This document shows positions 1 through 64,000 of a stretch of DNA of 64,000 nucleotides, in pieces. The notes below the pieces were generated by a model. The model had not been told where the DNA came from. It saw only the letters and a program-made list of their open reading frames with translations, and ran no database searches. Within the stretch, counting starts at the first letter, position 1; each line of letters opens with the position of its first letter. The stretch is from IMG/VR virus record IMGVR_UViG_3300031884_000002, positions 186,001 through 250,000 of that record, one strand, 5' to 3'. The translations under genes were made by a program, and so were the position numbers.

Positions 1-24
1 TAATACATTCATACTTAAAAAAAT

Positions 25-951
25 ATGAAAACAAAACTAACAACAAACATATTTATTAATAGATCTAATATAGTACATAATAAAAAATATGATTATTCCA
101 CTTCAAATTACATAAATTCACATACTAAAATTTTAATTATATGTAATATTCACGGGAAATTTTATCAATTGCCATATCATCATTTAAGAGGAATAGGTTG
201 CCCTAAATGTGGGAAATCTAAAAAATTAACAATTGAAGAGTTTATATTAATATCTAATAAGAAACATAATAATAAATATAATTATTCAAAATCTATATAT
301 GTAAATAACCATACTAAACTAATAATAAGTTGTCCTAAACACGGTGATTTTTTACAAAAGCCAAACGATCATATGAATGGACATGGATGTGATATATGCG
401 GAGGAAAAATAAAAATAACTTCTAAAGAATTTATTATTAAAGCAAATTTAATACATAATAATAAATTCGATTATTCTAACATAGAATATACAAATACAAC
501 CACAAAAACAAATATAAAATGTGTTAAACACGGAGAATTTTATCAATTACCATCAAGTCATTTACAAGGAGTGGGATGCCCCAAATGTAACTATGAAAAA
601 CTTGCGTTAATTAAAGTATCCAAAGCAGAATCTGATTTTTTAGATTATATAAAAATCGACATAAATAATAGATCTAAATTTATAGAAAATTATATAGTTG
701 ATGGATATGACCCATTCACCAATACTATATATGAATTCTTAGGAGATTATTGGCACGGTAATCCTAAAAAATTCAAACCAAATAAAATTAATAAGAGTGT
801 TAATAAAACATATAAAGAATTATATGATTATACATTTCATAGATTTAAAAACATTAAAACTATAGGATATAACATAAACTATATATGGGAAAGTGATTGG
901 AACACTTTTAAAGATGGACTAACAAAAAAACCAAATATATTTAAATTTTAA
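25..951 (+). CDS. Free-standing endonuclease: three CxxHGxF..HxxGxGCxxC repeats plus C-terminal PD-(D/E)xK/Vsr-like domain
   Basis: Three ~58-aa repeats (CNIHGKFYQ..HLRGIGCPKC; CPKHGDFLQ..GHGCDIC; CVKHGEFYQ..GVGCPKC), then VDGYDP..IYEFLGDYWHG..YIWESDW. Confidence 0.75.
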   Translation: MKTKLTTNIFINRSNIVHNKKYDYSTSNYINSHTKILIICNIHGKFYQLPYHHLRGIGCPKCGKSKKLTIEEFILISNKKHNNKYNYSKSIYVNNHTKLIISCPKHGDFLQKPNDHMNGHGCDICGGKIKITSKEFIIKANLIHNNKFDYSNIEYTNTTTKTNIKCVKHGEFYQLPSSHLQGVGCPKCNYEKLALIKVSKAESDFLDYIKIDINNRSKFIENYIVDGYDPFTNTIYEFLGDYWHGNPKKFKPNKINKSVNKTYKELYDYTFHRFKNIKTIGYNINYIWESDWNTFKDGLTKKPNIFKF

Positions 952-1487
952 TATTCCGATTCACTATCTAATATTTCTTGTATCTCTTTTTCTGTCAATC
1001 CAGTAGAACTTAAAATTTGTTCAAGTTCAACACTTCCGTTTGGAATAGTCAAAAGTAGCGATACATATTCATTTGCTTGATACGATGGAACTTGAAATCT
1101 ACCACCAACAAGTTTTAATATTTCTTTATGATGTCTAAGTTTTTTAGATTTTATCCAAGGATAAAACTTATCAGATTTAGGAATAATTGCAATCAATAAT
1201 TTATAAAATTGAGCCGATGGTATTTTATCCAATACTTGGTATAATTGTGCCATTTCTTCTAAAATATTAGCATCCATTGATAATGCTCTCAATATCATAA
1301 AATGATTAAACGATTTTTTATCTTCTTCTGATAATTCTAAATAATAGGTAGGAGACTGGATTTGACGTATGTGTTTAACATGGTCAAATATAGATTTTTT
1401 CTTGGGACCTGTATTTTCAGATTTCTTCTTCATCATCTGCTTTATGTTTTGATTTATAGAGTGATGTTTTCTTATGATTTCGTTCAA
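948..1487 (-). CDS. Putative clamp-loader small subunit (T4 gp62-like); true start probably ~16 codons downstream (MMKKK)
   Basis: FMILRALSM..QFYKLL..IPK..KFYPWIK..QANEY pattern resembles T4-like gp62; replication context. Confidence 0.55.
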   Translation of the reverse strand: MNEIIRKHHSINQNIKQMMKKKSENTGPKKKSIFDHVKHIRQIQSPTYYLELSEEDKKSFNHFMILRALSMDANILEEMAQLYQVLDKIPSAQFYKLLIAIIPKSDKFYPWIKSKKLRHHKEILKLVGGRFQVPSYQANEYVSLLLTIPNGSVELEQILSSTGLTEKEIQEILDSESEY

Positions 1488-1689
1488 CTATTAATATTCG
1501 GTTTAATAAAGACTGATCGTTTTTTTGCAAAATATCATCATTATCTTGAAGAATATCCATTTTCTTAAGTATAAAAGGAACATCTTGAGATGTCAACTTA
1601 ATCATTTTCTTATTAAGAAAATAGAATAATATATACACTGTAACTATACTTATACTAAGTAATATCAGAGAAATAATTAGATATATCAT
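1417..1689 (-). CDS. Small membrane-anchored hypothetical protein
   Basis: N-terminal 25-aa hydrophobic segment, then a charged tail. Confidence 0.55.
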   Translation of the reverse strand: MIYLIISLILLSISIVTVYILFYFLNKKMIKLTSQDVPFILKKMDILQDNDDILQKNDQSLLNRILIVERNHKKTSLYKSKHKADDEEEI

Positions 1690-1829
1690 TGTTTATATTT
1701 CGAAGTATATTTTCCATCCCAATCAACGTCTTCAATATAAAGTTCTTTATATGGATTGGTATGTTTTTTATTTTTTTTATTTTTTACGTTTTTATACTTA
1801 TCACGATTTTCTTTAAATGATTTCCCCAT
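1686..1829 (-). CDS. Small basic protein (47 aa) absent from the ORF track
   Basis: Hand translation MGKSFKENRDKYKNVKNKKNKKHTNPYKELYIEDVDWDGKYTSKYKQ*; TGA overlaps the ATG of the next gene (ATGA). Confidence 0.55.
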   Translation of the reverse strand: MGKSFKENRDKYKNVKNKKNKKHTNPYKELYIEDVDWDGKYTSKYKQ

Positions 1830-1876
1830 ATTTTTAGTAGTTAAATGTTTTCATTGCCATACATATATATTAGATA

Positions 1877-2178
1877 TGATTGTTAAAAACATTATTAACC
1901 CAGAGAAAAAAGACAATGTAATTGGAAATGTCTTTCATATATTCTATCCTGATATAGCCAATTCCATATTATTTGATAGTGATTTATCTTCGTGTATCAT
2001 ATACGGAAGTAAATCAATTGTTATGACTAATTTGAAAAACATTCATAAACTTATGAAGGTTGATAACAAATCAAACGTGATAATTTTTTCATATATTATG
2101 ACTATAGATGGATATCGTAGGATAGATACTTATCAAGGTCCAATCGATACCATTGGTAAATATATTAGACGATATTAA
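1877..2178 (+). CDS. Hypothetical protein (ORF track start 1756; likely start near MIVKNII)
   Basis: Open frame; the upstream part of the track ORF is antisense to the small basic gene; start approximate. Confidence 0.45.
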
Positions 2179-2473
2179 GATATTTGGTTTCAAGTCCATC
2201 GGCCAGATTTACTTTCTGTGTCTTTGCCTTCTGTATCATTATAGATGTAATCGGAAGATATGCGTATAACTTTTCCGGTCTTCCTTTGCCTCCAGTTTTA
2301 GCACCAAACTCTATAATTTTTTGGTCGCTTTTCTGGGCATTAAAGTTCACCCTGCATGTAATTTCCTTTTCAATATGAGGATTTAATTTCCAAACTTCCT
2401 TAACTGTGAAAGTTTGAGTTTTGGGCCAATTAGTAATTTTATTAGAGTTTTTCATAATTTTTTCTTTAAGCAA
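2165..2473 (-). CDS. Hypothetical protein, possibly winged-helix DNA-binding
   Basis: GGKGRPEKLY wing-like motif; own sigma70-type promoter. Confidence 0.45.
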   Translation of the reverse strand: MLKEKIMKNSNKITNWPKTQTFTVKEVWKLNPHIEKEITCRVNFNAQKSDQKIIEFGAKTGGKGRPEKLYAYLPITSIMIQKAKTQKVNLADGLETKYLNIV

Positions 2474-2477
2474 ATTA

Positions 2478-2505
2478 AGTATATCAGATTTTACGATTTT
2501 GTCAA
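2478..2505 (-). promoter_or_regulatory. sigma70-type promoter TTGACA-16-TATACT
   Basis: Read on the minus strand; extended -10 TG present. Confidence 0.7.
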
Positions 2506-2508
2506 TAG

Positions 2509-2973
2509 TTATTTTAAAAGTTCGGGATGTTGATGAATATTCCCAATAATTTGTCGATTATGCATACGATATAATGATAAATTATTTTGTATTTTTATTA
2601 GATTATTTTCTAACTTTCTGTTTATAACATAACCAGCATCTGCTCCATATATATCCTCAGACGGAATACACCATTCTACTACTCCATTTCCAACAAAATC
2701 ATTCATATCACACCGGTAACAATACTTGATAATATCTCCTTCATAAATCTCAATTCCATTATTATCTTTTAATCCAGTAAATTGGTCTATTATAAGACGA
2801 CCATTGAATGTTCTACTTAATATAGAATTAGGATAATCAAATGGCTCCTCCGATTCACAATCACACCGGTCCCAACAATCGCAATCTGGGTCTAACATAT
2901 ATTCTTTATAAGGAATGCCATCTATAATCTTTTTTTCTTTAGTATCCCATATTTTAAACTTTAATTCACGCAT
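2509..2973 (-). CDS. YopX family protein
   Basis: MRELKFKIWD..QFTGLKDNNGIEIYEGDII..IIGNIHQHPELLK. Confidence 0.9.
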   Translation of the reverse strand: MRELKFKIWDTKEKKIIDGIPYKEYMLDPDCDCWDRCDCESEEPFDYPNSILSRTFNGRLIIDQFTGLKDNNGIEIYEGDIIKYCYRCDMNDFVGNGVVEWCIPSEDIYGADAGYVINRKLENNLIKIQNNLSLYRMHNRQIIGNIHQHPELLK

Positions 2974-2979
2974 GACTAA

Positions 2980-3007
2980 ATTATAGCATATTTTAAAGTC
3001 TTGTCAA
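2980..3007 (-). promoter_or_regulatory. sigma70-type promoter TTGACA-16-TATAAT, 6 nt from ATG (leaderless)
   Basis: ttgacaagactttaaaatatgctataatttagtcATG. Confidence 0.8.
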
Positions 3008-3016
3008 TAAAATAAA

Positions 3017-3042
3017 AAGTCCTCGACCAATGCCGAGGACTT
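3017..3042 (-). terminator. Intrinsic terminator
   Basis: aagtcctcg/cgaggactt inverted repeat with T-tract on the minus strand, after 3061..3783. Confidence 0.75.
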
Positions 3043-3060
3043 AATATAAAATATTTAAAC

Positions 3061-3783
3061 TTATTTCTTCCAATCAACTGATAATTTATTATTTTTTTGT
3101 TTAGGAAACTTATATGGAGCTTTTTCACCTTTAACTGAATAATCACGTTGTAATTTAATGTCTTTTGTATTTACTTCTCTCATTGGTTTATTAGGTAAAT
3201 CATCTTCTTTTTTAACTGCTTTTTCATTAAAGTTTTTTTCTTTATTAGATTTATCTCCAACTGTTTTTGCAGTTGGTTTATTTTGCTGTGGAAGTCCCTT
3301 ATCGGGAGCATCTATAGGTTTAACTTTGTTATTATCAAGTGATTTTTTATAATTTTTTTCAACATGAGTTTCTTGATTTTTTAAATTATCTTTAATAAAG
3401 GCTTTAACTTGAACTAAGTTTTGATTTGTAATATACACTCTATCTTCATTTCGGGTATAGGCTTCAATGTTATAACAATCTTCCCATCTTGGAATTATTC
3501 TAATTTTATATAAATCTTCGGCTTCAACTCTAATATCGTCGTGGTCATCCCATTTAACTGTATAATTCTTGTTAATTGCAGACACGGTTTTCTCAATATC
3601 ATCTAAAATCTCTTGTTTGCATTTCTTTTCTGCTTTATGCGGAACTTCTTTTTTATATTCATCGGCATGTTCGACTTCAGGCAATCGTTGATTTATATCT
3701 TTACCAGTTACTGATTTCTCAACTTCTTCTTTAAGAATACGCTTTACGACCTGTTTAAATTGAATTGGAGATATTTTTATCAT
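3061..3783 (-). CDS. Hypothetical highly charged protein, possibly virion-internal
   Basis: TATTTATA motif 4 nt upstream; N-terminal helix ending ILKEE. Confidence 0.5.
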   Translation of the reverse strand: MIKISPIQFKQVVKRILKEEVEKSVTGKDINQRLPEVEHADEYKKEVPHKAEKKCKQEILDDIEKTVSAINKNYTVKWDDHDDIRVEAEDLYKIRIIPRWEDCYNIEAYTRNEDRVYITNQNLVQVKAFIKDNLKNQETHVEKNYKKSLDNNKVKPIDAPDKGLPQQNKPTAKTVGDKSNKEKNFNEKAVKKEDDLPNKPMREVNTKDIKLQRDYSVKGEKAPYKFPKQKNNKLSVDWKK

Positions 3784-3803
3784 ATAGTATAAATATAATA
3801 TAA

Positions 3804-4121
3804 TTAAGCAAAAGCTCGGTTATCAACACTTTTTTTAATATCTTCTTTACAATACGTGAATATTTTCAAACTTGGAACTGTCTGTTTTAATATAAGTTTT
3901 TCTGCAAAATTATTAGTCTCGTCTAAATATGCCATATCAAATGGTTTATTTGTACTTTTACTTAGGTTTATAGCTTCAAATAAATCTTTACTATTATTAT
4001 AAATCTCAATTACTATATTATTTTGATATAACGATGTAAGCATGGTGATAATATTGGTTACACTGCCGCCAGTTCCTAATATAGCAGCATGATATTTTCT
4101 GTTTAAAAAATAACCAGTCAT
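3804..4121 (-). CDS. Degenerate receiver (CheY-like) domain protein
   Basis: IEIYNNSKDLFEAI..PFDMAYLD..LKIFTY; N-terminal acidic pair missing. Confidence 0.4.
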   Translation of the reverse strand: MTGYFLNRKYHAAILGTGGSVTNIITMLTSLYQNNIVIEIYNNSKDLFEAINLSKSTNKPFDMAYLDETNNFAEKLILKQTVPSLKIFTYCKEDIKKSVDNRAFA

Positions 4122-4129
4122 ATAGTCAT

Positions 4130-4519
4130 TTATTGATTCTTTAACTTATCATTTTCTTCTTTATATGCCATTAAACTGCGTTGTAAAGAAGTGATTTCCT
4201 CCTGTAAAGTTGCCGATAATTTTCCACTTGTTACTAATTGAGCATCCAAATCTGCCATGCTTTTCTTTAATTTTACGTTTTCACTTATTAATTCATCTAT
4301 TCTAGCATTAAGCCCCTCAATTTCTCTTAAAAACTCAGCTTTCATAGTGTCAATGACCCCCTTGACGATATTCAATGCTTGAAGTTGAACTTCGGCATCG
4401 GATTTTGCTTTTTGTTTCTTCTCGGAAGAATTGGTTTTTTTAACGGCAATTAAATATGCGGCAACGCCGGTTATTATGGCGGGAATACCGGTTTTTAAAA
4501 TTGGAGTATATTCAATCAT
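4130..4519 (-). CDS. Membrane-anchored coiled-coil protein
   Basis: One N-terminal hydrophobic helix, then a long heptad coiled coil. Confidence 0.55.
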   Translation of the reverse strand: MIEYTPILKTGIPAIITGVAAYLIAVKKTNSSEKKQKAKSDAEVQLQALNIVKGVIDTMKAEFLREIEGLNARIDELISENVKLKKSMADLDAQLVTSGKLSATLQEEITSLQRSLMAYKEENDKLKNQ

Positions 4520-4567
4520 ATACTATATAAATATATGATTGAATGTCAAACCTTTAACTTTTATATA

Positions 4568-5275
4568 TTAAATTATACATTTTCCATTAGCACAGCTTGC
4601 TTCGGCAGTATGTTGTGTCTCGTCGTCGTCTTCTTCTAGTTTTTTATAATCGACCATAGACCAATTTTTTAACAACTCGTCAAACTTTGCATTTTCTTCA
4701 TCTGTTATAACGGCTTCCATAGGAGGCTGTTTGTAAATTTTATCACCCGTAAAAGGCAATAGAGAAACTGCGGTAAAATCCTTTTGATTATCAAATAAAA
4801 ACTTGGTAACATCATCCCACTCTTCATCTTTTACCATAACCGTACAACTAACACTGTGGTTTAATGGCTTAGTATTTACACTTGTAGTTCCAGAATTAAC
4901 CCAATTTTCTTGGGTTAATTTAATAAGTCTTAAATGTTCTATTGCCGATAAATCAGCTTTAATTTTTACATTTTCCGGAACTTCTATTGGAAATGTAATA
5001 ACATCATCCGTTTTATTTTCGCTCCAAACACTTTCTTCACAAGCATGTTCATTAAATAATTTAAAATATTTATATACATTATCTTCTTTATTAACTTGTA
5101 TTCTTCTAAGATAGCGCCTAGAATGATGTGGATGTATTCCGGATGCGGCTGATAAAACAATGCTATTAGTATTATGTGTTACTGTTCCATTTTTTAATTG
5201 ATAAGTATGCGTTTTATCAACTTCTATATCTACTGTTAATTTACGCATTCCAGTTTTTATTGATTTTATTTTCAT
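4568..5275 (-). CDS. nrdJ: Class II RNR fragment 3: 35-aa IntC plus 200-aa C-extein
   Basis: ..TVDIEVDKTHTYQLKNGTVTHN|TNSIVLSAASGIHP..YLRRIQ..HSVSCTV; terminal redox pair CANGKC. Confidence 0.9.
   Translation of the reverse strand: MKIKSIKTGMRKLTVDIEVDKTHTYQLKNGTVTHNTNSIVLSAASGIHPHHSRRYLRRIQVNKEDNVYKYFKLFNEHACEESVWSENKTDDVITFPIEVPENVKIKADLSAIEHLRLIKLTQENWVNSGTTSVNTKPLNHSVSCTVMVKDEEWDDVTKFLFDNQKDFTAVSLLPFTGDKIYKQPPMEAVITDEENAKFDELLKNWSMVDYKKLEEDDDETQHTAEASCANGKCII
5171..5275 (-). mobile_element. Split intein RNR-2, C-fragment (35 aa, +1 Thr)
   Basis: Block F (VDIEV) and block G (THN|T). Confidence 0.9.
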
Positions 5276-6270
5276 AATTTTATATTTGTATTTATCTGAT
5301 CTATAACTTGTTCTATCGTTTCGGTTATATTCTTTTTAAATTGTTTTTCTTTTACTCGTAATATGACATATTTTTTCGACTGTAGTAAAAACTCTTTGAC
5401 AATATCACGCTCTTTTATATGTTCCATGTTATGCCAATATTCCCCATCAAATTCTATTATGATATTGGATATTACAACATCTGGCACACAATATTTTAAA
5501 TTATATGGATTGTCCTCAAATACAATAACTTCCGAATTAGTAATTGGACATCCTCTAAACAAATACTTCAAATCATCCGATAACGACATATATAATAATT
5601 TTGAAAATTGTAATTGTGACTTCGACTCTCCAAAAAAACAATTCATTTTACTATCTATATATTCACGCCATTTTATTTTTCCATCCGTATCTCCATATTT
5701 ACAAATAAAAAAATTCAAATCTCTACTTTGATATTTTTTAACTAATTCCGTTGCCTCAATCAATGACTTTCCTTTTTTTAAAACCCAATCATCGACTTTC
5801 CTAACACATACTCGATTTCGCTTCCATTCTTCAATTTTAAATTTTGCATCGGCTCCATATATACGAACACAATTTTCCATATTTAAAGATGATTTTTTAG
5901 AATGTATATTCTTTATATTTTTTATATCATCTTCAGAATATCCATTCAACCTTAAAGATTCTTCCGACACCGATAATTTTCTATTTTTTTCTTTATATTT
6001 TTTAGTTCCATCGACTTCTCCGTATTTTTTAATATAATATGGCAACGTTCCTCTTGGTTTTAACTTTTCAGTATATTCTTTATATTTTTTAATACCGTCA
6101 CATTTTCCAAATTTAAATATATACATTCGTTCAGAATGAGTGCATGAATATGTCTTAAATCGCTTAGTTCCAATAATCAGTCCATATTTATGAATTAAAA
6201 ACCTCTTTAATCTTAATAATTTTGTGTTTTTAGTTTTCATTAAACGTGTATTAAACCATATATTACACAT
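5272..6270 (-). CDS. Free-standing Vsr-like/PD-(D/E)xK homing endonuclease between the halves of split intein RNR-2
   Basis: KYGxxxG repeats; VPDVV..IIIEFDGEYWH..ILRVKE; ATGA overlap with the IntC ORF. Confidence 0.85.
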   Translation of the reverse strand: MCNIWFNTRLMKTKNTKLLRLKRFLIHKYGLIIGTKRFKTYSCTHSERMYIFKFGKCDGIKKYKEYTEKLKPRGTLPYYIKKYGEVDGTKKYKEKNRKLSVSEESLRLNGYSEDDIKNIKNIHSKKSSLNMENCVRIYGADAKFKIEEWKRNRVCVRKVDDWVLKKGKSLIEATELVKKYQSRDLNFFICKYGDTDGKIKWREYIDSKMNCFFGESKSQLQFSKLLYMSLSDDLKYLFRGCPITNSEVIVFEDNPYNLKYCVPDVVISNIIIEFDGEYWHNMEHIKERDIVKEFLLQSKKYVILRVKEKQFKKNITETIEQVIDQINTNIKL

Positions 6271-6289
6271 GACTTAATACATATAAATA

Positions 6290-7138
6290 TCAGTCAAATG
6301 ATAAAATATCATCGTTTTTTTCTAGATTTCTCGCTTCTACATATCCCCGACCTTTAACTAAAAATTTATGATTTGGAGTAGTTGTAACAATAGTTCCATC
6401 ATCCATTTCCACATCTATAGTATCGGATACTCCATTTATATATAACTTTGTAATATATTGCCAATCATTATTCTCATCTTTAACCATAATCTTAGAAGTT
6501 ACAGGTAAAAATTGTTTTTCATTTAAATTTTCATAATCTTCTAATTTATATCCATTTATCTCAAACAATTCCGATAAAGTTTTATCTCCGATAGAAGTTT
6601 TTATAATAGTCTCGGGAACAACACAACCTTCAGGTTTTATACATGTAATTCTTGCCGCTTGATTTATGCCTATTTTCTTAGCCCATATTTTATTAGTTTC
6701 GACTGCTACTTTGGCAGATTGTTTCTGAAACTCTGGATTGAATAATATATCAGGATTATCCATCATTCCAGTTATAGAAACTCCTAATAATGCTTCGTTA
6801 TTTGACAATTCCTCGGAAGTATGTCCTAAATATGGAAATGAAGTATATCCAGCTTGTAAAGTTCCTATTAAAGTAGCCGCCCAAGTAGCGTCTTTAAACT
6901 TATCACTGGAAGTTATTTTTGCTCCATTTATGGAAGTTAAATTACACATTTGGAATCCACAACGCCCATCATCGGTTACTGGAATAAATGAAATTTCGAA
7001 GCAGTTATGTATTAAAATATTATTAGCAAAAAAATTATGATTATTCTTTACAGATATATCATATACATCTTCATTTGGACGAACCGTTATTTTTTTTATT
7101 TTAATTCTGGTAATTTTTTTATTCTGTTTTGTTTCCAT
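6290..7138 (-). CDS. nrdJ: Class II RNR fragment 2: IntC (45 aa) - extein (126 aa) - IntN (111 aa)
   Basis: VYDISVKNNHNFFANNILIHN|CFEISF..FQMCNLTSIN..LLGVSITG..TCIKPEG|CVVPET..TTPNHKF. Confidence 0.92.
   Translation of the reverse strand: METKQNKKITRIKIKKITVRPNEDVYDISVKNNHNFFANNILIHNCFEISFIPVTDDGRCGFQMCNLTSINGAKITSSDKFKDATWAATLIGTLQAGYTSFPYLGHTSEELSNNEALLGVSITGMMDNPDILFNPEFQKQSAKVAVETNKIWAKKIGINQAARITCIKPEGCVVPETIIKTSIGDKTLSELFEINGYKLEDYENLNEKQFLPVTSKIMVKDENNDWQYITKLYINGVSDTIDVEMDDGTIVTTTPNHKFLVKGRGYVEARNLEKNDDILSFD
6293..6625 (-). mobile_element. Split intein RNR-2, N-fragment (111 aa)
   Basis: Block A CVVPETII and block B TTTPNHKF, then stop. Confidence 0.9.
7004..7138 (-). mobile_element. 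Split intein RNR-1, C-fragment (45 aa, +1 Cys)
   Basis: VYDISV..HNFFANNILIHN|C. Confidence 0.92.
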
Positions 7139-7260
7139 AATTTTAATTCTTTTCTTAAACTACTTCCTGTTGTTAAATAATCTTTTATATTTCTAATTGT
7201 AATTATAGGATATTCCGTAAATATATCCTGTTTTCCTCTATCGTAAATATTATATGGGAT
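7096..7260 (-). pseudogene. Probable 3' remnant of a deleted endonuclease gene
   Basis: 54 stop-free codons with no ATG, filling the spacer between intein halves and overlapping the IntC start, as the intact nucleases do at the other three loci. Confidence 0.5.
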
Positions 7261-7268
7261 TTATAAAA

Positions 7269-8552
7269 TCAATTTATTTTTAATAAAATATCAGTCTCTG
7301 TCAAATCCTTTGCCTCTATCCATCCACGTCCCTCCACAAATACCTTATGGTCCGGAGTTAATTTCAGAACTTCTCCATTTTCTCCTTGGATTTCTAATAT
7401 TTCTGCATTTTCACGGGTTTTCATAGCCATTGTTATTTCATTATTTTCTAAAGAACGAGTTTCTATATTATATGATATTGCATCAAACTTTTCCCCGTTG
7501 TTGTATCGTTCTACCAATTCGTCTATTCTAATATCTCCTTTAGTAGTAGATACCAATGTATCTCCTGTTACACAAGGGTTTAATAATTGACGTTCATCGA
7601 CGACATAGAGAAATCCAGGTTCTCCAAATTGTTTTGTTTTTTCTATTAACAATTTAAATTCTTTGAATGTAGTTCTTCCACGGACAATGATGGCTGAATT
7701 ATTACTTCTGGCTCTCTGTGGATTTTTATCAAACCAGTTACCAGTTTTGGCATTCATCATTTCATCATCGTCTGCATCGAATATCACGCTACATGCACTT
7801 CTTCTAATTCCTCCACTTAAAACAGCATCGGCACAATGCATAAGTATATCATATGCATTTATAGGCTTAAGTCGTACTTGGTGGTCCTTTTCAATAATTT
7901 CATCTAATAATTCTTTTACTTTTTTATGACAATTTTTAAGTCCTTTATAACCGGGGGCTTTACCACCACCCGTTTTAAGTTTTGCTCCTTTTGGTCTTAT
8001 TTTACTATAATCAAATACAATTTTTCTTCCGGAATATGCTGTATTTTTAAAATAACAATTTAACAATGCTTCGATACTATCGGACCATCCTTCAATCGAA
8101 TCTTGTACTACATATGTAATAATAGTTCCAGTTTTATCGTTGGCATTTACCAATGCAGGAAGACGATTTAGAAATCGTTTAGTTAATCCAAATCCAATAC
8201 CAGTCCCACATAATAATGCATAAAAAGACTCCGCAAAAGCACGAATAGAATCTATATGTCTTACTCCGCAATTAAACATTCTACAGTTATGAGCTTCTAT
8301 AGCCTTTCCTCCAAATTGCATAGAACGCATAGAGGGAGTAACTTTCCGTTCACGTACAAAATCAAATGCTCTTACAATTTCCAATTTATCTTTTTCATTT
8401 AAAAAACTGTATTTTTTTAAATGCATTTTTTCTACTCTGGATACAGTTTCTTCCCATGTTTCTCTTCTCTTTTTCTTTTCTTCATATTTTGCATATTTTG
8501 TAGTAAAGGTGAAGTTTCCCATCTCATCTAACATATTTGGTATCTTATTCAT
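7269..8552 (-). CDS. nrdJ: Class II (B12-dependent, monomeric-type) RNR fragment 1: 326-aa N-extein plus 101-aa IntN
   Basis: RRETWEETV, PSMRSMQFGG, RMFNC, FDYSKIRPKG, VLSGGIRRSA, GEPG..NP|CVTGDT. Confidence 0.92.
   Translation of the reverse strand: MNKIPNMLDEMGNFTFTTKYAKYEEKKKRRETWEETVSRVEKMHLKKYSFLNEKDKLEIVRAFDFVRERKVTPSMRSMQFGGKAIEAHNCRMFNCGVRHIDSIRAFAESFYALLCGTGIGFGLTKRFLNRLPALVNANDKTGTIITYVVQDSIEGWSDSIEALLNCYFKNTAYSGRKIVFDYSKIRPKGAKLKTGGGKAPGYKGLKNCHKKVKELLDEIIEKDHQVRLKPINAYDILMHCADAVLSGGIRRSACSVIFDADDDEMMNAKTGNWFDKNPQRARSNNSAIIVRGRTTFKEFKLLIEKTKQFGEPGFLYVVDERQLLNPCVTGDTLVSTTKGDIRIDELVERYNNGEKFDAISYNIETRSLENNEITMAMKTRENAEILEIQGENGEVLKLTPDHKVFVEGRGWIEAKDLTETDILLKIN
7272..7574 (-). mobile_element. 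Split intein RNR-1, N-fragment (101 aa)
   Basis: Block A CVTGDTLV and block B LTPDHKVF, then stop. Confidence 0.92.
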
Positions 8553-8611
8553 AAATTATTTTTAAAAACTATTGTAGTAATAACTATATCTATATTTTTA
8601 TAATAAATAAA

Positions 8612-9073
8612 TTATTCTCCTTTGGATTTATTCCATTTTTTACGGATTATATCTTTTTGAGCTTCTTCTTGACCTTTGAGTTTATTAATAAGTTCCATAC
8701 CTTCGATAGAAGCCATCTCATACATTCCAAGTCTCCCAGTAGCTGCATCCAAATCACAAATATAACTACTACCATCGGGACCAAATCGATTTTTAATAAT
8801 ATGGAACTTAGCAGTATTAGTAAGTTTATTATCCATTGTTCTTGCTTGAGAAGCTACAAAATCAGAAGTCATTAACTTCTTATATGATTCCGCCATGTCA
8901 TCTCCTTCAATAATATCATTCTGAGCGGCACTATTATGCGTATAAATATCATTAGCAAAAAACATATGAGTATCATCTACTGTAATATCAATAGTTTCTT
9001 GATCTCCTATACACTCAATACTAACAATTTCATCAAGGTTAAATTCTTCTGTGTTTAATTTATGTTCTTTCAT
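8612..9073 (-). CDS. Replicative helicase C-fragment: 47-aa IntC plus 106-aa C-extein
   Basis: TIDITVDDTHMFFANDIYTHN|SAAQ..MAESYKK..IIKNRFGPDG (DnaB-family KNRxG motif). Confidence 0.9.
   Translation of the reverse strand: MKEHKLNTEEFNLDEIVSIECIGDQETIDITVDDTHMFFANDIYTHNSAAQNDIIEGDDMAESYKKLMTSDFVASQARTMDNKLTNTAKFHIIKNRFGPDGSSYICDLDAATGRLGMYEMASIEGMELINKLKGQEEAQKDIIRKKWNKSKGE
8933..9073 (-). mobile_element. Split intein helicase, C-fragment (+1 Ser)
   Basis: Blocks F and G ending THN|S. Confidence 0.9.
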
Positions 9074-10118
9074 AATATTTATTTACAAATCTAATACATT
9101 TTTTAATTACTTTTTCTTTATTTTTAAGATATTCTTCTTCTGGAATTCTTAATATTTTATATCCTAATGATATTAAAAATAAATCTCTTCGCTTATCTTT
9201 TTCTATGATGGATGGGAAGGAATGCCAATAACTACCATCAAACTCTATTATAGCATTCCCACATTTAAAATCAACATAAATTAAGTTTAATCCATATTTT
9301 CCATTGGCAAAAAATGATTGTTCTTTATTATAGGTAAAATACTTTACCAATTCTTTTTGTTTAGATACTAATTTAGATGTTATATTATTAAACAACTCTT
9401 GTGATATTTTGCTGTATGGATTACTTTTACCTCTACAATTAGAAACCATTTTTTCTATATGGTTATAATATTTCTCAACCCCTTCAATCGAACCAAACCT
9501 TTCAATAAATCCTATTAGTGACAATGTATGATTTCTTTTATCATATGATGCCCTCCAACGTTTATATCCATCTTCTACTCCCCATTTACTTTGAAATTCC
9601 GGCAGCGTCCTTCCATTTTTCCATTTTCCTTTTTGCTTTCGTTTCTCAATTCCAAGTTTCCAATTTTTTAAATATTTCTCCCATTTTATTTTACCCTCTT
9701 CTTTTCCATATTTTTTAATATATCCATCCAATCCTAAATTAGATATTTTTCTTTTAGATATTATTTCTTTTTGTTCCACTGTATAATTTTGATTTCGTGC
9801 TGTAATTTTTTTATTTTGCTCCTCAAATATTTGTTTGCCGATTAAATCACCATATCTATGTTGTAATGATGCTAATGAAAATCCATCTTTTCCGAATTTT
9901 TTCGATTCGGTCAACCTCTTTACCCAACTTCCATCAACATTATATTTTAATAATTTAACTATCATTTCTTTTTTTATATTTCTAATATAATTTTTATTAA
10001 ATATTTTTATTATACTATCAATTTCCAATAAAGAGTGATTAGTTAAAATTGCCTTAAATGGAGCCGCAAATTTTTGTGATAAAAAATGTTCTCTATTTTT
10101 GTAATATAATTCTTTCAT
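9060..10118 (-). CDS. Free-standing Vsr-like homing endonuclease between the helicase intein halves
   Basis: KYG/KWG/RFG repeats; YVDFKC..IIEFDGSYWH..GYKILRIPE; same family as 5272..6270. Confidence 0.85.
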   Translation of the reverse strand: MKELYYKNREHFLSQKFAAPFKAILTNHSLLEIDSIIKIFNKNYIRNIKKEMIVKLLKYNVDGSWVKRLTESKKFGKDGFSLASLQHRYGDLIGKQIFEEQNKKITARNQNYTVEQKEIISKRKISNLGLDGYIKKYGKEEGKIKWEKYLKNWKLGIEKRKQKGKWKNGRTLPEFQSKWGVEDGYKRWRASYDKRNHTLSLIGFIERFGSIEGVEKYYNHIEKMVSNCRGKSNPYSKISQELFNNITSKLVSKQKELVKYFTYNKEQSFFANGKYGLNLIYVDFKCGNAIIEFDGSYWHSFPSIIEKDKRRDLFLISLGYKILRIPEEEYLKNKEKVIKKCIRFVNKYYERT

Positions 10119-10151
10119 ATTATATAAATATGGACCGTAACCACAAAAACA

Positions 10152-11501
10152 TCATTTTTTAGTAAATAATTTATCTCCTATAGATAAGCCACTTATAATA
10201 CTTTTTAGTTTTTCATATTGTGTTGGAAACCTATGATTTTCAGAACATTCTATAATTTTACCACTTTTCAATGTAATTCTATACACTGGTTGTTTTTTAA
10301 CAGGATATATATAAGATACTTTTCTATATCCGTTATGTGTTAATATCTTATCTCCAACTATTATATTTTTGATTTTAATATTACCTTTAAGTTCTTCGTT
10401 CACAATAGTTTGTAAAGACAAACACCGATTAGCCTGAGAGACCGACCAACCGGCTATTTGGAGTGACCCTAATACAGACCTGACCTCTTCGCTTTTTGCC
10501 CCGGCATCTTCATATGATTTAGAACCTTTGGGTGCAGTCGAAGATAATAACAAATCCACATAGTCAACTACCCACATATCAATATGAATACCGGTGACAA
10601 TTTGAAGATGTTCGGTAAATGCTTTTAAAGTATCAGCCGTAGCTGTTTTTAATGGAAAATATTTAATGTATAAAGTGCCAGCCCCATTAGCCTTCGTAGC
10701 ATCCAACGCTACTTTTATTTTAGCCTTATTTGCTTGACGTTCTTGAAATGGAATGCCAGATAAATAAGAATCATATCTGTGACCAGTATAATCAGCACTT
10801 AATTCCATGGTAAAATGAAGAACATTTTTTCCTTGTTTAAGTGCTTCCGCTCCAAAATTAACCAATGTCCAGCTTTTACATCCACCGGGATTTCCACATA
10901 TAATACCCAATTCTCCCTTTCCCAATCCGCCATCCATCAATTTATCTAAAATTGGTTGATTTGTTTTTATTGTGTATCGAGTATCTTTAGACGACCTAGT
11001 TTCAAAACTCTCAAAATAATTTTCCCCAATATCTCTATCCATTCCAGCTTTAAGAGCTTCATCTAACTTTAATTTAATAGTATCAAACTTTTGATTTTTA
11101 AGAAGTTCTAATGAATCTGCAATTGCCGATTTTAATTTTTGATGCTTACAAAACTCTAAAAACTTATCCTTAACATACGTTAAATCGGTAGCAGATGCAT
11201 TTTTAAAAGCGGATAATAACTGGGATTTTACCGCCATTTGAAGGGTACTATCAGAAATTAAATTACATTCTTGTCCCAAAATCATCATAGTAGGAGTATC
11301 TTTATACTGTTTCCAGTGGTCTATGATTTTGGAAACTATCCATTTTTGTTGGTCGGTATCAAAAAAATCAGGAGTTAATATATCATATATTCTCTCCAAA
11401 AAAGCCCTATCTGAAATTAGAACTGAAATTACTTTTGCTTGAAACTCTTTTTCATATTGTCGGGATGCTAACGTATCTACTTTATTATATTCTTCATTCA
11501 T
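10152..11501 (-). CDS. Replicative helicase (T4 gp41/DnaB-like) N-fragment: 359-aa extein plus 90-aa IntN
   Basis: GGLGKGEL..GNPGGCKS, HFTMEL, VVDYVDLL, SQANR|CLSLQT..CSENHRFPT. Confidence 0.9.
   Translation of the reverse strand: MNEEYNKVDTLASRQYEKEFQAKVISVLISDRAFLERIYDILTPDFFDTDQQKWIVSKIIDHWKQYKDTPTMMILGQECNLISDSTLQMAVKSQLLSAFKNASATDLTYVKDKFLEFCKHQKLKSAIADSLELLKNQKFDTIKLKLDEALKAGMDRDIGENYFESFETRSSKDTRYTIKTNQPILDKLMDGGLGKGELGIICGNPGGCKSWTLVNFGAEALKQGKNVLHFTMELSADYTGHRYDSYLSGIPFQERQANKAKIKVALDATKANGAGTLYIKYFPLKTATADTLKAFTEHLQIVTGIHIDMWVVDYVDLLLSSTAPKGSKSYEDAGAKSEEVRSVLGSLQIAGWSVSQANRCLSLQTIVNEELKGNIKIKNIIVGDKILTHNGYRKVSYIYPVKKQPVYRITLKSGKIIECSENHRFPTQYEKLKSIISGLSIGDKLFTKK
10155..10424 (-). 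mobile_element. Split intein helicase, N-fragment (90 aa)
   Basis: Block A CLSLQT and block B CSENHRF; resembles gp41-type split inteins as I recall them. Confidence 0.9.
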
Positions 11502-11585
11502 AGTTTAACAGTCTATAGTAAAAATAAGTATCTTTCAACTTTTTTTAAAACCGGATTTTATTAAACTTTTTTATATTAAAATAAT

Positions 11586-11613
11586 TTGACATTTTTCATT
11601 TTTAATATATACT
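11586..11613 (+). promoter_or_regulatory. sigma70-type promoter TTGACA-16-TATACT
   Basis: Upstream of 11686; the leader has SD-like AGAAAAGG. Confidence 0.7.
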
Positions 11614-11685
11614 TATAGGTAAGATACGAAATCGGATGTAGGTCCGCCAAGTTCTTAAATATTAACAATAAAAGAAAAGGTATAT

Positions 11686-12516
11686 ATGTCAAACTACGAA
11701 ATAAATGTTCTCGTCAATGGTTCACGTTGTAAAATCTATTCCCACAATGGAAAACGATTTATAGAAGCAAAATCAGGTTCTAATTATGTATTAGAAATTA
11801 AAAATAATTCATATAATAGAGTTCTATCAGTATCCAGTGTCGATTCGTTAAATACGATTACTGGAAAAAATGAAGATGCATTAACTGGGGCTGGTTATGT
11901 TATAAATGGATATACATCCGTAAAAATAGATGGATTTAGAATTAGCGATAATGAGGTATCACAATTTAAGTTCGATGTAAAATCAAAAGGATATGCCGCA
12001 TCTAAAAAAGATGGAAGTGAACGTAATGTTGGAGTTATTGGTGTTCGTATTTTTAATGAAAAAATAAAACCGACAGTAAGTTATACTAAATATAATAACG
12101 ATTATCTAAGTTGTGATAATACAAACCCATCGAAATATTATAATGATATAACATGGGGAAGTTCGATACACTCCCAAACAATGTGTAATGCATCAAATTG
12201 CACGTCTAATTCTTCTATTGGTGGATTATATGGAGATGGTAAATATGGATACAACATAAATAACGTGGTGCAAAACTATCCAATAGAACCCAGAGGATTT
12301 GATATGTCAACTTCATTTGGAGAAGCGAAGGAAAGTAAAGTTATCGAAGTAGAGTTTGAAAGGCAAAATATAATAGATTCAATTGATATTTATTACGCTA
12401 CAAGGGAATCTTTAATTGAGATGGGAGTTCCTATAACAAGTGAAAAACAAGTAGCATTTCCCGAACCTTTCAAAGAATCAAGATACTGTGAGCCTCCTAA
12501 AAATTGGAAACCATAA
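11686..12516 (+). CDS. Hypothetical beta-rich protein
   Basis: 276-aa ORF with promoter, SD-like sequence and terminator. Confidence 0.7.
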   Translation: MSNYEINVLVNGSRCKIYSHNGKRFIEAKSGSNYVLEIKNNSYNRVLSVSSVDSLNTITGKNEDALTGAGYVINGYTSVKIDGFRISDNEVSQFKFDVKSKGYAASKKDGSERNVGVIGVRIFNEKIKPTVSYTKYNNDYLSCDNTNPSKYYNDITWGSSIHSQTMCNASNCTSNSSIGGLYGDGKYGYNINNVVQNYPIEPRGFDMSTSFGEAKESKVIEVEFERQNIIDSIDIYYATRESLIEMGVPITSEKQVAFPEPFKESRYCEPPKNWKP

Positions 12517-12522
12517 ATAATA

Positions 12523-12543
12523 AAGCCCTTTTTATAAGGGCTT
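12523..12543. terminator. Probable bidirectional terminator between convergent genes
   Basis: aagccctt..aagggctt inverted repeat with A/T flanks. Confidence 0.7.
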
Positions 12544-12545
12544 AT

Positions 12546-13097
12546 TTATTGAGGATAAATGTCTTTTAGAAATTGAGGAGTTTCAAATACACTACCTTCT
12601 TTACAAATATTTCTATATAAATCTTTATAATATGTATTAGTATGAATATATTTAGGATTATATTCATCAAGTTTATGTAATAATGAAGTTGTCGTGGTTG
12701 GCATTTTTAAACACCATCCTACCATTGGTTTAGTATAAAAATCATCTTGGTCTGTTGGACTATCGAATACCACTTCTCCATATTCAATATCAACCTTATA
12801 TTCTCCATATACTGGTTCTTTTCGATACATATCATTATTATCATATGTAATAGGAATATAATTACGAGACATTTTAAGTATATCTCCTTCATATAAATCT
12901 TTTAAATAGTTGTCCTGAAGCCCAGTATATCTTTGTATAACACATTCTGATAAAGGTATTAACACAGTTGGTCCTGCATTTCCTAATACTACAATACAAT
13001 TAGATTCCAGTTCTTCAAATATAAAGTAATACATGTTATTTAACTTTTGATTCCATGCTCTAAATTTAAGAGTATTTATATCCATATTATTTTCCAT
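12546..13097 (-). CDS. YopX family protein (second copy)
   Basis: LKFRAWN..QRYTGLQDNYLKDLYEGDIL..GSVFETPQFL. Confidence 0.85.
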   Translation of the reverse strand: MENNMDINTLKFRAWNQKLNNMYYFIFEELESNCIVVLGNAGPTVLIPLSECVIQRYTGLQDNYLKDLYEGDILKMSRNYIPITYDNNDMYRKEPVYGEYKVDIEYGEVVFDSPTDQDDFYTKPMVGWCLKMPTTTTSLLHKLDEYNPKYIHTNTYYKDLYRNICKEGSVFETPQFLKDIYPQ

Positions 13098-14169
13098 CTC
13101 TTACTTGATTATCCAAGAATGAAAATACGTCAGATACCCAATTATTATAATCTGGCATATTTACATCTAATCTATCATTTCTTACTAATTTAAAAAATGC
13201 ATTTCTATCTAATTTTGGTATTTTATTTTCAGTTAATATTTCTTGAAGATGTAATTGGGAAGTAGTTCCTAACATAGTATCTTTTAATTGCATCAATGCA
13301 TAATTACGTTCTATTATAGATTTATTAGTAACAATATTCTCACATACTACAAACTTATTTCGCATATCAGTCGCATGATTCACAATCTCATCAATAGTAT
13401 GAATTGTTTCTTCTTTTAAATATGGAAAATGCTTACATACAGTTTTTAAACCGGCTCTTTCAATTCCATTTATATTATCACTTTTATCTCCGTCCATACT
13501 TCTAAATAACACAAAATTATTAGGATGAATATTATATTCCGAAATAACTTCATTCACTCCATATATTCGTTTTTTAGTAGGAGAATATATTTGAACTTTA
13601 GAACTTGCCAACTGTAAAAAATCCTTATCAGTTGACATTATAGTTACTTTTTTGGAGTTTTTAAATTGCTCCAATGCCAGATAAGATATTACGTCATCGG
13701 CTTCAACCATATTTTCGCTTACTATATTTACTGGTAATACTTGAAGATAATTTATAAATTGAAGATATTCTTTTTGTTTCTGTTGGTCTTCATTATCAGG
13801 AGTAGAATCATCATCATATACTCTATTCAATCTAATTTTATTTGTGCTATATGCTTTATAGGCAGGGAAGATTGCTTTTCTTTTTTGAGACCCCCCAACT
13901 CCGTCAAATACTACTATACAACGAGAAGGAGTTAATAATTTAATTGCCGCACCTAAAGATTTTAGAGAAGCCACAACTCCACCACTATGTTCGCCATTGG
14001 CATTCATTGAGACGGTGGCACAAAATGCTCGGATGAATAGATTATTACCATCAACTATTAAGATATGATTATTAGTTTTATCTCTCCAGTTTAAATGGGA
14101 ATCCTTCATTTCGGACTTTATGTTTTTAAAAAAAGAAAATAACTTGGCTTTATCTAAATCATCACTCAT
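13087..14169 (-). CDS. 5'-3' exonuclease/flap endonuclease (PolI 5' nuclease, T4 RNase H-like)
   Basis: ILIVDGNNLFIRAF, VVFDG, EADDVI, STDKDFLQL, GDKSDNINGI. Confidence 0.92.
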   Translation of the reverse strand: MSDDLDKAKLFSFFKNIKSEMKDSHLNWRDKTNNHILIVDGNNLFIRAFCATVSMNANGEHSGGVVASLKSLGAAIKLLTPSRCIVVFDGVGGSQKRKAIFPAYKAYSTNKIRLNRVYDDDSTPDNEDQQKQKEYLQFINYLQVLPVNIVSENMVEADDVISYLALEQFKNSKKVTIMSTDKDFLQLASSKVQIYSPTKKRIYGVNEVISEYNIHPNNFVLFRSMDGDKSDNINGIERAGLKTVCKHFPYLKEETIHTIDEIVNHATDMRNKFVVCENIVTNKSIIERNYALMQLKDTMLGTTSQLHLQEILTENKIPKLDRNAFFKLVRNDRLDVNMPDYNNWVSDVFSFLDNQVRDGK

Positions 14170-14483
14170 AAGTTTTTAATCCAATTCCATAATTTATTAT
14201 ACCATTTTATAATATATTTTCGTTTATGTTCTTTAATTGCGGTTTTCAATACTTTAGTAGGATATAATCTATTATTTAAGTTTGGTTCATCCAAATAAAA
14301 AACCAATCCAGTTGCTTTAGATAAAGGCTGTATTTCTAAAAACTCTTTGATATCAAATGCCGGAAACTTTTTATTTATAGTAGGTAATGTTATTCCCTTA
14401 AAAGAATCAATAGTATTTGATTCAATTGGAATGTTGAATGGTTTACGTTGTTCGTTTAATATTTTTTCTTTACGATGTCCCAT
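14166..14483 (-). CDS. Small chimeric protein: major-capsid-like segment plus prohead-protease-like segment
   Basis: aa 28-65 FKGITLPTINKKFP..EIQPLSKATGLVFYLD resembles the gp23 QPxxxPTGxxF region; aa 68-91 match ORF 17310..17717. Confidence 0.55.
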   Translation of the reverse strand: MGHRKEKILNEQRKPFNIPIESNTIDSFKGITLPTINKKFPAFDIKEFLEIQPLSKATGLVFYLDEPNLNNRLYPTKVLKTAIKEHKRKYIIKWYNKLWNWIKNL

Positions 14484-14489
14484 ATAAAA

Positions 14490-14517
14490 AGTATATACTA
14501 AATTGAAACATAATCAA
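14490..14517 (-). promoter_or_regulatory. sigma70-type promoter TTGATT-16-TATACT, 6 nt from ATG
   Basis: Read on the minus strand. Confidence 0.65.
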
Positions 14518-14534
14518 CTTATTTTAGAAAATAA

Positions 14535-14561
14535 AAAAGAGTGGACTTTCACCACTCTTTT
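14535..14561 (-). terminator. Intrinsic terminator after the recA C-fragment
   Basis: aaaagagtgg..ccactctttt inverted repeat with T-tract. Confidence 0.75.
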
Positions 14562-14580
14562 CGGTAACTATTTAGAAGAG

Positions 14581-15858
14581 TTATTCTTCTGATTTTGATT
14601 CAGTAATAGGAGGAACTTCCTCTGATACTTCTTCAATGTCTTCCACAATTTTAGAATTAGGGTCTCTATAATTCATAATATAATCATTACAAATCACTTG
14701 ATAAAACTCTTCTTTAAGATCTTTATCAGAGTTCATAAGTTCTACAAACTTAGAAGTATTAAACTCCAATGATTCTCCATTTGCTCTTTTCCATGTATAT
14801 TTAGCAGCAGTTCCAGTTATAATTCCACGCTCTTTTGAGAAATTAAGCCAACTTGCCAAATCTTGGATACCGGAATCATAATGGATTTCAAATTGTGCTC
14901 CTCGTGCTCCCGGTCCCATTCTACTCTTAATAACTTGACAAGTACATTTTACTCCAATTACTTCATCATTTTTCTTCAATTTTCCAATGGTTCCCATTCT
15001 TACTCTGGTAGAACACGCATAACTTAAAGATTTTCCACCGGGAGTAGTCCATTTGTCTCCGAATGGACCTGCATTCATATTAAATCTTAATTGATTAGTA
15101 AATACAATCAGGATTCTTTGTTTAGCAATAAGACCGGTTATTTTTCGGAATGCCTTTCCTAAGATTAGGGATTTTCCTGTATTATATCCATCAATCCCAT
15201 GTTCTGCTTCAAGTTCTTTTTCGATAGTAGCTTGTGCTACTGAATCAATAAAAATAGTTAATAATTTATCTTTATTTGCTTTTCTAAAAGCACCTATACA
15301 AGTTTCTATATGTGTAAATAAATCTTCCAATGTTGTAAATGGAACATAATTTGTATTTTTAACATTTACTCCAAGCGCAGTCCAAAACTTTCTATCAACT
15401 GCAAACTCAGAATCAAAAAATACACTATATCCACCAAGTTTACTTGTTTCTGCAATAATATGAGCGCACATTAAAGATTTACCGGTGTTATGATTTAGCA
15501 TCCCATTTCCAAAATAACAATGTTCTGGATGTTCGACCGTAATATCTACAATTTTATATTTTCCAATTAAAGCAACTGATAATACTATACTATAAGTTTC
15601 ATCATCACATAAAATACTATGTTTATTAGGGATTATATCTTTACATTCTACCCATCCAGAATTTGTAAAAAACTTATGTTCTCGACTCACTTTTATAGTT
15701 TTTCCATTATCTAATGTTACTAAATATGTATCCAATATACCTTTATTAACAAATCTGGTTATTTTTGTATATTCACCATTCAATGTTTTTACTTTTATGG
15801 TTTTTCCTTCTTTAAGGAGAGAATCTACTTCTCCTACAGTTATTATTTTTTTATTCAT
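14581..15858 (-). CDS. recA: RecA/UvsX C-fragment: 124-aa IntC plus 301-aa C-extein
   Basis: ..VSREHKFF..IVDITVEHPEHCYFGNGMLNHN|TGKSL..FFDSE..IFIDSVA..FTNQLR..TTPGGKSL. Confidence 0.9.
   Translation of the reverse strand: MNKKIITVGEVDSLLKEGKTIKVKTLNGEYTKITRFVNKGILDTYLVTLDNGKTIKVSREHKFFTNSGWVECKDIIPNKHSILCDDETYSIVLSVALIGKYKIVDITVEHPEHCYFGNGMLNHNTGKSLMCAHIIAETSKLGGYSVFFDSEFAVDRKFWTALGVNVKNTNYVPFTTLEDLFTHIETCIGAFRKANKDKLLTIFIDSVAQATIEKELEAEHGIDGYNTGKSLILGKAFRKITGLIAKQRILIVFTNQLRFNMNAGPFGDKWTTPGGKSLSYACSTRVRMGTIGKLKKNDEVIGVKCTCQVIKSRMGPGARGAQFEIHYDSGIQDLASWLNFSKERGIITGTAAKYTWKRANGESLEFNTSKFVELMNSDKDLKEEFYQVICNDYIMNYRDPNSKIVEDIEEVSEEVPPITESKSEE
15487..15858 (-). mobile_element. Atypically split intein RecA, long C-fragment (blocks B, F, G; +1 Thr)
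   Basis: Block B SREH and terminal HN|T in one ORF; block A absent. Confidence 0.9.
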
Positions 15859-16940
15859 ATAATATTTCTTTTTAATTTTTCTAAATTTTTATTGTCTATT
15901 ATTATTTTACCAGAATTTATAAGAGTCGATATAAAATTAATATCATATTTTGATATGTCAATATCATTCTCCGTCAAATACCCTCCATATTTTAAATTAA
16001 ATCTGGAACAATATTCTTTTAATGCCTCTGATTTTAACACATTTAATCTAATTGGCAACATATTATATGGTTTTATTTCATAAATCGAATTTCCTATTAC
16101 TATATCAGGACAGTATGTTCGACCAATTCCCATATCATCTTTATATTTTATTCTATGTTTTGATATTTGGAATGTAATATTGTTAAAAATCAAATGACAC
16201 ATTATTCGCAATTCTAATGAAGATCTACAAAAATATTTTATTCCATCGTTTAATATCCAACACTTAACTCCAATTCCTGCATTTTTTCCGGGCGATTTAC
16301 CATACATCGGATTTAACCGTCCGGTTTGTGGATTATTTTTAGGATATCCGTATTTTTCACATAATTGCTTGCATTTTACACTTCCAAATCCAAATTCATT
16401 CTTCAATGTATTATAAACTTGCTGTTTATATTTTAACTTATGTTTTAATTCCTCAAATCTCTTTATGATTTTTGAGGTAATTGGTTTTAATTCTACTCCC
16501 CGTGTAATTGGTATTGCTTTTCTTCCGTTTATCTTAGACTGTATATTAATATAATTTTTAGAATTCTCTTTTCTCTGTATATCTAAATTTTTATATTTTA
16601 AAAAATATAAAACTTGCTTATGCGAAATATTTTTCATTATGTTTTTAACATCTTGTAATATTCCTCCATTATTAATGGATTCCAATACTAACATTCCATA
16701 TATTTTATCTAATTCTATAAGTTTTATATTTCTTTTAGCAAGCGCATATTCACTAAGTTGATTTGATTTATATTTAATGTTATTATATTTTAATTTATCA
16801 ACTAAATTAAATTCATTTGCAATTCTCCTAATAGGCTTTCTTCCAATTTTTAATTGGAAGATTTCCGTTTCGCTTAAACCATCGTGTATAGATGATATAA
16901 TCGTGTCTATTGTCTGTGCATCTGTTACTTTTTTAGCCAT
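15855..16940 (-). CDS. Free-standing endonuclease, TnsA-like PD-(D/E)xK, between the RecA intein halves
   Basis: NPMYGK motif; CRSSLE..IKYKD..RTYCPDIVI..YEIKP; ATGA overlap with the IntC ORF. Confidence 0.75.
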   Translation of the reverse strand: MAKKVTDAQTIDTIISSIHDGLSETEIFQLKIGRKPIRRIANEFNLVDKLKYNNIKYKSNQLSEYALAKRNIKLIELDKIYGMLVLESINNGGILQDVKNIMKNISHKQVLYFLKYKNLDIQRKENSKNYINIQSKINGRKAIPITRGVELKPITSKIIKRFEELKHKLKYKQQVYNTLKNEFGFGSVKCKQLCEKYGYPKNNPQTGRLNPMYGKSPGKNAGIGVKCWILNDGIKYFCRSSLELRIMCHLIFNNITFQISKHRIKYKDDMGIGRTYCPDIVIGNSIYEIKPYNMLPIRLNVLKSEALKEYCSRFNLKYGGYLTENDIDISKYDINFISTLINSGKIIIDNKNLEKLKRNII

Positions 16941-16987
16941 AATATTTAATATTGGTAATATAATATAAATATCAGGCTACATAAAAA

Positions 16988-17305
16988 TTATTCAATAATA
17001 ACTTCAATTAAAGTATCTTCCGTAACACAGCCTTCTAATCCTGATAATTCGGTCACTCTACCTACAGGTAGACCTCCGTGTGCTCTATTAGAAATTGCCA
17101 AATCTAATAAAGTTGAACCGGTTGATACCCATTCTTTTATTTCGGATGGATTATCATCTTCATCTACGAAATATGCTACTTTGGTTCCATCTTTAGATGC
17201 CTTATTCATTGCGGTTTGTAGCAACAACGCTAAATCATCTCTATTAACATTAGACTCTACTTCTACATGTTTTGATTTTGTATTTATATTTTTTTCTTTT
17301 GCCAT
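16988..17305 (-). CDS. recA: RecA/UvsX N-fragment: 92-aa extein plus 13-aa IntN
   Basis: VSTGSTLLDLAIS..GGLPVGRVTELSGLEG|CVTEDTLIEVIIE*. Confidence 0.9.
   Translation of the reverse strand: MAKEKNINTKSKHVEVESNVNRDDLALLLQTAMNKASKDGTKVAYFVDEDDNPSEIKEWVSTGSTLLDLAISNRAHGGLPVGRVTELSGLEGCVTEDTLIEVIIE
16991..17029 (-). mobile_element. Atypically split intein RecA, 13-aa N-fragment
   Basis: Block A only (CVTEDTLI), then TAA. Confidence 0.85.
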
Positions 17306-17309
17306 AATT

Positions 17310-17717
17310 TTATTTTTTAATTTGTTCTAAAGGTTCATTTGAAATAAGTGCTATATATTCAATTTCATAATTAGAAACTAAATATGAACCATTTTCTTGT
17401 TTATCAGATAAGTTTCCAATACCAACTGGGGTTAATGTAAAGGTTCCGCTTTCTAAGAATTCTTTAATTGGAATTTGTTTAGGATTTACAGTTGTATCTA
17501 AACAAAGAGATACTTTTCCATCTGGACTTAAGTTAATATCCGAAATTTGAGAACAAATATTTGTAATATCCTGATTCATACCACTATATAAAAATGCATG
17601 TTTAGTTTCAACATATTGTTTTTTATATTTAATAATAGCTTCATTTAAGACATCATTAGGATATATTCTATTATTTAGAGATAATTTATTTGCCATAAAT
17701 GGAAATTCTACATCCAT
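17310..17717 (-). CDS. Catalytically degenerate prohead protease (T4 gp21-like) paralog
   Basis: NNRIYPNDVL..ICSQI..TPVGIGNL..NYEIEYIALISNEP follows the gp21 motif order without the His/Ser/Asp motif residues. Confidence 0.6.
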   Translation of the reverse strand: MDVEFPFMANKLSLNNRIYPNDVLNEAIIKYKKQYVETKHAFLYSGMNQDITNICSQISDINLSPDGKVSLCLDTTVNPKQIPIKEFLESGTFTLTPVGIGNLSDKQENGSYLVSNYEIEYIALISNEPLEQIKK

Positions 17718-17723
17718 AGAAAT

Positions 17724-17751
17724 ATTATATCAACTTTTTTAGTTTTATCAA
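17724..17751 (-). promoter_or_regulatory. sigma70-type promoter TTGATA-16-TATAAT, 6 nt from ATG
   Basis: Read on the minus strand; extended -10 TG present. Confidence 0.7.
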
Positions 17752-17767
17752 CTTTTTTTAAATAAAT

Positions 17768-17808
17768 AAAAAGACCGTATAATACTAAAAATATTATACG
17801 GTCTTTTT
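17768..17808 (-). terminator. Intrinsic terminator after the SSB gene
   Basis: aaaaagaccgtataata..tattatacggtcttttt long inverted repeat. Confidence 0.8.
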
Positions 17809-17820
17809 TGTAATTATATT

Positions 17821-18651
17821 TTAAGATGATTTTGCAAAAAACTTGTCAAAATCTTCTTCTTCTGCCGCAGTTGGAACCGGCGTTGCAGTTTCAGCAACGT
17901 CTTTTTTATCAACTGTAGCCGATGCTTTTTCGACTTCGGCTGTCGAAGGCTCTTGACCTTCTGGAGCCAAATAATCTTCGATAATTGCGTCCAATTCCTC
18001 ATACGTCTTCAATGGGAATACTTGAGTAATATCCAATTGTTTTCGGATGCTTTCCATAGCCTCTTTATTGGTAGGAGATACCGCTAAAGTTTTCTTCGGA
18101 CTTGGAATAATAGTTGTCTCAGGAAAAGGTTTTCCAGTTTTCTTATCAATTTTCTGACCTTTTTCAATGAATTTAACGTCAATATCATTGCCTTCACGTA
18201 AATCTGTAATATCGCCCCATTCAGTATTACAATAAGAAAGCAATTGCTTATATACCGTAATTCCAAATCCCCAGAAACGAACCCCTTGTTCCTCTTCACC
18301 ACGAACAATAATAGGAACATAAGTTCTAGCAACCGACTTAAAGTGCTTGTTTGCTAATTCCTTTTCTTCCGTAGTACCGTTTGTAGTAAGAGCCTCAAAT
18401 CTCTCTTGAAATGGATCAGGTTTTCCAAAAGTGGAAGGTGCCAATATAGAAGCAATTCCATTGAACTTGTAATAAAACTTCAATTCAATAAATGGAGAAT
18501 CTTGTTCTTCACCATTTGGGCGATAAGGAACTATTCGGATTCTTTGAGTACCTTCTCTTGGTTTCCAGAGAAGACGATTAAAATCAACGGTTTTTTTACC
18601 AGATTCTAATTGTTTAAGTTTATTTTGTAGTTTTTCTATGTTAAGTGCCAT
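17821..18651 (-). CDS. Single-stranded DNA-binding protein (T4 gp32-like)
   Basis: LWKP..IRIVPY..PFIE..VRGEEEQGVRFWGFG..GDITDLREGND; acidic tail EEEDFDKFF; next to recA. Confidence 0.8.
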   Translation of the reverse strand: MALNIEKLQNKLKQLESGKKTVDFNRLLWKPREGTQRIRIVPYRPNGEEQDSPFIELKFYYKFNGIASILAPSTFGKPDPFQERFEALTTNGTTEEKELANKHFKSVARTYVPIIVRGEEEQGVRFWGFGITVYKQLLSYCNTEWGDITDLREGNDIDVKFIEKGQKIDKKTGKPFPETTIIPSPKKTLAVSPTNKEAMESIRKQLDITQVFPLKTYEELDAIIEDYLAPEGQEPSTAEVEKASATVDKKDVAETATPVPTAAEEEDFDKFFAKSS

Positions 18652-18778
18652 AATTTTTAATTTAGTTAATTGTTTAATTATTTTCGGTCAAAATCAAAAA
18701 CTATAATTATGTTCCATCTTCTAACCTCTAATAACTATAAATGAGTTTAGCAAAAAATCAAAAATATTACAACTTTTT

Positions 18779-19165
18779 TTAAGATCCCATTCGTTCAAAT
18801 TGTAACGGAATAATTTTAACAGAAATATCTCCATTGATAATAAGGGAGTTTTTATACAATTCCCATTGTACCATATAAGTTTTATCAAACACTCCTCCAT
18901 TTTCATCTCGTATCAATTGATTTAAACTATTTATGGTATATAAAATATTAAACTCTTTTTTTCGATGTATTAAAATTGTGCTTGGAAGTTTTTTAATATT
19001 GTTAATCACGTTGTACGTTAAATAACATTCTTGTTTGTTATTTACATTTGAAAATATAAATATTCTATTACATTGAGTGTAAGTATTATATATTAAATCT
19101 AAAGTTTTATTTATATTATCGTAGTTACAAAACGTACATAGGAGTTGTCGATTTATCGAGTACAT
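18779..19165 (-). CDS. Hypothetical phage protein
   Basis: 128-aa ORF, co-directional with neighbours. Confidence 0.65.
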   Translation of the reverse strand: MYSINRQLLCTFCNYDNINKTLDLIYNTYTQCNRIFIFSNVNNKQECYLTYNVINNIKKLPSTILIHRKKEFNILYTINSLNQLIRDENGGVFDKTYMVQWELYKNSLIINGDISVKIIPLQFERMGS

Positions 19166-19190
19166 GGGGTATATTGTGTTCTACTCATGC

Positions 19191-19859
19191 TTAAAGGTGG
19201 TCTATTAAAAAAGTAACTGCTTCTTTTAAATTTAAACGATTCGCTTCTTTTAAAAGAATTGATAATTCTTCTTTTAAATTAAGAGGAGGAACTAGATTTG
19301 AAAGTGTAGTGTTATCTCCACCAATTATTTGTTTAACTACTTGTTTAGTTGCCGCAACTTGATTCGGAGTCTGTGGTTGATTAGGCGTTACCGATGGCTT
19401 ATCAACATCTATATCTTGTGATTTTCCTCCGATTGGCTCTACTGCTAATTGATGCCCGTTTTGAAATATATTCGGCTCATGTTTTGGTTGTTGAGGCTCT
19501 TCGTCATTAGGTTCATTTTTAGAAGGTATTGATAATGGTTTTTCAGATGGTTCAGTTACCTTTGGTTTCGCTGGTTCTTTTAATGTATGAGTTCCAGATT
19601 TAATTGCGGCATCCCGTTTTTCCTTTGATGAAAATGTCGTAGTTCTTCCACTGTTTATACTAAACGCTTGTCTATCGGGAAACTTTCCCTCTACCATTCC
19701 ATTTGTAATTTTTAATGATTCTATTTCAGACAATCCATGGTTAACAAAATACTCATATAAAACATCCATATGATTGTTATTTTCCATATTAAATATTCCA
19801 TCCGTAACCCTTTGGTCGATAGATACTTCTGATAAAATGTAATCAAATAAACTTTCCAT
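19191..19859 (-). CDS. Hypothetical protein with Pro-rich linker
   Basis: TATTTATA just upstream; N-terminus ends ILSE. Confidence 0.6.
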   Translation of the reverse strand: MESLFDYILSEVSIDQRVTDGIFNMENNNHMDVLYEYFVNHGLSEIESLKITNGMVEGKFPDRQAFSINSGRTTTFSSKEKRDAAIKSGTHTLKEPAKPKVTEPSEKPLSIPSKNEPNDEEPQQPKHEPNIFQNGHQLAVEPIGGKSQDIDVDKPSVTPNQPQTPNQVAATKQVVKQIIGGDNTTLSNLVPPLNLKEELSILLKEANRLNLKEAVTFLIDHL

Positions 19860-19902
19860 ATATTATAAATATATACCAGTTTTTATGAAATACATTTTAT
19901 AT

Positions 19903-21252
19903 TTAAAATTGCAATTGAAGACTTCCATATGAATCTCCAATATAGCTTTTAACTGGAAATATGGAATTAAACGACATAATTTTTACAACTTCATCCAATA
20001 CTTCTTCCCCATCTGGGATATAAAAATCATATAGAATTGAATCATATGTATATAATATTGGCATCGTTTTTTTATTCTTCAAATATTCTTCCACTAAATT
20101 AAGTCGGGAAATTGCAAGTTCTCCTTCAAATGCTTGTAAAATATAATTAAATAATTTATATGGATTTGGGTCTAATATATGCTTGGTTGTTATTTTTCGA
20201 TTAAATATAGGGGTTAGAATATATCCATTAGATTTGAAAAACTCCCATTTATCAAACACATAAGTTTTTAAGTTTGATAAATATTTTATATGAGAATATT
20301 TATCTTCGATACCGCCATAAAGTTGTCTAAATGTGATTCGTTTGGCTTCTTTTATTTCGTCTACGGATATATTTTGTTTTTGAAAATATAATTTTGCCAA
20401 ATATTCATAAATATCGATTGAAGTATCCAATGTATAATTAGTCAGATAACATATTATACGAGGATGAAATGCACTGTAATCCACCAATGCCATTTTACCA
20501 TCTTTTCCATATCTGGAAATAAACTTATCTCTGGTTCCATCGAAATTATTCAGTGCTGCAAAATTGATATTGTTAAACTTATTAGATGGTCTTCCAGTTG
20601 AAGTGTATAAATTATATTCACTATATATAATATTATTGACTGGATATTGTGAATATTGTTTATAATATAACTCTCTATCTACATATATTCCATTTTTTTC
20701 AATTCTGGATAATGCCGGAATAATATTATTATTTATACTATTAAAAGCAATATCTAAGTTAGAAGAGTTAATCAACGGGTTAATATCAATCCATATATCT
20801 TCAAACATTTCCAAATGTTTTAATATCGGTATTGTTTGATTTAACTTCCCAATATTATCGTATGTTCGATAAATAAAATCATGCGCCGATGTTGAATAAT
20901 CGGTTAATTTTAAAATTTCATTATCGTTTAAATAAGAGGATAAATTTATATCATATACATTCTTACAATTCAATAGTTGGATAAATGATTTTTTATCAAT
21001 TACCCATTTTATGTTTTCCGATGACAATATAAATTGTAAAAACTGTATTTTTAATTCGGTTGATAAAGAAGAATCTGGATGATTTATAGATATATAATAA
21101 GTCATCTCTGATTTTATATGTTTAATAAAAATTACACTTATTTTATTTTCAGCCGAATGTAATTTATAGTCGATTGGAATAATATGAATTGCCAATGCAT
21201 CCGTTCCTATAGAACTGATGAACCGTTCAAAATCTAATTTATTTTCAATCAT
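19903..21252 (-). CDS. Compact family A DNA polymerase-like protein
   Basis: TSTGRPS, motif A VDYSAFHPR, motif B EAKRITFRQLYG, NYILQ, motif C LYTYDS. Confidence 0.75.
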   Translation of the reverse strand: MIENKLDFERFISSIGTDALAIHIIPIDYKLHSAENKISVIFIKHIKSEMTYYISINHPDSSLSTELKIQFLQFILSSENIKWVIDKKSFIQLLNCKNVYDINLSSYLNDNEILKLTDYSTSAHDFIYRTYDNIGKLNQTIPILKHLEMFEDIWIDINPLINSSNLDIAFNSINNNIIPALSRIEKNGIYVDRELYYKQYSQYPVNNIIYSEYNLYTSTGRPSNKFNNINFAALNNFDGTRDKFISRYGKDGKMALVDYSAFHPRIICYLTNYTLDTSIDIYEYLAKLYFQKQNISVDEIKEAKRITFRQLYGGIEDKYSHIKYLSNLKTYVFDKWEFFKSNGYILTPIFNRKITTKHILDPNPYKLFNYILQAFEGELAISRLNLVEEYLKNKKTMPILYTYDSILYDFYIPDGEEVLDEVVKIMSFNSIFPVKSYIGDSYGSLQLQF

Positions 21253-21295
21253 TGAACGGACATAGTATCAGAACTGATTAAAAACTCAAGTATTT

Positions 21296-23758
21296 TTAAA
21301 CGGGAAGAAGACCAATTTTTGTTCGAACTCCGTTTCGGAGTGGAATTACTCCAGCCGTGATTGTAGTCGTCCATTTTCCGGCTTCTATATTTTCAGTAAT
21401 ATTTGTTATTCTAAATATAATATTTGTTTCACTATATGGTTCAGGAAGACCTCGAACTAAAAACATCATAAATGTTCGTAACCCACCTATACCTTGAATA
21501 GTAAAAGTAGCTTGTATACCGGGCATTATTCCAACATACGTTGGATTATTATCATAATCTCCATCGTCCATTAACATATTAACAACATCAGATGCGGGAA
21601 GTACTAGTCGTCGTATAATAGTTTTATCATCGGAAACCGTAGTTAATTGAAACATTTCAGGAGTTGCCGATAAAGTTTGTAAATCCTTCATCAATGTAAT
21701 TCCATCGTTTTTTGGTTTATCATTTTTTACATCGTTGGAGTTTTTGATGGAATCATCTAAAAATAATCGGTCTCTAAACATATAGTCTAATAATTCATTA
21801 GTTCCATTATTTGATTTTGTATCGGCGTTTTTTCGTATATTAGTAGCCGCATATAATGAACGTATCGCTTGACCCGAACTAATAGTAGGCTTAAACTCCA
21901 TTCCTGTCAAGATTGAATTATCTGTCATATATTCAAATATAAATGGAGTCCCTACATTATCAGGAATATATTTAGTATCGATTATTTTCATAGTCGATTG
22001 ATTTCCATCTGGAACGGGATTTCCGGTTGAAGATACTAATCTAAAATCCCAGAAATTTCCACATGCTGAACTTATAGAAGACATCATTTTATCTATTAAA
22101 TCAGTATAAGTAATAATTCCATCATCATGCACTAATTTTTTAAGAAAATTAACATTTACATATAAATTTTTTAAATATCCATTTTCAAAAGTTCCAGTTC
22201 TTACCGTTGGAAACTCACATATGGAATCCACCGGAGAAACTCCATTGTTATATCTTCCACTGTTAATAAGTTCATCTAAATTATCTCGATATGTCCCTCC
22301 CAATTGAATACATACATGATATAACCTTTTGTCGGCGGCATCTTCATTTTGAGGTTTAATAAAATTAGAACATATTGATAATTGTGTTATATCATCATTT
22401 GATATATTATTTGTAGCTTGTGCATCCTGTCCATAAAAATATTTAGGTGCAAATGTATTGGGAATCAATAATATTCCACCATCGCTCGATATCATGTTTT
22501 TATGCCCAGTTATTAAAATGTCATCTATGTCAATTCTAAAAAACTCTCCTCCACTAATAGTCGAATAATCCACATTACAATAATTAAATATTTCAATGAT
22601 AAGTCCTAAGTTAATCCACGTATTTGCCAAGGGAGAAGTTATATCAAAATCATCTTCCCTATGTACGAACGTATTTATGAGATTGTTTTCAGAGTTAATA
22701 TCTCTTCCATAAAATATACCATAAAGATATTCTTTCCAATTATCTTCATGTTTCTGTTTTAAATATTTTATGAACTTATTCAAAAATACTTCATCCGATG
22801 TTTCAGGAGTTCCTTTATGAAGATTGCTGTTTTTGTCAATTACGGATTTTAATAAATCTATTCTCTCATCTACGAAATCAATTAAACTTCCGAATGGCAA
22901 TTTTGCATTGGATGTATTTGAAGTCGTATCTTTCCCATCGCTATCAACCGGAACATCTTCAGTAGTGGAATTAATTATCAATCCCGAATACATTCTATCT
23001 CTGGAAGAAATTTCAGTCATACACTTAATGGTAGTTCCTTCGACTGACCAATTAAAATTACTAACTGTTCCAAGCATTACGTCGTAATTTCCATTTGAAC
23101 CTAAAATATTCTGTGTATATAGTGGATATGGGTCTCGGAATAATGTATTTAAATTTGGAACACTGGTTACATCTATCAAATTCATAGGATTAAAATTATT
23201 CCATCCCCATTCCAATACAAATGTTATAGAAGGAACTAAAAAATAAGGAGTCATATATTCCAATTGTGCTCTGGAAAAACAAACCCAATTTATAGTTGCC
23301 TTTCTATATAATTCATGTTGAATAATTATATTTATACTTTCAATTTGAGGGCTGGGAACTTGAATTGGATATGTAGAAGTTCTATTATTATTTATTAGAG
23401 TATGTGGAGTAAATGAGGAATTAGGCTGAAATCCTATAATACTTTCATTGTATCCGCTAGTTCTGGAAAATCCATAAGTGCTAAAAAAATCAGAAGGAGA
23501 TGCTAATATAAATCCGGGTTTATTTGCGTTTACACCGGTTTCCATACCTTGTCCGTTACTTGTAACTCTAATCCACGGAGTTTGTGGTCCTCTATATTTA
23601 GACCAATTTCCAGTAGTATTACCCCAATCCCCATTATTAGCATTTACATAATTCAATCCTCTATTATCACCTTCTCTTCTTGTTAATTCTGATTGTATTT
23701 GAATTGGGATGTTACATGGATACCATGGAATCAAATTTGGAATCGAAGTTATTGACAT
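21296..23758 (-). CDS. Putative baseplate hub/tail-associated protein
   Basis: 820 aa; LEWGW and FRITNITENIEAGKWTTTI hub-like ending; downstream of tape measure and LysM-like genes. Confidence 0.55.
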   Translation of the reverse strand: MSITSIPNLIPWYPCNIPIQIQSELTRREGDNRGLNYVNANNGDWGNTTGNWSKYRGPQTPWIRVTSNGQGMETGVNANKPGFILASPSDFFSTYGFSRTSGYNESIIGFQPNSSFTPHTLINNNRTSTYPIQVPSPQIESINIIIQHELYRKATINWVCFSRAQLEYMTPYFLVPSITFVLEWGWNNFNPMNLIDVTSVPNLNTLFRDPYPLYTQNILGSNGNYDVMLGTVSNFNWSVEGTTIKCMTEISSRDRMYSGLIINSTTEDVPVDSDGKDTTSNTSNAKLPFGSLIDFVDERIDLLKSVIDKNSNLHKGTPETSDEVFLNKFIKYLKQKHEDNWKEYLYGIFYGRDINSENNLINTFVHREDDFDITSPLANTWINLGLIIEIFNYCNVDYSTISGGEFFRIDIDDILITGHKNMISSDGGILLIPNTFAPKYFYGQDAQATNNISNDDITQLSICSNFIKPQNEDAADKRLYHVCIQLGGTYRDNLDELINSGRYNNGVSPVDSICEFPTVRTGTFENGYLKNLYVNVNFLKKLVHDDGIITYTDLIDKMMSSISSACGNFWDFRLVSSTGNPVPDGNQSTMKIIDTKYIPDNVGTPFIFEYMTDNSILTGMEFKPTISSGQAIRSLYAATNIRKNADTKSNNGTNELLDYMFRDRLFLDDSIKNSNDVKNDKPKNDGITLMKDLQTLSATPEMFQLTTVSDDKTIIRRLVLPASDVVNMLMDDGDYDNNPTYVGIMPGIQATFTIQGIGGLRTFMMFLVRGLPEPYSETNIIFRITNITENIEAGKWTTTITAGVIPLRNGVRTKIGLLPV

Positions 23759-24624
23759 AAAATAATCTCATCATTGGTTAAAGCATCATATAATAATTGT
23801 TTTCTCTCATTGAATCTCCAAAAATTACAATCTCTTAACTCTTTAATTATATTGTTCTGTCTATCAACATCAGATTTATGTAATATTCCATTTATATCAT
23901 AATGATGAGATTCATCATATTCAAATACAATATTTTTATCTTTATCATAACCATCCAAAAAATATCCAGCAATTTTATATTCTCCTCCGTTTTCTGCATG
24001 TTGGAAATTATAATTTCCAATTTTATTTATTTTATCTATAAACTCACATGCAATTTTATTATAATTGAAAAGTTTTCCATCTTTATATTTTATATTTAAT
24101 ATATTTTGTGTAATAATTCTTCTTTTTTTTCTATATTCTTCTGAATTATGAATATTTTTCATATTATCTATATGAGATTCATTCGACCACATTTTTTTAC
24201 TATTGATTTGATGTTTTTTACGATATTCGTGAGATTCCATTATAGGCTTTATTTTTTTTCTAAAATCTGGATTTTTCCATTGTAAAATTGCTTGTTCTTT
24301 CAATTTTAATTTAGTTTCCAAAGATACCGGATGTTCTTTTAACCTTCTTGACGTGACATTACTCATTTTTTCTTTATATTCATTAGTATAGAAAAATAAT
24401 TTATTTTTTGTTTTTCCGCTCTCTTTAGTAGCACAGTTTCTACAGTTAGAATTATTTCTTGTATTTAATATTAATGATTTTTTACAAGAATATATTTGTT
24501 CTTTACCACATTTAGGACATTTTTTCGTCCATTTTTTCTCTCCAGTATTTTCGCATACGTTCTTGTCTAATTCGGTCTGAGTTTCTTTCATACCACTCTC
24601 GTTTCCATTTAAGTTCGGCTTCAT
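23749..24624 (-). CDS. Free-standing endonuclease (Zn-ribbon plus PD-(D/E)xK/EDxHD-like)
   Basis: CPKC..CRNC; FQHAENGGE..YFLDGYDKDKNIVFEYDESHHY. Confidence 0.75.
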   Translation of the reverse strand: MKPNLNGNESGMKETQTELDKNVCENTGEKKWTKKCPKCGKEQIYSCKKSLILNTRNNSNCRNCATKESGKTKNKLFFYTNEYKEKMSNVTSRRLKEHPVSLETKLKLKEQAILQWKNPDFRKKIKPIMESHEYRKKHQINSKKMWSNESHIDNMKNIHNSEEYRKKRRIITQNILNIKYKDGKLFNYNKIACEFIDKINKIGNYNFQHAENGGEYKIAGYFLDGYDKDKNIVFEYDESHHYDINGILHKSDVDRQNNIIKELRDCNFWRFNERKQLLYDALTNDEIILCQ

Positions 24625-24664
24625 ATTTTTCTTCTTTAGTTTTATATATTTTATGTCTTCCCAT
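24512..24664 (-). CDS. 50-aa basic mini-ORF overlapping the endonuclease 5' end out of frame (copy 1)
   Basis: MGRHKIYKTKEEKYEAELKWKREWYERNSDRIRQERMRKYWREKMDEKMS*; 29/44 identical to 49374..49511. Confidence 0.65.
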   Translation of the reverse strand: MGRHKIYKTKEEKYEAELKWKREWYERNSDRIRQERMRKYWREKMDEKMS

Positions 24665-24716
24665 AACTTTTTATTTTTTGTTCTACATATAAATATATAA
24701 CTCTATACAAAAAACT

Positions 24717-25031
24717 CTAACTATTTAGATTGTTGAATTGGGTTATTATAGAATTGACATTTATAGGTATTCTAAGTTGAATACCAGCCGGAACCGATAA
24801 TCGACCATTTCCCAATCCGTTATTTGCCAATGATATAATCCAATAAAGAGAATAATCATTATAATACTTATATGCCAATACATCTAAATACATAGTGTCA
24901 TTTGTGATTATTACTATATCACTATCTTGAGGAGTAACTAATGGGTATGTAACCGATGAGTATATTTGTTTTCCGTCCCATCTTATAGAAGATGAAATGT
25001 TAGAATATCGTGATGAATAATTATTTACCAT
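24717..25031 (-). CDS. LysM-like/tail-X-like baseplate protein
   Basis: LDVLAYKYYNDYSLYWIISLAN..VPAGIQLRIP. Confidence 0.75.
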   Translation of the reverse strand: MVNNYSSRYSNISSSIRWDGKQIYSSVTYPLVTPQDSDIVIITNDTMYLDVLAYKYYNDYSLYWIISLANNGLGNGRLSVPAGIQLRIPINVNSIITQFNNLNS

Positions 25032-25043
25032 ATATTATATGTA

Positions 25044-27233
25044 TTATGAAGATACCGATACAACTAAACTTTGATCCATTGGGGTTGGAGATTTTCCAAG
25101 TGGAATTGCAGTATTCCAAGCATTAGAAGTAAATACATTAGTGCGAGGAGCGTTTCCAAAATTAGCACCGCCCGCAATAGGTTGTTCTTTTTCCAATAAG
25201 TTCATAGATACTGCAATATCAACTTCTCTTGGTAATTGACCATAATTAGTCGTACTCGGAGACGTAATATAGTTTGCCAAATGAGACCACGAAACTCCGC
25301 TTTCTTGACTGGTTGTTTCCCAACTTGCATCTTCAGGAACTGTAAGATTCACCGATTTTATAATACATGGTTGATTTTTATACATATCCCCGATTGTTAT
25401 ATAATACATCGGAGGAATTATATATCTATTTGTAATGTTGTTTACTCCTTGAGTTCCTCCTGATGTATAATTTGAAGGTTTAACTGCGGTTGTTAAATAA
25501 TTAATTCTTTGCCAAGTAGGTGCCAGTTCAACTATACTATTTATTATAATTTTAAAATTAAATGATAAATCTCTGGAAAATCCGGAATAATTAAATATTT
25601 TATCGGCTCTTCCTATAAAAGAAAACTCATCATATGTAGCACTATCGTTTGCCGCCAATCCCTTTATAGTTGCTCTAAAAGGAATATATTTTTGATTTAC
25701 GATATCATAAAAGTAAAATGCTAATTGGTCATGAGTATATGGTTTCCAAGTTACATTGCTCCATCCAACCATTGGTCCAGTTCCTTTTTTATTTACATCT
25801 AATACTGTTAATGTATTGATAGCATCAAATGCCAATGAAGAAGGTAGTCGTAGGGAATTTTCTAATTGAGTTGCAATATCATCGGATACTAATTTAGTAG
25901 AGGAGTCTCTATATTCTTTTAATACCCCATATTGATAGGTTAATCCACGATTACTATCAGTTTTATTTTTTGTATTAAATAATTTATTATATCCATTTAT
26001 GGTGGTATTATTATTTTGTAATATGCTGGAATTTTGTTTAGGATTTGTATTGTATGTAGATTTCCCCGAATTTGATACAAATCCGGTATTTGTTATATCA
26101 ATCAATACAGATTGCATTAAAGTATTATACGAACTAACCGATAATGAGTCTGTTTTTTTACTTGGATAATTTTTTGATGAATCTGCATAATCGTAAAATT
26201 GATACATTATATCCGAATTTGTAAATGGACCAGAATTGGCAATATTAGAACCTACATTGTCGCCATACCTATAGCCGGATTTTAATGTATTCGTACTTTG
26301 ATTTGTATTATATCCAACCTTTCCAACTCCGCTAATACTACCATTTACTAAAGTAGATGTTAATACAATATTATTCGTAATATTTCCATTCGTATCAACC
26401 GTTACAAATAATCGAGACGCATCCACCGGATATTCTCCGTTTTTCCTAATTATAGTTGACCCAGCTACCCATTGTTGCTGAATGTCTTGTTTTATACCAT
26501 TTTTATCATTATATGACAATCTATATGTCTCATCATCTATCATCATTCCGTAGGCACCCTCACTGCTATTAAATGATATTCCTTTTTGGGATGCTGGTTT
26601 TATATTAGCTATCAATGCTGATATAAAACTTGGACCGTTTGACGAATTGTTAGTCCATTTTGATTTTAATTTATTTAATCCCGAGTTTGCAGTCTGTGCT
26701 CGCAATAATCCATGTCCATCGGTAGTTGAATTTATATTAGGAAGAGCATCTGCAATCGTTCCATTGGGTGGTTTTACATTACCCGTAGAAATACCTATTA
26801 ACGAGGTCAATGCTCCTAATAATCCACCGGATAAATCTAAATGTCTAGTTACTCTTGGAACAATATATAACGTAGCTCCACGTCCTGCCGATACTAATAC
26901 TTCAGTTGGAGAATATAATCTAGTTTCATTAAATGCATTTCCGGTTTGCATTAAAAATTGTTTTCCGAGCCATATCAATCCTTTACCCGACGTTAAAAAT
27001 TGAGCCATTCTATCAACATCTAGAAGAGATCCACCAACTGGGAATATGAACGAATCTAATTTAGTATTTGGGTATTTGTTAGATTTATCTATATAGGTAT
27101 AAACATAAGGTTCTCCATCGGATGTATGAGGATTTAATTTATGATATAATTGTATATTTACACTATCCCATACAGATTCTAATCTGCCGGGTGCGGATGG
27201 TTTAATAGTGGTTAATTGTTGAATATTTGCCAT
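25044..27233 (-). CDS. Putative baseplate/tail-tube initiator protein
   Basis: C-terminal tube-like domain (IPFRATI..FIGRAD..YSGFSRDLSFNF..PP..TIGDMY); follows tape measure. Confidence 0.6.
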   Translation of the reverse strand: MANIQQLTTIKPSAPGRLESVWDSVNIQLYHKLNPHTSDGEPYVYTYIDKSNKYPNTKLDSFIFPVGGSLLDVDRMAQFLTSGKGLIWLGKQFLMQTGNAFNETRLYSPTEVLVSAGRGATLYIVPRVTRHLDLSGGLLGALTSLIGISTGNVKPPNGTIADALPNINSTTDGHGLLRAQTANSGLNKLKSKWTNNSSNGPSFISALIANIKPASQKGISFNSSEGAYGMMIDDETYRLSYNDKNGIKQDIQQQWVAGSTIIRKNGEYPVDASRLFVTVDTNGNITNNIVLTSTLVNGSISGVGKVGYNTNQSTNTLKSGYRYGDNVGSNIANSGPFTNSDIMYQFYDYADSSKNYPSKKTDSLSVSSYNTLMQSVLIDITNTGFVSNSGKSTYNTNPKQNSSILQNNNTTINGYNKLFNTKNKTDSNRGLTYQYGVLKEYRDSSTKLVSDDIATQLENSLRLPSSLAFDAINTLTVLDVNKKGTGPMVGWSNVTWKPYTHDQLAFYFYDIVNQKYIPFRATIKGLAANDSATYDEFSFIGRADKIFNYSGFSRDLSFNFKIIINSIVELAPTWQRINYLTTAVKPSNYTSGGTQGVNNITNRYIIPPMYYITIGDMYKNQPCIIKSVNLTVPEDASWETTSQESGVSWSHLANYITSPSTTNYGQLPREVDIAVSMNLLEKEQPIAGGANFGNAPRTNVFTSNAWNTAIPLGKSPTPMDQSLVVSVSS

Positions 27234-27239
27234 ATAATT

Positions 27240-29561
27240 TTAATGATTAGTTCCATAATTTCCACTAAACTGTAGATTCCTAGACATAATACTGGATAAA
27301 CGTTGACTATCAATATTAACTCCGATTTTTCCATCATTCAAATCTTTTCGTAAATCATTGATTGCTCCTATTACTTGTTGTAATAATTTATTGGAATCTT
27401 CATTTTGATTTACTTGTTCTTTAGAATTATCAGTTTGTTGTTTAACCTCGGTAATAGCCTGTTCTTGTGTTTTCTGAGGCGCAGATGTTAATGTATCTAT
27501 ACTATGATTTATTGTAGTTGCTATTCCACCGGTTCCTGCTCGTAATCCTGCCGCAAATTTTGACATGCCCGGAATGTGATCCAATATCCAAGCAAATACA
27601 TGTCTAAACGGATAAGTTAAAGCATCATATAACATAGAGCCAACTGATACTATTCCTTTAACTATTGATAATCCTAATTGAGATGGTGATTTTCCACATA
27701 ACTTATCCCATATCCATTTAGCCGCTTTTACAAATGGATCAATTAACACATGATATAATGATTCTCCTATTGCTAATAGACCCATTAAAATCTTAGTTCC
27801 AAAGTTCATATTAGGGTCATTCCATATAGTTTTCCATCTTCCAAATAAATCAATTATAAATTGAATTGCAGTTATTACAAGTCCAATCGGACCTAATATT
27901 TTTGAGAATGCTCCAAAAAAAGTAGCAAACTTAGAACTTCCTGTAAATAATGTAAATAAAGGTTTCATATATTCTACTAACTTAGAAATCCAACCTCCTA
28001 TTTTTGAAATTATAGATAGCTTTTTGAACCATCCGACTACGTTTGATATTGTGATTTCTATTCTGGAAATGTATTTCCACATAATAGACAATTCCTTTCC
28101 GGTTTCAATAGTAGCCCATCTTGCATTTTCCAATCCAGATGATATTCGTGATATTAAAGACACCGTAGCTAAAAACATAGGTATCATCGGAATTATTGCA
28201 GGAACTATTGATAACACTCCATCTATAAAAGGTAAAAAAACAAGACCCAGTTGAGCAACTAATTGATTCCATTTTTGTTGAATTGCCACTATTCTTTCTT
28301 GGTTACTTTTAGTTTGTAAATCCAATTCAAATTGTTTAGTTTTATCTTTTAATACATTATCATTTGCTTCTTTCAACTGAGTATATGCTTTAATTTGGTT
28401 TTTGACTTCATTAGTTCCATTAAGTCGTGCATTATTCCATTCTTTATCGGCTTGCACCATATTCATCAATTCACTTACACTTCTTCCAGTTGCCTTGGCA
28501 AATGCCTCTTGTTGAAATACATCTAATTGATTAAATCTATTTTGTTTTGTTAATCTCAATATTTCTCTATTAGACTCTTCTAAGTTTCTATGATATGCCA
28601 ATTCACGGGCCTTTTGTAGATTTATAGAATGTCCCAATAAAACAGAAGCTTCCATTTCTTCTTGAACGCTTTCTGTAAAATTAAGAATATGACGAGAAGC
28701 ATCTGATACCGAGTCCATTGAAGTTCCTAATCGTCTAAACTCAATTGCCGATTTAATTGCTATAGAAGGTATTCTGGACATCAAAGATAAGGTATTACTT
28801 GATTTCGATGCTATATCTCCCATTACTTGTGATAAATTAGTTCCGGCTGCATTACTTAATGCTCCAGCCATATATGCCATACTCTTCTGGCTTTCCATTG
28901 TAGTTCCGGATAAAACTGCCATATTCTTAAAAAATCCAGCAGATATTTCTTCGGCTACTCCTAACTGAGCACTTAGTAGTGCGGTTGTTTTGACTAAATC
29001 TTCCGATGTTATGTATATACTTCCATATGCGTGTGATAATTCAATGGCAGATTTATAAACACCTTCGATGGTTACTCCCATATCCATCAATGAAATTGTG
29101 ATTGCCTGTGCGTCCCATTGAATAGTTTTAGTATTCTGCCTCAACATTCCCATCGTTTTATTAAATACAGTAACCGCTTTATCCATATCTAAAAATAATT
29201 TCCACGTCTGCTGGGCGATGTATAAAAATGGAGCGAATATGGATTCATTCATGTATTTAAGAAGAGCCATTTCTTGTTCTTCTGCTTTGATTCGTTGTTT
29301 TATGGAAGACACAATATTTTTTTGTTCTACTTCTCGTATTCCGAAATATTTTCCAAGTCCGTTTTGGGCTTCAAACTCTTCAGTTCTACTTTTATTTAAA
29401 CTTGCCGATAATTGTCCTTGTCTTTGTAACCTATTATTCCAACTCATATTGAGTTTTTCAGAAATCCCAAGCATGTCGGTAAGAGTATCGTTGCTATTTT
29501 TTAACAATTCATTATACTCCGCAAGAACTTTTGGATCTACATCTTTATTTTGGTCTGCCAT
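27240..29561 (-). CDS. Tape measure protein
   Basis: Long helical Ala/Leu-rich protein with hydrophobic segments and periodic aromatics; position in tail module. Confidence 0.75.
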   Translation of the reverse strand: MADQNKDVDPKVLAEYNELLKNSNDTLTDMLGISEKLNMSWNNRLQRQGQLSASLNKSRTEEFEAQNGLGKYFGIREVEQKNIVSSIKQRIKAEEQEMALLKYMNESIFAPFLYIAQQTWKLFLDMDKAVTVFNKTMGMLRQNTKTIQWDAQAITISLMDMGVTIEGVYKSAIELSHAYGSIYITSEDLVKTTALLSAQLGVAEEISAGFFKNMAVLSGTTMESQKSMAYMAGALSNAAGTNLSQVMGDIASKSSNTLSLMSRIPSIAIKSAIEFRRLGTSMDSVSDASRHILNFTESVQEEMEASVLLGHSINLQKARELAYHRNLEESNREILRLTKQNRFNQLDVFQQEAFAKATGRSVSELMNMVQADKEWNNARLNGTNEVKNQIKAYTQLKEANDNVLKDKTKQFELDLQTKSNQERIVAIQQKWNQLVAQLGLVFLPFIDGVLSIVPAIIPMIPMFLATVSLISRISSGLENARWATIETGKELSIMWKYISRIEITISNVVGWFKKLSIISKIGGWISKLVEYMKPLFTLFTGSSKFATFFGAFSKILGPIGLVITAIQFIIDLFGRWKTIWNDPNMNFGTKILMGLLAIGESLYHVLIDPFVKAAKWIWDKLCGKSPSQLGLSIVKGIVSVGSMLYDALTYPFRHVFAWILDHIPGMSKFAAGLRAGTGGIATTINHSIDTLTSAPQKTQEQAITEVKQQTDNSKEQVNQNEDSNKLLQQVIGAINDLRKDLNDGKIGVNIDSQRLSSIMSRNLQFSGNYGTNH

Positions 29562-29607
29562 ATAATATAAATATAGAATTATTGAGTTTTAACCGTTAAA
29601 ATAACCC

Positions 29608-29635
29608 TTGACTTTTTATATTTCTCTGATATACT
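29608..29635 (+). promoter_or_regulatory. sigma70-type promoter TTGACT-16-TATACT, 6 nt from ATG
   Basis: ttgactttttatatttctctgatatactgtaaacATG. Confidence 0.75.
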
Positions 29636-29641
29636 GTAAAC

Positions 29642-29944
29642 ATGATTGAAAAACGAGAAAATGTAATCTTCGGGTTTATCGGAGATTTGATTAAGTTTAT
29701 TGCTGAAATTATAATTCTAGCAGCCGTTACCTTTGTAGTTATATTTGCATTATTTGCACCTGCTTTTGCGCCATATTTTCGAGGACGATATATGGGTGAG
29801 TTTGGATGTGGGAATGACGATAAGCGAGTAAAATCAAAAATGGTAATGGTAAACTTTGTATTGTGGATGATTTGCATTTTCTCTTGGATTGTTTTACTTG
29901 GATATGGATTAACTCCTCCTGATGGATGTGGATTAGCTAAGTAA
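29642..29944 (+). CDS. Small two-helix membrane protein
   Basis: Two hydrophobic segments; leaderless promoter. Confidence 0.65.
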   Translation: MIEKRENVIFGFIGDLIKFIAEIIILAAVTFVVIFALFAPAFAPYFRGRYMGEFGCGNDDKRVKSKMVMVNFVLWMICIFSWIVLLGYGLTPPDGCGLAK

Positions 29945-30012
29945 AATATAATTAATTAAAAAAGTTTGGCTGGCATATATGTATATTTGTAGATTAAAAC
30001 CAGATTACATAT

Positions 30013-30834
30013 ATGCCAGATAATAATACAATATCAATAACCAGACCATCAGTGACAACTCCTATCCCCATAAAGGCGGAAGTTCCTAAGTATCCAACCG
30101 AAATTATATCATTACCAAGTCAAGGATTTCCCTATGATGAATCCAATCCATTAAGTTCAGGAACGTTAGAATTAAAAAACTTAACGGCAAAAGAGGAAAA
30201 TCTATTGACTAATCAAACATTGATGAAAAATGGAACTCTGCTTGATAAACTATTGGAATCGGTAATAGTTGATAAAACAGTAAAGACAAATGAAATGTTA
30301 ATGTGTGATTTTGATGCGGCAATATTTGCGTTAAGAAGAATGGCATATGGAGATTCTTATGAAGTTACTATTACTTGTGGAAAATGTGGAAAAGATACTC
30401 AAGTTGATATAGATTTAAGTCAAATGAAAAACTCGGAGTTAGTCGAAAGCAATTTTATAAAAGGGCAAAATAATTTTATATTTGAATTGCCATATAGTAA
30501 ACGAACTGTTACATTTAAATTATTAACCAGAAAAGATATATTTAACATAGAAAAAGAAATTGAGGCTATGAAAAAGGTTAGTAAACAGAGCACTGAAATG
30601 ACAACTCGTTTAAGTTATATAATTACTTCTATAGACGGTGAAAATGAAGTTTCTAAAATTAGAAAGTTTGTAAATGATGGTGAATTAATTTCAAAAGATA
30701 GTCTCGAATTAAGAAAATATATTAAATCAATATCTCCAACATTGGATACTACATTTGATTTTACTTGTTCCTCATGTGACTCCGAAAGAAAGCAAGAGGT
30801 GCCTATGGGTATCGGGTTTTTTTTCCCTAACTAA
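30013..30834 (+). CDS. Baseplate hub/tail assembly chaperone (T4 gp26-like)
   Basis: ISLPSQG..LTAKEENLL..CGKC..FELPYSK..CSSC..GFFFP. Confidence 0.75.
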   Translation: MPDNNTISITRPSVTTPIPIKAEVPKYPTEIISLPSQGFPYDESNPLSSGTLELKNLTAKEENLLTNQTLMKNGTLLDKLLESVIVDKTVKTNEMLMCDFDAAIFALRRMAYGDSYEVTITCGKCGKDTQVDIDLSQMKNSELVESNFIKGQNNFIFELPYSKRTVTFKLLTRKDIFNIEKEIEAMKKVSKQSTEMTTRLSYIITSIDGENEVSKIRKFVNDGELISKDSLELRKYIKSISPTLDTTFDFTCSSCDSERKQEVPMGIGFFFPN

Positions 30835-31036
30835 AGAATACGTATTATCCATACACAATATAATATTTGATTTGGTTCATGTAGGTCGATTCGACCACGA
30901 TGCATTATATTCTATGCCAATTCCACTTCGTAATTTTTATTATAATCGATTGATTAAAAATAAAGAACACGAAGAACGGGAAATAGAAAAATCCAAAGGA
31001 ATAAGTGAAGCTAAACCTACATCTATTAGGAGATAA
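30815..31036 (+). CDS. Out-of-frame chaperone extension, probably reached by frameshift (track ORF 30755..31036)
   Basis: No convincing start codon; overlaps the GGG TTT TTT TTC CCT AAC TAA end of the upstream gene in the +1 frame. Confidence 0.55.
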   Translation, partial: GFFSLTKEYVLSIHNIIFDLVHVGRFDHDALYSMPIPLRNFYYNRLIKNKEHEEREIEKSKGISEAKPTSIRR

Positions 31037-31423
31037 TTAAAATTGGGTCGTAGATGGATGGCTTAATTGTTGAACTGATTTCTGTAAAGATGGTATTTCT
31101 ATACATTTTATTTGGTCTTGATCACGTTTAGTATAATCTAATTTTTTCTTAGCAGTATCAAGTTCAGTTTTTTGAGCTTTTAAATTAACAGTTCTCTGTT
31201 TATCTTTTAACTGTTTCATTTTCTGCTGATCGGACACAGACATAGCAACCGATGGTGGATTGGTTACTGGTGCTCCTCCTGACATATTAACATCATCTTC
31301 ATCTTCATTTTCCATATCCATTGCATTGTATTCATTTACAATTTCTTTTACAATGTGTTTAACTAATTCTTTTAACTGAGATTCGGTAATCATATTAATC
31401 TTGTCCCGATTCGGAATCATCAA
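31037..31423 (-). CDS. Hypothetical coiled-coil protein
   Basis: ITESQLKELVKHIVKEIVNE leader-like helix. Confidence 0.55.
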   Translation of the reverse strand: MMIPNRDKINMITESQLKELVKHIVKEIVNEYNAMDMENEDEDDVNMSGGAPVTNPPSVAMSVSDQQKMKQLKDKQRTVNLKAQKTELDTAKKKLDYTKRDQDQIKCIEIPSLQKSVQQLSHPSTTQF

Positions 31424-32369
31424 ATCCTATTTCTTTATCTATAGTAGGACGGTCCTCACCAGCTAAATGTTTGGCTAACAACTCATCATCATTAGTAACT
31501 TCTTGGTCACGATTATGTAATTCTTCGGCATCTCCAATAGAATCTTCGGTATGTTCATCTGGTTTAATCGATTCCTCTTTGGCTACGTCTAAATTACGGT
31601 CTGCAAATACGAATAATTCTTCGGCTGATGGGTCATATTTTCCAATGTAAATGTAAGTAGGAGTTTTATCATTTAATCCACTTTTTACTTTTTTCATTGT
31701 CTGAATAGCAATTTTAACTTTACTTCCACCAATAGAAGAACCTACCCGATGAAGTGTTCTTTCAATAGAAGCATCATCTGCCCACATTCTAAATGGAACT
31801 TCTCTAATTTCTCCGGACGGAGTATACAATACTATTCCTTGTAATTTTTTCTTCTTTGCTGTTTTAGGAGTTTCTTCTCCGGATGGTTCATTATCAATAG
31901 GAGTTTCATCTCTTGGAACTTCGGGAAGGTCAACTGCACCTTGTCCTGCTAATGGAGGAGCAGCCGCACCAGATGTAGCATCTTCTTTATTTAAACCTTT
32001 TAGTGTCTTGGCTAAGTTGGCTCTTTTTCCTAATTTTCCACCTTTAGAAGCTGCCGCATTTAATTTTGAAGATGGTATTTTTTCATCTTGAGGAACGTGT
32101 AATTGTTTATGTAATGCACCTGGTTTTTTAATTGCTTTCTGTATCCATTTTTTATCTTTTCCTTCTTCTTCTACTTCTTTTCCTTCTGCCGTATTGCTTT
32201 CCTCAACTTCTTTCAAACATCCAGATTTACATTCTTTACATTTCTTTTCTCCGAATATAACATTCTTACCGCATTTGCATTTCTTGCATTTTCCCTCATT
32301 TAATTGAGTTAAAACTTCCTTGGCGCAGACACGAATAAGGGTTTCTAAAAGTTCTTGTTTTATTTTCAT
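31395..32369 (-). CDS. Modular hypothetical protein (Cys-rich finger, basic KWIQKAIKKPGAL module, acidic tail)
   Basis: Modules separated by LNE/LKE/VEE motifs; TATTTATA upstream. Confidence 0.6.
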   Translation of the reverse strand: MKIKQELLETLIRVCAKEVLTQLNEGKCKKCKCGKNVIFGEKKCKECKSGCLKEVEESNTAEGKEVEEEGKDKKWIQKAIKKPGALHKQLHVPQDEKIPSSKLNAAASKGGKLGKRANLAKTLKGLNKEDATSGAAAPPLAGQGAVDLPEVPRDETPIDNEPSGEETPKTAKKKKLQGIVLYTPSGEIREVPFRMWADDASIERTLHRVGSSIGGSKVKIAIQTMKKVKSGLNDKTPTYIYIGKYDPSAEELFVFADRNLDVAKEESIKPDEHTEDSIGDAEELHNRDQEVTNDDELLAKHLAGEDRPTIDKEIGFDDSESGQD

Positions 32370-32425
32370 ATATTATATTGTAAAGTTATAAATATAAATA
32401 TAACAATTATAATACAAAAACCAAT

Positions 32426-32454
32426 AAAAAAGCACCAGAACAATGCTGGTGCTT
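32426..32454 (-). terminator. Intrinsic terminator after hsp20
   Basis: aagcaccag..ctggtgctt inverted repeat with T-tract. Confidence 0.7.
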
Positions 32455-32477
32455 GGTTGTTAATATTCAATTATTAA

Positions 32478-32975
32478 TCATTTAATTTCTATTTTTTTAA
32501 TCTCTTCTTTCTTAGGAGTAGGTTTAATTTTCTTTAATGTAATCTCAAGAATTCCATTATTAAACTTCGCATCTACGTTTTCTTTATCATAATTAGAACC
32601 AAGAGAAAAACTGCGGCTAAATGAAGATTTCTTCAATTCTTTATGAATGTATTGGGAACCAGTAGAATAATCTTTTTTATCTTGCTTTTCTCCTCTGATA
32701 GACAATATATCATCTTTAATCTCAATTGTTACTTGGTCTTTTGATAAGCCAGGTATTTCCGCCTCGATTAATGTGGATGTTTCGGTATCTTGAATATCTA
32801 CTTTAGGATATGAGTTTTTTCCATAAAAATCAATTCCAAAATCATCAAACAAATCAGGAAATGAGGAGTTAAAAATCTCATTATATATTGATGTATACGG
32901 GGTTAAAAACTCATCTCGGTTAGAAAACAAAGATGGAAACGAAGTATTGTAACGGACTAATTTATTAGTATTCAT
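32478..32975 (-). CDS. Small heat-shock protein (Hsp20)
   Basis: YPKVDI..IEAEIPGL..LSIRGEK..SFSRSFSL..AKFNNGILEI. Confidence 0.95.
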   Translation of the reverse strand: MNTNKLVRYNTSFPSLFSNRDEFLTPYTSIYNEIFNSSFPDLFDDFGIDFYGKNSYPKVDIQDTETSTLIEAEIPGLSKDQVTIEIKDDILSIRGEKQDKKDYSTGSQYIHKELKKSSFSRSFSLGSNYDKENVDAKFNNGILEITLKKIKPTPKKEEIKKIEIK

Positions 32976-33084
32976 ATTTACCTTTCTATAATAGTTGTTT
33001 ATCTATAGTTTATCATCATACCTACACAAGTAGCATATGATACCAATAAATATATTCCGAAATTTGAAAAATGTCAAGTATTTT

Positions 33085-33651
33085 TTACTCTATAATTTCA
33101 TCGATACAACCAAGCTTCAAAGCGTCTTGAGCAGACATAATCCAATCCGTATTACTTTCATACACTTTTTTTAATTTATTTTTTGATATTTTAGTATGTT
33201 TTAATACGTGATTATTCATTATTTCTTGCAATCGTTCAGCTTCTTCTATATTTTTTAGTTGTTCTTTTAAAGTTCCATCAGACATATCGCTTAATTGATG
33301 GTGCATAAAAGTAGAATAACTATATGAATATCTCTTATAACCAGTTATAGATATAATAAATCCAGCACTTGTAGCGCAACCTGTTACAATCGTATTAATT
33401 TTGGTTTTGCACTTTTTCATTATTCCTATCAATCCAAAACAATGATAAACATCGCCGCCATGACTATCAATGTAAAGTTTAATGGGAGGTGGAGTATATT
33501 CTAAATTATGTAATGAATATAATTTTTTATTATATTCATCATCATCTTCTATTTCTAATATTGATTTTGTTAATTCTCCAATTGTAATTTGTGTAACGTC
33601 TTTATTGAATAATAATATTCTATCTTTGGGAGTGGGTAATATAATAGGCAT
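33085..33651 (-). CDS. clpP: ClpP-like serine protease
   Basis: IKLYIDSHGG, GCATSAG (Ser), FMHHQ (His), TDWIMSAQDALKLGCIDEI (Asp). Confidence 0.88.
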   Translation of the reverse strand: MPIILPTPKDRILLFNKDVTQITIGELTKSILEIEDDDEYNKKLYSLHNLEYTPPPIKLYIDSHGGDVYHCFGLIGIMKKCKTKINTIVTGCATSAGFIISITGYKRYSYSYSTFMHHQLSDMSDGTLKEQLKNIEEAERLQEIMNNHVLKHTKISKNKLKKVYESNTDWIMSAQDALKLGCIDEIIE

Positions 33652-33653
33652 GT

Positions 33654-34463
33654 TTATTTAAAATTTAATGATGGATGTAGTTCATTATGACATTTGTGAC
33701 ATAGAGTTATACCTGATACTTTATTGTTTATGTGATAATCTACAACTGTATCCGATATCAATTTTTTAATTTCAAAATCTTTTAACATTTCTTCTGTAAT
33801 TTCTACCATATGTTTTTTAATAATTTCGGTCATGTATTCTTTATCGTGATGTATATGTAATTTATCATCACTTCCACATTTTACACATTTAAATCCATCT
33901 CTTACTAAAATTGGATATTTCCATTCCTTATATAAACGTCTATCAGCATAAACTATTGGATATATATTACTTATTCCGCCTTTCCATTGAGAATGATTAC
34001 TTCTGTTTAATGTTGGAATAGTTCCGTTTAATCTATTTTCTTTCATTGTTCTGGAGTATTTATTTTTTCTATCCTGAGTAAATGCAATAGATGTTGCTAA
34101 TCCATTATTTTTAACTCTTTCATCTGTTTCTTTTGAAAGACCACTATTCCAAGTAGTAAGTTCTCCAGAATTAAATCTTTTTATTCTGGTCTCTAATGAT
34201 TTTTCCAAACATTTTTTATTATGTCCCCAATTGTTATGTATTCTACTGTAATGTCCTTTACACAATTCACAGAATGATTTTAAACCATATGACCATTTGA
34301 CTTTTCCTCCACATCCACATTTGCATAAGGGCCACATTCCATTAAGATAAAAATCAACATAGAATGCGTCAGATTTTATTCCATGTGCAATACTATTATG
34401 ACGACTTAATGATTTATAGTTATCAAACTCAATTTCACATAATTTACATTTATATTCAGACAT
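33654..34463 (-). CDS. HNH endonuclease with N-terminal C2H2 finger (likely start 34463 rather than 34511)
   Basis: CKLC..HNSIAH; CKCGCG; RDGFKCVKCG..LHIHH..GITLCHKCHNELH. Confidence 0.8.
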   Translation of the reverse strand: MSEYKCKLCEIEFDNYKSLSRHNSIAHGIKSDAFYVDFYLNGMWPLCKCGCGGKVKWSYGLKSFCELCKGHYSRIHNNWGHNKKCLEKSLETRIKRFNSGELTTWNSGLSKETDERVKNNGLATSIAFTQDRKNKYSRTMKENRLNGTIPTLNRSNHSQWKGGISNIYPIVYADRRLYKEWKYPILVRDGFKCVKCGSDDKLHIHHDKEYMTEIIKKHMVEITEEMLKDFEIKKLISDTVVDYHINNKVSGITLCHKCHNELHPSLNFK

Positions 34464-34466
34464 AAA

Positions 34467-34501
34467 AAATCCTTCCAAATATAAGTATATAGGAAGGATT
34501 T
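34467..34501 (-). promoter_or_regulatory. Hairpin with SD-like 3' arm and a promoter-like motif in its loop
   Basis: AAATCCTTCC-tatatacttatattt-GGAAGGATTT, then TTT ATG. Confidence 0.6.
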
Positions 34502-34573
34502 CAAACCGCAATATATTTTATTTATAATTACGCAATCTTATCTTTGATTATGTTAATATTGCGTAATCGTAAG

Positions 34574-35065
34574 TCAATACTGAAGTATGGCAAAATCGTA
34601 GCTCAACGCTAACGTTATATTCAACGGTTCACCAGTATCAGTCCAATCTAATGTTCCGCCATCAAATGATACAGGAAATGCACCTTTTAACGTCCATTCT
34701 TCTACTTTGTCGCCAATTGGACCAGTCATGTTTAATGTAATATCTTTCTTATAAAAGTCAGCATATCCATCACGCCCAGTTACAGATTCATGAGATAATC
34801 TAAACCATTCAAATGCGGCTTGAGCAGAAGAAGGAACTACTGGGTCATACAATTCAATAGTAATCTGTTCCCATGTGGTTTTTCCTTTATAAAAATATTG
34901 TAAATTGATATAATCAATAGTTTTACGATCCTGTTTCCACTTTGGTCTATCGGTTTTCTTAATAGTATATGTAGGAATGCCGTCAATATACATTATAAAA
35001 CGGTTCTTTGTCTTTGGCTCAAATTGAGTGTAAAATATTTCTTGGTTGGTGAGAAGATCCGGCAT
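34574..35065 (-). CDS. Tail tube protein (T4 gp19-like)
   Basis: FEPKTKNRF..YKGKTTWEQITIELYDP..YKKDITL..EEWTLKGAFP..LSYD. Confidence 0.88.
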   Translation of the reverse strand: MPDLLTNQEIFYTQFEPKTKNRFIMYIDGIPTYTIKKTDRPKWKQDRKTIDYINLQYFYKGKTTWEQITIELYDPVVPSSAQAAFEWFRLSHESVTGRDGYADFYKKDITLNMTGPIGDKVEEWTLKGAFPVSFDGGTLDWTDTGEPLNITLALSYDFAILQY

Positions 35066-35121
35066 TTTTTTATCTTTCAGTTATTCAACCACCGTTGAAT
35101 TGTGTTGTTTAATATGTTTCA

Positions 35122-35829
35122 TTATATATAAATATACTGAAAAAATGTTTTATTCGAAAAATTATATCTCCAAAATTTTTTAGGTTTTAACGTATCAATT
35201 ATTTTTTGTTGTCTAATTTTATCTTTTTTACGTTGTGCTTCTTTATTATGATATTTACTATCATATTCCAATACCACATTATGAATTGGATCATATCCAT
35301 CTATATAAAACATATTGTTTCCTGTTTTTAATTGATAATTTAATACGAAATTAAATCCCAATTTATTCCATTTATCTATAAGTTCCTTATGTCCTTTATC
35401 CATTGCTATATTATTCCACTTACATCTATCAATCATATGTTCCCGTTTAAGTGGATTTTTCCATGCTTTTTTAACAGATTCTGATACTTTTTTCTTTGTT
35501 TCTTCACTTAATGTTGTTCCTAAATATCTATTTCTTTGTTTTAACTTCATTTCAGCCGTATGTTTTCGTCCAAACATTGGATGTTTATCCCCGCTTACCA
35601 TTTTTCCAAATTTCTCTTTATTTAGAGAAGACCAAGTTGGTTTACCTATCTCAATACAAGAATGACATAATTGACCTTTAGAGATAGAACATGACATTTC
35701 ATACATTGTGTTTGGATTCCCCGTTTTTCCTATAACTTCAGAACCACACGAAGGACACCGTTTACACCATTTTCCTTCAATGTTTTTCCAAATTTTTCCA
35801 GTCTTAATATGTTCTTGGACTTTACTCAT
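35122..35829 (-). CDS. Free-standing endonuclease (Zn-ribbon, NUMOD3-like, PD-(D/E)xK)
   Basis: CPSC..CHSC; HPMFGRKHTAE; FYIDGYDPIHNVVLEYDSKYH. Confidence 0.75.
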   Translation of the reverse strand: MSKVQEHIKTGKIWKNIEGKWCKRCPSCGSEVIGKTGNPNTMYEMSCSISKGQLCHSCIEIGKPTWSSLNKEKFGKMVSGDKHPMFGRKHTAEMKLKQRNRYLGTTLSEETKKKVSESVKKAWKNPLKREHMIDRCKWNNIAMDKGHKELIDKWNKLGFNFVLNYQLKTGNNMFYIDGYDPIHNVVLEYDSKYHNKEAQRKKDKIRQQKIIDTLKPKKFWRYNFSNKTFFQYIYI

Positions 35830-35830
35830 T

Positions 35831-37969
35831 TTATGAAACAGTTATATCTTTATAGCCATTATTTAACGCCCATTCTGCTACTCTAAAAATTTCAACTAAT
35901 CTAACATTTATATCCTCATCATTCAATCCCATACTAATCATATGTGTTCCTCCTAATTGATTGCCGATATTACCAGCCATTTGGTCATGGGGATTGTCAC
36001 TCTTATCAAATGGATTTTCCGGTTCCGGTTCATCCGTTTGTTTCCATTCATCCCCTTCTTCTGGCTTAGGTTTAGGCTTAAATTCTTTACGTTGAATTTG
36101 ATTTTGTTTAACCCAGTCTTTATCGGATTGAATTGATAATATTCGATCTTTCAACTCTTGTGCCGACATTCTAAATACGTTTCCATTATCAATCGGATCA
36201 AATTGTAAGACTTCCTTAAACATATGATAAGCATTACGATTTGACATATTCAATTCAGGAGGTCCATTGTATTTGGTTTTATTGTCGGTGATAATTACTC
36301 TAATCACTTCACTATTAAGCATTCGGCTCTTTTCCCGTTTGAATTTCCCCAGTGTGATATTCAATTTTTTCAATTCATTAAATATCCCGAGTAATACCTG
36401 CTTAATAGTTTTTGAGGTGAATCCAGCAATGTAAAAATTTATTATTCCAGTGTTTCCTTCTCCTTTTTCCCAGTAAGAACCATCCGTGGTTAAGATGTCA
36501 TAAGTAGTGCCGACTTTATTTTTATTAAAATAATCTAATTGATCTTTTGGTAGATTCCGAAGTATGGGAGACAATACCGTGTCACATAGATAATAAGTCA
36601 AATCATGAACGCTATCCAGTCTATGTTTATAGGAGGCTCCATCAATATAAACATTCATTGATTCCGATAACATTTTAGGAGTCTTTCTTTTGGTAATGTC
36701 TATCTGCCATCGATGTCCTTTAATATGTAATGGATCATTTTCAGGAACGCCGGCTCCAACACCTTCTCCCATAGATTTATTTATATATTTAAGTCGTTTT
36801 TTAATTTCGTCATTATACGTTTGATAATCAATCATGGATTGTAATATTATAGAATCATCTTGTTTATTTTTTATTCCATACTGATATGCCCGTTTTGATT
36901 TTTCTCTTAATGCGTTAAGATTATCAAGTGTCAATCCATTTAATGATTGGAATGTTTTATCATAAAACGGTTTAGGATGACGTTGTTTTAAATCTTTTTG
37001 TTTAATCTCCATTACAATATTATTACTATACCATTCTTCTAAATAATTTAATAACTCTTGTAATGATGGAAATGATATAGCCGGACTTTTAAACTTTAAT
37101 CGGAATGCTCCAGTGTGTGCATTAATCACCCATTCTCCATCTCTCATGTTATTATAACCAAATCCTTCTTGTAGCCTAAATGAATTACAAAACCATTCAT
37201 CATGTAAAAATATTTTTACGGATGTTCCATTTGGTTCTATATGAAAATTAGAAGTTTTTGAATTAATATCTGCGTTTTCATCAATACTTAATTCTTTGTC
37301 ATATTGATTGGTGATTGAAGTTTTCAATTTTCCAATAATTCCTTTTTTACGAAGTAATTTATATACAATATTTTCAACACTTAATTCTCCATCGGTATCA
37401 AGTCCATATTGTCTAAATGCGTCCAAATAATCCTTGGCACGTTTCATGGTTTCTTGATTTCCAGATGATATAGAATTATCAATATATTTTTTAACACCAG
37501 TATATTTTATTTGAATCAATGATTTATCTATGCCTTCTATATTCTGTCTTGATGGTTTTTTAATCCATTGATTTTTAATAATAGAATATATTCCATTGAC
37601 ATATGGTTTTTCTGCCGCCATATCTTGGATATTCATTTCTACTTTATGTCCTTTAATTTCTATATTATGTTCTCCATTCCATTGAGAACTAACCAATTTA
37701 ACCATTTTAATAGCGGTTTCTTCTGGCATCTGTAACGCTTTTAAATCAACTATAACATGAATATCGATATCACTTTCAACATTCCAATTAAAAGAAGCCA
37801 ATGAACCCATAAAATATACATCTATAACTGGAGCCTCAAATTTTGATTTCCTATAAAAATCATCGGATATTTTTAGTAAATCAAGTCTTATTTCAGGATT
37901 TAAATTATAGGCCGCATCCCATATTTCAGGATTTAAACTATTATGAATAATGACAGGAGAATTACGCAT
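35831..37969 (-). CDS. Multidomain protein with N-terminal Pol-beta-fold nucleotidyltransferase
   Basis: MGSLASFNWNVESDIDIHV (GS..DxD), third acidic residue in VEMNIQD; further unrecognised modules. Confidence 0.7.
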   Translation of the reverse strand: MRNSPVIIHNSLNPEIWDAAYNLNPEIRLDLLKISDDFYRKSKFEAPVIDVYFMGSLASFNWNVESDIDIHVIVDLKALQMPEETAIKMVKLVSSQWNGEHNIEIKGHKVEMNIQDMAAEKPYVNGIYSIIKNQWIKKPSRQNIEGIDKSLIQIKYTGVKKYIDNSISSGNQETMKRAKDYLDAFRQYGLDTDGELSVENIVYKLLRKKGIIGKLKTSITNQYDKELSIDENADINSKTSNFHIEPNGTSVKIFLHDEWFCNSFRLQEGFGYNNMRDGEWVINAHTGAFRLKFKSPAISFPSLQELLNYLEEWYSNNIVMEIKQKDLKQRHPKPFYDKTFQSLNGLTLDNLNALREKSKRAYQYGIKNKQDDSIILQSMIDYQTYNDEIKKRLKYINKSMGEGVGAGVPENDPLHIKGHRWQIDITKRKTPKMLSESMNVYIDGASYKHRLDSVHDLTYYLCDTVLSPILRNLPKDQLDYFNKNKVGTTYDILTTDGSYWEKGEGNTGIINFYIAGFTSKTIKQVLLGIFNELKKLNITLGKFKREKSRMLNSEVIRVIITDNKTKYNGPPELNMSNRNAYHMFKEVLQFDPIDNGNVFRMSAQELKDRILSIQSDKDWVKQNQIQRKEFKPKPKPEEGDEWKQTDEPEPENPFDKSDNPHDQMAGNIGNQLGGTHMISMGLNDEDINVRLVEIFRVAEWALNNGYKDITVS

Positions 37970-38537
37970 TGGAAATATTGATTATAAATGCATCGGCAGT
38001 ATCACGAGTAATTCTTGTGATTTTAAACTTAAGAGGAAGATTAGACATATTTACAGGTCTAATTTGACCTTCAAACATTTTTGAATAATCTCCTGAATCA
38101 ATGACTATTTCTTCTACCTTTTCTCCACCTTCATTTTCTATAAGACCCATTGCTTGCATTTGCCCTCCGGGTTGTTCTTTAGAATATTTAGCCTCTCCGC
38201 TAAGATTCATCATTTCTTTATCTTGGGGATATGCATCAGTAGCAGATTCTTGTTTTAATTTTCTACGTCTTTCTTGTTCTTCTGCTACATAGGGACGAAG
38301 CCATGGAATCACTTCATCTAAATTTATTTCTGGATATTCTATAATAGCACCGCAATCACTGTGCCGCATTGTATCTCCACCATCATCCGAGTATGTATGT
38401 TTTTCAAATATTTCTTTGTTACAATGAGGACATATATCATATTCCTGTGGACGAGAACCTTTTTTAATCAGATTCTCAGTAGTAAATCTGGCTATGGTTT
38501 CGGAAATGAGTTTTTGAGTGTCAATATCTACGTTCAT
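37962..38537 (-). CDS. Hypothetical protein with CxxC..HxxC finger (likely start 38537)
   Basis: TATTTATA 4 nt before ATG at 38537; CPHC..HSDC. Confidence 0.55.
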   Translation of the reverse strand: MNVDIDTQKLISETIARFTTENLIKKGSRPQEYDICPHCNKEIFEKHTYSDDGGDTMRHSDCGAIIEYPEINLDEVIPWLRPYVAEEQERRRKLKQESATDAYPQDKEMMNLSGEAKYSKEQPGGQMQAMGLIENEGGEKVEEIVIDSGDYSKMFEGQIRPVNMSNLPLKFKITRITRDTADAFIINISNA

Positions 38538-38573
38538 ATTATATAAATATAATATAAAATGTAGATATGTCAA

Positions 38574-39095
38574 TCAAGTTTTAGATAATCGAATTATTTT
38601 ATCTATGGAAGTTTCATAGGAATTAGAATTATGTAATATACCTACTCCTCCTTCTTTATTCCAGTCTTGAATTGTATCTTCCATATCATCTATAAGTATT
38701 CCAATATTAGTGGCATAGCACTTCTTCCATCTTCTACCCCGAACTATGTATATTTTCTCGTATATTATCTCTGGGATGTGTTTTTTAAGCCACATCTTCT
38801 TCCCTTGTTCTACGACCATAGAATAACCTTCATCGGATGTTCCAGTGGAAGATAGAATACGAATATCAGAATAATGAGTTATGGCGGCATTGTATAATTC
38901 TTTACCTCCCTTAATCCAATCCATATCAGCCCAAAAATCAATTCCGGCATCTAAAAATATTTGTCTGGCTTTCTTATCTCCATGTTTTTGGTTATATTGT
39001 TTTATAGTTAATCCTCCCGATAAATTGGAATATGATTTATCAAAGTCACATAACACCCCATCCAAATCTAAAAATAATTTGTAATTTCTATTCAT
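38574..39095 (-). CDS. HAD-family 5'(3')-deoxyribonucleotidase-like protein
   Basis: LFLDLDGVLCDF, ILSS, GKKMWL, ILIDD..W..GG.GILH. Confidence 0.85.
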   Translation of the reverse strand: MNRNYKLFLDLDGVLCDFDKSYSNLSGGLTIKQYNQKHGDKKARQIFLDAGIDFWADMDWIKGGKELYNAAITHYSDIRILSSTGTSDEGYSMVVEQGKKMWLKKHIPEIIYEKIYIVRGRRWKKCYATNIGILIDDMEDTIQDWNKEGGVGILHNSNSYETSIDKIIRLSKT

Positions 39096-39102
39096 TGTAT
39101 AG

Positions 39103-39130
39103 ATTATACCGAATATTTGGAAAATGTCAA
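39103..39130 (-). promoter_or_regulatory. sigma70-type promoter TTGACA-16-TATAAT, 7 nt from ATG
   Basis: Consensus hexamers read on the minus strand. Confidence 0.8.
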
Positions 39131-39344
39131 TAAAATATCGGTAAAATTGAAAATTGGAAGATTTTATTTCTACGTAACTTGTTTATATTCAGGCATTTAT
39201 AAGAAATACATTACTATCTTTTATACATTTGAAATTTCAAAATACGTCAAATCCTCAATGTTTTCATTATAATAAGTTGACGAGTAAAATAAAATCTGAT
39301 ATACTCTTAATAGATAAAGAAAAGTAACAAAAGAAAATAATAAA

Positions 39345-40988
39345 TTATTTCAATAAATTTATTAATTTATAATGTTCTGTTAATTTATCTAAATCACTTG
39401 CATATTTAGTAATATCTGCTTTGCTATTTAAATTAGCTATTTTTGATAATACAGTATCAAGTGTTCCTTTATCAATTCCATCTTTTAACTTTCTATCAAT
39501 TATAGTTTTTATTTCTGGAAACTTAGATATTGCTTTCTCTGCAAATGTTGAATAACTTACATTTGATGGTTTACTGGGAGACGTAGGTTTATTTTTAATT
39601 TCTGGTTCACGTATATTTGATGGGGGAGGATTTACCGGAGTTCCTGTATCTACAGGAGTAGGTTCTTTTAATGCTTTACGAACATATTCTTCAGTCGATA
39701 ACCCAGTTCCGTTGGCATCAACTACTAATTTTATATATTCTCTAGCTTCCTTTTCATTTTTACACTTGTTTAAAGTTAGTAATGCTTTAACTGCATTTTG
39801 TATGTTAGGTATTTCAAAAATATCAACTTCCGCAGGTTTAATGTCAACGTTTCCATTTGCCTTTACTGCTTCATTATAATTCTCTTTAGCATCTTCTCTT
39901 TTTAAAATATTAGGGTCAAATCCTGCATTTTTAAGAGCCATTACAAATTGACCGAAATCTTTTCCAGTTTCTATTAAATTAATATCTTCTGGATTTTTTC
40001 CACTTAAAATCGAACTTATCACATCCAACTTAAACACTTGTGGTTTACCATCTCTATTATTAAACTTAATACTTTTTTCATTTGGGTCAAATATAAACTT
40101 GATTTTTTCTGGATCTTCTTTAATTCCTTTATATTCAGTCCATTTTTGTTCTACTCCTCCTAATAACGATTTAAATAATGGAACTGAATATTTGGATTCT
40201 ATAGCATTCAATTCATTTGAATCTTTAATTTTTTTAATTAAGTTACTATTTTTATTGGCAGATTCCAATAAAAACTTAACGGAAGGGTTTACATATGATG
40301 GACTATTAGGATTTATCTGGTCGTCCCAAAACTCAAACATTACTATTTCTCCAGTTTTATTTTCATTCGGAATATTTACTGCTTCTTCTATTGCAACTGT
40401 ATCTCCCGATTTTTCATCATTTTCTTTTTCTTCGTTTTCCCATAATACCAATATTCTATTTCTATGTATTTTATTGGACCATTTTAAACTTATTTTTTTA
40501 AACTTATCATTTGATAATTTAACCGTTTTAGTTACATTTAACGGCAATCCAAAGTTTCTATATTTTCTAAAATGTCCTCGGAACCAATTCATCCATCCTC
40601 CAGCCTCTTCTTCTGTATTTCCTACTTCCTTTTCAGTCGTTCTTCCACCCTCAGAATCATCCCCTATGTCTATTCCATGTGATTCTTCCTCTATAGCTAC
40701 AACTCCATCATCACTACTTCTATTTCCAGCAATAGCATCTACATCTAAATCATTACCCTCTACATCTGTGTTTGGATCGGGTTCTCCTAATTTAGAAATA
40801 ATCATTTTACAAACTGAATCTACAATTTTTAAAAAATCAAGTTCCGCTTGATTTAATTGATTTTTATTCGAAGTTTGATTGGTAGAATTAACAGGTTTAG
40901 AAAATCTATTTTTTAATTTATCAATCCATCCAGCCTCATTTATATAAGGGGAACCTTGTAAATTGTATAAATATTTATTCGCTATCAT
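39345..40988 (-). CDS. Large hypothetical protein, possibly virion-internal, with a RuvA domain III-like helical module
   Basis: INE/IEE motifs; NAVKALLTL..EKEAREYI..LSTEEYVRKALK. Confidence 0.55.
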   Translation of the reverse strand: MIANKYLYNLQGSPYINEAGWIDKLKNRFSKPVNSTNQTSNKNQLNQAELDFLKIVDSVCKMIISKLGEPDPNTDVEGNDLDVDAIAGNRSSDDGVVAIEEESHGIDIGDDSEGGRTTEKEVGNTEEEAGGWMNWFRGHFRKYRNFGLPLNVTKTVKLSNDKFKKISLKWSNKIHRNRILVLWENEEKENDEKSGDTVAIEEAVNIPNENKTGEIVMFEFWDDQINPNSPSYVNPSVKFLLESANKNSNLIKKIKDSNELNAIESKYSVPLFKSLLGGVEQKWTEYKGIKEDPEKIKFIFDPNEKSIKFNNRDGKPQVFKLDVISSILSGKNPEDINLIETGKDFGQFVMALKNAGFDPNILKREDAKENYNEAVKANGNVDIKPAEVDIFEIPNIQNAVKALLTLNKCKNEKEAREYIKLVVDANGTGLSTEEYVRKALKEPTPVDTGTPVNPPPSNIREPEIKNKPTSPSKPSNVSYSTFAEKAISKFPEIKTIIDRKLKDGIDKGTLDTVLSKIANLNSKADITKYASDLDKLTEHYKLINLLK

Positions 40989-41030
40989 ATGTAATATAAA
41001 TATATTATAATATATTGTTTAACTAAAAAA

Positions 41031-41055
41031 TAAACCTCCCATTAGAGGAGGTTTA
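41031..41055 (-). terminator. Intrinsic terminator after the sheath gene
   Basis: taaacctcc..ggaggttta inverted repeat with T-tract. Confidence 0.75.
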
Positions 41056-41075
41056 TATGTTTTTTAATTGCTCAC

Positions 41076-44000
41076 TTAAGAGATTGTCGGAAATGACGCA
41101 CCAGTAGTCGTAATGGTAATTGGAATCTTCAAAAACTCAGCAGTCTTGGTTGGTTTAATCCAAAGTTGACATACCATTATATTCTGGTCTTCCAATGCAG
41201 GAGTATTATTAGATGCATCCATTACTAATTGGAACGCATATAATCCGCTTCTTTGTTGAACTCCTTCTAAGTATGGATTTGCAATCGCAAGAAGTTTATT
41301 CCAAGTTGCCGCATTACTCTGTTCGAATAATACGTATTTTCCAACTGATGCAAAAAACTTTTTGATATTGATTAATAATCTACGAACACTAATTCTATTA
41401 GTAGCATTAGATGCATTTTGAAGTGTTTTTTGACCCCATACCACAAATCCTTCATCTGGAAATGATACGATAGGATTAACCTTTCCTTCGTATAATGTAT
41501 CACGCTCACTATTGATTACACGATCAGTAACTCCTACTGCTCCGGGAATACCACCACGATTTAAACCAGCAACCGCAAACCATTCTGCTGATACATTATC
41601 ACTTGCGGCATAAACGGCTGGTAATACTACAGATGGAGGAACAGTTACAATTTGATTTATATTTGTATCAAGTATTCTTACCCATGGATAATAAGTTCCG
41701 GCATAACTTGTATCAAATTCAGCAGCCAAATCAACAGTTTCGGTTATTTGACCCGTAGCCGGATTTCCACCATCTTCATAGATATCAAGAATATAAAACA
41801 CATCGCCACGAGTTTCACACATGTCAACTACTAAATTAGTAACATATGAATGTAATGAATAAATAATACCAGGAGTGGTGATTAAATTAATATCCCATTC
41901 ATCAGCATTACTAAGAGCACCTATACATTGAGCATAAGCAACTGAACCTGCGGCAGTACTGTTAGCACAATTTAATCCTTGGGTATTTCCAGCTACAATA
42001 TTATCACCAACATTGACTGGGATAGAAGGAGCCTGACCATCGAATCCACCTTGGAACCCAAGAATAAAGTTTCTCATTTTAACATAAGTACTTTCATTCA
42101 CTGGATCAACACTGGCAGAAATAACAGTACTTCCATTTATAAATGACCCAGTACTAACTCCGAAATCAGTATATTCAACATCCAATGCGAATAGTTTTCC
42201 AGCCGATACAGAATTAGCTGGAACCGGAGCAAAATAAGGTAAGTTATCAGGATATGCATCGACCCCCATTGAACAAGTTGGGTATAATCCAATTAACTCA
42301 GCGTCGGCGCTATTAGGAGGACCAGCAAAATCAACACCGGATGGATATTTTCCGGGATATAATCCATATACAGATGCCTTGGTATATGCCATGTGAGTAA
42401 CAAACATTCCAATTCCTCCGGCTAACGGTGAAGAATATGCAGCAAATCCATAAGGAACAGCAGTTACGGGATAATTCGTATCTGCCATTTGTATTCTTAT
42501 ATATTGGCTTACATTTGCATAAATACCATATGTTACAATTTTACCATTAAAATTGATATATGAATATTGATCTCCGATTACACGAGCAATATAATTAGGA
42601 GATGTAGGATCTAAAGTTAAATTATTATATTGCTCCAATATAACTGGCTGTCTATCAGTATCATCAAATGCTCTTACTGTAAGAGTGAATGATCCCCAAT
42701 CACTACCGGCAACCTGAGTTGCTAATTTTACATTGGAGATTTGTATTTTGCATAGTTGATTTGCATAAGTACCATCTGCTAACGTAGCAACTTGAAACAA
42801 ATTAAAACGAGTTGGAGTTCCACCGTTCCACGATGCAATTTGTTGAGATAATATCCAAGGAGTATACGCATTAGTCAATGAATAAACAGAATCTCCTTTA
42901 GTTGGCTGGAATGAGTTTGCATCGGTAAAGTTTAAAGGTTCTCCTGCATATGCAGTTGATCCAGAAGGCATTGCCGACCCAAATATTTTCCAATTATTAG
43001 GTTGAGATACAACTTCTGCTATTTTTGAAGGATATAAGTTATAAAGATATGCAGATTCAATCTTGGTTCCCGCCGCATAGGTTGCTTGATTACCAGCCGT
43101 TGGATTATTTCCGAATACATTTGTAATATAATGTGGATCGCTTTCGACCAATGAAAAATTATATATTCCATATCCACTACCCAATGAAGAACTTAGAACA
43201 ATTGCAAAATTATCAGCAGGTAAATTAGCCAATTGTGATGCAGTTGTAAATCCATAAGAACTACTTAATGTAGAACCATAAAATCCCGGAACTTGCAAGG
43301 TAGAAGTATTTAAGTTTTCCCATTGTGTATTTCCCAATACCGCTAATACTTTTTGAACGGGAGCACCAGTCCATTGGAACGAACAAGTATTATATACACC
43401 GGAACTTGCATAAAATCCACCATCTAAATATCCAAATGAACCACTCAAACATCCATTAACTATTAAACTTACATTTCCACAATGGTCAGTTGAGGTAATA
43501 ACTCCACCATTCATTATATAGATATCAGGAGCACCAACCGCAGGATTTCCTAAATCTTGAGAATCGGAAATTACAGAACTATTAGCCGATATAATTTGAG
43601 AAGTATAGAAGGTAGGTGGATATTGTTCGAGTGGAACATTTCCTTGAGTATAATCAAAACTTGCACTTAATCCGGCACTAAATAAAATACTGCTTAATAT
43701 AGAAGCAGATGCGGCAGATCCAGTCAATGCAAAAAATGATGCTGATGAAACTTGAAATGCTCCTGTATAAAGTAAAGTTCCATTAATATTACCAGCCGCA
43801 GTTTGACCATAATAAATTAAACTTCCACTTGGTCCCGGAGTCCCTGCAATCGCAGTTCCTTGTGCCGGTTGTAAAGTTAATGATGATGCAACTCCATTAA
43901 GTTCAATTGAACCACTTACATATACCGTATTAACATAAAATCCAGTAAAACTTCCAGTACCTGAAAAACTTCCTGTACCAGTTAAGCTTCCAGTAATCGT

Positions 44001-44585
44001 AGAAGTTCCAGAAACGGATAACCCGCTTCCGCTTTGAGCAACTCCTCCATTTATACTTCCCGTACCTGATAAAAATCCAGTTCCGGAAAAATATCCACTT
44101 CCACTAAAAATACCATCAACATTAGAAATACTACCGGGAGATGAAAAAGAAGCAGTATAAGGATAAGTTACGCCCGCTGTATTAAATGACATTCCAATTG
44201 GAATCTGGCCATATGCTGGAAGTGTAATATTTGAAGATTGAGATACTAAATATCCACAATCCATAGCACGAGTCCATTCTCCACTTTGAGCATAAATAAC
44301 AAATGGATATTTTTGAGTATATCCGGTTAATGCTCCAACACGACAAACAGTGACAAATCCTTTAGCCTGTAAATATTGAGTGGCAGTATAAGGACCATAA
44401 TAGGTTCCATCAGGAGTTCCAAATTGTGCCTGTAAGGTTGGAATATCGGTAAATGTAGTTGGATAAAACCCAACTCCTTGAGGAAATGGTGCCACGACAA
44501 CTGCGCCAATATCAGCAACGCCTTGAGCGATACCAGATTGGTTTATTTCGTTTATAAAAACACCGGGAGAAATCATGTTTGACAT
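41076..44585 (-). CDS. Contractile tail sheath protein (T4 gp18-like) with large insertion
   Basis: ISPGVFINE; YAGTYYPWV..WFAVAGLNRG..LYEGKVNPI..VWGQKTLQ..RISVRRLL..LFE..KPTKTAEF. Confidence 0.95.
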   Translation of the reverse strand: MSNMISPGVFINEINQSGIAQGVADIGAVVVAPFPQGVGFYPTTFTDIPTLQAQFGTPDGTYYGPYTATQYLQAKGFVTVCRVGALTGYTQKYPFVIYAQSGEWTRAMDCGYLVSQSSNITLPAYGQIPIGMSFNTAGVTYPYTASFSSPGSISNVDGIFSGSGYFSGTGFLSGTGSINGGVAQSGSGLSVSGTSTITGSLTGTGSFSGTGSFTGFYVNTVYVSGSIELNGVASSLTLQPAQGTAIAGTPGPSGSLIYYGQTAAGNINGTLLYTGAFQVSSASFFALTGSAASASILSSILFSAGLSASFDYTQGNVPLEQYPPTFYTSQIISANSSVISDSQDLGNPAVGAPDIYIMNGGVITSTDHCGNVSLIVNGCLSGSFGYLDGGFYASSGVYNTCSFQWTGAPVQKVLAVLGNTQWENLNTSTLQVPGFYGSTLSSSYGFTTASQLANLPADNFAIVLSSSLGSGYGIYNFSLVESDPHYITNVFGNNPTAGNQATYAAGTKIESAYLYNLYPSKIAEVVSQPNNWKIFGSAMPSGSTAYAGEPLNFTDANSFQPTKGDSVYSLTNAYTPWILSQQIASWNGGTPTRFNLFQVATLADGTYANQLCKIQISNVKLATQVAGSDWGSFTLTVRAFDDTDRQPVILEQYNNLTLDPTSPNYIARVIGDQYSYINFNGKIVTYGIYANVSQYIRIQMADTNYPVTAVPYGFAAYSSPLAGGIGMFVTHMAYTKASVYGLYPGKYPSGVDFAGPPNSADAELIGLYPTCSMGVDAYPDNLPYFAPVPANSVSAGKLFALDVEYTDFGVSTGSFINGSTVISASVDPVNESTYVKMRNFILGFQGGFDGQAPSIPVNVGDNIVAGNTQGLNCANSTAAGSVAYAQCIGALSNADEWDINLITTPGIIYSLHSYVTNLVVDMCETRGDVFYILDIYEDGGNPATGQITETVDLAAEFDTSYAGTYYPWVRILDTNINQIVTVPPSVVLPAVYAASDNVSAEWFAVAGLNRGGIPGAVGVTDRVINSERDTLYEGKVNPIVSFPDEGFVVWGQKTLQNASNATNRISVRRLLINIKKFFASVGKYVLFEQSNAATWNKLLAIANPYLEGVQQRSGLYAFQLVMDASNNTPALEDQNIMVCQLWIKPTKTAEFLKIPITITTTGASFPTIS

Positions 44586-44701
44586 ACGTTTATATTTTAT
44601 TTTTTAATAAAAATCTCAATATCCAACTACCAATTAAATATTGAAACTATTAAATATAAATATAACTCGTTTTCTCAAAGATATAAAAAAATATTATATT
44701 T

Positions 44702-44968
44702 TTATACTGTGGAAGATGGTGTAAAAGTTCCATCGGTTAAACTTAGATTTCCTTCGCCATAACTACTAAGAATCTTATTTAACAGGTCTTTTTCTGTTTT
44801 TTGAAGGTTAATCCATGCCGCTTCTGTTTCTTTTTCTGCGTTCTCAAGATTTAATCTCTCTACTTTAAGAGTTCCAAATCGCAATAATGTTTGCTGAATA
44901 TTAGATTGTAACTGTTTAATATCGGACATTTCCGATTCTTTTAATTTTACTGGAGTAACTTTATTCAT
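44702..44968 (-). CDS. Small coiled-coil hypothetical protein
   Basis: 88 aa; ends YGEGNLSLTDGTF. Confidence 0.6.
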   Translation of the reverse strand: MNKVTPVKLKESEMSDIKQLQSNIQQTLLRFGTLKVERLNLENAEKETEAAWINLQKTEKDLLNKILSSYGEGNLSLTDGTFTPSSTV

Positions 44969-45003
44969 GTTTATATATATTTGATTATTTTATTTTTTAT
45001 TTA

Positions 45004-45432
45004 TTATATTTTGATTTTTTCCAATGCCGACGTATCGGCATAAGTATAATATTCATCTTCAGATGTTTGTATTGTATTCCATATGGTTTCGGCTCTACCT
45101 ATTCTATGGTCCTTACCCGATACAATTCCCTTATAACGATTAGATAAACAATATTTCAATGCTGCTTGATATAATAATAGTCCAAATCCTTCTTTTTTTT
45201 GAACTGCTGATATGAAATCCACATATAAATAACCACTTTTTGGTTTTATATCCCCCAAATCATCAAAATTAGAAGTTAAAGTTATGTATCCCAATGCTTC
45301 ATTATTATCCGACAACATATCTATACTGATTGAATATTCATTATTTTTAATAGTAGAAAATTTTATTTTTCCTTCTTTATATAAAATAAATGCTAATTTT
45401 TCTTCAGTTAATAATGATTTTAACTTAATCAT
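45004..45432 (-). CDS. GNAT-like acetyltransferase with MIKLK leader
   Basis: LGYITL..YVDFISAVQKKEGFGLLLYQAAL..AETIW. Confidence 0.6.
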   Translation of the reverse strand: MIKLKSLLTEEKLAFILYKEGKIKFSTIKNNEYSISIDMLSDNNEALGYITLTSNFDDLGDIKPKSGYLYVDFISAVQKKEGFGLLLYQAALKYCLSNRYKGIVSGKDHRIGRAETIWNTIQTSEDEYYTYADTSALEKIKI

Positions 45433-46208
45433 ATAAAATATGTTTTATAGTTTATATTTTCATTTAGAGGATTGTAATTATTCCAACCTGATAGTTCATA
45501 CTGATATTTTTGCAATTTAATATTTAATTCTCGTATTTCATTTTCCATTCCTCCCATAGAGTCCAATCTTTCAATTTCACGTTCTATTTTAGGTATTTCA
45601 TATGTTAAAAATAAAAATCTTTTTTCTTTTATACTTGATAATTTAGCCTCATCTAATTTTTCTTTGGGTAAGTCGAAATGCATCTTTTCACCTTTAATTG
45701 GAGAATATACTATTTTATCAATAGTTACTTCCATGTCTACCACTGTATCTTTTTCATCGAATGAATTAGATTTAACATATGCCAATGTAAGATGGGGATG
45801 ATATATTGGATGAGAATCTTCATTGGGAAACTCACATGCTGCTTTATTTAATTTTTTAATAACATCGGATTCTACATCATATTTAACAACATCAAATCCT
45901 TTTTCTTTATTTTTGAATTGACTTATACTTTTAAGCGTAGCTTTAAATTGAATTACATCTTTGATTAAATTTTCAATTTCTTTTTTAGTAAGATCAGGAA
46001 AAAAACCATACTTTATAGTAATATGAATTTCTTCTAATTCTCTTCCCATTCCTTCTTCTTTTGTATATAAAACATCGTCTGATATTATATCTTTTCCAAT
46101 TTTAATTATTTTTTTAGAATCTTTATCACTGATGAAGCACATTAAACATCCATAATCAACGGATTTTTTTCCACGGTCTTCATTTAACATATTTTTTAAT
46201 TTAATCAT
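45429..46208 (-). CDS. 2H phosphoesterase (T4 57B/Acb1-like) with MIKLK leader and C-terminal coiled coil
   Basis: Two HxT motifs (HITIKYG, YHPHLTLAYVK); YGCLM near the N-terminus. Confidence 0.75.
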   Translation of the reverse strand: MIKLKNMLNEDRGKKSVDYGCLMCFISDKDSKKIIKIGKDIISDDVLYTKEEGMGRELEEIHITIKYGFFPDLTKKEIENLIKDVIQFKATLKSISQFKNKEKGFDVVKYDVESDVIKKLNKAACEFPNEDSHPIYHPHLTLAYVKSNSFDEKDTVVDMEVTIDKIVYSPIKGEKMHFDLPKEKLDEAKLSSIKEKRFLFLTYEIPKIEREIERLDSMGGMENEIRELNIKLQKYQYELSGWNNYNPLNENINYKTYFI

Positions 46209-46211
46209 ATA

Positions 46212-46973
46212 TCAAGAAGGGTCATATCCCCATTCAAAAATAGAATTACCATCCGTATATAAATCTTTAACAGGAACAACTTTAGATAATATTCTATATC
46301 TATCAAACTCAGTTTTACCATGTGTAACTGCATAATCTCGTATTGGAGTAACCCAATCACCTGGATTTATTTTAACTTCTGATTCTTCGGATGTCATTTT
46401 CTTTTTTATTCTTTCTTCTTCATTGCATAAATAATCATAATATTTACTTTTATCTGTAAAATATTTGACATGGGCTGGTATTTTTCCAGTTTTTAATATA
46501 TATTTCTTTTGTTTTTCAATATCTTCCAATTTTTCTTGGGAAGTCAATACCATTGGAACCGCTCGATAAACTCTTATTTTCAAGTTCGGCTTGTCTTTTA
46601 TACTCCTATAAATAGAAACTGCTAATCTATCTAATGTTTCATTGGAGCCATATCCATAAAATCTATATGCTTCAGGAGAAGTGTAAATATCGGGATATGT
46701 AGTGGTGAGATTATATACTGGGTCATCTGTTCTATCTGGAGCAGAATGATTTCCTCTATAATTTTCATCTTCGGTTAATACCGTTAATTTTCCAATCTTT
46801 TTTAAGAAATTGAGTATGGTTTCCCATGCTTTTTCAACATGACCGTTTTCCAACATCATATCAACTTCAAGTTTTAATTCGGGGTCGGCAGAATCATAGA
46901 ATAAAGTTAATTCATGAATACCAACCATTCCAGTATATATGGCTTCTTTTATTAAGTCAGTTAATTTAATCAT
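46212..46973 (-). CDS. Two-module protein with ADP-ribosyltransferase-like domain and MIKL leader
   Basis: RVYRAVP..INPGDWVT..YA..HG..EWGY resembles the ART strand pattern. Confidence 0.5.
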   Translation of the reverse strand: MIKLTDLIKEAIYTGMVGIHELTLFYDSADPELKLEVDMMLENGHVEKAWETILNFLKKIGKLTVLTEDENYRGNHSAPDRTDDPVYNLTTTYPDIYTSPEAYRFYGYGSNETLDRLAVSIYRSIKDKPNLKIRVYRAVPMVLTSQEKLEDIEKQKKYILKTGKIPAHVKYFTDKSKYYDYLCNEEERIKKKMTSEESEVKINPGDWVTPIRDYAVTHGKTEFDRYRILSKVVPVKDLYTDGNSIFEWGYDPS

Positions 46974-48418
46974 ATTTGTTTAATAAATTTCAATGGCATT
47001 TTATATCCTACGATAATAGTATAAGGAGATATACCTTCTGAATGATAATCAGACGGAATTTCTCCTAATTCTAACTCATATGATATATATTCTCTAACCA
47101 AGTGTTCGGCAACTTGAGGTTCATATTCTAAGTTTAATTCTGGTATTTTTAATTCCGATTTAAATGCCGGAAGATTTATTTCTAAACATATGTTTCCATA
47201 AGTTCCGTTTTGATATTCTTCTGGATTTACGCTTGTAAATATACCATGTGCGCTTCTATTATTTATTCCCGTTCCACCACTACCCACTAACTCTCCGTCT
47301 TGTTTAATCAATTCCCAGTTTTCTTCAGTTGTATAATGATACACTGGACTTGGATTCGATTTAAACTCTTTTAATGTGGTTTCAAGATGACCGTTATAAA
47401 TATCATCGGCACTTATATTTACTACTTGTTCTGCATCATTTGAATAAGTCCAATCTATTATATTCTTAATAACGTCGAATGATTCGTTTTCTTTGTTATA
47501 TTCTAACCAAATTATATTATTTTTTAAGTCATATAATTTTATTATTTTCTGATTAAAATATGAACTATATTCTAAATCAAATCTATTTTTTAATTTGGAA
47601 ATTTCCGATTTAGGACATTCATAATCAAAATGGTCCAGATACTCCTGCCAATCATCCCATTTATCAGAATCTTCCGGATACATCTCATCTCTTTCTAAAT
47701 CCGTTATTTCTGATAAAGATTTAGGTTTAAATTCGTCTTTTTCAATTCCTACTATTTTAATTTGTGTATTGAAAAATACAAAGCAATCAAAACTTCCATC
47801 GGAACCACCATCTGGAAGAATGGCACCATCATACCCATCTCGTTTTAATTCTCCTAAACTCATTTTTTCATATTCATCCCATCCAGCCGGATTATTTAAT
47901 GTAACTATTGCAGTTATAATATAACCCTTACTATTAGCACCTGATTCTCCTTTTACTATTTTTTCTTTGTTTGAAGTAAACCACACTATTCCGTGAGTTG
48001 ACTTTTTAATATTAAAAGTTTTAAACGGTTCTTTAGTTCCATGATAAACTGTTAATTTTCCTTTTATATTTTCTGATAATCCATGTGCTTTCATTTGTAA
48101 TTTTTGATAATTTAATTTATCATTTGAACTGATACTATTAGTTTTAGTTACATGGTAATACGGGAATCTTTTTTTAATCAATGCTTTAACTTCTTCTCTA
48201 ATATCCTCGGATGGTTGATTATACCAATAAATGGTTTGATTACTAGCATTATATCTAAAATTATATTTATCTCTATTGTAACTCCATCCATATTTATCCA
48301 ATAAATCCGAGTGACTTTCTATATTACTATCCATTATTATATTGAAATCATCATCCACACATCCCACAATGATATAAGGAGATTTAATTTCATTTAATAA
48401 TATTTTCAATTTAATCAT
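46970..48418 (-). CDS. Multidomain protein with ART-PolyVal-like domain, a second ART-like domain and MIKLK leader
   Basis: VYHGT..F..F..GIVWFT..LNNP..GYDG..VF..QIK; later VYHYT..GIFTS..YG..LEI. Confidence 0.65.
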   Translation of the reverse strand: MIKLKILLNEIKSPYIIVGCVDDDFNIIMDSNIESHSDLLDKYGWSYNRDKYNFRYNASNQTIYWYNQPSEDIREEVKALIKKRFPYYHVTKTNSISSNDKLNYQKLQMKAHGLSENIKGKLTVYHGTKEPFKTFNIKKSTHGIVWFTSNKEKIVKGESGANSKGYIITAIVTLNNPAGWDEYEKMSLGELKRDGYDGAILPDGGSDGSFDCFVFFNTQIKIVGIEKDEFKPKSLSEITDLERDEMYPEDSDKWDDWQEYLDHFDYECPKSEISKLKNRFDLEYSSYFNQKIIKLYDLKNNIIWLEYNKENESFDVIKNIIDWTYSNDAEQVVNISADDIYNGHLETTLKEFKSNPSPVYHYTTEENWELIKQDGELVGSGGTGINNRSAHGIFTSVNPEEYQNGTYGNICLEINLPAFKSELKIPELNLEYEPQVAEHLVREYISYELELGEIPSDYHSEGISPYTIIVGYKMPLKFIKQI

Positions 48419-48480
48419 AATCCCTTTGATTTTAAATATTGTTTAATCATATCCAAATATTCTGATTTAATACTATTCAT
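48415..48480 (-). CDS. 21-aa mini-ORF coupled to the next gene
   Basis: MNSIKSEYLDMIKQYLKSKGL*; TATTTATA 5 nt upstream; ATGA overlap. Confidence 0.4.
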   Translation of the reverse strand: MNSIKSEYLDMIKQYLKSKGL

Positions 48481-48496
48481 ATTTATATAAATATAT

Positions 48497-49471
48497 TTAT
48501 TTAGATATAGAATTTACTATTTGTCTAACCTTCTCAAATGATATTTTAATATTGCATAATTGTAATTTTTTAACGATTGTTCGTATGGATGCTCCCGTAT
48601 TTCTTAAAGTTATTATAGATGTTTTTTCGTAATCTGTAATAGGTCTATACTTATGATGATTTTCTTTACTTCTATAATATTTATATTTTCTGAATATATT
48701 ATTATCAATTAATATTCTTTTTATAACATCGTATCCATAATTTTTATATTTTAATTTTTTAATAGTGTTCATTAACCCATATTGCTTATAGTTTTGTATA
48801 ATTTCCATCTCATCTTTGCGTGTTACGAATTTCCATTGATGGTGTTTATCTTTACTTAATAATCCTATATGAGATATGCTTATTTTTTGTTTTGATTTTT
48901 CGGTGTGATGCTTTCCATACCAATGAGATTTTTTTCCGTTTAAAATTGGAGTGTTTGATTTTATTTTAGCAATTGTTTCTTGTGTATGATGTTTTCCATA
49001 AAATGGATTTCCTGTACCACTAAATAGTTTTTTCATTTTAAGTTTATATTCTTCAGTTGGAATGTATCCACTCGCTCCTTCTCCACCATTTGTTAAATTA
49101 CATAGTTTTATATTATTCTTTTTGGCCTTTTTTATTTCGTTTATTTCTAGTTCAAATGCTTCTTTTTCAGTAATATTCTTTTTTATAAACAATACCTTTA
49201 CATCGTGTCCTAAGTTTATTATTTTTTTTATTTTATTAAATAAATGTAAATTATTATTTGGAATTTCGTTTTTTTTAACTTTTCGGATATGTTCGTAATA
49301 TCTATATTTACACCCCTTCCCAATGTAAAATACAATATTATTTACTGGATCTATTAAATTATATACATAAAATCTATTTTCTTTCTTTCCAATACTTTTG
49401 CATACGTTTTCGTTTAATTTGCTCTGAATTTTTTCTATACCAATTTCGTTTCCATCTTCGTTCGGCTTCAT
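48497..49471 (-). CDS. GIY-YIG homing endonuclease with NUMOD3-like repeats
   Basis: FYVYNLID..FYIGKG..R..H..E..LCNLTNGGEG; NPFYGKHHT, HWYGKHHT. Confidence 0.88.
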   Translation of the reverse strand: MKPNEDGNEIGIEKIQSKLNENVCKSIGKKENRFYVYNLIDPVNNIVFYIGKGCKYRYYEHIRKVKKNEIPNNNLHLFNKIKKIINLGHDVKVLFIKKNITEKEAFELEINEIKKAKKNNIKLCNLTNGGEGASGYIPTEEYKLKMKKLFSGTGNPFYGKHHTQETIAKIKSNTPILNGKKSHWYGKHHTEKSKQKISISHIGLLSKDKHHQWKFVTRKDEMEIIQNYKQYGLMNTIKKLKYKNYGYDVIKRILIDNNIFRKYKYYRSKENHHKYRPITDYEKTSIITLRNTGASIRTIVKKLQLCNIKISFEKVRQIVNSISK

Positions 49472-49511
49472 ATTTTTCTTCTTTTGTATTGTATATTTTA
49501 TTTCTTCCCAT
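49374..49511 (-). CDS. 45-aa basic mini-ORF overlapping the GIY-YIG 5' end out of frame (copy 2)
   Basis: MGRNKIYNTKEEKYEAERRWKRNWYRKNSEQIKRKRMQKYWKERK*. Confidence 0.65.
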   Translation of the reverse strand: MGRNKIYNTKEEKYEAERRWKRNWYRKNSEQIKRKRMQKYWKERK

Positions 49512-49573
49512 AACTTTTATTAACCTTTCTACATTATAAATATATAACTACAAACATAAAACTACAAATATTT

Positions 49574-51127
49574 TCATTTATTTTTAATTATATTTCTAAC
49601 TATATTAAATGCTTCGTCTCTTGTTAAATTTGGATTTTCATATATAGCATCTCGTATAGCGTCTAATATTTCTTTATAAATTGGACCCCTTGGTATTTTT
49701 AACGATATTAAATCATCACCAGTTACCGGTAATTTATCGGTTTTCTTTGGAATTGAGTTTTTTAATGCGTCAATTCGTCTTATAATATTTGGTATTTGTT
49801 CTGGATTTGTATGACTTCCTTCATGAGACGCATTATCCGCCGACATAACATCCAAGGTTGCTTCCAAATGGTCTCCCAAATCAACTACAAACTTTCTAAG
49901 TGCTTTATCAGTCACTAATTCTCCTTTTTCACCGGACCTTTTAAGTCGCATATGATTTTTAATTCCGGCAACTACTGGATTTATAATTTCCGATGGATAT
50001 TTCAGATTAGTTAATATTTCTCGTGCCATGTCAGCACCTATATGCTCGTGCTCATAAAAATGGATTTCTCCATCAACTATAGTTTTGGTTTTTACTTTAC
50101 CAACATCGTGAAACAATGCCATTAATCTATTTATTAGATTAGGTTTAGTTTTCTTTAATACTTCGAGTGAATGCATCCATACGTCGTGTTTATGATATTT
50201 ATTTTGACCCATTCCTATTGCCTGTTCCAATTCCGGTGAAATATATTTCATTGCCCCAATATCTTTTAACATATCCAATGCTTCGGCTGGATGGTCGGTT
50301 AATAACATTTTATTCATTTCATCTCGGATACGTTCTTTCGAAATGTGTTGTAATTCATTTATATTACGTTTCATTCCTTCTAACGTTTCTTCGTCTAAAG
50401 TGAATCCATATTTTATAGCGAATCTGACTCCTCTCAAAATCCGCAAACTGTCTTGTTGATATATTTCATCGGCAGGAGAAGTAGTTTTTAATATTCCATT
50501 GTGAATATCTGATATTCCTCTTCCGGTTATATCCAATACTTTACTAGTAGTTAAATCAAACACCAAGCTATTGATAGTGTAATCTCTTCTATAGATATCA
50601 TCTTCTATGGTTCCTGCTCTTACAATTGGCTTCCTACTTCCATGTATATATTCTTCTTTTCGTGCGGCAACACATTCTATATCCATATTAGATAAGTCAA
50701 TTCCATTATATTCTACCCCTTTCAAAACAAACTTAGCAGTTCCAAATGTAGGAAATAATACAGGATTTGACATATTCTTAGTGTATTCTGCTAATTTTTG
50801 TAAAGTGGCTTCATCTTTATTACAAATTAAATCCCAATTTGTTTTTATAAATTGTATAAACTCTTTAAATACAACTTCCGTTGGACCTTTATAATTTTTC
50901 ATAAATAAGGTAGCCCAACGAGCAAACTCCATTCCTCCAGTTATATCGTGATTTGTTACAACCACATCCAAATCTTTTGGTGAGCCACCCATTTCCATAT
51001 CCCTCACTGCGCCACCAGCAAGATATACTTGTCCTCTATACGGTCCTTCTTGTACCAATTTCTTTAGGTATTCTATGGCTGTGGTTTCTACAACACCTTC
51101 GTTTAATAACATTTTCAATTTAATCAT
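49574..51127 (-). CDS. cca: tRNA nucleotidyltransferase (CCA-adding/poly(A) polymerase family) with HD domain and MIKLK leader
   Basis: LAGGAVRD..DLDV, RRDYTIN, QDSLRILRGVRF, ISKERIRDE, ALFHDVGK. Confidence 0.88.
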   Translation of the reverse strand: MIKLKMLLNEGVVETTAIEYLKKLVQEGPYRGQVYLAGGAVRDMEMGGSPKDLDVVVTNHDITGGMEFARWATLFMKNYKGPTEVVFKEFIQFIKTNWDLICNKDEATLQKLAEYTKNMSNPVLFPTFGTAKFVLKGVEYNGIDLSNMDIECVAARKEEYIHGSRKPIVRAGTIEDDIYRRDYTINSLVFDLTTSKVLDITGRGISDIHNGILKTTSPADEIYQQDSLRILRGVRFAIKYGFTLDEETLEGMKRNINELQHISKERIRDEMNKMLLTDHPAEALDMLKDIGAMKYISPELEQAIGMGQNKYHKHDVWMHSLEVLKKTKPNLINRLMALFHDVGKVKTKTIVDGEIHFYEHEHIGADMAREILTNLKYPSEIINPVVAGIKNHMRLKRSGEKGELVTDKALRKFVVDLGDHLEATLDVMSADNASHEGSHTNPEQIPNIIRRIDALKNSIPKKTDKLPVTGDDLISLKIPRGPIYKEILDAIRDAIYENPNLTRDEAFNIVRNIIKNK

Positions 51128-51129
51128 AT

Positions 51130-51744
51130 TTAATAAGTATATGGTTCATAAATCTCATGTGGCAATCTCAATGCTAACAATGCAATTTCAACTTCTTTCA
51201 AACATTCGTTGACTCCACCACCAGTTAAAACAATATTTCTATAATTTTTCAAAAAATCCATTAAATCAGGTATATTTACACAATCTCTACTATCTCTTAA
51301 CAATTCGTATACTTCTTTTCTGTCTGTTCTTCTATACTCTCTTAAATATTTAGCCCACATTTCACGAGTCATATCTCTAGAATCTCGTATGTCATTTTCA
51401 TACATGAATCTTACAAAATTAGCAATTGTATCATCTGCTAAATTATTGTCAATACAATATCTAAAAAACGCATATCCTTTATCATACCAGATAGAACTAT
51501 TAATCACATCTTCGTTCAATCCTTGTTCCATGAACCAATATTTATATTCTGATTCATCAGGAAATCCTAAATCCGGACCATTAAATAAAAATATTAATTT
51601 ATAACAATCTAAATTGTTTAGAAATTCACAATATCTATCCATCCTAAAACCAAATGATTTTCGATATTCCGGTTGAATATCTACCGATATAAAAGTTTTA
51701 CCATTGAATGATTCTTCAGTTAAAATGGATTTTAGGTTTATCAT
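51130..51744 (-). CDS. Isochorismatase/cysteine-hydrolase-like protein with MINLK leader
   Basis: FISVDIQPEY..DKGYAF..IVLTGGGVNECL. Confidence 0.5.
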   Translation of the reverse strand: MINLKSILTEESFNGKTFISVDIQPEYRKSFGFRMDRYCEFLNNLDCYKLIFLFNGPDLGFPDESEYKYWFMEQGLNEDVINSSIWYDKGYAFFRYCIDNNLADDTIANFVRFMYENDIRDSRDMTREMWAKYLREYRRTDRKEVYELLRDSRDCVNIPDLMDFLKNYRNIVLTGGGVNECLKEVEIALLALRLPHEIYEPYTY

Positions 51745-52559
51745 AAAAATATAAGTTTATATAATTCTTTTATAAACTGTCTCCATCGAACCGGCTCTTT
51801 CTTTTTCATATCATCTATATTTTCCAGTATTTCATTCAATCTTTCATCTCTGTAAAATGCATTATTTGAATAATTATTAGATATTAGTTCTTTAAATGCG
51901 GTTTCCCATTTATTCTTAGGGAAGTTTTTATTTAGATATCGTTTAATATGAAACGCATATGTATGAAGATTAGTTTTAAACTCTATATCTCGCATATGGT
52001 GAGCAGTTCTACCCGAACTTGATGAGTTATATCCTAATAAATCAGTTGTTCGATTTAACACTTTTTCCTTTGGTAATCCGGTTTTTGATATCATTTGAAC
52101 CAAATGACGAAGTTCATGTTTTACCGTATCAATCAATTCGTCTGTTGATTTTTTAAAACTATGTATAAACGAATACGTATCAATTATAATATATAATTCG
52201 GTTGGATTTTCTTCCACTTTAACATATCCTGTATTAGAAGAATTAAACCCGTTTGTAATTCTAACTACAATATCCGGAAACTCTCTTTGTTTTGATAATA
52301 TTCTAAAATCGGATAGTCCCCAAGCTGTATCTACTTTATATGATTCAATTTTAAATAATAATCGTCCTTCTTTTTTGTATTGGGTTGCTAATCTATAATA
52401 TTCGTTATATTTTATTATCGAATGATTCGATTTAGTTTTAGAATGTTCCGCTCTTGTTTTGAAATAAGGTAAAAATAATGCCGCAATATATTTTGCGGCT
52501 GCTGTTGCCAATGCATCAGCCTCAACCTGTAATTCAAAGTTTTCTGTTAACTCTATCAT
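51741..52559 (-). CDS. Zincin-like metallopeptidase
   Basis: TVKHELRHLVQ (HExxH) with downstream Glu (DIEF). Confidence 0.6.
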   Translation of the reverse strand: MIELTENFELQVEADALATAAAKYIAALFLPYFKTRAEHSKTKSNHSIIKYNEYYRLATQYKKEGRLLFKIESYKVDTAWGLSDFRILSKQREFPDIVVRITNGFNSSNTGYVKVEENPTELYIIIDTYSFIHSFKKSTDELIDTVKHELRHLVQMISKTGLPKEKVLNRTTDLLGYNSSSSGRTAHHMRDIEFKTNLHTYAFHIKRYLNKNFPKNKWETAFKELISNNYSNNAFYRDERLNEILENIDDMKKKEPVRWRQFIKELYKLIFL

Positions 52560-53131
52560 ATATTCTTAAGAAACGTATCAAAATATTTATTATTTCTTCC
52601 CAGTTCTATTTTTTTACCATTTTTATCAATGGCACTTCTTTTATATTCGGCAGTTGCTGTTTTCCAATCACCCAATAAAACAGCTCTTACAAACTTTGGA
52701 AAGTGTCGTATTGTACCTAAATTATAAGCAAAGTCAATCAACATTTCTTCTTTGTGCTGGTCCAATGTCGGAATATTAACTTTAAACATGTGTTTAATAT
52801 CGGAATATACTTTTCCTTTGGCAATTGTCAAATCTCTGATAAGCAATTCATTTGCTTGTTTATCAGTTATTCCGTTTTTAAATAGATGCATTTCATTATT
52901 TTCTATTTTATGCCCAAATCCTATATGTGGACCGGTTGGGTCTTGATACATGTGCCATATTCCATTTTTATATCCTTTATTTATTCCATTCTCCACATTT
53001 TTAATGTATTTTATTAAAGTGGGTGAAAACTCATGGTGCGTATTCGATTGAATATGACCGGAAGGAATGTCAATATTTTCAAACACAAAAAAATTTTTGT
53101 ATTTCGGAGTTTGGGTTTTTGCGTAGCACAT
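52556..53131 (-). CDS. Phage lysozyme (GH24, T4 lysozyme-like)
   Basis: VENG..YQDPTG.HIGFGH..GIT..ANELL..DL..IDFAYNLG..FPKF. Confidence 0.8.
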   Translation of the reverse strand: MCYAKTQTPKYKNFFVFENIDIPSGHIQSNTHHEFSPTLIKYIKNVENGINKGYKNGIWHMYQDPTGPHIGFGHKIENNEMHLFKNGITDKQANELLIRDLTIAKGKVYSDIKHMFKVNIPTLDQHKEEMLIDFAYNLGTIRHFPKFVRAVLLGDWKTATAEYKRSAIDKNGKKIELGRNNKYFDTFLKNI

Positions 53132-53189
53132 AAATATAAATATAATTTTAATTAGTTAAACAAGAAATCCACTCATATTTATTATTTAT

Positions 53190-54380
53190 ATGAATAATGA
53201 AGAATATCAAGAATATAATAATGCGTTGATTCGCTGGCCGGGGAGCGGTAGTTTGGATGTTGCTTCGTTAACTATATTTGGAAATTATAATAATGACGCT
53301 CAATTTATACGAGATTGTATAGGAGCATCGAAATGGGCATGTTTAAGATTAGGATATCCAACGGTTGATGTAGAATTAGTAGATAAGATAATATATCCTG
53401 CTTTTGAAGAGTCTGTTAATGAATATAATGCAAAAGTAAATGAGTTTAATGCTATTAACAATATGATAGCATTACAAGGACAGACCATTTCATCTACGAA
53501 TGGAGGAGTAACTGGAAAAGTAGTAAACTCAACGGGTCTTGAAAGGATGACTATAATCGCTCGTGATTATGGAAGTGAAGCAGGTAGCGGTGGTAATTAT
53601 GATTGGAAAATGGCATCATTTCAAGTTTATCCAAATCGGCAAACCTATGATTTACAAGAACTTATAGGATTTGGAGAGGATTGTAATAGAATTGAAATCA
53701 AAAGAATATTCCACGATAGACCACCCGCATTTCAAAGAATATATGATCCATTTTCCATGACTGGAATGAGTTATTCTAATATTTTAACCGAATTAGGATT
53801 TGGAGCATATAGTCCTGCAACTCAATTTTTAATGTGTCCTATATTCGAAGACATGTTAAGAGGTCAAGCCATTCAATTTAATGATTTAGTTAGAAAGTCG
53901 GCATTTTCATTCCACGTTGCCAATAATAAAGTAACTTTATTTCCAGTTCCTGAATGTGGATATAAATGTCATATTCAATATACCACTGATAATATCAAAT
54001 TAGAAAACAATTCTTTATATGGAGATGGAACTAATGTTATTAGTGATTTAGCCGACATTCCATATTCGGTTCATCCATATTCCAGTATAAATGATGCTGG
54101 AAGACAATGGATTAGAAAATATTTCTTAGCAAATTGTAAAGAAATATTAGGATGTATTCGTCAAAAAGTTCAAACTTTACCAATTCCCGGTGGAGAAACG
54201 ACTTTAGATGGTGCAGAGTTAAGAAGCGAGGCACAGCAAGAAAAGCAACTATTACAAGATAATTTGAAAGAAATATTAGAAAACACAAGTAAATATAATC
54301 AGATGGAAAAACAATCTGCTTACAATTCGCAGTTAATGGATAATTTAAAAGCGGTTCCTCTTGGATTATATATATTTTAA
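53190..54380 (+). CDS. Neck/head-tail adaptor protein (T4 gp13-like)
   Basis: RLGYPTVDVEL..QWIRKYFLA..LG.IR.K..IPGGETTLDG.EL..EA. Confidence 0.8.
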   Translation: MNNEEYQEYNNALIRWPGSGSLDVASLTIFGNYNNDAQFIRDCIGASKWACLRLGYPTVDVELVDKIIYPAFEESVNEYNAKVNEFNAINNMIALQGQTISSTNGGVTGKVVNSTGLERMTIIARDYGSEAGSGGNYDWKMASFQVYPNRQTYDLQELIGFGEDCNRIEIKRIFHDRPPAFQRIYDPFSMTGMSYSNILTELGFGAYSPATQFLMCPIFEDMLRGQAIQFNDLVRKSAFSFHVANNKVTLFPVPECGYKCHIQYTTDNIKLENNSLYGDGTNVISDLADIPYSVHPYSSINDAGRQWIRKYFLANCKEILGCIRQKVQTLPIPGGETTLDGAELRSEAQQEKQLLQDNLKEILENTSKYNQMEKQSAYNSQLMDNLKAVPLGLYIF

Positions 54381-54417
54381 CCAACTCAACAATATGAAAT
54401 GTACTAAAGTTTTAGGG

Positions 54418-54445
54418 TTGACAAATAGAAAATAATCTATAAACT
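54418..54445 (+). promoter_or_regulatory. sigma70-type promoter TTGACA-16-TAAACT
   Basis: 8 nt from ATG at 54454. Confidence 0.6.
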
Positions 54446-54453
54446 GTGGCAAT

Positions 54454-54696
54454 ATGAAAAACAAAAAACTATTCGTAAAAACTAACACCGGCACATTTAT
54501 CTTAAATGAAGGATATGGCGAAACCGACATGAATAATCCCGAAGAAAAACGAGAAGTTCAAATTGGAAAAGAAATATATTCTATTTTAGAATATTCTGTT
54601 AAAAACTTAAAAAATCAAGAATCAGTATATGAAAACTTAGTAAAAATTGCCAAATTAGCAGAAGAATTGGTAAATATGCATGGAAGTCAACTCTAA
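54454..54696 (+). CDS. Small hypothetical protein
   Basis: 80 aa; ILNE motif near the N-terminus. Confidence 0.55.
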   Translation: MKNKKLFVKTNTGTFILNEGYGETDMNNPEEKREVQIGKEIYSILEYSVKNLKNQESVYENLVKIAKLAEELVNMHGSQL

Positions 54697-54698
54697 TT

Positions 54699-55169
54699 AT
54701 GAGAGGTCGATATTTTAGTCCCAGAGATATATCTTTCATTCGAGGGGTCAATGAAGAATTGCTTAATCGAGTAATTCAAACTGGCGTAGTTATATATAAA
54801 ATTGCGGCAGATATAACTCAGACAAATATTTATGGAGAAGTATCCAATAAAAGTATTAAAAAATATCATCGAGGATTATACATAAACGCATATGTTGATA
54901 GAGGAGAATTAACAACTGAACCCAATGATTTTATTGATAAGAAACAAAATACCGTGTTTAAGTTTTTATATCACGAATTAAAAAAATTAGAGTTTTATCC
55001 TCAAGAGGGAGATATTATACAATTCAATGACCGTTTATATCAAACCGAAAATGTAGTAGGACAAGACCAATTATTAGGAGGACAACCAGATAAATCGTTC
55101 AGTATAATTGTAAACACACATTATAGTCGTCTTTCGGTAAATGATTTGAAGTTTGTAGACCAGCATTGA
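54699..55169 (+). CDS. Head closure/neck protein (T4 gp14-like)
   Basis: TNIYGE..YPQEGDIIQF; between gp13-like and gp15-like genes. Confidence 0.6.
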   Translation: MRGRYFSPRDISFIRGVNEELLNRVIQTGVVIYKIAADITQTNIYGEVSNKSIKKYHRGLYINAYVDRGELTTEPNDFIDKKQNTVFKFLYHELKKLEFYPQEGDIIQFNDRLYQTENVVGQDQLLGGQPDKSFSIIVNTHYSRLSVNDLKFVDQH

Positions 55170-55216
55170 TTTATATAAATGCGGGTTATTGACATTGTAA
55201 TTATATTTATATTTAT

Positions 55217-56350
55217 ATGTCAAATAATGAACTTTCATCCACTCCTGTATTAAATAGAGCAGAACAGGTGCGTAGAGATAATGATACTCAAAAGAGTTTA
55301 TCTATTAGTTTATATGATATAGATAATACAATTTTAAATCATTTACAAAATAATTTAAAACTTCAAGTGGAACATGAAGGAGTTATAAAAAAACCGGTTT
55401 GTATGTTTGGGTCTCCTGAATTATGGAAGGCAATGCAAAAAGATTCATTTATTAGGGATTACCAAGGAAAAATAACACTTCCAGCTATTATTTTAAAAAG
55501 AACCACTTCAAATACCGATGAAACATTTATTCATTTTAATAGATATTTAAATGAAGCAGTTATAAAAACATATTCCGAAAAAAATCAATATACTAGGTTT
55601 TCTATTTTAAATGGAAGTAATGCTCCCGTAAATGAAGTTTATAATATAACATTTCCAAGTCATATGAAATTAACTTATAAGTTTATAATATGGACGGAAT
55701 ATATTTCTCAAATGAATCAATTAGTGGAAGCATTTCAATTTAATACTAAAGATTATTGGGGAACTGAACATGGATACAAATTCAGAGTTGATAGCGTATC
55801 ATTCGGACATACGGTGGAATTACAAGCGGGGGATGATAGATTGGTAAAAACTGAGTTTGATTTAAACGTTCATGGATATATTTTGCCCGAGACGATGACT
55901 AAATTAGATTCTCAAAAACAAACGTTTAAAAAACTTTTAACCGCTAAAAAAATAGTAATGGGAGTTGATTTATCATCGGATACTCAACCTTTATATCCAT
56001 ATGGAAATAATAATTCAAAATGGAAAAGTCAGCAATATCCAAATAAGGATGCCGATGAAATTATTACTCCTGCTCCAATTTCAGTATCGGATGGAGTAGT
56101 AAACCCTGAAACTGGAATAATATCCAATTCTAATCCAGTGTATTCTACACTTTCTTATGTTTCGTCAGTTGGAAATACAAACATAAATAATATATATCCG
56201 TCCGTATCTGGTCCATATTTAACATTAGTCGAAACTCCCGCTTCTATAACATCGGCAGGACAAGAAGGACAAGCATCATTTGACGACCAATATTTTTATG
56301 TGTATACTAAAAATCAATGGAGACGAGTAGCAATATCAAGTTTTTCCTAA
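55217..56350 (+). CDS. Tail terminator/sheath stabiliser (T4 gp15-like)
   Basis: FGSPELW..TLPAIILKR..FPSHMKLTY.FIIWTEY..QMNQLVE; synteny. Confidence 0.65.
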   Translation: MSNNELSSTPVLNRAEQVRRDNDTQKSLSISLYDIDNTILNHLQNNLKLQVEHEGVIKKPVCMFGSPELWKAMQKDSFIRDYQGKITLPAIILKRTTSNTDETFIHFNRYLNEAVIKTYSEKNQYTRFSILNGSNAPVNEVYNITFPSHMKLTYKFIIWTEYISQMNQLVEAFQFNTKDYWGTEHGYKFRVDSVSFGHTVELQAGDDRLVKTEFDLNVHGYILPETMTKLDSQKQTFKKLLTAKKIVMGVDLSSDTQPLYPYGNNNSKWKSQQYPNKDADEIITPAPISVSDGVVNPETGIISNSNPVYSTLSYVSSVGNTNINNIYPSVSGPYLTLVETPASITSAGQEGQASFDDQYFYVYTKNQWRRVAISSFS

Positions 56351-56353
56351 ATT

Positions 56354-57325
56354 ATGATACTTTATAATGCAAAAGATATTTTTATTCAGAGAAAACCGAC
56401 TATAGGTAATGGGTTTGAAGAATATGTTTTCAGGTCAACTCCCAATGAAGTTATCGTTTTTGATTCCAATAGTAATTTAATAAGTATTGATTATTTAACA
56501 TTAGCCGATACATTATCGCCATTATTAGCATCTACTTCTCAATCGATATCTTCAAGTTATTCGAGTTATTCCCTATTATCCAATATATCAAATACTTCTT
56601 CATTTATGGCGTTTAATGGAAATAGACCTATAAAACGAAGTGGATATTCCGGATTAAATGTTGGAGGTCAAGATGTTGATGATTTTCTAAATAATTTCTT
56701 TTTTCCATTTGTATCGGCTACAGTATCAGATTCGGGTGGCGGATTATATCAGACTGGAAGTTTGCAAACCGTATCGGTATATTCAAACATAACTGTAAAT
56801 GACGAGACTGGATTCGGGTCTGGTTCTATATTTAAAGATGGTGCGGTATGGAATAATCAAGCATCAATTCCTCCATATTCATTTACATTTAATGATATAA
56901 ATACATATTCTAATCATACGTATCAAACTTTTGTATCGGTTAATAATAATGGGTCTCCCACCGTGATAAGTTCAAATGCAATCTCAATTTCATTTGTATA
57001 TCCATATTTATGGGGAATGAGTGTCACTTCGGGGTTATCGGGAATCTCATTATACAACGCATTTACTCCTCAAATAGTGACACAAACTTCCAAGACTATC
57101 AATTTAAATGGAAGTGCGGTATATATTTATTTTGCATATCCGGCAATTTATCCCGATTTAACATCGATATTAGACCCTAATTCATTTCAAGTAATTGGAA
57201 GTTTTAATAAGTCAACCGTATCCGTAACCAGTACAGGATTAACTAACAACTGGACTACTAATTATAAAGTGTATCAAACTCAATTAGTATCGAGTCCAGC
57301 CGGAAATTTTCAATTTATATATTAA
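56354..57325 (+). CDS. Structural fibre-associated protein
   Basis: Ser/Thr-rich beta protein; YIYFAYP motif; fibre cluster. Confidence 0.55.
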   Translation: MILYNAKDIFIQRKPTIGNGFEEYVFRSTPNEVIVFDSNSNLISIDYLTLADTLSPLLASTSQSISSSYSSYSLLSNISNTSSFMAFNGNRPIKRSGYSGLNVGGQDVDDFLNNFFFPFVSATVSDSGGGLYQTGSLQTVSVYSNITVNDETGFGSGSIFKDGAVWNNQASIPPYSFTFNDINTYSNHTYQTFVSVNNNGSPTVISSNAISISFVYPYLWGMSVTSGLSGISLYNAFTPQIVTQTSKTINLNGSAVYIYFAYPAIYPDLTSILDPNSFQVIGSFNKSTVSVTSTGLTNNWTTNYKVYQTQLVSSPAGNFQFIY

Positions 57326-57328
57326 TTT

Positions 57329-60300
57329 ATGATATCGATAATAGATGGATTTAGTGTGACATCTGCTCTTCCAGCGGATTTGAAGACTATTATATCAACC
57401 TCCTCAAGTTTAACCTCTATAAGTTCTTCTTGGAGATATAATGGAATGTTGGTTTATACTCAAGCAGAAGGTCAAGAATGGAGATTAGTCGGAGGAGTGT
57501 CCGATTCAAATTGGAAATTAATATCAACGAGTGGAAGTTCGGCATCGTCATCATACAGTAACACTTCATCGGTAAGTTTTAACTCAACTACATCAAGTTA
57601 TTCGTATTCATCATCATATTTGATTGGATATTCTAATATTACAATAAGTCAATCTATAAGTTCAAGTTTTGCATCCCAATCGTTGAGTTCTAGTTATGCT
57701 AATACCGCATCGTATCTAATAGGATACACCACTCCATTTCTTGTCAGTAGTTCGATTTCATCATCATTTGCATCACAATCGTTGAGTTCATCGTATCTAA
57801 TAGGATATGTTACTCCTACATTTGTATCATCGTCCATATCAAGTTCATTTGCGTCTAGTTCTATTACTGCATCATATTTAATAGGATACGTTCCTCCGTT
57901 TTTAGTAAGCAGTTCCATTTCTGCATCATTTGCATCAGGTTCGATTACCAGTTCATATTCTTTAACTGCATCATACGCTTTAAATGCAGGTTCCGGTACA
58001 ACTTTAATTACTGGTTCAACATACCCAATCACATCGAGTTGGGCTAATAATGCTGGAACAGCATCTATATTACTTGGTAGTATAATTTCAAGTTCATATT
58101 CTTTAACTTCATCATATGCATTGAATGCGGGAGGTGGAGGGACCATTTTAATTACTGGATCGACATATCCAATCACGTCAAGTTGGGCATTAACTTCTTC
58201 TATTACCACCAATGCAATTACGTCTAGTTATTCATTAACAAGTAATTCTTCATCATATTCTTCCCATGCTCTATCATCCAGTTATGCGGGAACCGCTGTA
58301 TTCGGAGATGAAGTTTTGTATATAACATTACCGGGGTCTGGGTCGTCTGTTGATATCGGAAATTTCGTATCTAATAGTAAAGGACATAATTTAATTATAA
58401 CTATAAATCCTATCGATAATCTTTGGTGGGTTGGGGCTAAAACATATATTTTAACCGGTGTTTATAACAATGGATGGGCGGGTTCTGATTTCCAACTTGT
58501 TGCACCTATTTCCGCAACCGGACCATATGAGATAACGTATAATTCAGGATTGAGTTATGCATTTAGTGATTTTGAATTAGAAGCATATATGGATATTTAT
58601 TCTAAATTGTTTATTAGAATACGTGTAACCGAAGCATATGTTCCAAACCGAACTGTAGCTGTTAGGATAACAAATATTGGAGATCCAACCGATGCATTTA
58701 CACAAACAACCGGTTCAGCAACCGGTTCAACTGACACCACATATTGGCCAACTGCAACCATCGAACAGAATGCTAATAATGGAACTATAGTACATAGTAA
58801 TTTAAATGTAACTGGAAATGTAACTTCCAATTTTACCGGAAGTTTATTTGGAACTTCTTCTTATTCATTGTATAGTAATAATGTTTCGGCATCCTATCTA
58901 TCTGGTTCAAATGCAATTGTAACAACTGCTAACATTTCTCAGTTATCTGCATCCGTTGGTTATTTTGCAGGAGGACAGGCAACCATTGATTCTACGGGTT
59001 CATTGAATTTATTTAATGGTGCAATAACAATGAATCATTTTTTTAACAATACCGCTTTTAATTTATATGGTATTCCGGCTACAGATCAAGGATCACAGAT
59101 TAATTTGTACGGAAATAATGCAAATAATCAATGGCAATTACAAGGTGGAGGTGCTGGATCTGGAGCAACTGGATTTACCATATATAAATGGATTGGTGGT
59201 AATATTTTAACTGGAAGTATTCCATTTAGAATATTTGACAATGGAAATGTTAGAATTGGGGCAATGTCACAATCCGCTGGTTTTCCGGGACCAAATGCGA
59301 TGGATGATGGAAATTCTGTTCAAATTGTAGGAAGTTTATCTATTTTATCAGGAAGTATAACATCATCTATAATTTCAGCCAGTTCTATTATTTCACATTT
59401 CACTGGAAGTTTATCTGGAACTTCAAGTTACGCAGTGACATCATCATATTTTAGCGGCTCAATTTCCAATTCAAACACATCCATAACTTCAAGTTATTCA
59501 ACCACTGCTTCGTATGCGTTAAACGGAGGAACTGGTGGTATATTAACAACTGGTAGCACATATCCAATTACCAGTAGTTGGTCTACCAACTCCATAACTG
59601 CATCTTATTTTAGTGGATCGATTTCTAATGCTACAACCGCAAATACTGCTAGTTATGTTTCTTCCAGTAATGTAATAGGAACTGTTTTAAGTTCAAGTTA
59701 TGCTGTTACTGCATCATATGCATTAACTTCTAGTTTATTGACCGGAAATATATTAAACTCTCAATTACCATCCCAAATAAATGTGTATGGAATAACTGCA
59801 AGTTACATTGATATAATAAATAATATTTTACTCGGTGGCACAATTGCAAATGCAACTAATTTACCAAATACTTCTATTGTTATAGGTGCCGGAACTGGTA
59901 ATAATGCTACTAATGCAAATCAAAGTAACTTTTTAGGAACTAATGCAGCATATAATGCAACTAATGCAAATAATAGTAATTTCTTCGGACAATCTGCCGG
60001 TCAAAGTGCGGTCAATGCAAATAACAGTACTTTCATAGGAGGATTTGCTGGATCGGGAGCAACCAATTCAAGTCAGAGTGTATTTATTGGTCCAATTGCT
60101 GGTGCAAACGCAAACAACGCAGGACTTAGTACGTTCATAGGTCAATCTGCTGGATATTATTCGACCAATGCAAATAACTCTATATTCATAGGTTTTAATG
60201 CTGGTTCTAGTATAGGGACAAGTACAAGTAATGCGAATAACGCTATATTCATTGGTAATTATGCAGGATTAAATGATACTGTAAATAATAGTGCCGGTCA

Positions 60301-60922
60301 TTCATCTATTTTAATTGGTGATTATACATCGACAGGTGGTAATCAGGATAGCATAGCAATTGGAAAAGGAACAAAAAATAGTATAAATAACCAAGTAAAC
60401 ATTGGAAATAGTTTATTTATCAATGGAATATATTCCGGTTCCAGTTCAGTTTCAACTCCTCAGTTAAATGTTAAGATGGGAATTGGATTAAATAATCCAG
60501 TAAACACGTTGGATGTTATTGGAAATATTAGTGCATCAGTAATCACGGCATCATTATTTTTAGGTACTGCATCCTATGCTGGAACTGCTTCTATATTACT
60601 CGGAAGCGTAGTTTCAAGTTCTTATTCTTCGTTTGCATTAACCGCATCTTATGCATTGAACGGTGGGTCAGGAAGTTCGGGAACATCATTAGTTACCGGT
60701 TCAACTTATCCAATTACGTCAAGCTGGGCTATATCAGCATCTTGGGCACCAATAAATGGAAGCTCTAGTTATTCACAAACTAGTGATTTTGCAGTTATTG
60801 CTGGAAATTGTTTATATACATCTAGTTATGCATTAACCGCATCTTATGCATTGAACGGTGGAGGAAGTGGATCTGTTGGTCCTTCGACTCCTGATATTAT
60901 ACAAATCCAAGTATTTATGTAA
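57329..60922 (+). CDS. Long tail fibre/adhesin with Ser-rich repeats and beta-roll repeats
   Basis: SSSYA/TASYA repeats; four TGSTYPITSSW units; ~14-aa NSxFxGxxAG repeats. Confidence 0.75.
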   Translation: MISIIDGFSVTSALPADLKTIISTSSSLTSISSSWRYNGMLVYTQAEGQEWRLVGGVSDSNWKLISTSGSSASSSYSNTSSVSFNSTTSSYSYSSSYLIGYSNITISQSISSSFASQSLSSSYANTASYLIGYTTPFLVSSSISSSFASQSLSSSYLIGYVTPTFVSSSISSSFASSSITASYLIGYVPPFLVSSSISASFASGSITSSYSLTASYALNAGSGTTLITGSTYPITSSWANNAGTASILLGSIISSSYSLTSSYALNAGGGGTILITGSTYPITSSWALTSSITTNAITSSYSLTSNSSSYSSHALSSSYAGTAVFGDEVLYITLPGSGSSVDIGNFVSNSKGHNLIITINPIDNLWWVGAKTYILTGVYNNGWAGSDFQLVAPISATGPYEITYNSGLSYAFSDFELEAYMDIYSKLFIRIRVTEAYVPNRTVAVRITNIGDPTDAFTQTTGSATGSTDTTYWPTATIEQNANNGTIVHSNLNVTGNVTSNFTGSLFGTSSYSLYSNNVSASYLSGSNAIVTTANISQLSASVGYFAGGQATIDSTGSLNLFNGAITMNHFFNNTAFNLYGIPATDQGSQINLYGNNANNQWQLQGGGAGSGATGFTIYKWIGGNILTGSIPFRIFDNGNVRIGAMSQSAGFPGPNAMDDGNSVQIVGSLSILSGSITSSIISASSIISHFTGSLSGTSSYAVTSSYFSGSISNSNTSITSSYSTTASYALNGGTGGILTTGSTYPITSSWSTNSITASYFSGSISNATTANTASYVSSSNVIGTVLSSSYAVTASYALTSSLLTGNILNSQLPSQINVYGITASYIDIINNILLGGTIANATNLPNTSIVIGAGTGNNATNANQSNFLGTNAAYNATNANNSNFFGQSAGQSAVNANNSTFIGGFAGSGATNSSQSVFIGPIAGANANNAGLSTFIGQSAGYYSTNANNSIFIGFNAGSSIGTSTSNANNAIFIGNYAGLNDTVNNSAGHSSILIGDYTSTGGNQDSIAIGKGTKNSINNQVNIGNSLFINGIYSGSSSVSTPQLNVKMGIGLNNPVNTLDVIGNISASVITASLFLGTASYAGTASILLGSVVSSSYSSFALTASYALNGGSGSSGTSLVTGSTYPITSSWAISASWAPINGSSSYSQTSDFAVIAGNCLYTSSYALTASYALNGGGSGSVGPSTPDIIQIQVFM

Positions 60923-60943
60923 AAATAAACGATATATAACATT

Positions 60944-61291
60944 ATGACATATTCTAAATTATTATTAAGCGGATCGATTTCGGGACAACCTATTCTTATA
61001 AACTCGGTAACAAGTGGTTCATCAACTCCTATTCATACTGCGGTGGCTGGGTCGGCGGCATTTGATGAAATATATATTTACGCCACCAACAATTCTTTAT
61101 ATACCGTTATGTTAACAATGTGTTGGGGAAGTATAAGTTCATCAAATCAATTACCGATTGGTATTTCATCAGGAGTTGGACGAGTTTGCGTATGCGATGG
61201 AGTTTTATTAAATAATAGTTTAACCGCATACGGTTATGCATCTGTATCTGGTTCAATTTTAATTGATGGATTTGTAAATAGAATACAATAA
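60944..61291 (+). CDS. Small fibre-associated structural protein
   Basis: DEIYIYATN..GFVNRI; directly after the fibre gene. Confidence 0.55.
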   Translation: MTYSKLLLSGSISGQPILINSVTSGSSTPIHTAVAGSAAFDEIYIYATNNSLYTVMLTMCWGSISSSNQLPIGISSGVGRVCVCDGVLLNNSLTAYGYASVSGSILIDGFVNRIQ

Positions 61292-61294
61292 ATT

Positions 61295-62029
61295 ATGTCA
61301 TTACATACATTGAGAAGAAACAATAGAAGATTCTCGGCTGGAGAATATATGGGAGTTCCTACCGTACCTGATTTTTTAACAAATCTTATAAGTGCATGGC
61401 CGGGTAATGGAAATACTAACGATGTCTATGGAACAAACAATGGGACAGGAGAAGGAAGCCTTAGTTATGGCAGCGGATTGAATGGTTATCAAGCATTTAG
61501 TGGAAATGGGTCAAGCTGTTATGTTGTTTCGGCAAATACTGTAAATCCAGTTCTGTTTGCTGGTTATTCATTCTCTGCTTGGTTCAATACTACTACGAGT
61601 GGATTTCCTATTGTATATATGGACCAAAACCCATTAGCAGCAGGAACTATATATGATAAAGTATTCGGTATAAATACATCTGGTAATATTTATTTTGCTA
61701 TATTTAATGGGTCTGCATATGCTATACTTTCAACTGGAAAAAATTATTTGGATGGAGTTTGGCATCACGCAGTAGTAACCAGCAATAATACAAATGTATC
61801 ACAAATTTATGTTGATGGAACGATAGTAGCGTCGGGTCTTGGTAATGGTTCTAATTATGCAGGTTATTGGAAACTTGGTATGAATCATTATACCAGTTAT
61901 CCAATTGGCACTGCTCCAGCATCTCCTTTTTATTTTTCCGGATTATTACAAGATTTGAGATATTATGGAGCAGTTTTAACGGGACCACAAGTTACAACAT
62001 TATATCAAAACGGACCTAGAATAGCATAA
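61295..62029 (+). CDS. LamG/concanavalin A-like domain protein
   Basis: YSFSAWFNT..DGVWHHAVVT..IYVDG..FSGLLQDLRYY..LT..QV..LY. Confidence 0.85.
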   Translation: MSLHTLRRNNRRFSAGEYMGVPTVPDFLTNLISAWPGNGNTNDVYGTNNGTGEGSLSYGSGLNGYQAFSGNGSSCYVVSANTVNPVLFAGYSFSAWFNTTTSGFPIVYMDQNPLAAGTIYDKVFGINTSGNIYFAIFNGSAYAILSTGKNYLDGVWHHAVVTSNNTNVSQIYVDGTIVASGLGNGSNYAGYWKLGMNHYTSYPIGTAPASPFYFSGLLQDLRYYGAVLTGPQVTTLYQNGPRIA

Positions 62030-62032
62030 TTT

Positions 62033-63334
62033 ATGACAATATTTTATCCAGTTGGTTCATTCATATATAGTAGAAATACTGCTAGTTCAAGTTATGTCGA
62101 ACTAGCACTATCTACAAATCCAAATACAATTTTGTATATGGATACATCATCAAACATGAGTTTGATATCGTCGTCTGTGTTAGATTTAACATCGTCGGCA
62201 GCAGTAAGTTCAAGTTGGGCTTTATCAGCATCATATGCGCCCGGAAGTCCATCGGTATCTGCTTCTTATTCCAACACTGCATCATATGCTAATCAAGCAT
62301 CTAGTATGTCAATTAGTTCAAATGACGCATTAGGAACTTTATATTATGTGATGATGGCAACTGGATCATCAGGACAATCTCCTGTATATATAGATACAAT
62401 TGATTTAGTATATAATCAAGCTACTTCTGTATTGACTACTACAAATCTATCGTCGTCGGCAACAGTTATTAGTGGAAGTGCAACTCAAAATCCATTATCT
62501 GTAATTGGAAATAATAATTCATTTTGTGAAATTACTAATCAAAATTATTCTAGTGGAAATATAGCGTCATCAGATATTGTTGCTACGGCTGATATTGGAA
62601 ATGATAATATTTATTATATTGATTTAGGAATCAATTCATCTGGATATAATGCATCTCAAATTGGAAATGCACTGGATTCATATATTTATGCAACCGGAAG
62701 TAATAGTAGTAGTTTATATATAGGACACACTGATATTAGTGGTTCTGTTCATATTTTTGCCGGTAGCATTATAAACACTGGCTCTGGAATAGTTGTAACT
62801 GGACAATCAATTACAACTACTCTTCCATTAATTGCATCTGTTTTTATAGTATCCTCCAGTAATACTTTACAGCCTATCTTTGTAAGTTCCAATTTAAATA
62901 ACGAACTTGAAGCAATAGTTCAGAATCTAAATACAGGTGCTACTGCATCGGCAGATTTTGTATGTGTTAATGCATCGGGAAGTTATTTGACAAATAATTA
63001 CGTTGATTTAGGTATAAATGGACCGGGTTATGCAATTTCTCAATTTATTGGAGGACCAAACGATGCTTATTTATTTTCAACGGCAAGTAATTTTTATATA
63101 GGAAACATAACTCCAAATTATAATTTGTCATTATTTGCTGGAGGAACTATGTCAACTGCATCTATTACGGTAAACGGAACTACAAATAATATAGGAATTG
63201 GAATTGTCAATCCAGTTAATAAATTAGATGTGACTGGTAATATTTCATGTTCGGTAATAACTGCATCTATGGTATACGGCTCAAATCTAATTACTCCCGC
63301 ATTATCCATTGCATATGCAGTCGCATTGGGATAA
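62033..63334 (+). CDS. Tail fibre-like protein with duplicated beta module
   Basis: Two QN..G..AS.D..Y.DLGIN..Y..DxY modules; Ser-rich. Confidence 0.65.
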   Translation: MTIFYPVGSFIYSRNTASSSYVELALSTNPNTILYMDTSSNMSLISSSVLDLTSSAAVSSSWALSASYAPGSPSVSASYSNTASYANQASSMSISSNDALGTLYYVMMATGSSGQSPVYIDTIDLVYNQATSVLTTTNLSSSATVISGSATQNPLSVIGNNNSFCEITNQNYSSGNIASSDIVATADIGNDNIYYIDLGINSSGYNASQIGNALDSYIYATGSNSSSLYIGHTDISGSVHIFAGSIINTGSGIVVTGQSITTTLPLIASVFIVSSSNTLQPIFVSSNLNNELEAIVQNLNTGATASADFVCVNASGSYLTNNYVDLGINGPGYAISQFIGGPNDAYLFSTASNFYIGNITPNYNLSLFAGGTMSTASITVNGTTNNIGIGIVNPVNKLDVTGNISCSVITASMVYGSNLITPALSIAYAVALG

Positions 63335-63379
63335 AATAACGAAAATTACAAAATAGATTACTATTTATATGGAGAAACA

Positions 63380-63997
63380 ATGAAGATTCTAATACCAAAT
63401 TATATATTTAATGCATCGGCAAAACAAATCACTTTTCCGACATACACTGCTTTATCATTATCTTCATTTTTAATTATTACAGATACTACAGTAAACAAAA
63501 TAATTTATAATTTTGCTGACCCAACTGCGGGCGGAACTGTATCGGGAAATATATTAACATTAACCTATAATACGGTTGGACTGAGTAATTCTGACCAATT
63601 ATTGATATATTATGATGATGGAACGGTTCAAGCGAGAGACACTACACTTCAGTTAATGGAAAATCAAAATGATTTATTAAGAAGAATGGTGAAATTGTTA
63701 GAATCGCAAGGAACCGTGGATTTAAGTAATAGACAACGAGTTTCTTTGGATGCGGCCCCCGCAGCATTAACTATAGGTGTTATTAATACAGGTATAGGAA
63801 CTTTTAATTCGACTCTTTCAACTGCCACTACATCTAATGGGTGGCAAGTAGCAAACGGCGGTGCTGGATTCACTCCATACGCATTGACTAATTTATTTCC
63901 AATGCCTGTTGCGGAAGGACCTGTTGGGCAAGAGTGGAGAATCGCCGATAACGCTAGGAACACTTTCGCAAATGCAATTAGACCAAATATAAAATAA
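63380..63997 (+). CDS. Structural/tail-associated hypothetical protein
   Basis: TATTTATA upstream; beta-rich N-terminal domain; fibre cluster. Confidence 0.5.
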   Translation: MKILIPNYIFNASAKQITFPTYTALSLSSFLIITDTTVNKIIYNFADPTAGGTVSGNILTLTYNTVGLSNSDQLLIYYDDGTVQARDTTLQLMENQNDLLRRMVKLLESQGTVDLSNRQRVSLDAAPAALTIGVINTGIGTFNSTLSTATTSNGWQVANGGAGFTPYALTNLFPMPVAEGPVGQEWRIADNARNTFANAIRPNIK

Positions 63998-64000
63998 TAA

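What the first reader, a model, noticed from the sequence alone, without database searches (positions are those of the whole stretch)
45004..52559. Cassette of unrelated enzymes sharing an N-terminal tag: candidate capsid-packaged effector delivery system
Seen: MIKLKSLLTE (GNAT-like), MIKLKNMLNE (2H phosphoesterase), MIKLTDLIKE (ART-like), MIKLKILLNE (two ART-like domains), MIKLKMLLNE (CCA enzyme), MINLKSILTE (isochorismatase-like) and a shorter MIELTE (zincin). The six full tags are exactly 10 aa ending L/I-x-E, with unrelated sequence after. Internal LxE sites (VLTE, GLSE, SLSE, KLDE) fall at apparent domain borders. Known: T4 internal proteins carry a 10-aa capsid-targeting sequence ending in Glu that gp21 removes at L/I-x-E, and these domain types recur in polyvalent proteins. 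Inference: a modular tag loads host-takeover and anti-defence enzymes into the head for injection with the DNA. Caveat: ATGA overlaps favour an MI start but do not explain the rest of the tag.
Basis: partly seen in the sequence, partly recalled or inferred. Interest (0 to 1): 0.85.

Follow-up and report, generated by a model that had tools for sequence, protein, structure and literature searches.

The report
Capsid-targeting tag on phage enzymes
A 354-kb uncultivated T4-like phage puts the same 10-residue leader (MIKLKxLLxE) on a row of unrelated enzymes. The comparative evidence says this leader is the local version of the phage T4 signal that loads proteins into the capsid and is then cut off by the head protease, so these enzymes are probably injected with the DNA.

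Summary
Six consecutive minus-strand genes (45004-51744) start with M-I-[KN]-L-[KT]-x-[LIM]-[LI]-x-E. A seventh starts MIELTE. The motif occurs nowhere else in the window; 0 matches are expected.

The capsid-targeting reading is strongly supported, but only by comparison:
- The same genome encodes a gp21-family prohead protease and a gp23-family capsid protein. The capsid protein keeps an I-x-E site aligned with T4's known cleavage site.
- Two more tagged genes sit beside the capsid gene.
- In relatives chosen without reference to the tag, tagged genes cluster between protease and capsid genes, and the cargo falls into about 100 unrelated families.
- The conserved tag positions (4, 7, 8, 10) are those that matter in the T4 sequence.
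- Whole domains are inserted or deleted exactly at [LI]-x-E sites.
- In fusion proteins the tag persists as an internal linker.
- The tag is essentially absent from 596 Gb of cellular genomes.

Cargo annotations:
- Solid: CCA-adding/HD enzyme, 2H phosphoesterase, ART-PolyVal.
- Weak: GNAT, isochorismatase-like, zincin.
- Unconfirmed: ART for 46212-46973.

Packaging, cleavage and injection remain untested. This is a new variant of a known system.

The parts
52556..53131 (-). Phage lysozyme, untagged. It is the first gene of the minus-strand run that continues into the tagged cassette.
   Evidence: Pfam Phage_lysozyme, E=4e-10. T4 has the same order: e (lysozyme), then ipIII, then ipII. A 40%-identical homologue in L121/L183 carries the tag MIKLGKIIKE.
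53183..53190 (-). TATAAATA (T4 late-promoter-like octamer) about 50 nt upstream of the lysozyme start.
   Evidence: There are 42 matches in the window against 27 +/- 5 expected. This is weak evidence for timing.
51741..52559 (-). 272-aa protein with a short leader MIELTE and an HExxH motif (HELRH). Possible zincin peptidase.
   Evidence: No Pfam or PDB hit. The Atlas gives only weak neighbours: LPD23 and SprT-like.
51130..51744 (-). Tagged 204-aa protein (MINLKSILTE) from a phage-only family. The isochorismatase-like label is a weak lead.
   Evidence: The orthologue in L002 is 80% identical and has the tag MIKLKSILTE.
49574..51127 (-). Tagged class-II tRNA nucleotidyltransferase (CCA-adding/poly(A) polymerase family) with an HD domain. 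Tag MIKLKMLLNE.
   Evidence: Pfam PolyA_pol, PolyA_pol_RNAbd and HD; PHROG 2244 at 2e-58. There are 650 homologues. Of the 81 short ones, 52 start with the 10-aa tag. All 33 fusion proteins examined keep an [LIMFV]-x-E linker before the domain.
48497..49471 (-). Untagged GIY-YIG/NUMOD3 homing endonuclease inserted in the cassette.
   Evidence: Pfam. No counterpart among the cassette genes held for L002.
48480..48487 (-). TATAAATA about 60 nt upstream of the 46970-48418 gene.
46970..48418 (-). Tagged 482-aa multi-module protein. Layout: tag MIKLKILLNE; N-terminal module ending GLSE116; ART-PolyVal module 117-237 ending SLSE237; C-terminal ART-superfamily-like domain.
   Evidence: ART-PolyVal scores 37.7 bits (cut-off 31.2). 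Tpt1/KptA and Tox-ART-HYD1 hits are weak. L002 lacks exactly residues 117-237.
47708..47719 (-). SLSE (residues 234-237), downstream border of the ART-PolyVal module.
48071..48082 (-). GLSE (residues 113-116), upstream border of the ART-PolyVal module.
46212..46973 (-). Tagged 253-aa protein. Layout: tag MIKLTDLIKE; 58-aa module ending VLTE68; then a 185-aa domain of unknown function that also occurs inside large polyvalent phage proteins.
   Evidence: 231 homologues, most of them a short leader ending hydrophobic-x-E followed directly by the domain. The AlphaFold2 model has pLDDT 93. No PDB fold match. BFVD matches to 560-1475-aa phage proteins at E down to 2e-18.
46770..46781 (-). VLTE (residues 65-68). 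L002 has an extra module of about 100 aa inserted exactly here, ending GIRE.
45429..46208 (-). Tagged 2H phosphoesterase (tag MIKLKNMLNE; HxT motifs HIT and HLT) followed, after KLDE187, by a C-terminal coiled-coil tail.
   Evidence: Pfam 2_5_RNA_ligase2 scores 33.9 bits (cut-off 27); Acb1 scores 24.6 bits, below its cut-off of 27. L002 has an extra module of about 125 aa inserted at this site, ending QLDE.
45648..45659 (-). KLDE (residues 184-187), module border in the 2H protein.
45004..45432 (-). Tagged 142-aa protein (MIKLKSLLTE). The GNAT label is weak.
   Evidence: Acetyltransf_1, E=0.014, 16.1 bits against a cut-off of 20.7. The orthologue in L002 is 79% identical.
44702..44968 (-). Untagged 88-aa gene, conserved next to the sheath gene in relatives. 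It marks the cassette's downstream boundary.
41076..44585 (-). Tail sheath, 1169 aa.
   Evidence: PHROG 23 at 1e-57. It was used to fetch relatives L001-L080.
53190..54380 (+). T4 gp13-like neck protein, divergent from the cassette.
   Evidence: Pfam Phage_T4_gp13. In relative L223, three tagged ORFs lie directly upstream of the 50%-identical homologue.

Best explanation
The decapeptide M-I-K-L-K-x-[LI]-[LI]-x-E is this phage lineage's version of the T4 capsid targeting sequence.

Proposed mechanism. All steps are inferred by analogy with T4.
1. The cassette is expressed with the structural genes.
2. The leader docks each protein onto the scaffolding core while the prohead assembles.
3. After the shell closes, the gp21-family protease cuts after Glu10. 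It also cuts at internal [LI]-x-E linkers and so separates multi-domain cargo into single domains.
4. The mature enzymes stay in the head with the DNA and enter the next host cell with it. They can then act before any phage gene is expressed.

Shown by sequence and comparison:
- the tag and its position-specific conservation;
- its modular use on unrelated cargo;
- its linkage to gp20-gp21-gp23 head modules;
- the protease and a T4-type cleavage motif in the capsid protein of the same genome;
- domain borders at [LI]-x-E.

The likely cargo functions are tRNA 3'-end repair (CCA enzyme), RNA-end healing or cyclic-nucleotide hydrolysis (2H enzyme) and ADP-ribosylation of host targets, as T4 Alt does.
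For: Specificity
- The tag is confined to 6 ORF starts in the window, with 0 expected.
One of those 3 is a mis-binned T4-like phage contig.

Linkage to head modules
- 49 of 120 tag-selected loci carry TerL, portal, gp21 and gp23 around the tagged ORFs.
- In loci selected only by gp21 or capsid-protein similarity, 39/80 and 49/79 carry tagged ORFs. 128 of those 134 tagged ORFs are on the strand of the head genes.
- The motif occurs at 4-5% of first-Met ORF starts against about 0.1% of internal Mets.

Same genome (JGI Ga0316229_1000015, 353,817 bp)
- Peptidase_S77 gp21 homologue at L372:1292-1918, with GELDH and GISSRGTGS motifs and LIE at residues 9-11.
- Gp23-family capsid protein at L371:8158-9885.
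- Two more tagged ORFs directly after it, at L371:10787-11194 and 11207-12028.

Cleavage motif
- T4 gp23 Glu65 is the end of its 65-residue propeptide (PMC9026906).
- That residue aligns with an invariant Glu preceded by [LI]-x in this genome's capsid protein.

Tag anatomy
- Conservation is strong at positions 2, 4, 7, 8 and 10 and collapses after 10.
- In T4 IPIII, residues 4 and 7 determine targeting and residues 8 and 10 determine processing (PMC9026906).
- T4 IPII and IPIII start MKTYQEFIAE.

Modularity
- 274 unique tagged proteins form 98 clusters.
- Pfam finds ARTs, CCA/HD, NUDIX, lysozyme, NT5C, P-loop kinases and a phosphoribosyltransferase among them.

Same cargo, different leaders
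- The 46212-46973 domain family carries leaders such as MKTFKEFLIE, MKSFKQYFLE, MISLRQLILE and MKLSNILFE in other phages.

Linkers
- Three whole-module insertions or deletions between the window and L002 are bounded by [LI]-x-E.
- 33/33 CCA fusion proteins have such a site, often a whole internal IKLKxLLxE, just before the domain.

Peptide-level selection
- Leu4 uses TTA, CTA, CTT, TTG and CTC, and upstream DNA is unconserved.
Against: - There is no experimental evidence. No virion proteome exists, and no cultured relative was found.
- The window cassette is not next to the protease or the capsid gene. It lies about 36 kb from the capsid gene and about 54 kb from the protease gene.
- The tag resembles the T4 sequence in pattern only, not in residues.
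- Late-promoter evidence is weak.
- [LI]-x-E is a short motif that also occurs inside domains (one search lists 4-8 sites per protein), so not every site can be cleaved.
- Only about 150 kb of the 354-kb genome was examined for tags.
Confidence: 0.78

Rival explanations
1. The leader is a protease-removable propeptide or core-association signal used only during head assembly. On this view the proteins are accessory scaffold or core components, or zymogens. They are degraded or expelled before DNA packaging and are not delivered to the next host.
For: In T4 most core proteins (gp22, gp67, gp68) are cut into fragments that leave the head (PMC9026906). Many tagged ORFs lie exactly where scaffold genes lie, between gp21 and gp23, and about three quarters have no enzyme domain.
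Against: Cargo with clear host-directed or nucleic-acid enzymology has no plausible scaffold role. This includes the CCA-adding enzyme, ARTs, NUDIX and the 2H enzyme. T4's own tagged proteins (the IPs, Alt) are retained and ejected. Linker sites separate intact domains rather than shredding them.
Confidence: 0.1
2. The conserved start is a nucleic-acid-level feature. It would be either an A/T-rich translation-initiation enhancer in a genome without obvious Shine-Dalgarno sites, or a 30-nt homology block that promotes cassette shuffling by recombination. It would have no role as a peptide.
For: Most cassette genes lack an obvious Shine-Dalgarno sequence. Cassette content and order differ between the window and L002. 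ATGA overlaps favour Met followed by an A-starting codon.
Against: - Synonymous codon variation includes first-base changes at Leu.
- Glu10 is invariant with a sharp boundary after it.
- The motif is absent from the window's other genes and from cellular genomes.
- The same peptide occurs internally as a domain linker, where initiation is irrelevant.

Recombination at tags may still contribute to shuffling as a secondary effect.
Confidence: 0.03
3. The leader targets proteins somewhere else or marks them for turnover. Examples: a degron for the phage-encoded ClpP, or a membrane or other subcellular address.
For: The window encodes a ClpP homologue next to Hsp20 (33085-33651 and 32478-32975).
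Against: - The tag co-occurs with gp21/gp23 modules across hundreds of contigs.
- The cleavage motif matches that of the capsid propeptide.
- There is no hydrophobic signal-peptide core.
- T4 provides a precedent for exactly this anatomy.
Confidence: 0.04

Closest known systems
[quoted passage not shown]
   Same: - A 10-residue N-terminal leader ending [L/I]-x-E.
- Hydrophobic residues at positions 4 and 7.
- Attached to unrelated, fast-evolving proteins.
- A gp21-family protease and a gp23-family capsid protein are present.
- The genes lie downstream of a lysozyme gene, as in T4 e-ipIII-ipII.
   Different: - The residues differ: MIKLKDLLNE against MKTYQEFIAE.
- Cargo includes large recognisable enzymes and multi-domain proteins rather than small basic proteins.
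- The same motif is reused as an internal linker.
- The lineage is an uncultivated environmental clade that includes 300-350-kb genomes.
T4 Alt, a virion-packaged ADP-ribosyltransferase
   Same: An ADP-ribosyltransferase that is loaded into the head, trimmed by gp21 and injected. Its short N-terminal propeptide (7 residues, PMC9026906) resembles the 6-residue MIELTE leader.
   Different: The cassette ART belongs to the ART-PolyVal family, not the Alt/Mod family. No sequence homology to Alt was tested or claimed.
Polyvalent proteins of phages and conjugative elements (Iyer et al. 2017, PMC5512222)
   Same: - The same domain repertoire (ART-PolyVal, polyvalent-protein-associated domains, NUDIX, GNAT, lysozyme).
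- Predicted packaging and injection.
- Proteolytic release of domains.
- The 46212-46973 domain occurs inside 560-1475-aa phage proteins.
   Different: Here the domains are mostly separate ORFs, each with its own leader. The predicted processing enzyme is the head protease acting at [LI]-x-E, not an embedded zincin peptidase domain.
Inner-body and ejection proteins of phiKZ, 201phi2-1 and SPN3US (PMC5694885, PMC7411985)
   Same: Giant phages load many proteins into the head. A distant gp21 homologue cleaves them after Glu at a three-residue motif.
   Different: - Those proteases cut at a different short motif.
- No shared N-terminal decapeptide is known there.
- The capsid and tail lineage is different.
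Phage P1 Dar system and N4 virion RNA polymerase
   Same: Virion-delivered anti-restriction or early-function proteins.
   Different: Unrelated incorporation mechanisms. No shared leader.

Membership tests
T4-type capsid targeting sequence / internal-protein system | N-terminal leader of about 10 residues: hydrophobic at 4 and 7, L/I at 8, Glu at 10 | tested here: met
   Six window ORFs. In 91 non-redundant tagged proteins from tag-independent samples, L4 is 92%, L/I7 is 91%, L/I8 is 85% and E10 is 100%, with no conservation after position 10. Positions 1, 2, 4, 8 and 10 were partly fixed by the search pattern. Positions 3, 5, 6 and 7 were free and are still conserved.
T4-type capsid targeting sequence / internal-protein system | Leader is portable, attached to unrelated mature proteins | tested here: met
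   98 cargo clusters from 274 proteins, with diverse Pfam families. The window's six are mutually unrelated.
T4-type capsid targeting sequence / internal-protein system | Same genome encodes a gp21-family (Peptidase S77) prohead protease with catalytic motifs | tested here: met
   L372:1292-1918 on the same 353,817-bp contig: PF03420, 252 bits against the clade profile, His and Ser motifs present.
T4-type capsid targeting sequence / internal-protein system | gp23-family capsid protein with a propeptide ending at the same cleavage motif | tested here: met
   L371:8158-9885 (PF07068). I-E-E aligns with T4 L-T-E65, and the Glu is invariant across the 5 sequences aligned. Actual cleavage was not tested.
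T4-type capsid targeting sequence / internal-protein system | Genes linked to head or virion morphogenesis genes and expressed late | tested here: inconclusive
   Linkage is met. The window cassette lies between the sheath and neck genes. Timing rests only on TATAAATA motifs.
T4-type capsid targeting sequence / internal-protein system | Proteins present in virions with the N-terminus at residue 11, and ejected on infection | not testable with these tools
   No isolate and no proteome. No close cultured relative in the phage collection.
T4-type capsid targeting sequence / internal-protein system | Sequence homology of the leader to MKTYQEFIAE | tested here: inconclusive
   Ten residues are too short for a homology test. 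Intermediate leaders (MKTFKEFLIE, MISFKEYLQE, MISLRQLILE) occur on one cargo family, and MxxFxxx[IL]xE leaders occur in phage Melnitz. These suggest a continuum.
Polyvalent proteins (PMC5512222) | Two or more effector domains in one polypeptide, drawn from the polyvalent repertoire | tested here: met
   46970-48418 has ART-PolyVal plus a second ART-like domain. Relatives fuse the CCA domain into 535-1179-aa proteins. The 46212-46973 domain matches polyvalent-protein domains.
Polyvalent proteins (PMC5512222) | Embedded processing peptidase (zincin-type) domain | tested here: not met
   No peptidase domain in the tagged proteins. The neighbouring HExxH protein is a separate ORF with no family match.
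Acb1 anti-CBASS phosphodiesterase | Match to the Acb1 family above its curated cut-off | tested here: not met
   24.6 bits against a cut-off of 27. The generic 2H family passes at 33.9 against 27. Substrate is unknown.
Class II tRNA nucleotidyltransferase with HD domain | PolyA_pol head, RNA-binding and HD domains | tested here: met
   E-values 2e-19, 9e-21 and 1e-7. CCA-adding and poly(A) activity cannot be told apart by sequence here.

The most novel reading that the evidence does not exclude
A very large, uncultivated clade of T4-like phages uses one decapeptide both as capsid address and as inter-domain cut site, and so builds a programmable 'ejectome'. Hundreds of cargo families would be loaded into the head as tagged proteins or polyproteins and injected.

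Among them would be an RNA-repair and NAD-centred counter-defence kit: a CCA-adding enzyme conserved in more than 600 homologues, a 2H phosphoesterase, ARTs, NUDIX and NT5C. That would be the first virion-delivered tRNA-repair enzyme. The tag would also give a sequence-only way to list injected effectors in metagenomes.
Probability: 0.4. Interest if true: 0.8.

Novelty: new variant of a known kind. Interest (0 to 1): 0.64.

Why it matters
If the tag works as inferred, three things follow.

1. **A census of injected proteins from sequence alone.** Any protein that starts with it, or is preceded by it inside a fusion, in this abundant environmental phage group can be predicted to be injected. 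That would turn metagenomes into a catalogue of time-zero host-takeover and counter-defence proteins, most of which have no known fold or function.

2. **New kinds of cargo.** The T4 internal-protein idea would extend from small inhibitor proteins to large enzymes and to polyproteins cut by the head protease. A packaged tRNA 3'-end repair enzyme would point to host defences that attack tRNA ends in these systems.

3. **Practical uses.** It would supply new targeting peptides for loading foreign proteins into phage capsids. It also gives a caution for annotation: one public gene call starts the CCA enzyme at Met6 and so hides the tag.

Tried and rejected
**Searches that found nothing**
- Megablast of the cassette and of two tag-bearing loci against 50,697 phage records gave no match.
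- tblastn of one common cargo family (the L109 181-aa protein) against the phage records found nothing.
- A literature search for 'MIKLK' found only unrelated epitope papers.
- PDB sequence searches for four cargo proteins gave nothing useful.
- No tRNA genes in the window or in the walked and related loci. A role for the CCA enzyme in maturing phage tRNAs therefore has no local support, though most of the genome was not scanned.

**Failed routes to this genome's head genes**
- A capsid-protein profile scan returned 80 other contigs.
- A protein search with a relative's capsid protein listed 120 hits, none from this genome.
- Walking left from the window found sugar-biosynthesis genes.
- Walking right succeeded.

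**Ideas considered and dropped**
- The window's ClpP homologue (33085-33651) as the head protease. It is a Clp-family protein next to Hsp20, not a gp21-type protease.
- The ART fold for 46212-46973. The best PDB match was Tpt1 at E=0.94, TM 0.23.
- Tag as a generic bacterial N-terminal motif. Only 3 matches in the genome collection.

Full report
**1. What the window is**

The window is AT-rich, about 30% G+C. It comes from a 353.8-kb viral contig, IMGVR_UViG_3300031884_000002. Near-identical contigs of about 353.7-353.9 kb were assembled in 16 samples.

On JGI contig Ga0316229_1000015, window position x corresponds to record position 257854 - x. I derived this.

Tail and neck genes are T4-like:
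- sheath at 41076-44585;
- gp19-like tube and a T4 baseplate protein;
- gp13-like neck protein at 53190-54380.

No close cultured relative exists in the phage collection.

**2.

Six consecutive minus-strand ORFs begin M-I-[KN]-L-[KT]-x-[LIM]-[LI]-x-E. A seventh begins MIELTE.

- The motif occurs nowhere else in six frames of the window.
- A degenerate DNA pattern for it gives 6 matches against 0.00 expected.
- The sequence upstream of each ATG is unrelated, and the tag codons differ synonymously.
- After residue 10 the proteins are mutually unrelated.

Pfam supports three cargo labels above the curated cut-offs:
- a 2H phosphoesterase;
- an ART-PolyVal domain;
- a class-II nucleotidyltransferase with an HD domain.

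The GNAT label is below the cut-off. No family was found for 51130-51744 or 51741-52559, apart from weak Atlas leads.

An untagged GIY-YIG/NUMOD3 homing endonuclease interrupts the row.

**3. The tag is widespread and specific to phages**

- Nearly all matches are at ORF starts. They are often in tandem, and the sequence after the tag is unrelated.
- The same pattern found 3 matches in 596 Gb of bacterial and archaeal genomes.
- One of the three is a T4-like phage contig binned as an archaeon. One is not at the start of any ORF of 30 or more residues.

**4. The tag lives in T4-type head modules**

I used the annotated head genes of Methylophilales phage Melnitz as probes. Of the 120 tag-selected loci, 49 carry TerL, portal, gp21 protease and gp23 capsid genes within the fetched flanks. 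The tagged ORFs lie mostly between protease and capsid genes.

To remove selection on the tag, I fetched loci by gp21 similarity alone and by capsid-protein similarity alone.

| Sample | Loci with tagged ORFs | Tagged ORFs | Rate at first-Met ORF starts | Rate at internal Mets |
|---|---|---|---|---|
| gp21-selected | 39 of 80 | 67 | 67/1681 | 7/5724 |
| capsid-selected | 49 of 79 | 67 | 67/1291 | 3/3795 |

Of these 134 tagged ORFs, 128 lie on the strand of the head genes.

Long-sheath relatives of the window phage have tagged ORFs next to the sheath, and several of them have T4-type head genes close by.
- L012 has a gp21 gene at 22098-22706.
- L223 has a sheath about 55% identical over its C-terminal part and a gp13 that is 50% identical. 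It carries gp21, a capsid gene, and three tagged ORFs just before gp13.

**5. The same genome has the machinery**

I walked the contig rightwards from the window and found the following.
- A scaffold-like gene.
- A gp23-family capsid gene at L371:8158-9885.
- A GIY-YIG endonuclease, followed immediately by two further tagged ORFs, MIKLKRLLLE and MIKLKDLLLE.
- About 15 kb further on, a 208-residue Peptidase_S77 (gp21) homologue at L372:1292-1918. It has intact GELDH and GISSRGTGS motifs and L-I-E at residues 9-11. T4 gp21 is reported to have an LIE site at the same place (PMC9026906).

I then aligned the capsid N-terminus with T4 gp23. T4 Glu65 is the end of the 65-residue propeptide removed by gp21. 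It aligns with an invariant Glu preceded by I-E here, by L-D in relatives and by L-S in Melnitz. The protease's [L/I]-x-E logic therefore appears to be conserved in this clade.

**6. The tag's anatomy matches the T4 targeting sequence**

T4 IPII and IPIII begin MKTYQEFIAE. Published mutagenesis places targeting at residues 4 and 7 and processing at residues 8 and 10. gp21 cuts after Glu in L/I-x-E (PMC9026906).

In 91 non-redundant tagged proteins from the tag-independent samples, conservation peaks at positions 2, 4, 7, 8 and 10 and drops to background at position 11. Some of these positions were fixed by the search pattern. Position 7 was free, and L/I is 91% there. Free position 3 is also clearly conserved, and free positions 5 and 6 less so.

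Leu4 is encoded by five different codons, and upstream DNA is not conserved. This argues for selection on the peptide.

**7. One cargo, many leaders**

The C-terminal domain of 46212-46973 has 231 homologues. Most are simply a short leader followed by the domain. All leaders end in hydrophobic-x-E just before a conserved DYRGEH motif. Examples:
- MKTFKEFLIE and MKSFKQYFLE (close to T4);
- MISFKEYLQE, MISLRQLILE and MIKLTSILPE;
- MKLSNILFE.

The family also occurs in KVP40-like T4-type Vibrio phages and in mycobacteriophages.

Melnitz, a T4-like marine phage, has a run of genes starting MxxFxxx[IL]xE. One of them shares a C-terminal domain with an MIKLK-tagged protein.

**8. [LI]-x-E marks domain borders**

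Comparing the window with its closest relative L002 (sheath 75% identical) shows three whole-module differences, each bounded by the motif.

| Protein | Site in window | Difference |
|---|---|---|
| 46212-46973 | VLTE68 | L002 has about 100 extra residues after it, ending GIRE |
| 46970-48418 | GLSE116 and SLSE237 | The window has the ART-PolyVal module between them; L002 joins GLSE directly to the C-terminal domain |
| 45429-46208 | KLDE187 | L002 has about 125 extra residues after the aligned INE site, ending QLDE |

The CCA enzyme has 650 homologues.
- Of the 81 short ones, 52 start with the exact 10-residue pattern.
- Most of the others have 7-11-residue variants ending L-x-E just before the first conserved helix.
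- In all 33 longer fusion proteins with a recognisable core, an [LIMFV]-x-E site sits just before the CCA domain. It is often a complete internal IKLKxLLxE, and once it includes the Met.

This is what a protease-cut polyprotein linker should look like. A translation-start signal would not be retained in that position.

**9. Cargo**

Pfam on 83 representative tagged proteins found ART-PolyVal, an exoenzyme-type ART, Tox-ART-HYD1, CCA/HD, NUDIX, lysozyme, NT5C, Zeta-toxin/AAA_33-type kinases and a phosphoribosyltransferase. About three quarters had no family.

For the 46212-46973 domain:
- a confident AlphaFold2 model, pLDDT 93;
- no significant PDB fold match;
- matches to domains inside 560-1475-aa phage proteins, including one named as polyvalent-protein associated.

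It is therefore a polyvalent-protein domain of unknown function, not a demonstrated ART.

The repertoire overlaps that described for polyvalent proteins, which were predicted to be packaged and injected (PMC5512222).

**10. Mechanism and confidence**

The best-supported model is as follows.
1. The tag docks cargo on the scaffolding core.
2. The gp21 homologue removes it after Glu10 and cuts the internal linkers.
3. The mature enzymes remain in the head and are ejected with the DNA.

The sequence anatomy and the genomic associations are shown. Packaging, cleavage, ejection and function are inferred.

Roles I think likely:
- tRNA 3'-end repair by the CCA enzyme;
- RNA-end healing or cyclic-nucleotide hydrolysis by the 2H enzyme (its Acb1 score is below the cut-off);
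- host-protein or nucleic-acid ADP-ribosylation, as for T4 Alt.

These roles are my inference from family knowledge.

**11. Novelty**

The principle is established for T-even phages: a conserved targeting sequence on diverse internal proteins (PMC3012670; PMC9026906).

New here:
- the distinct leader sequence;
- its spread through a large uncultivated clade that includes genomes of 300-350 kb;
- large enzymes as cargo;
- reuse of the leader as an internal polyprotein linker.

I found no description of this leader in the searchable literature. I rate it a new variant of a known kind.

Noticed in passing
window 17310-17717 (-), 14166-14483 (-); L372:8041-8247: Small ORFs carry pieces of head proteins. 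A 135-aa ORF resembles gp21 residues about 39-142 but lacks the His and Ser motifs. A 105-aa ORF joins a gp23 N-terminal-like stretch to a gp21-like stretch. A 68-aa Gp23-family fragment lies elsewhere in the genome. They could be remnants, decoys or regulators of head assembly.
   Followed up: partly
window 6290-8552 (-) and 14581-16940 (-): Intein splicing domains lie in a B12-type ribonucleotide reductase and in a RecA/UvsX-like protein. Both genes appear as adjacent ORF pieces.
   Followed up: no
window 48497-49471 (-); 35122-35829 (-); 33654-34511 (-); L371:10001-10762: There are many homing endonucleases. One GIY-YIG gene splits the tagged cassette. Another follows the capsid gene, just as segD follows gene 23 in T4.
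   Followed up: partly
window 33085-33651 (-) and 32478-32975 (-): A phage-encoded ClpP homologue lies next to an Hsp20 gene, between tail tube and baseplate genes.
   Followed up: no
window 35831-37969 (-): A 712-aa protein has an adenylate-cyclase-N / nucleotidyltransferase-like N-terminal domain. The first 321 residues are 90% identical to L002, but the rest differs.
   Followed up: no
L372:10001-13787 (same genome, outside the window): An NAD-related cluster (NUDIX, NAMPT/NAPRTase, NADAR) sits between the protease and capsid genes. This may be relevant to a phage that carries ARTs.
   Followed up: no
L377 (LR756501.1, the 735-kb uncultured phage) 1475-7428: The CCA domain is the C-terminal part of an 1179-aa ORF. 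The three ORFs just upstream start MIRKFKIFE, MITEFRLYE and MIKKFKLFE, which may be another leader variant.
   Followed up: partly
L201 2119-11617 (Methylophilales phage Melnitz-3): A cultured T4-like marine phage has a run of genes starting MQGFKTFLSE, LINFSKYITE, MTRYNKTMSE and MKNFKNHIAE. These are unannotated candidates for internal proteins.
   Followed up: partly
window 49574-51127 (-): The public gene call for this protein is 512 aa, starting at Met6 (MLLNE...). Automatic annotation can therefore hide the tag.
   Followed up: no
L375 (PBHZ01000028.1): A 20-kb contig binned as a Methanobacteriota archaeon MAG carries TerL, portal, gp21, a tagged ORF and gp23. It is a T4-like phage contig.
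   Followed up: yes
window 41076-44585 (-): The sheath is unusually long (1169 aa), with a Gly/Ser/Thr-rich repetitive insertion in its N-terminal third. More distant relatives have sheaths of about 770 aa.
   Followed up: no
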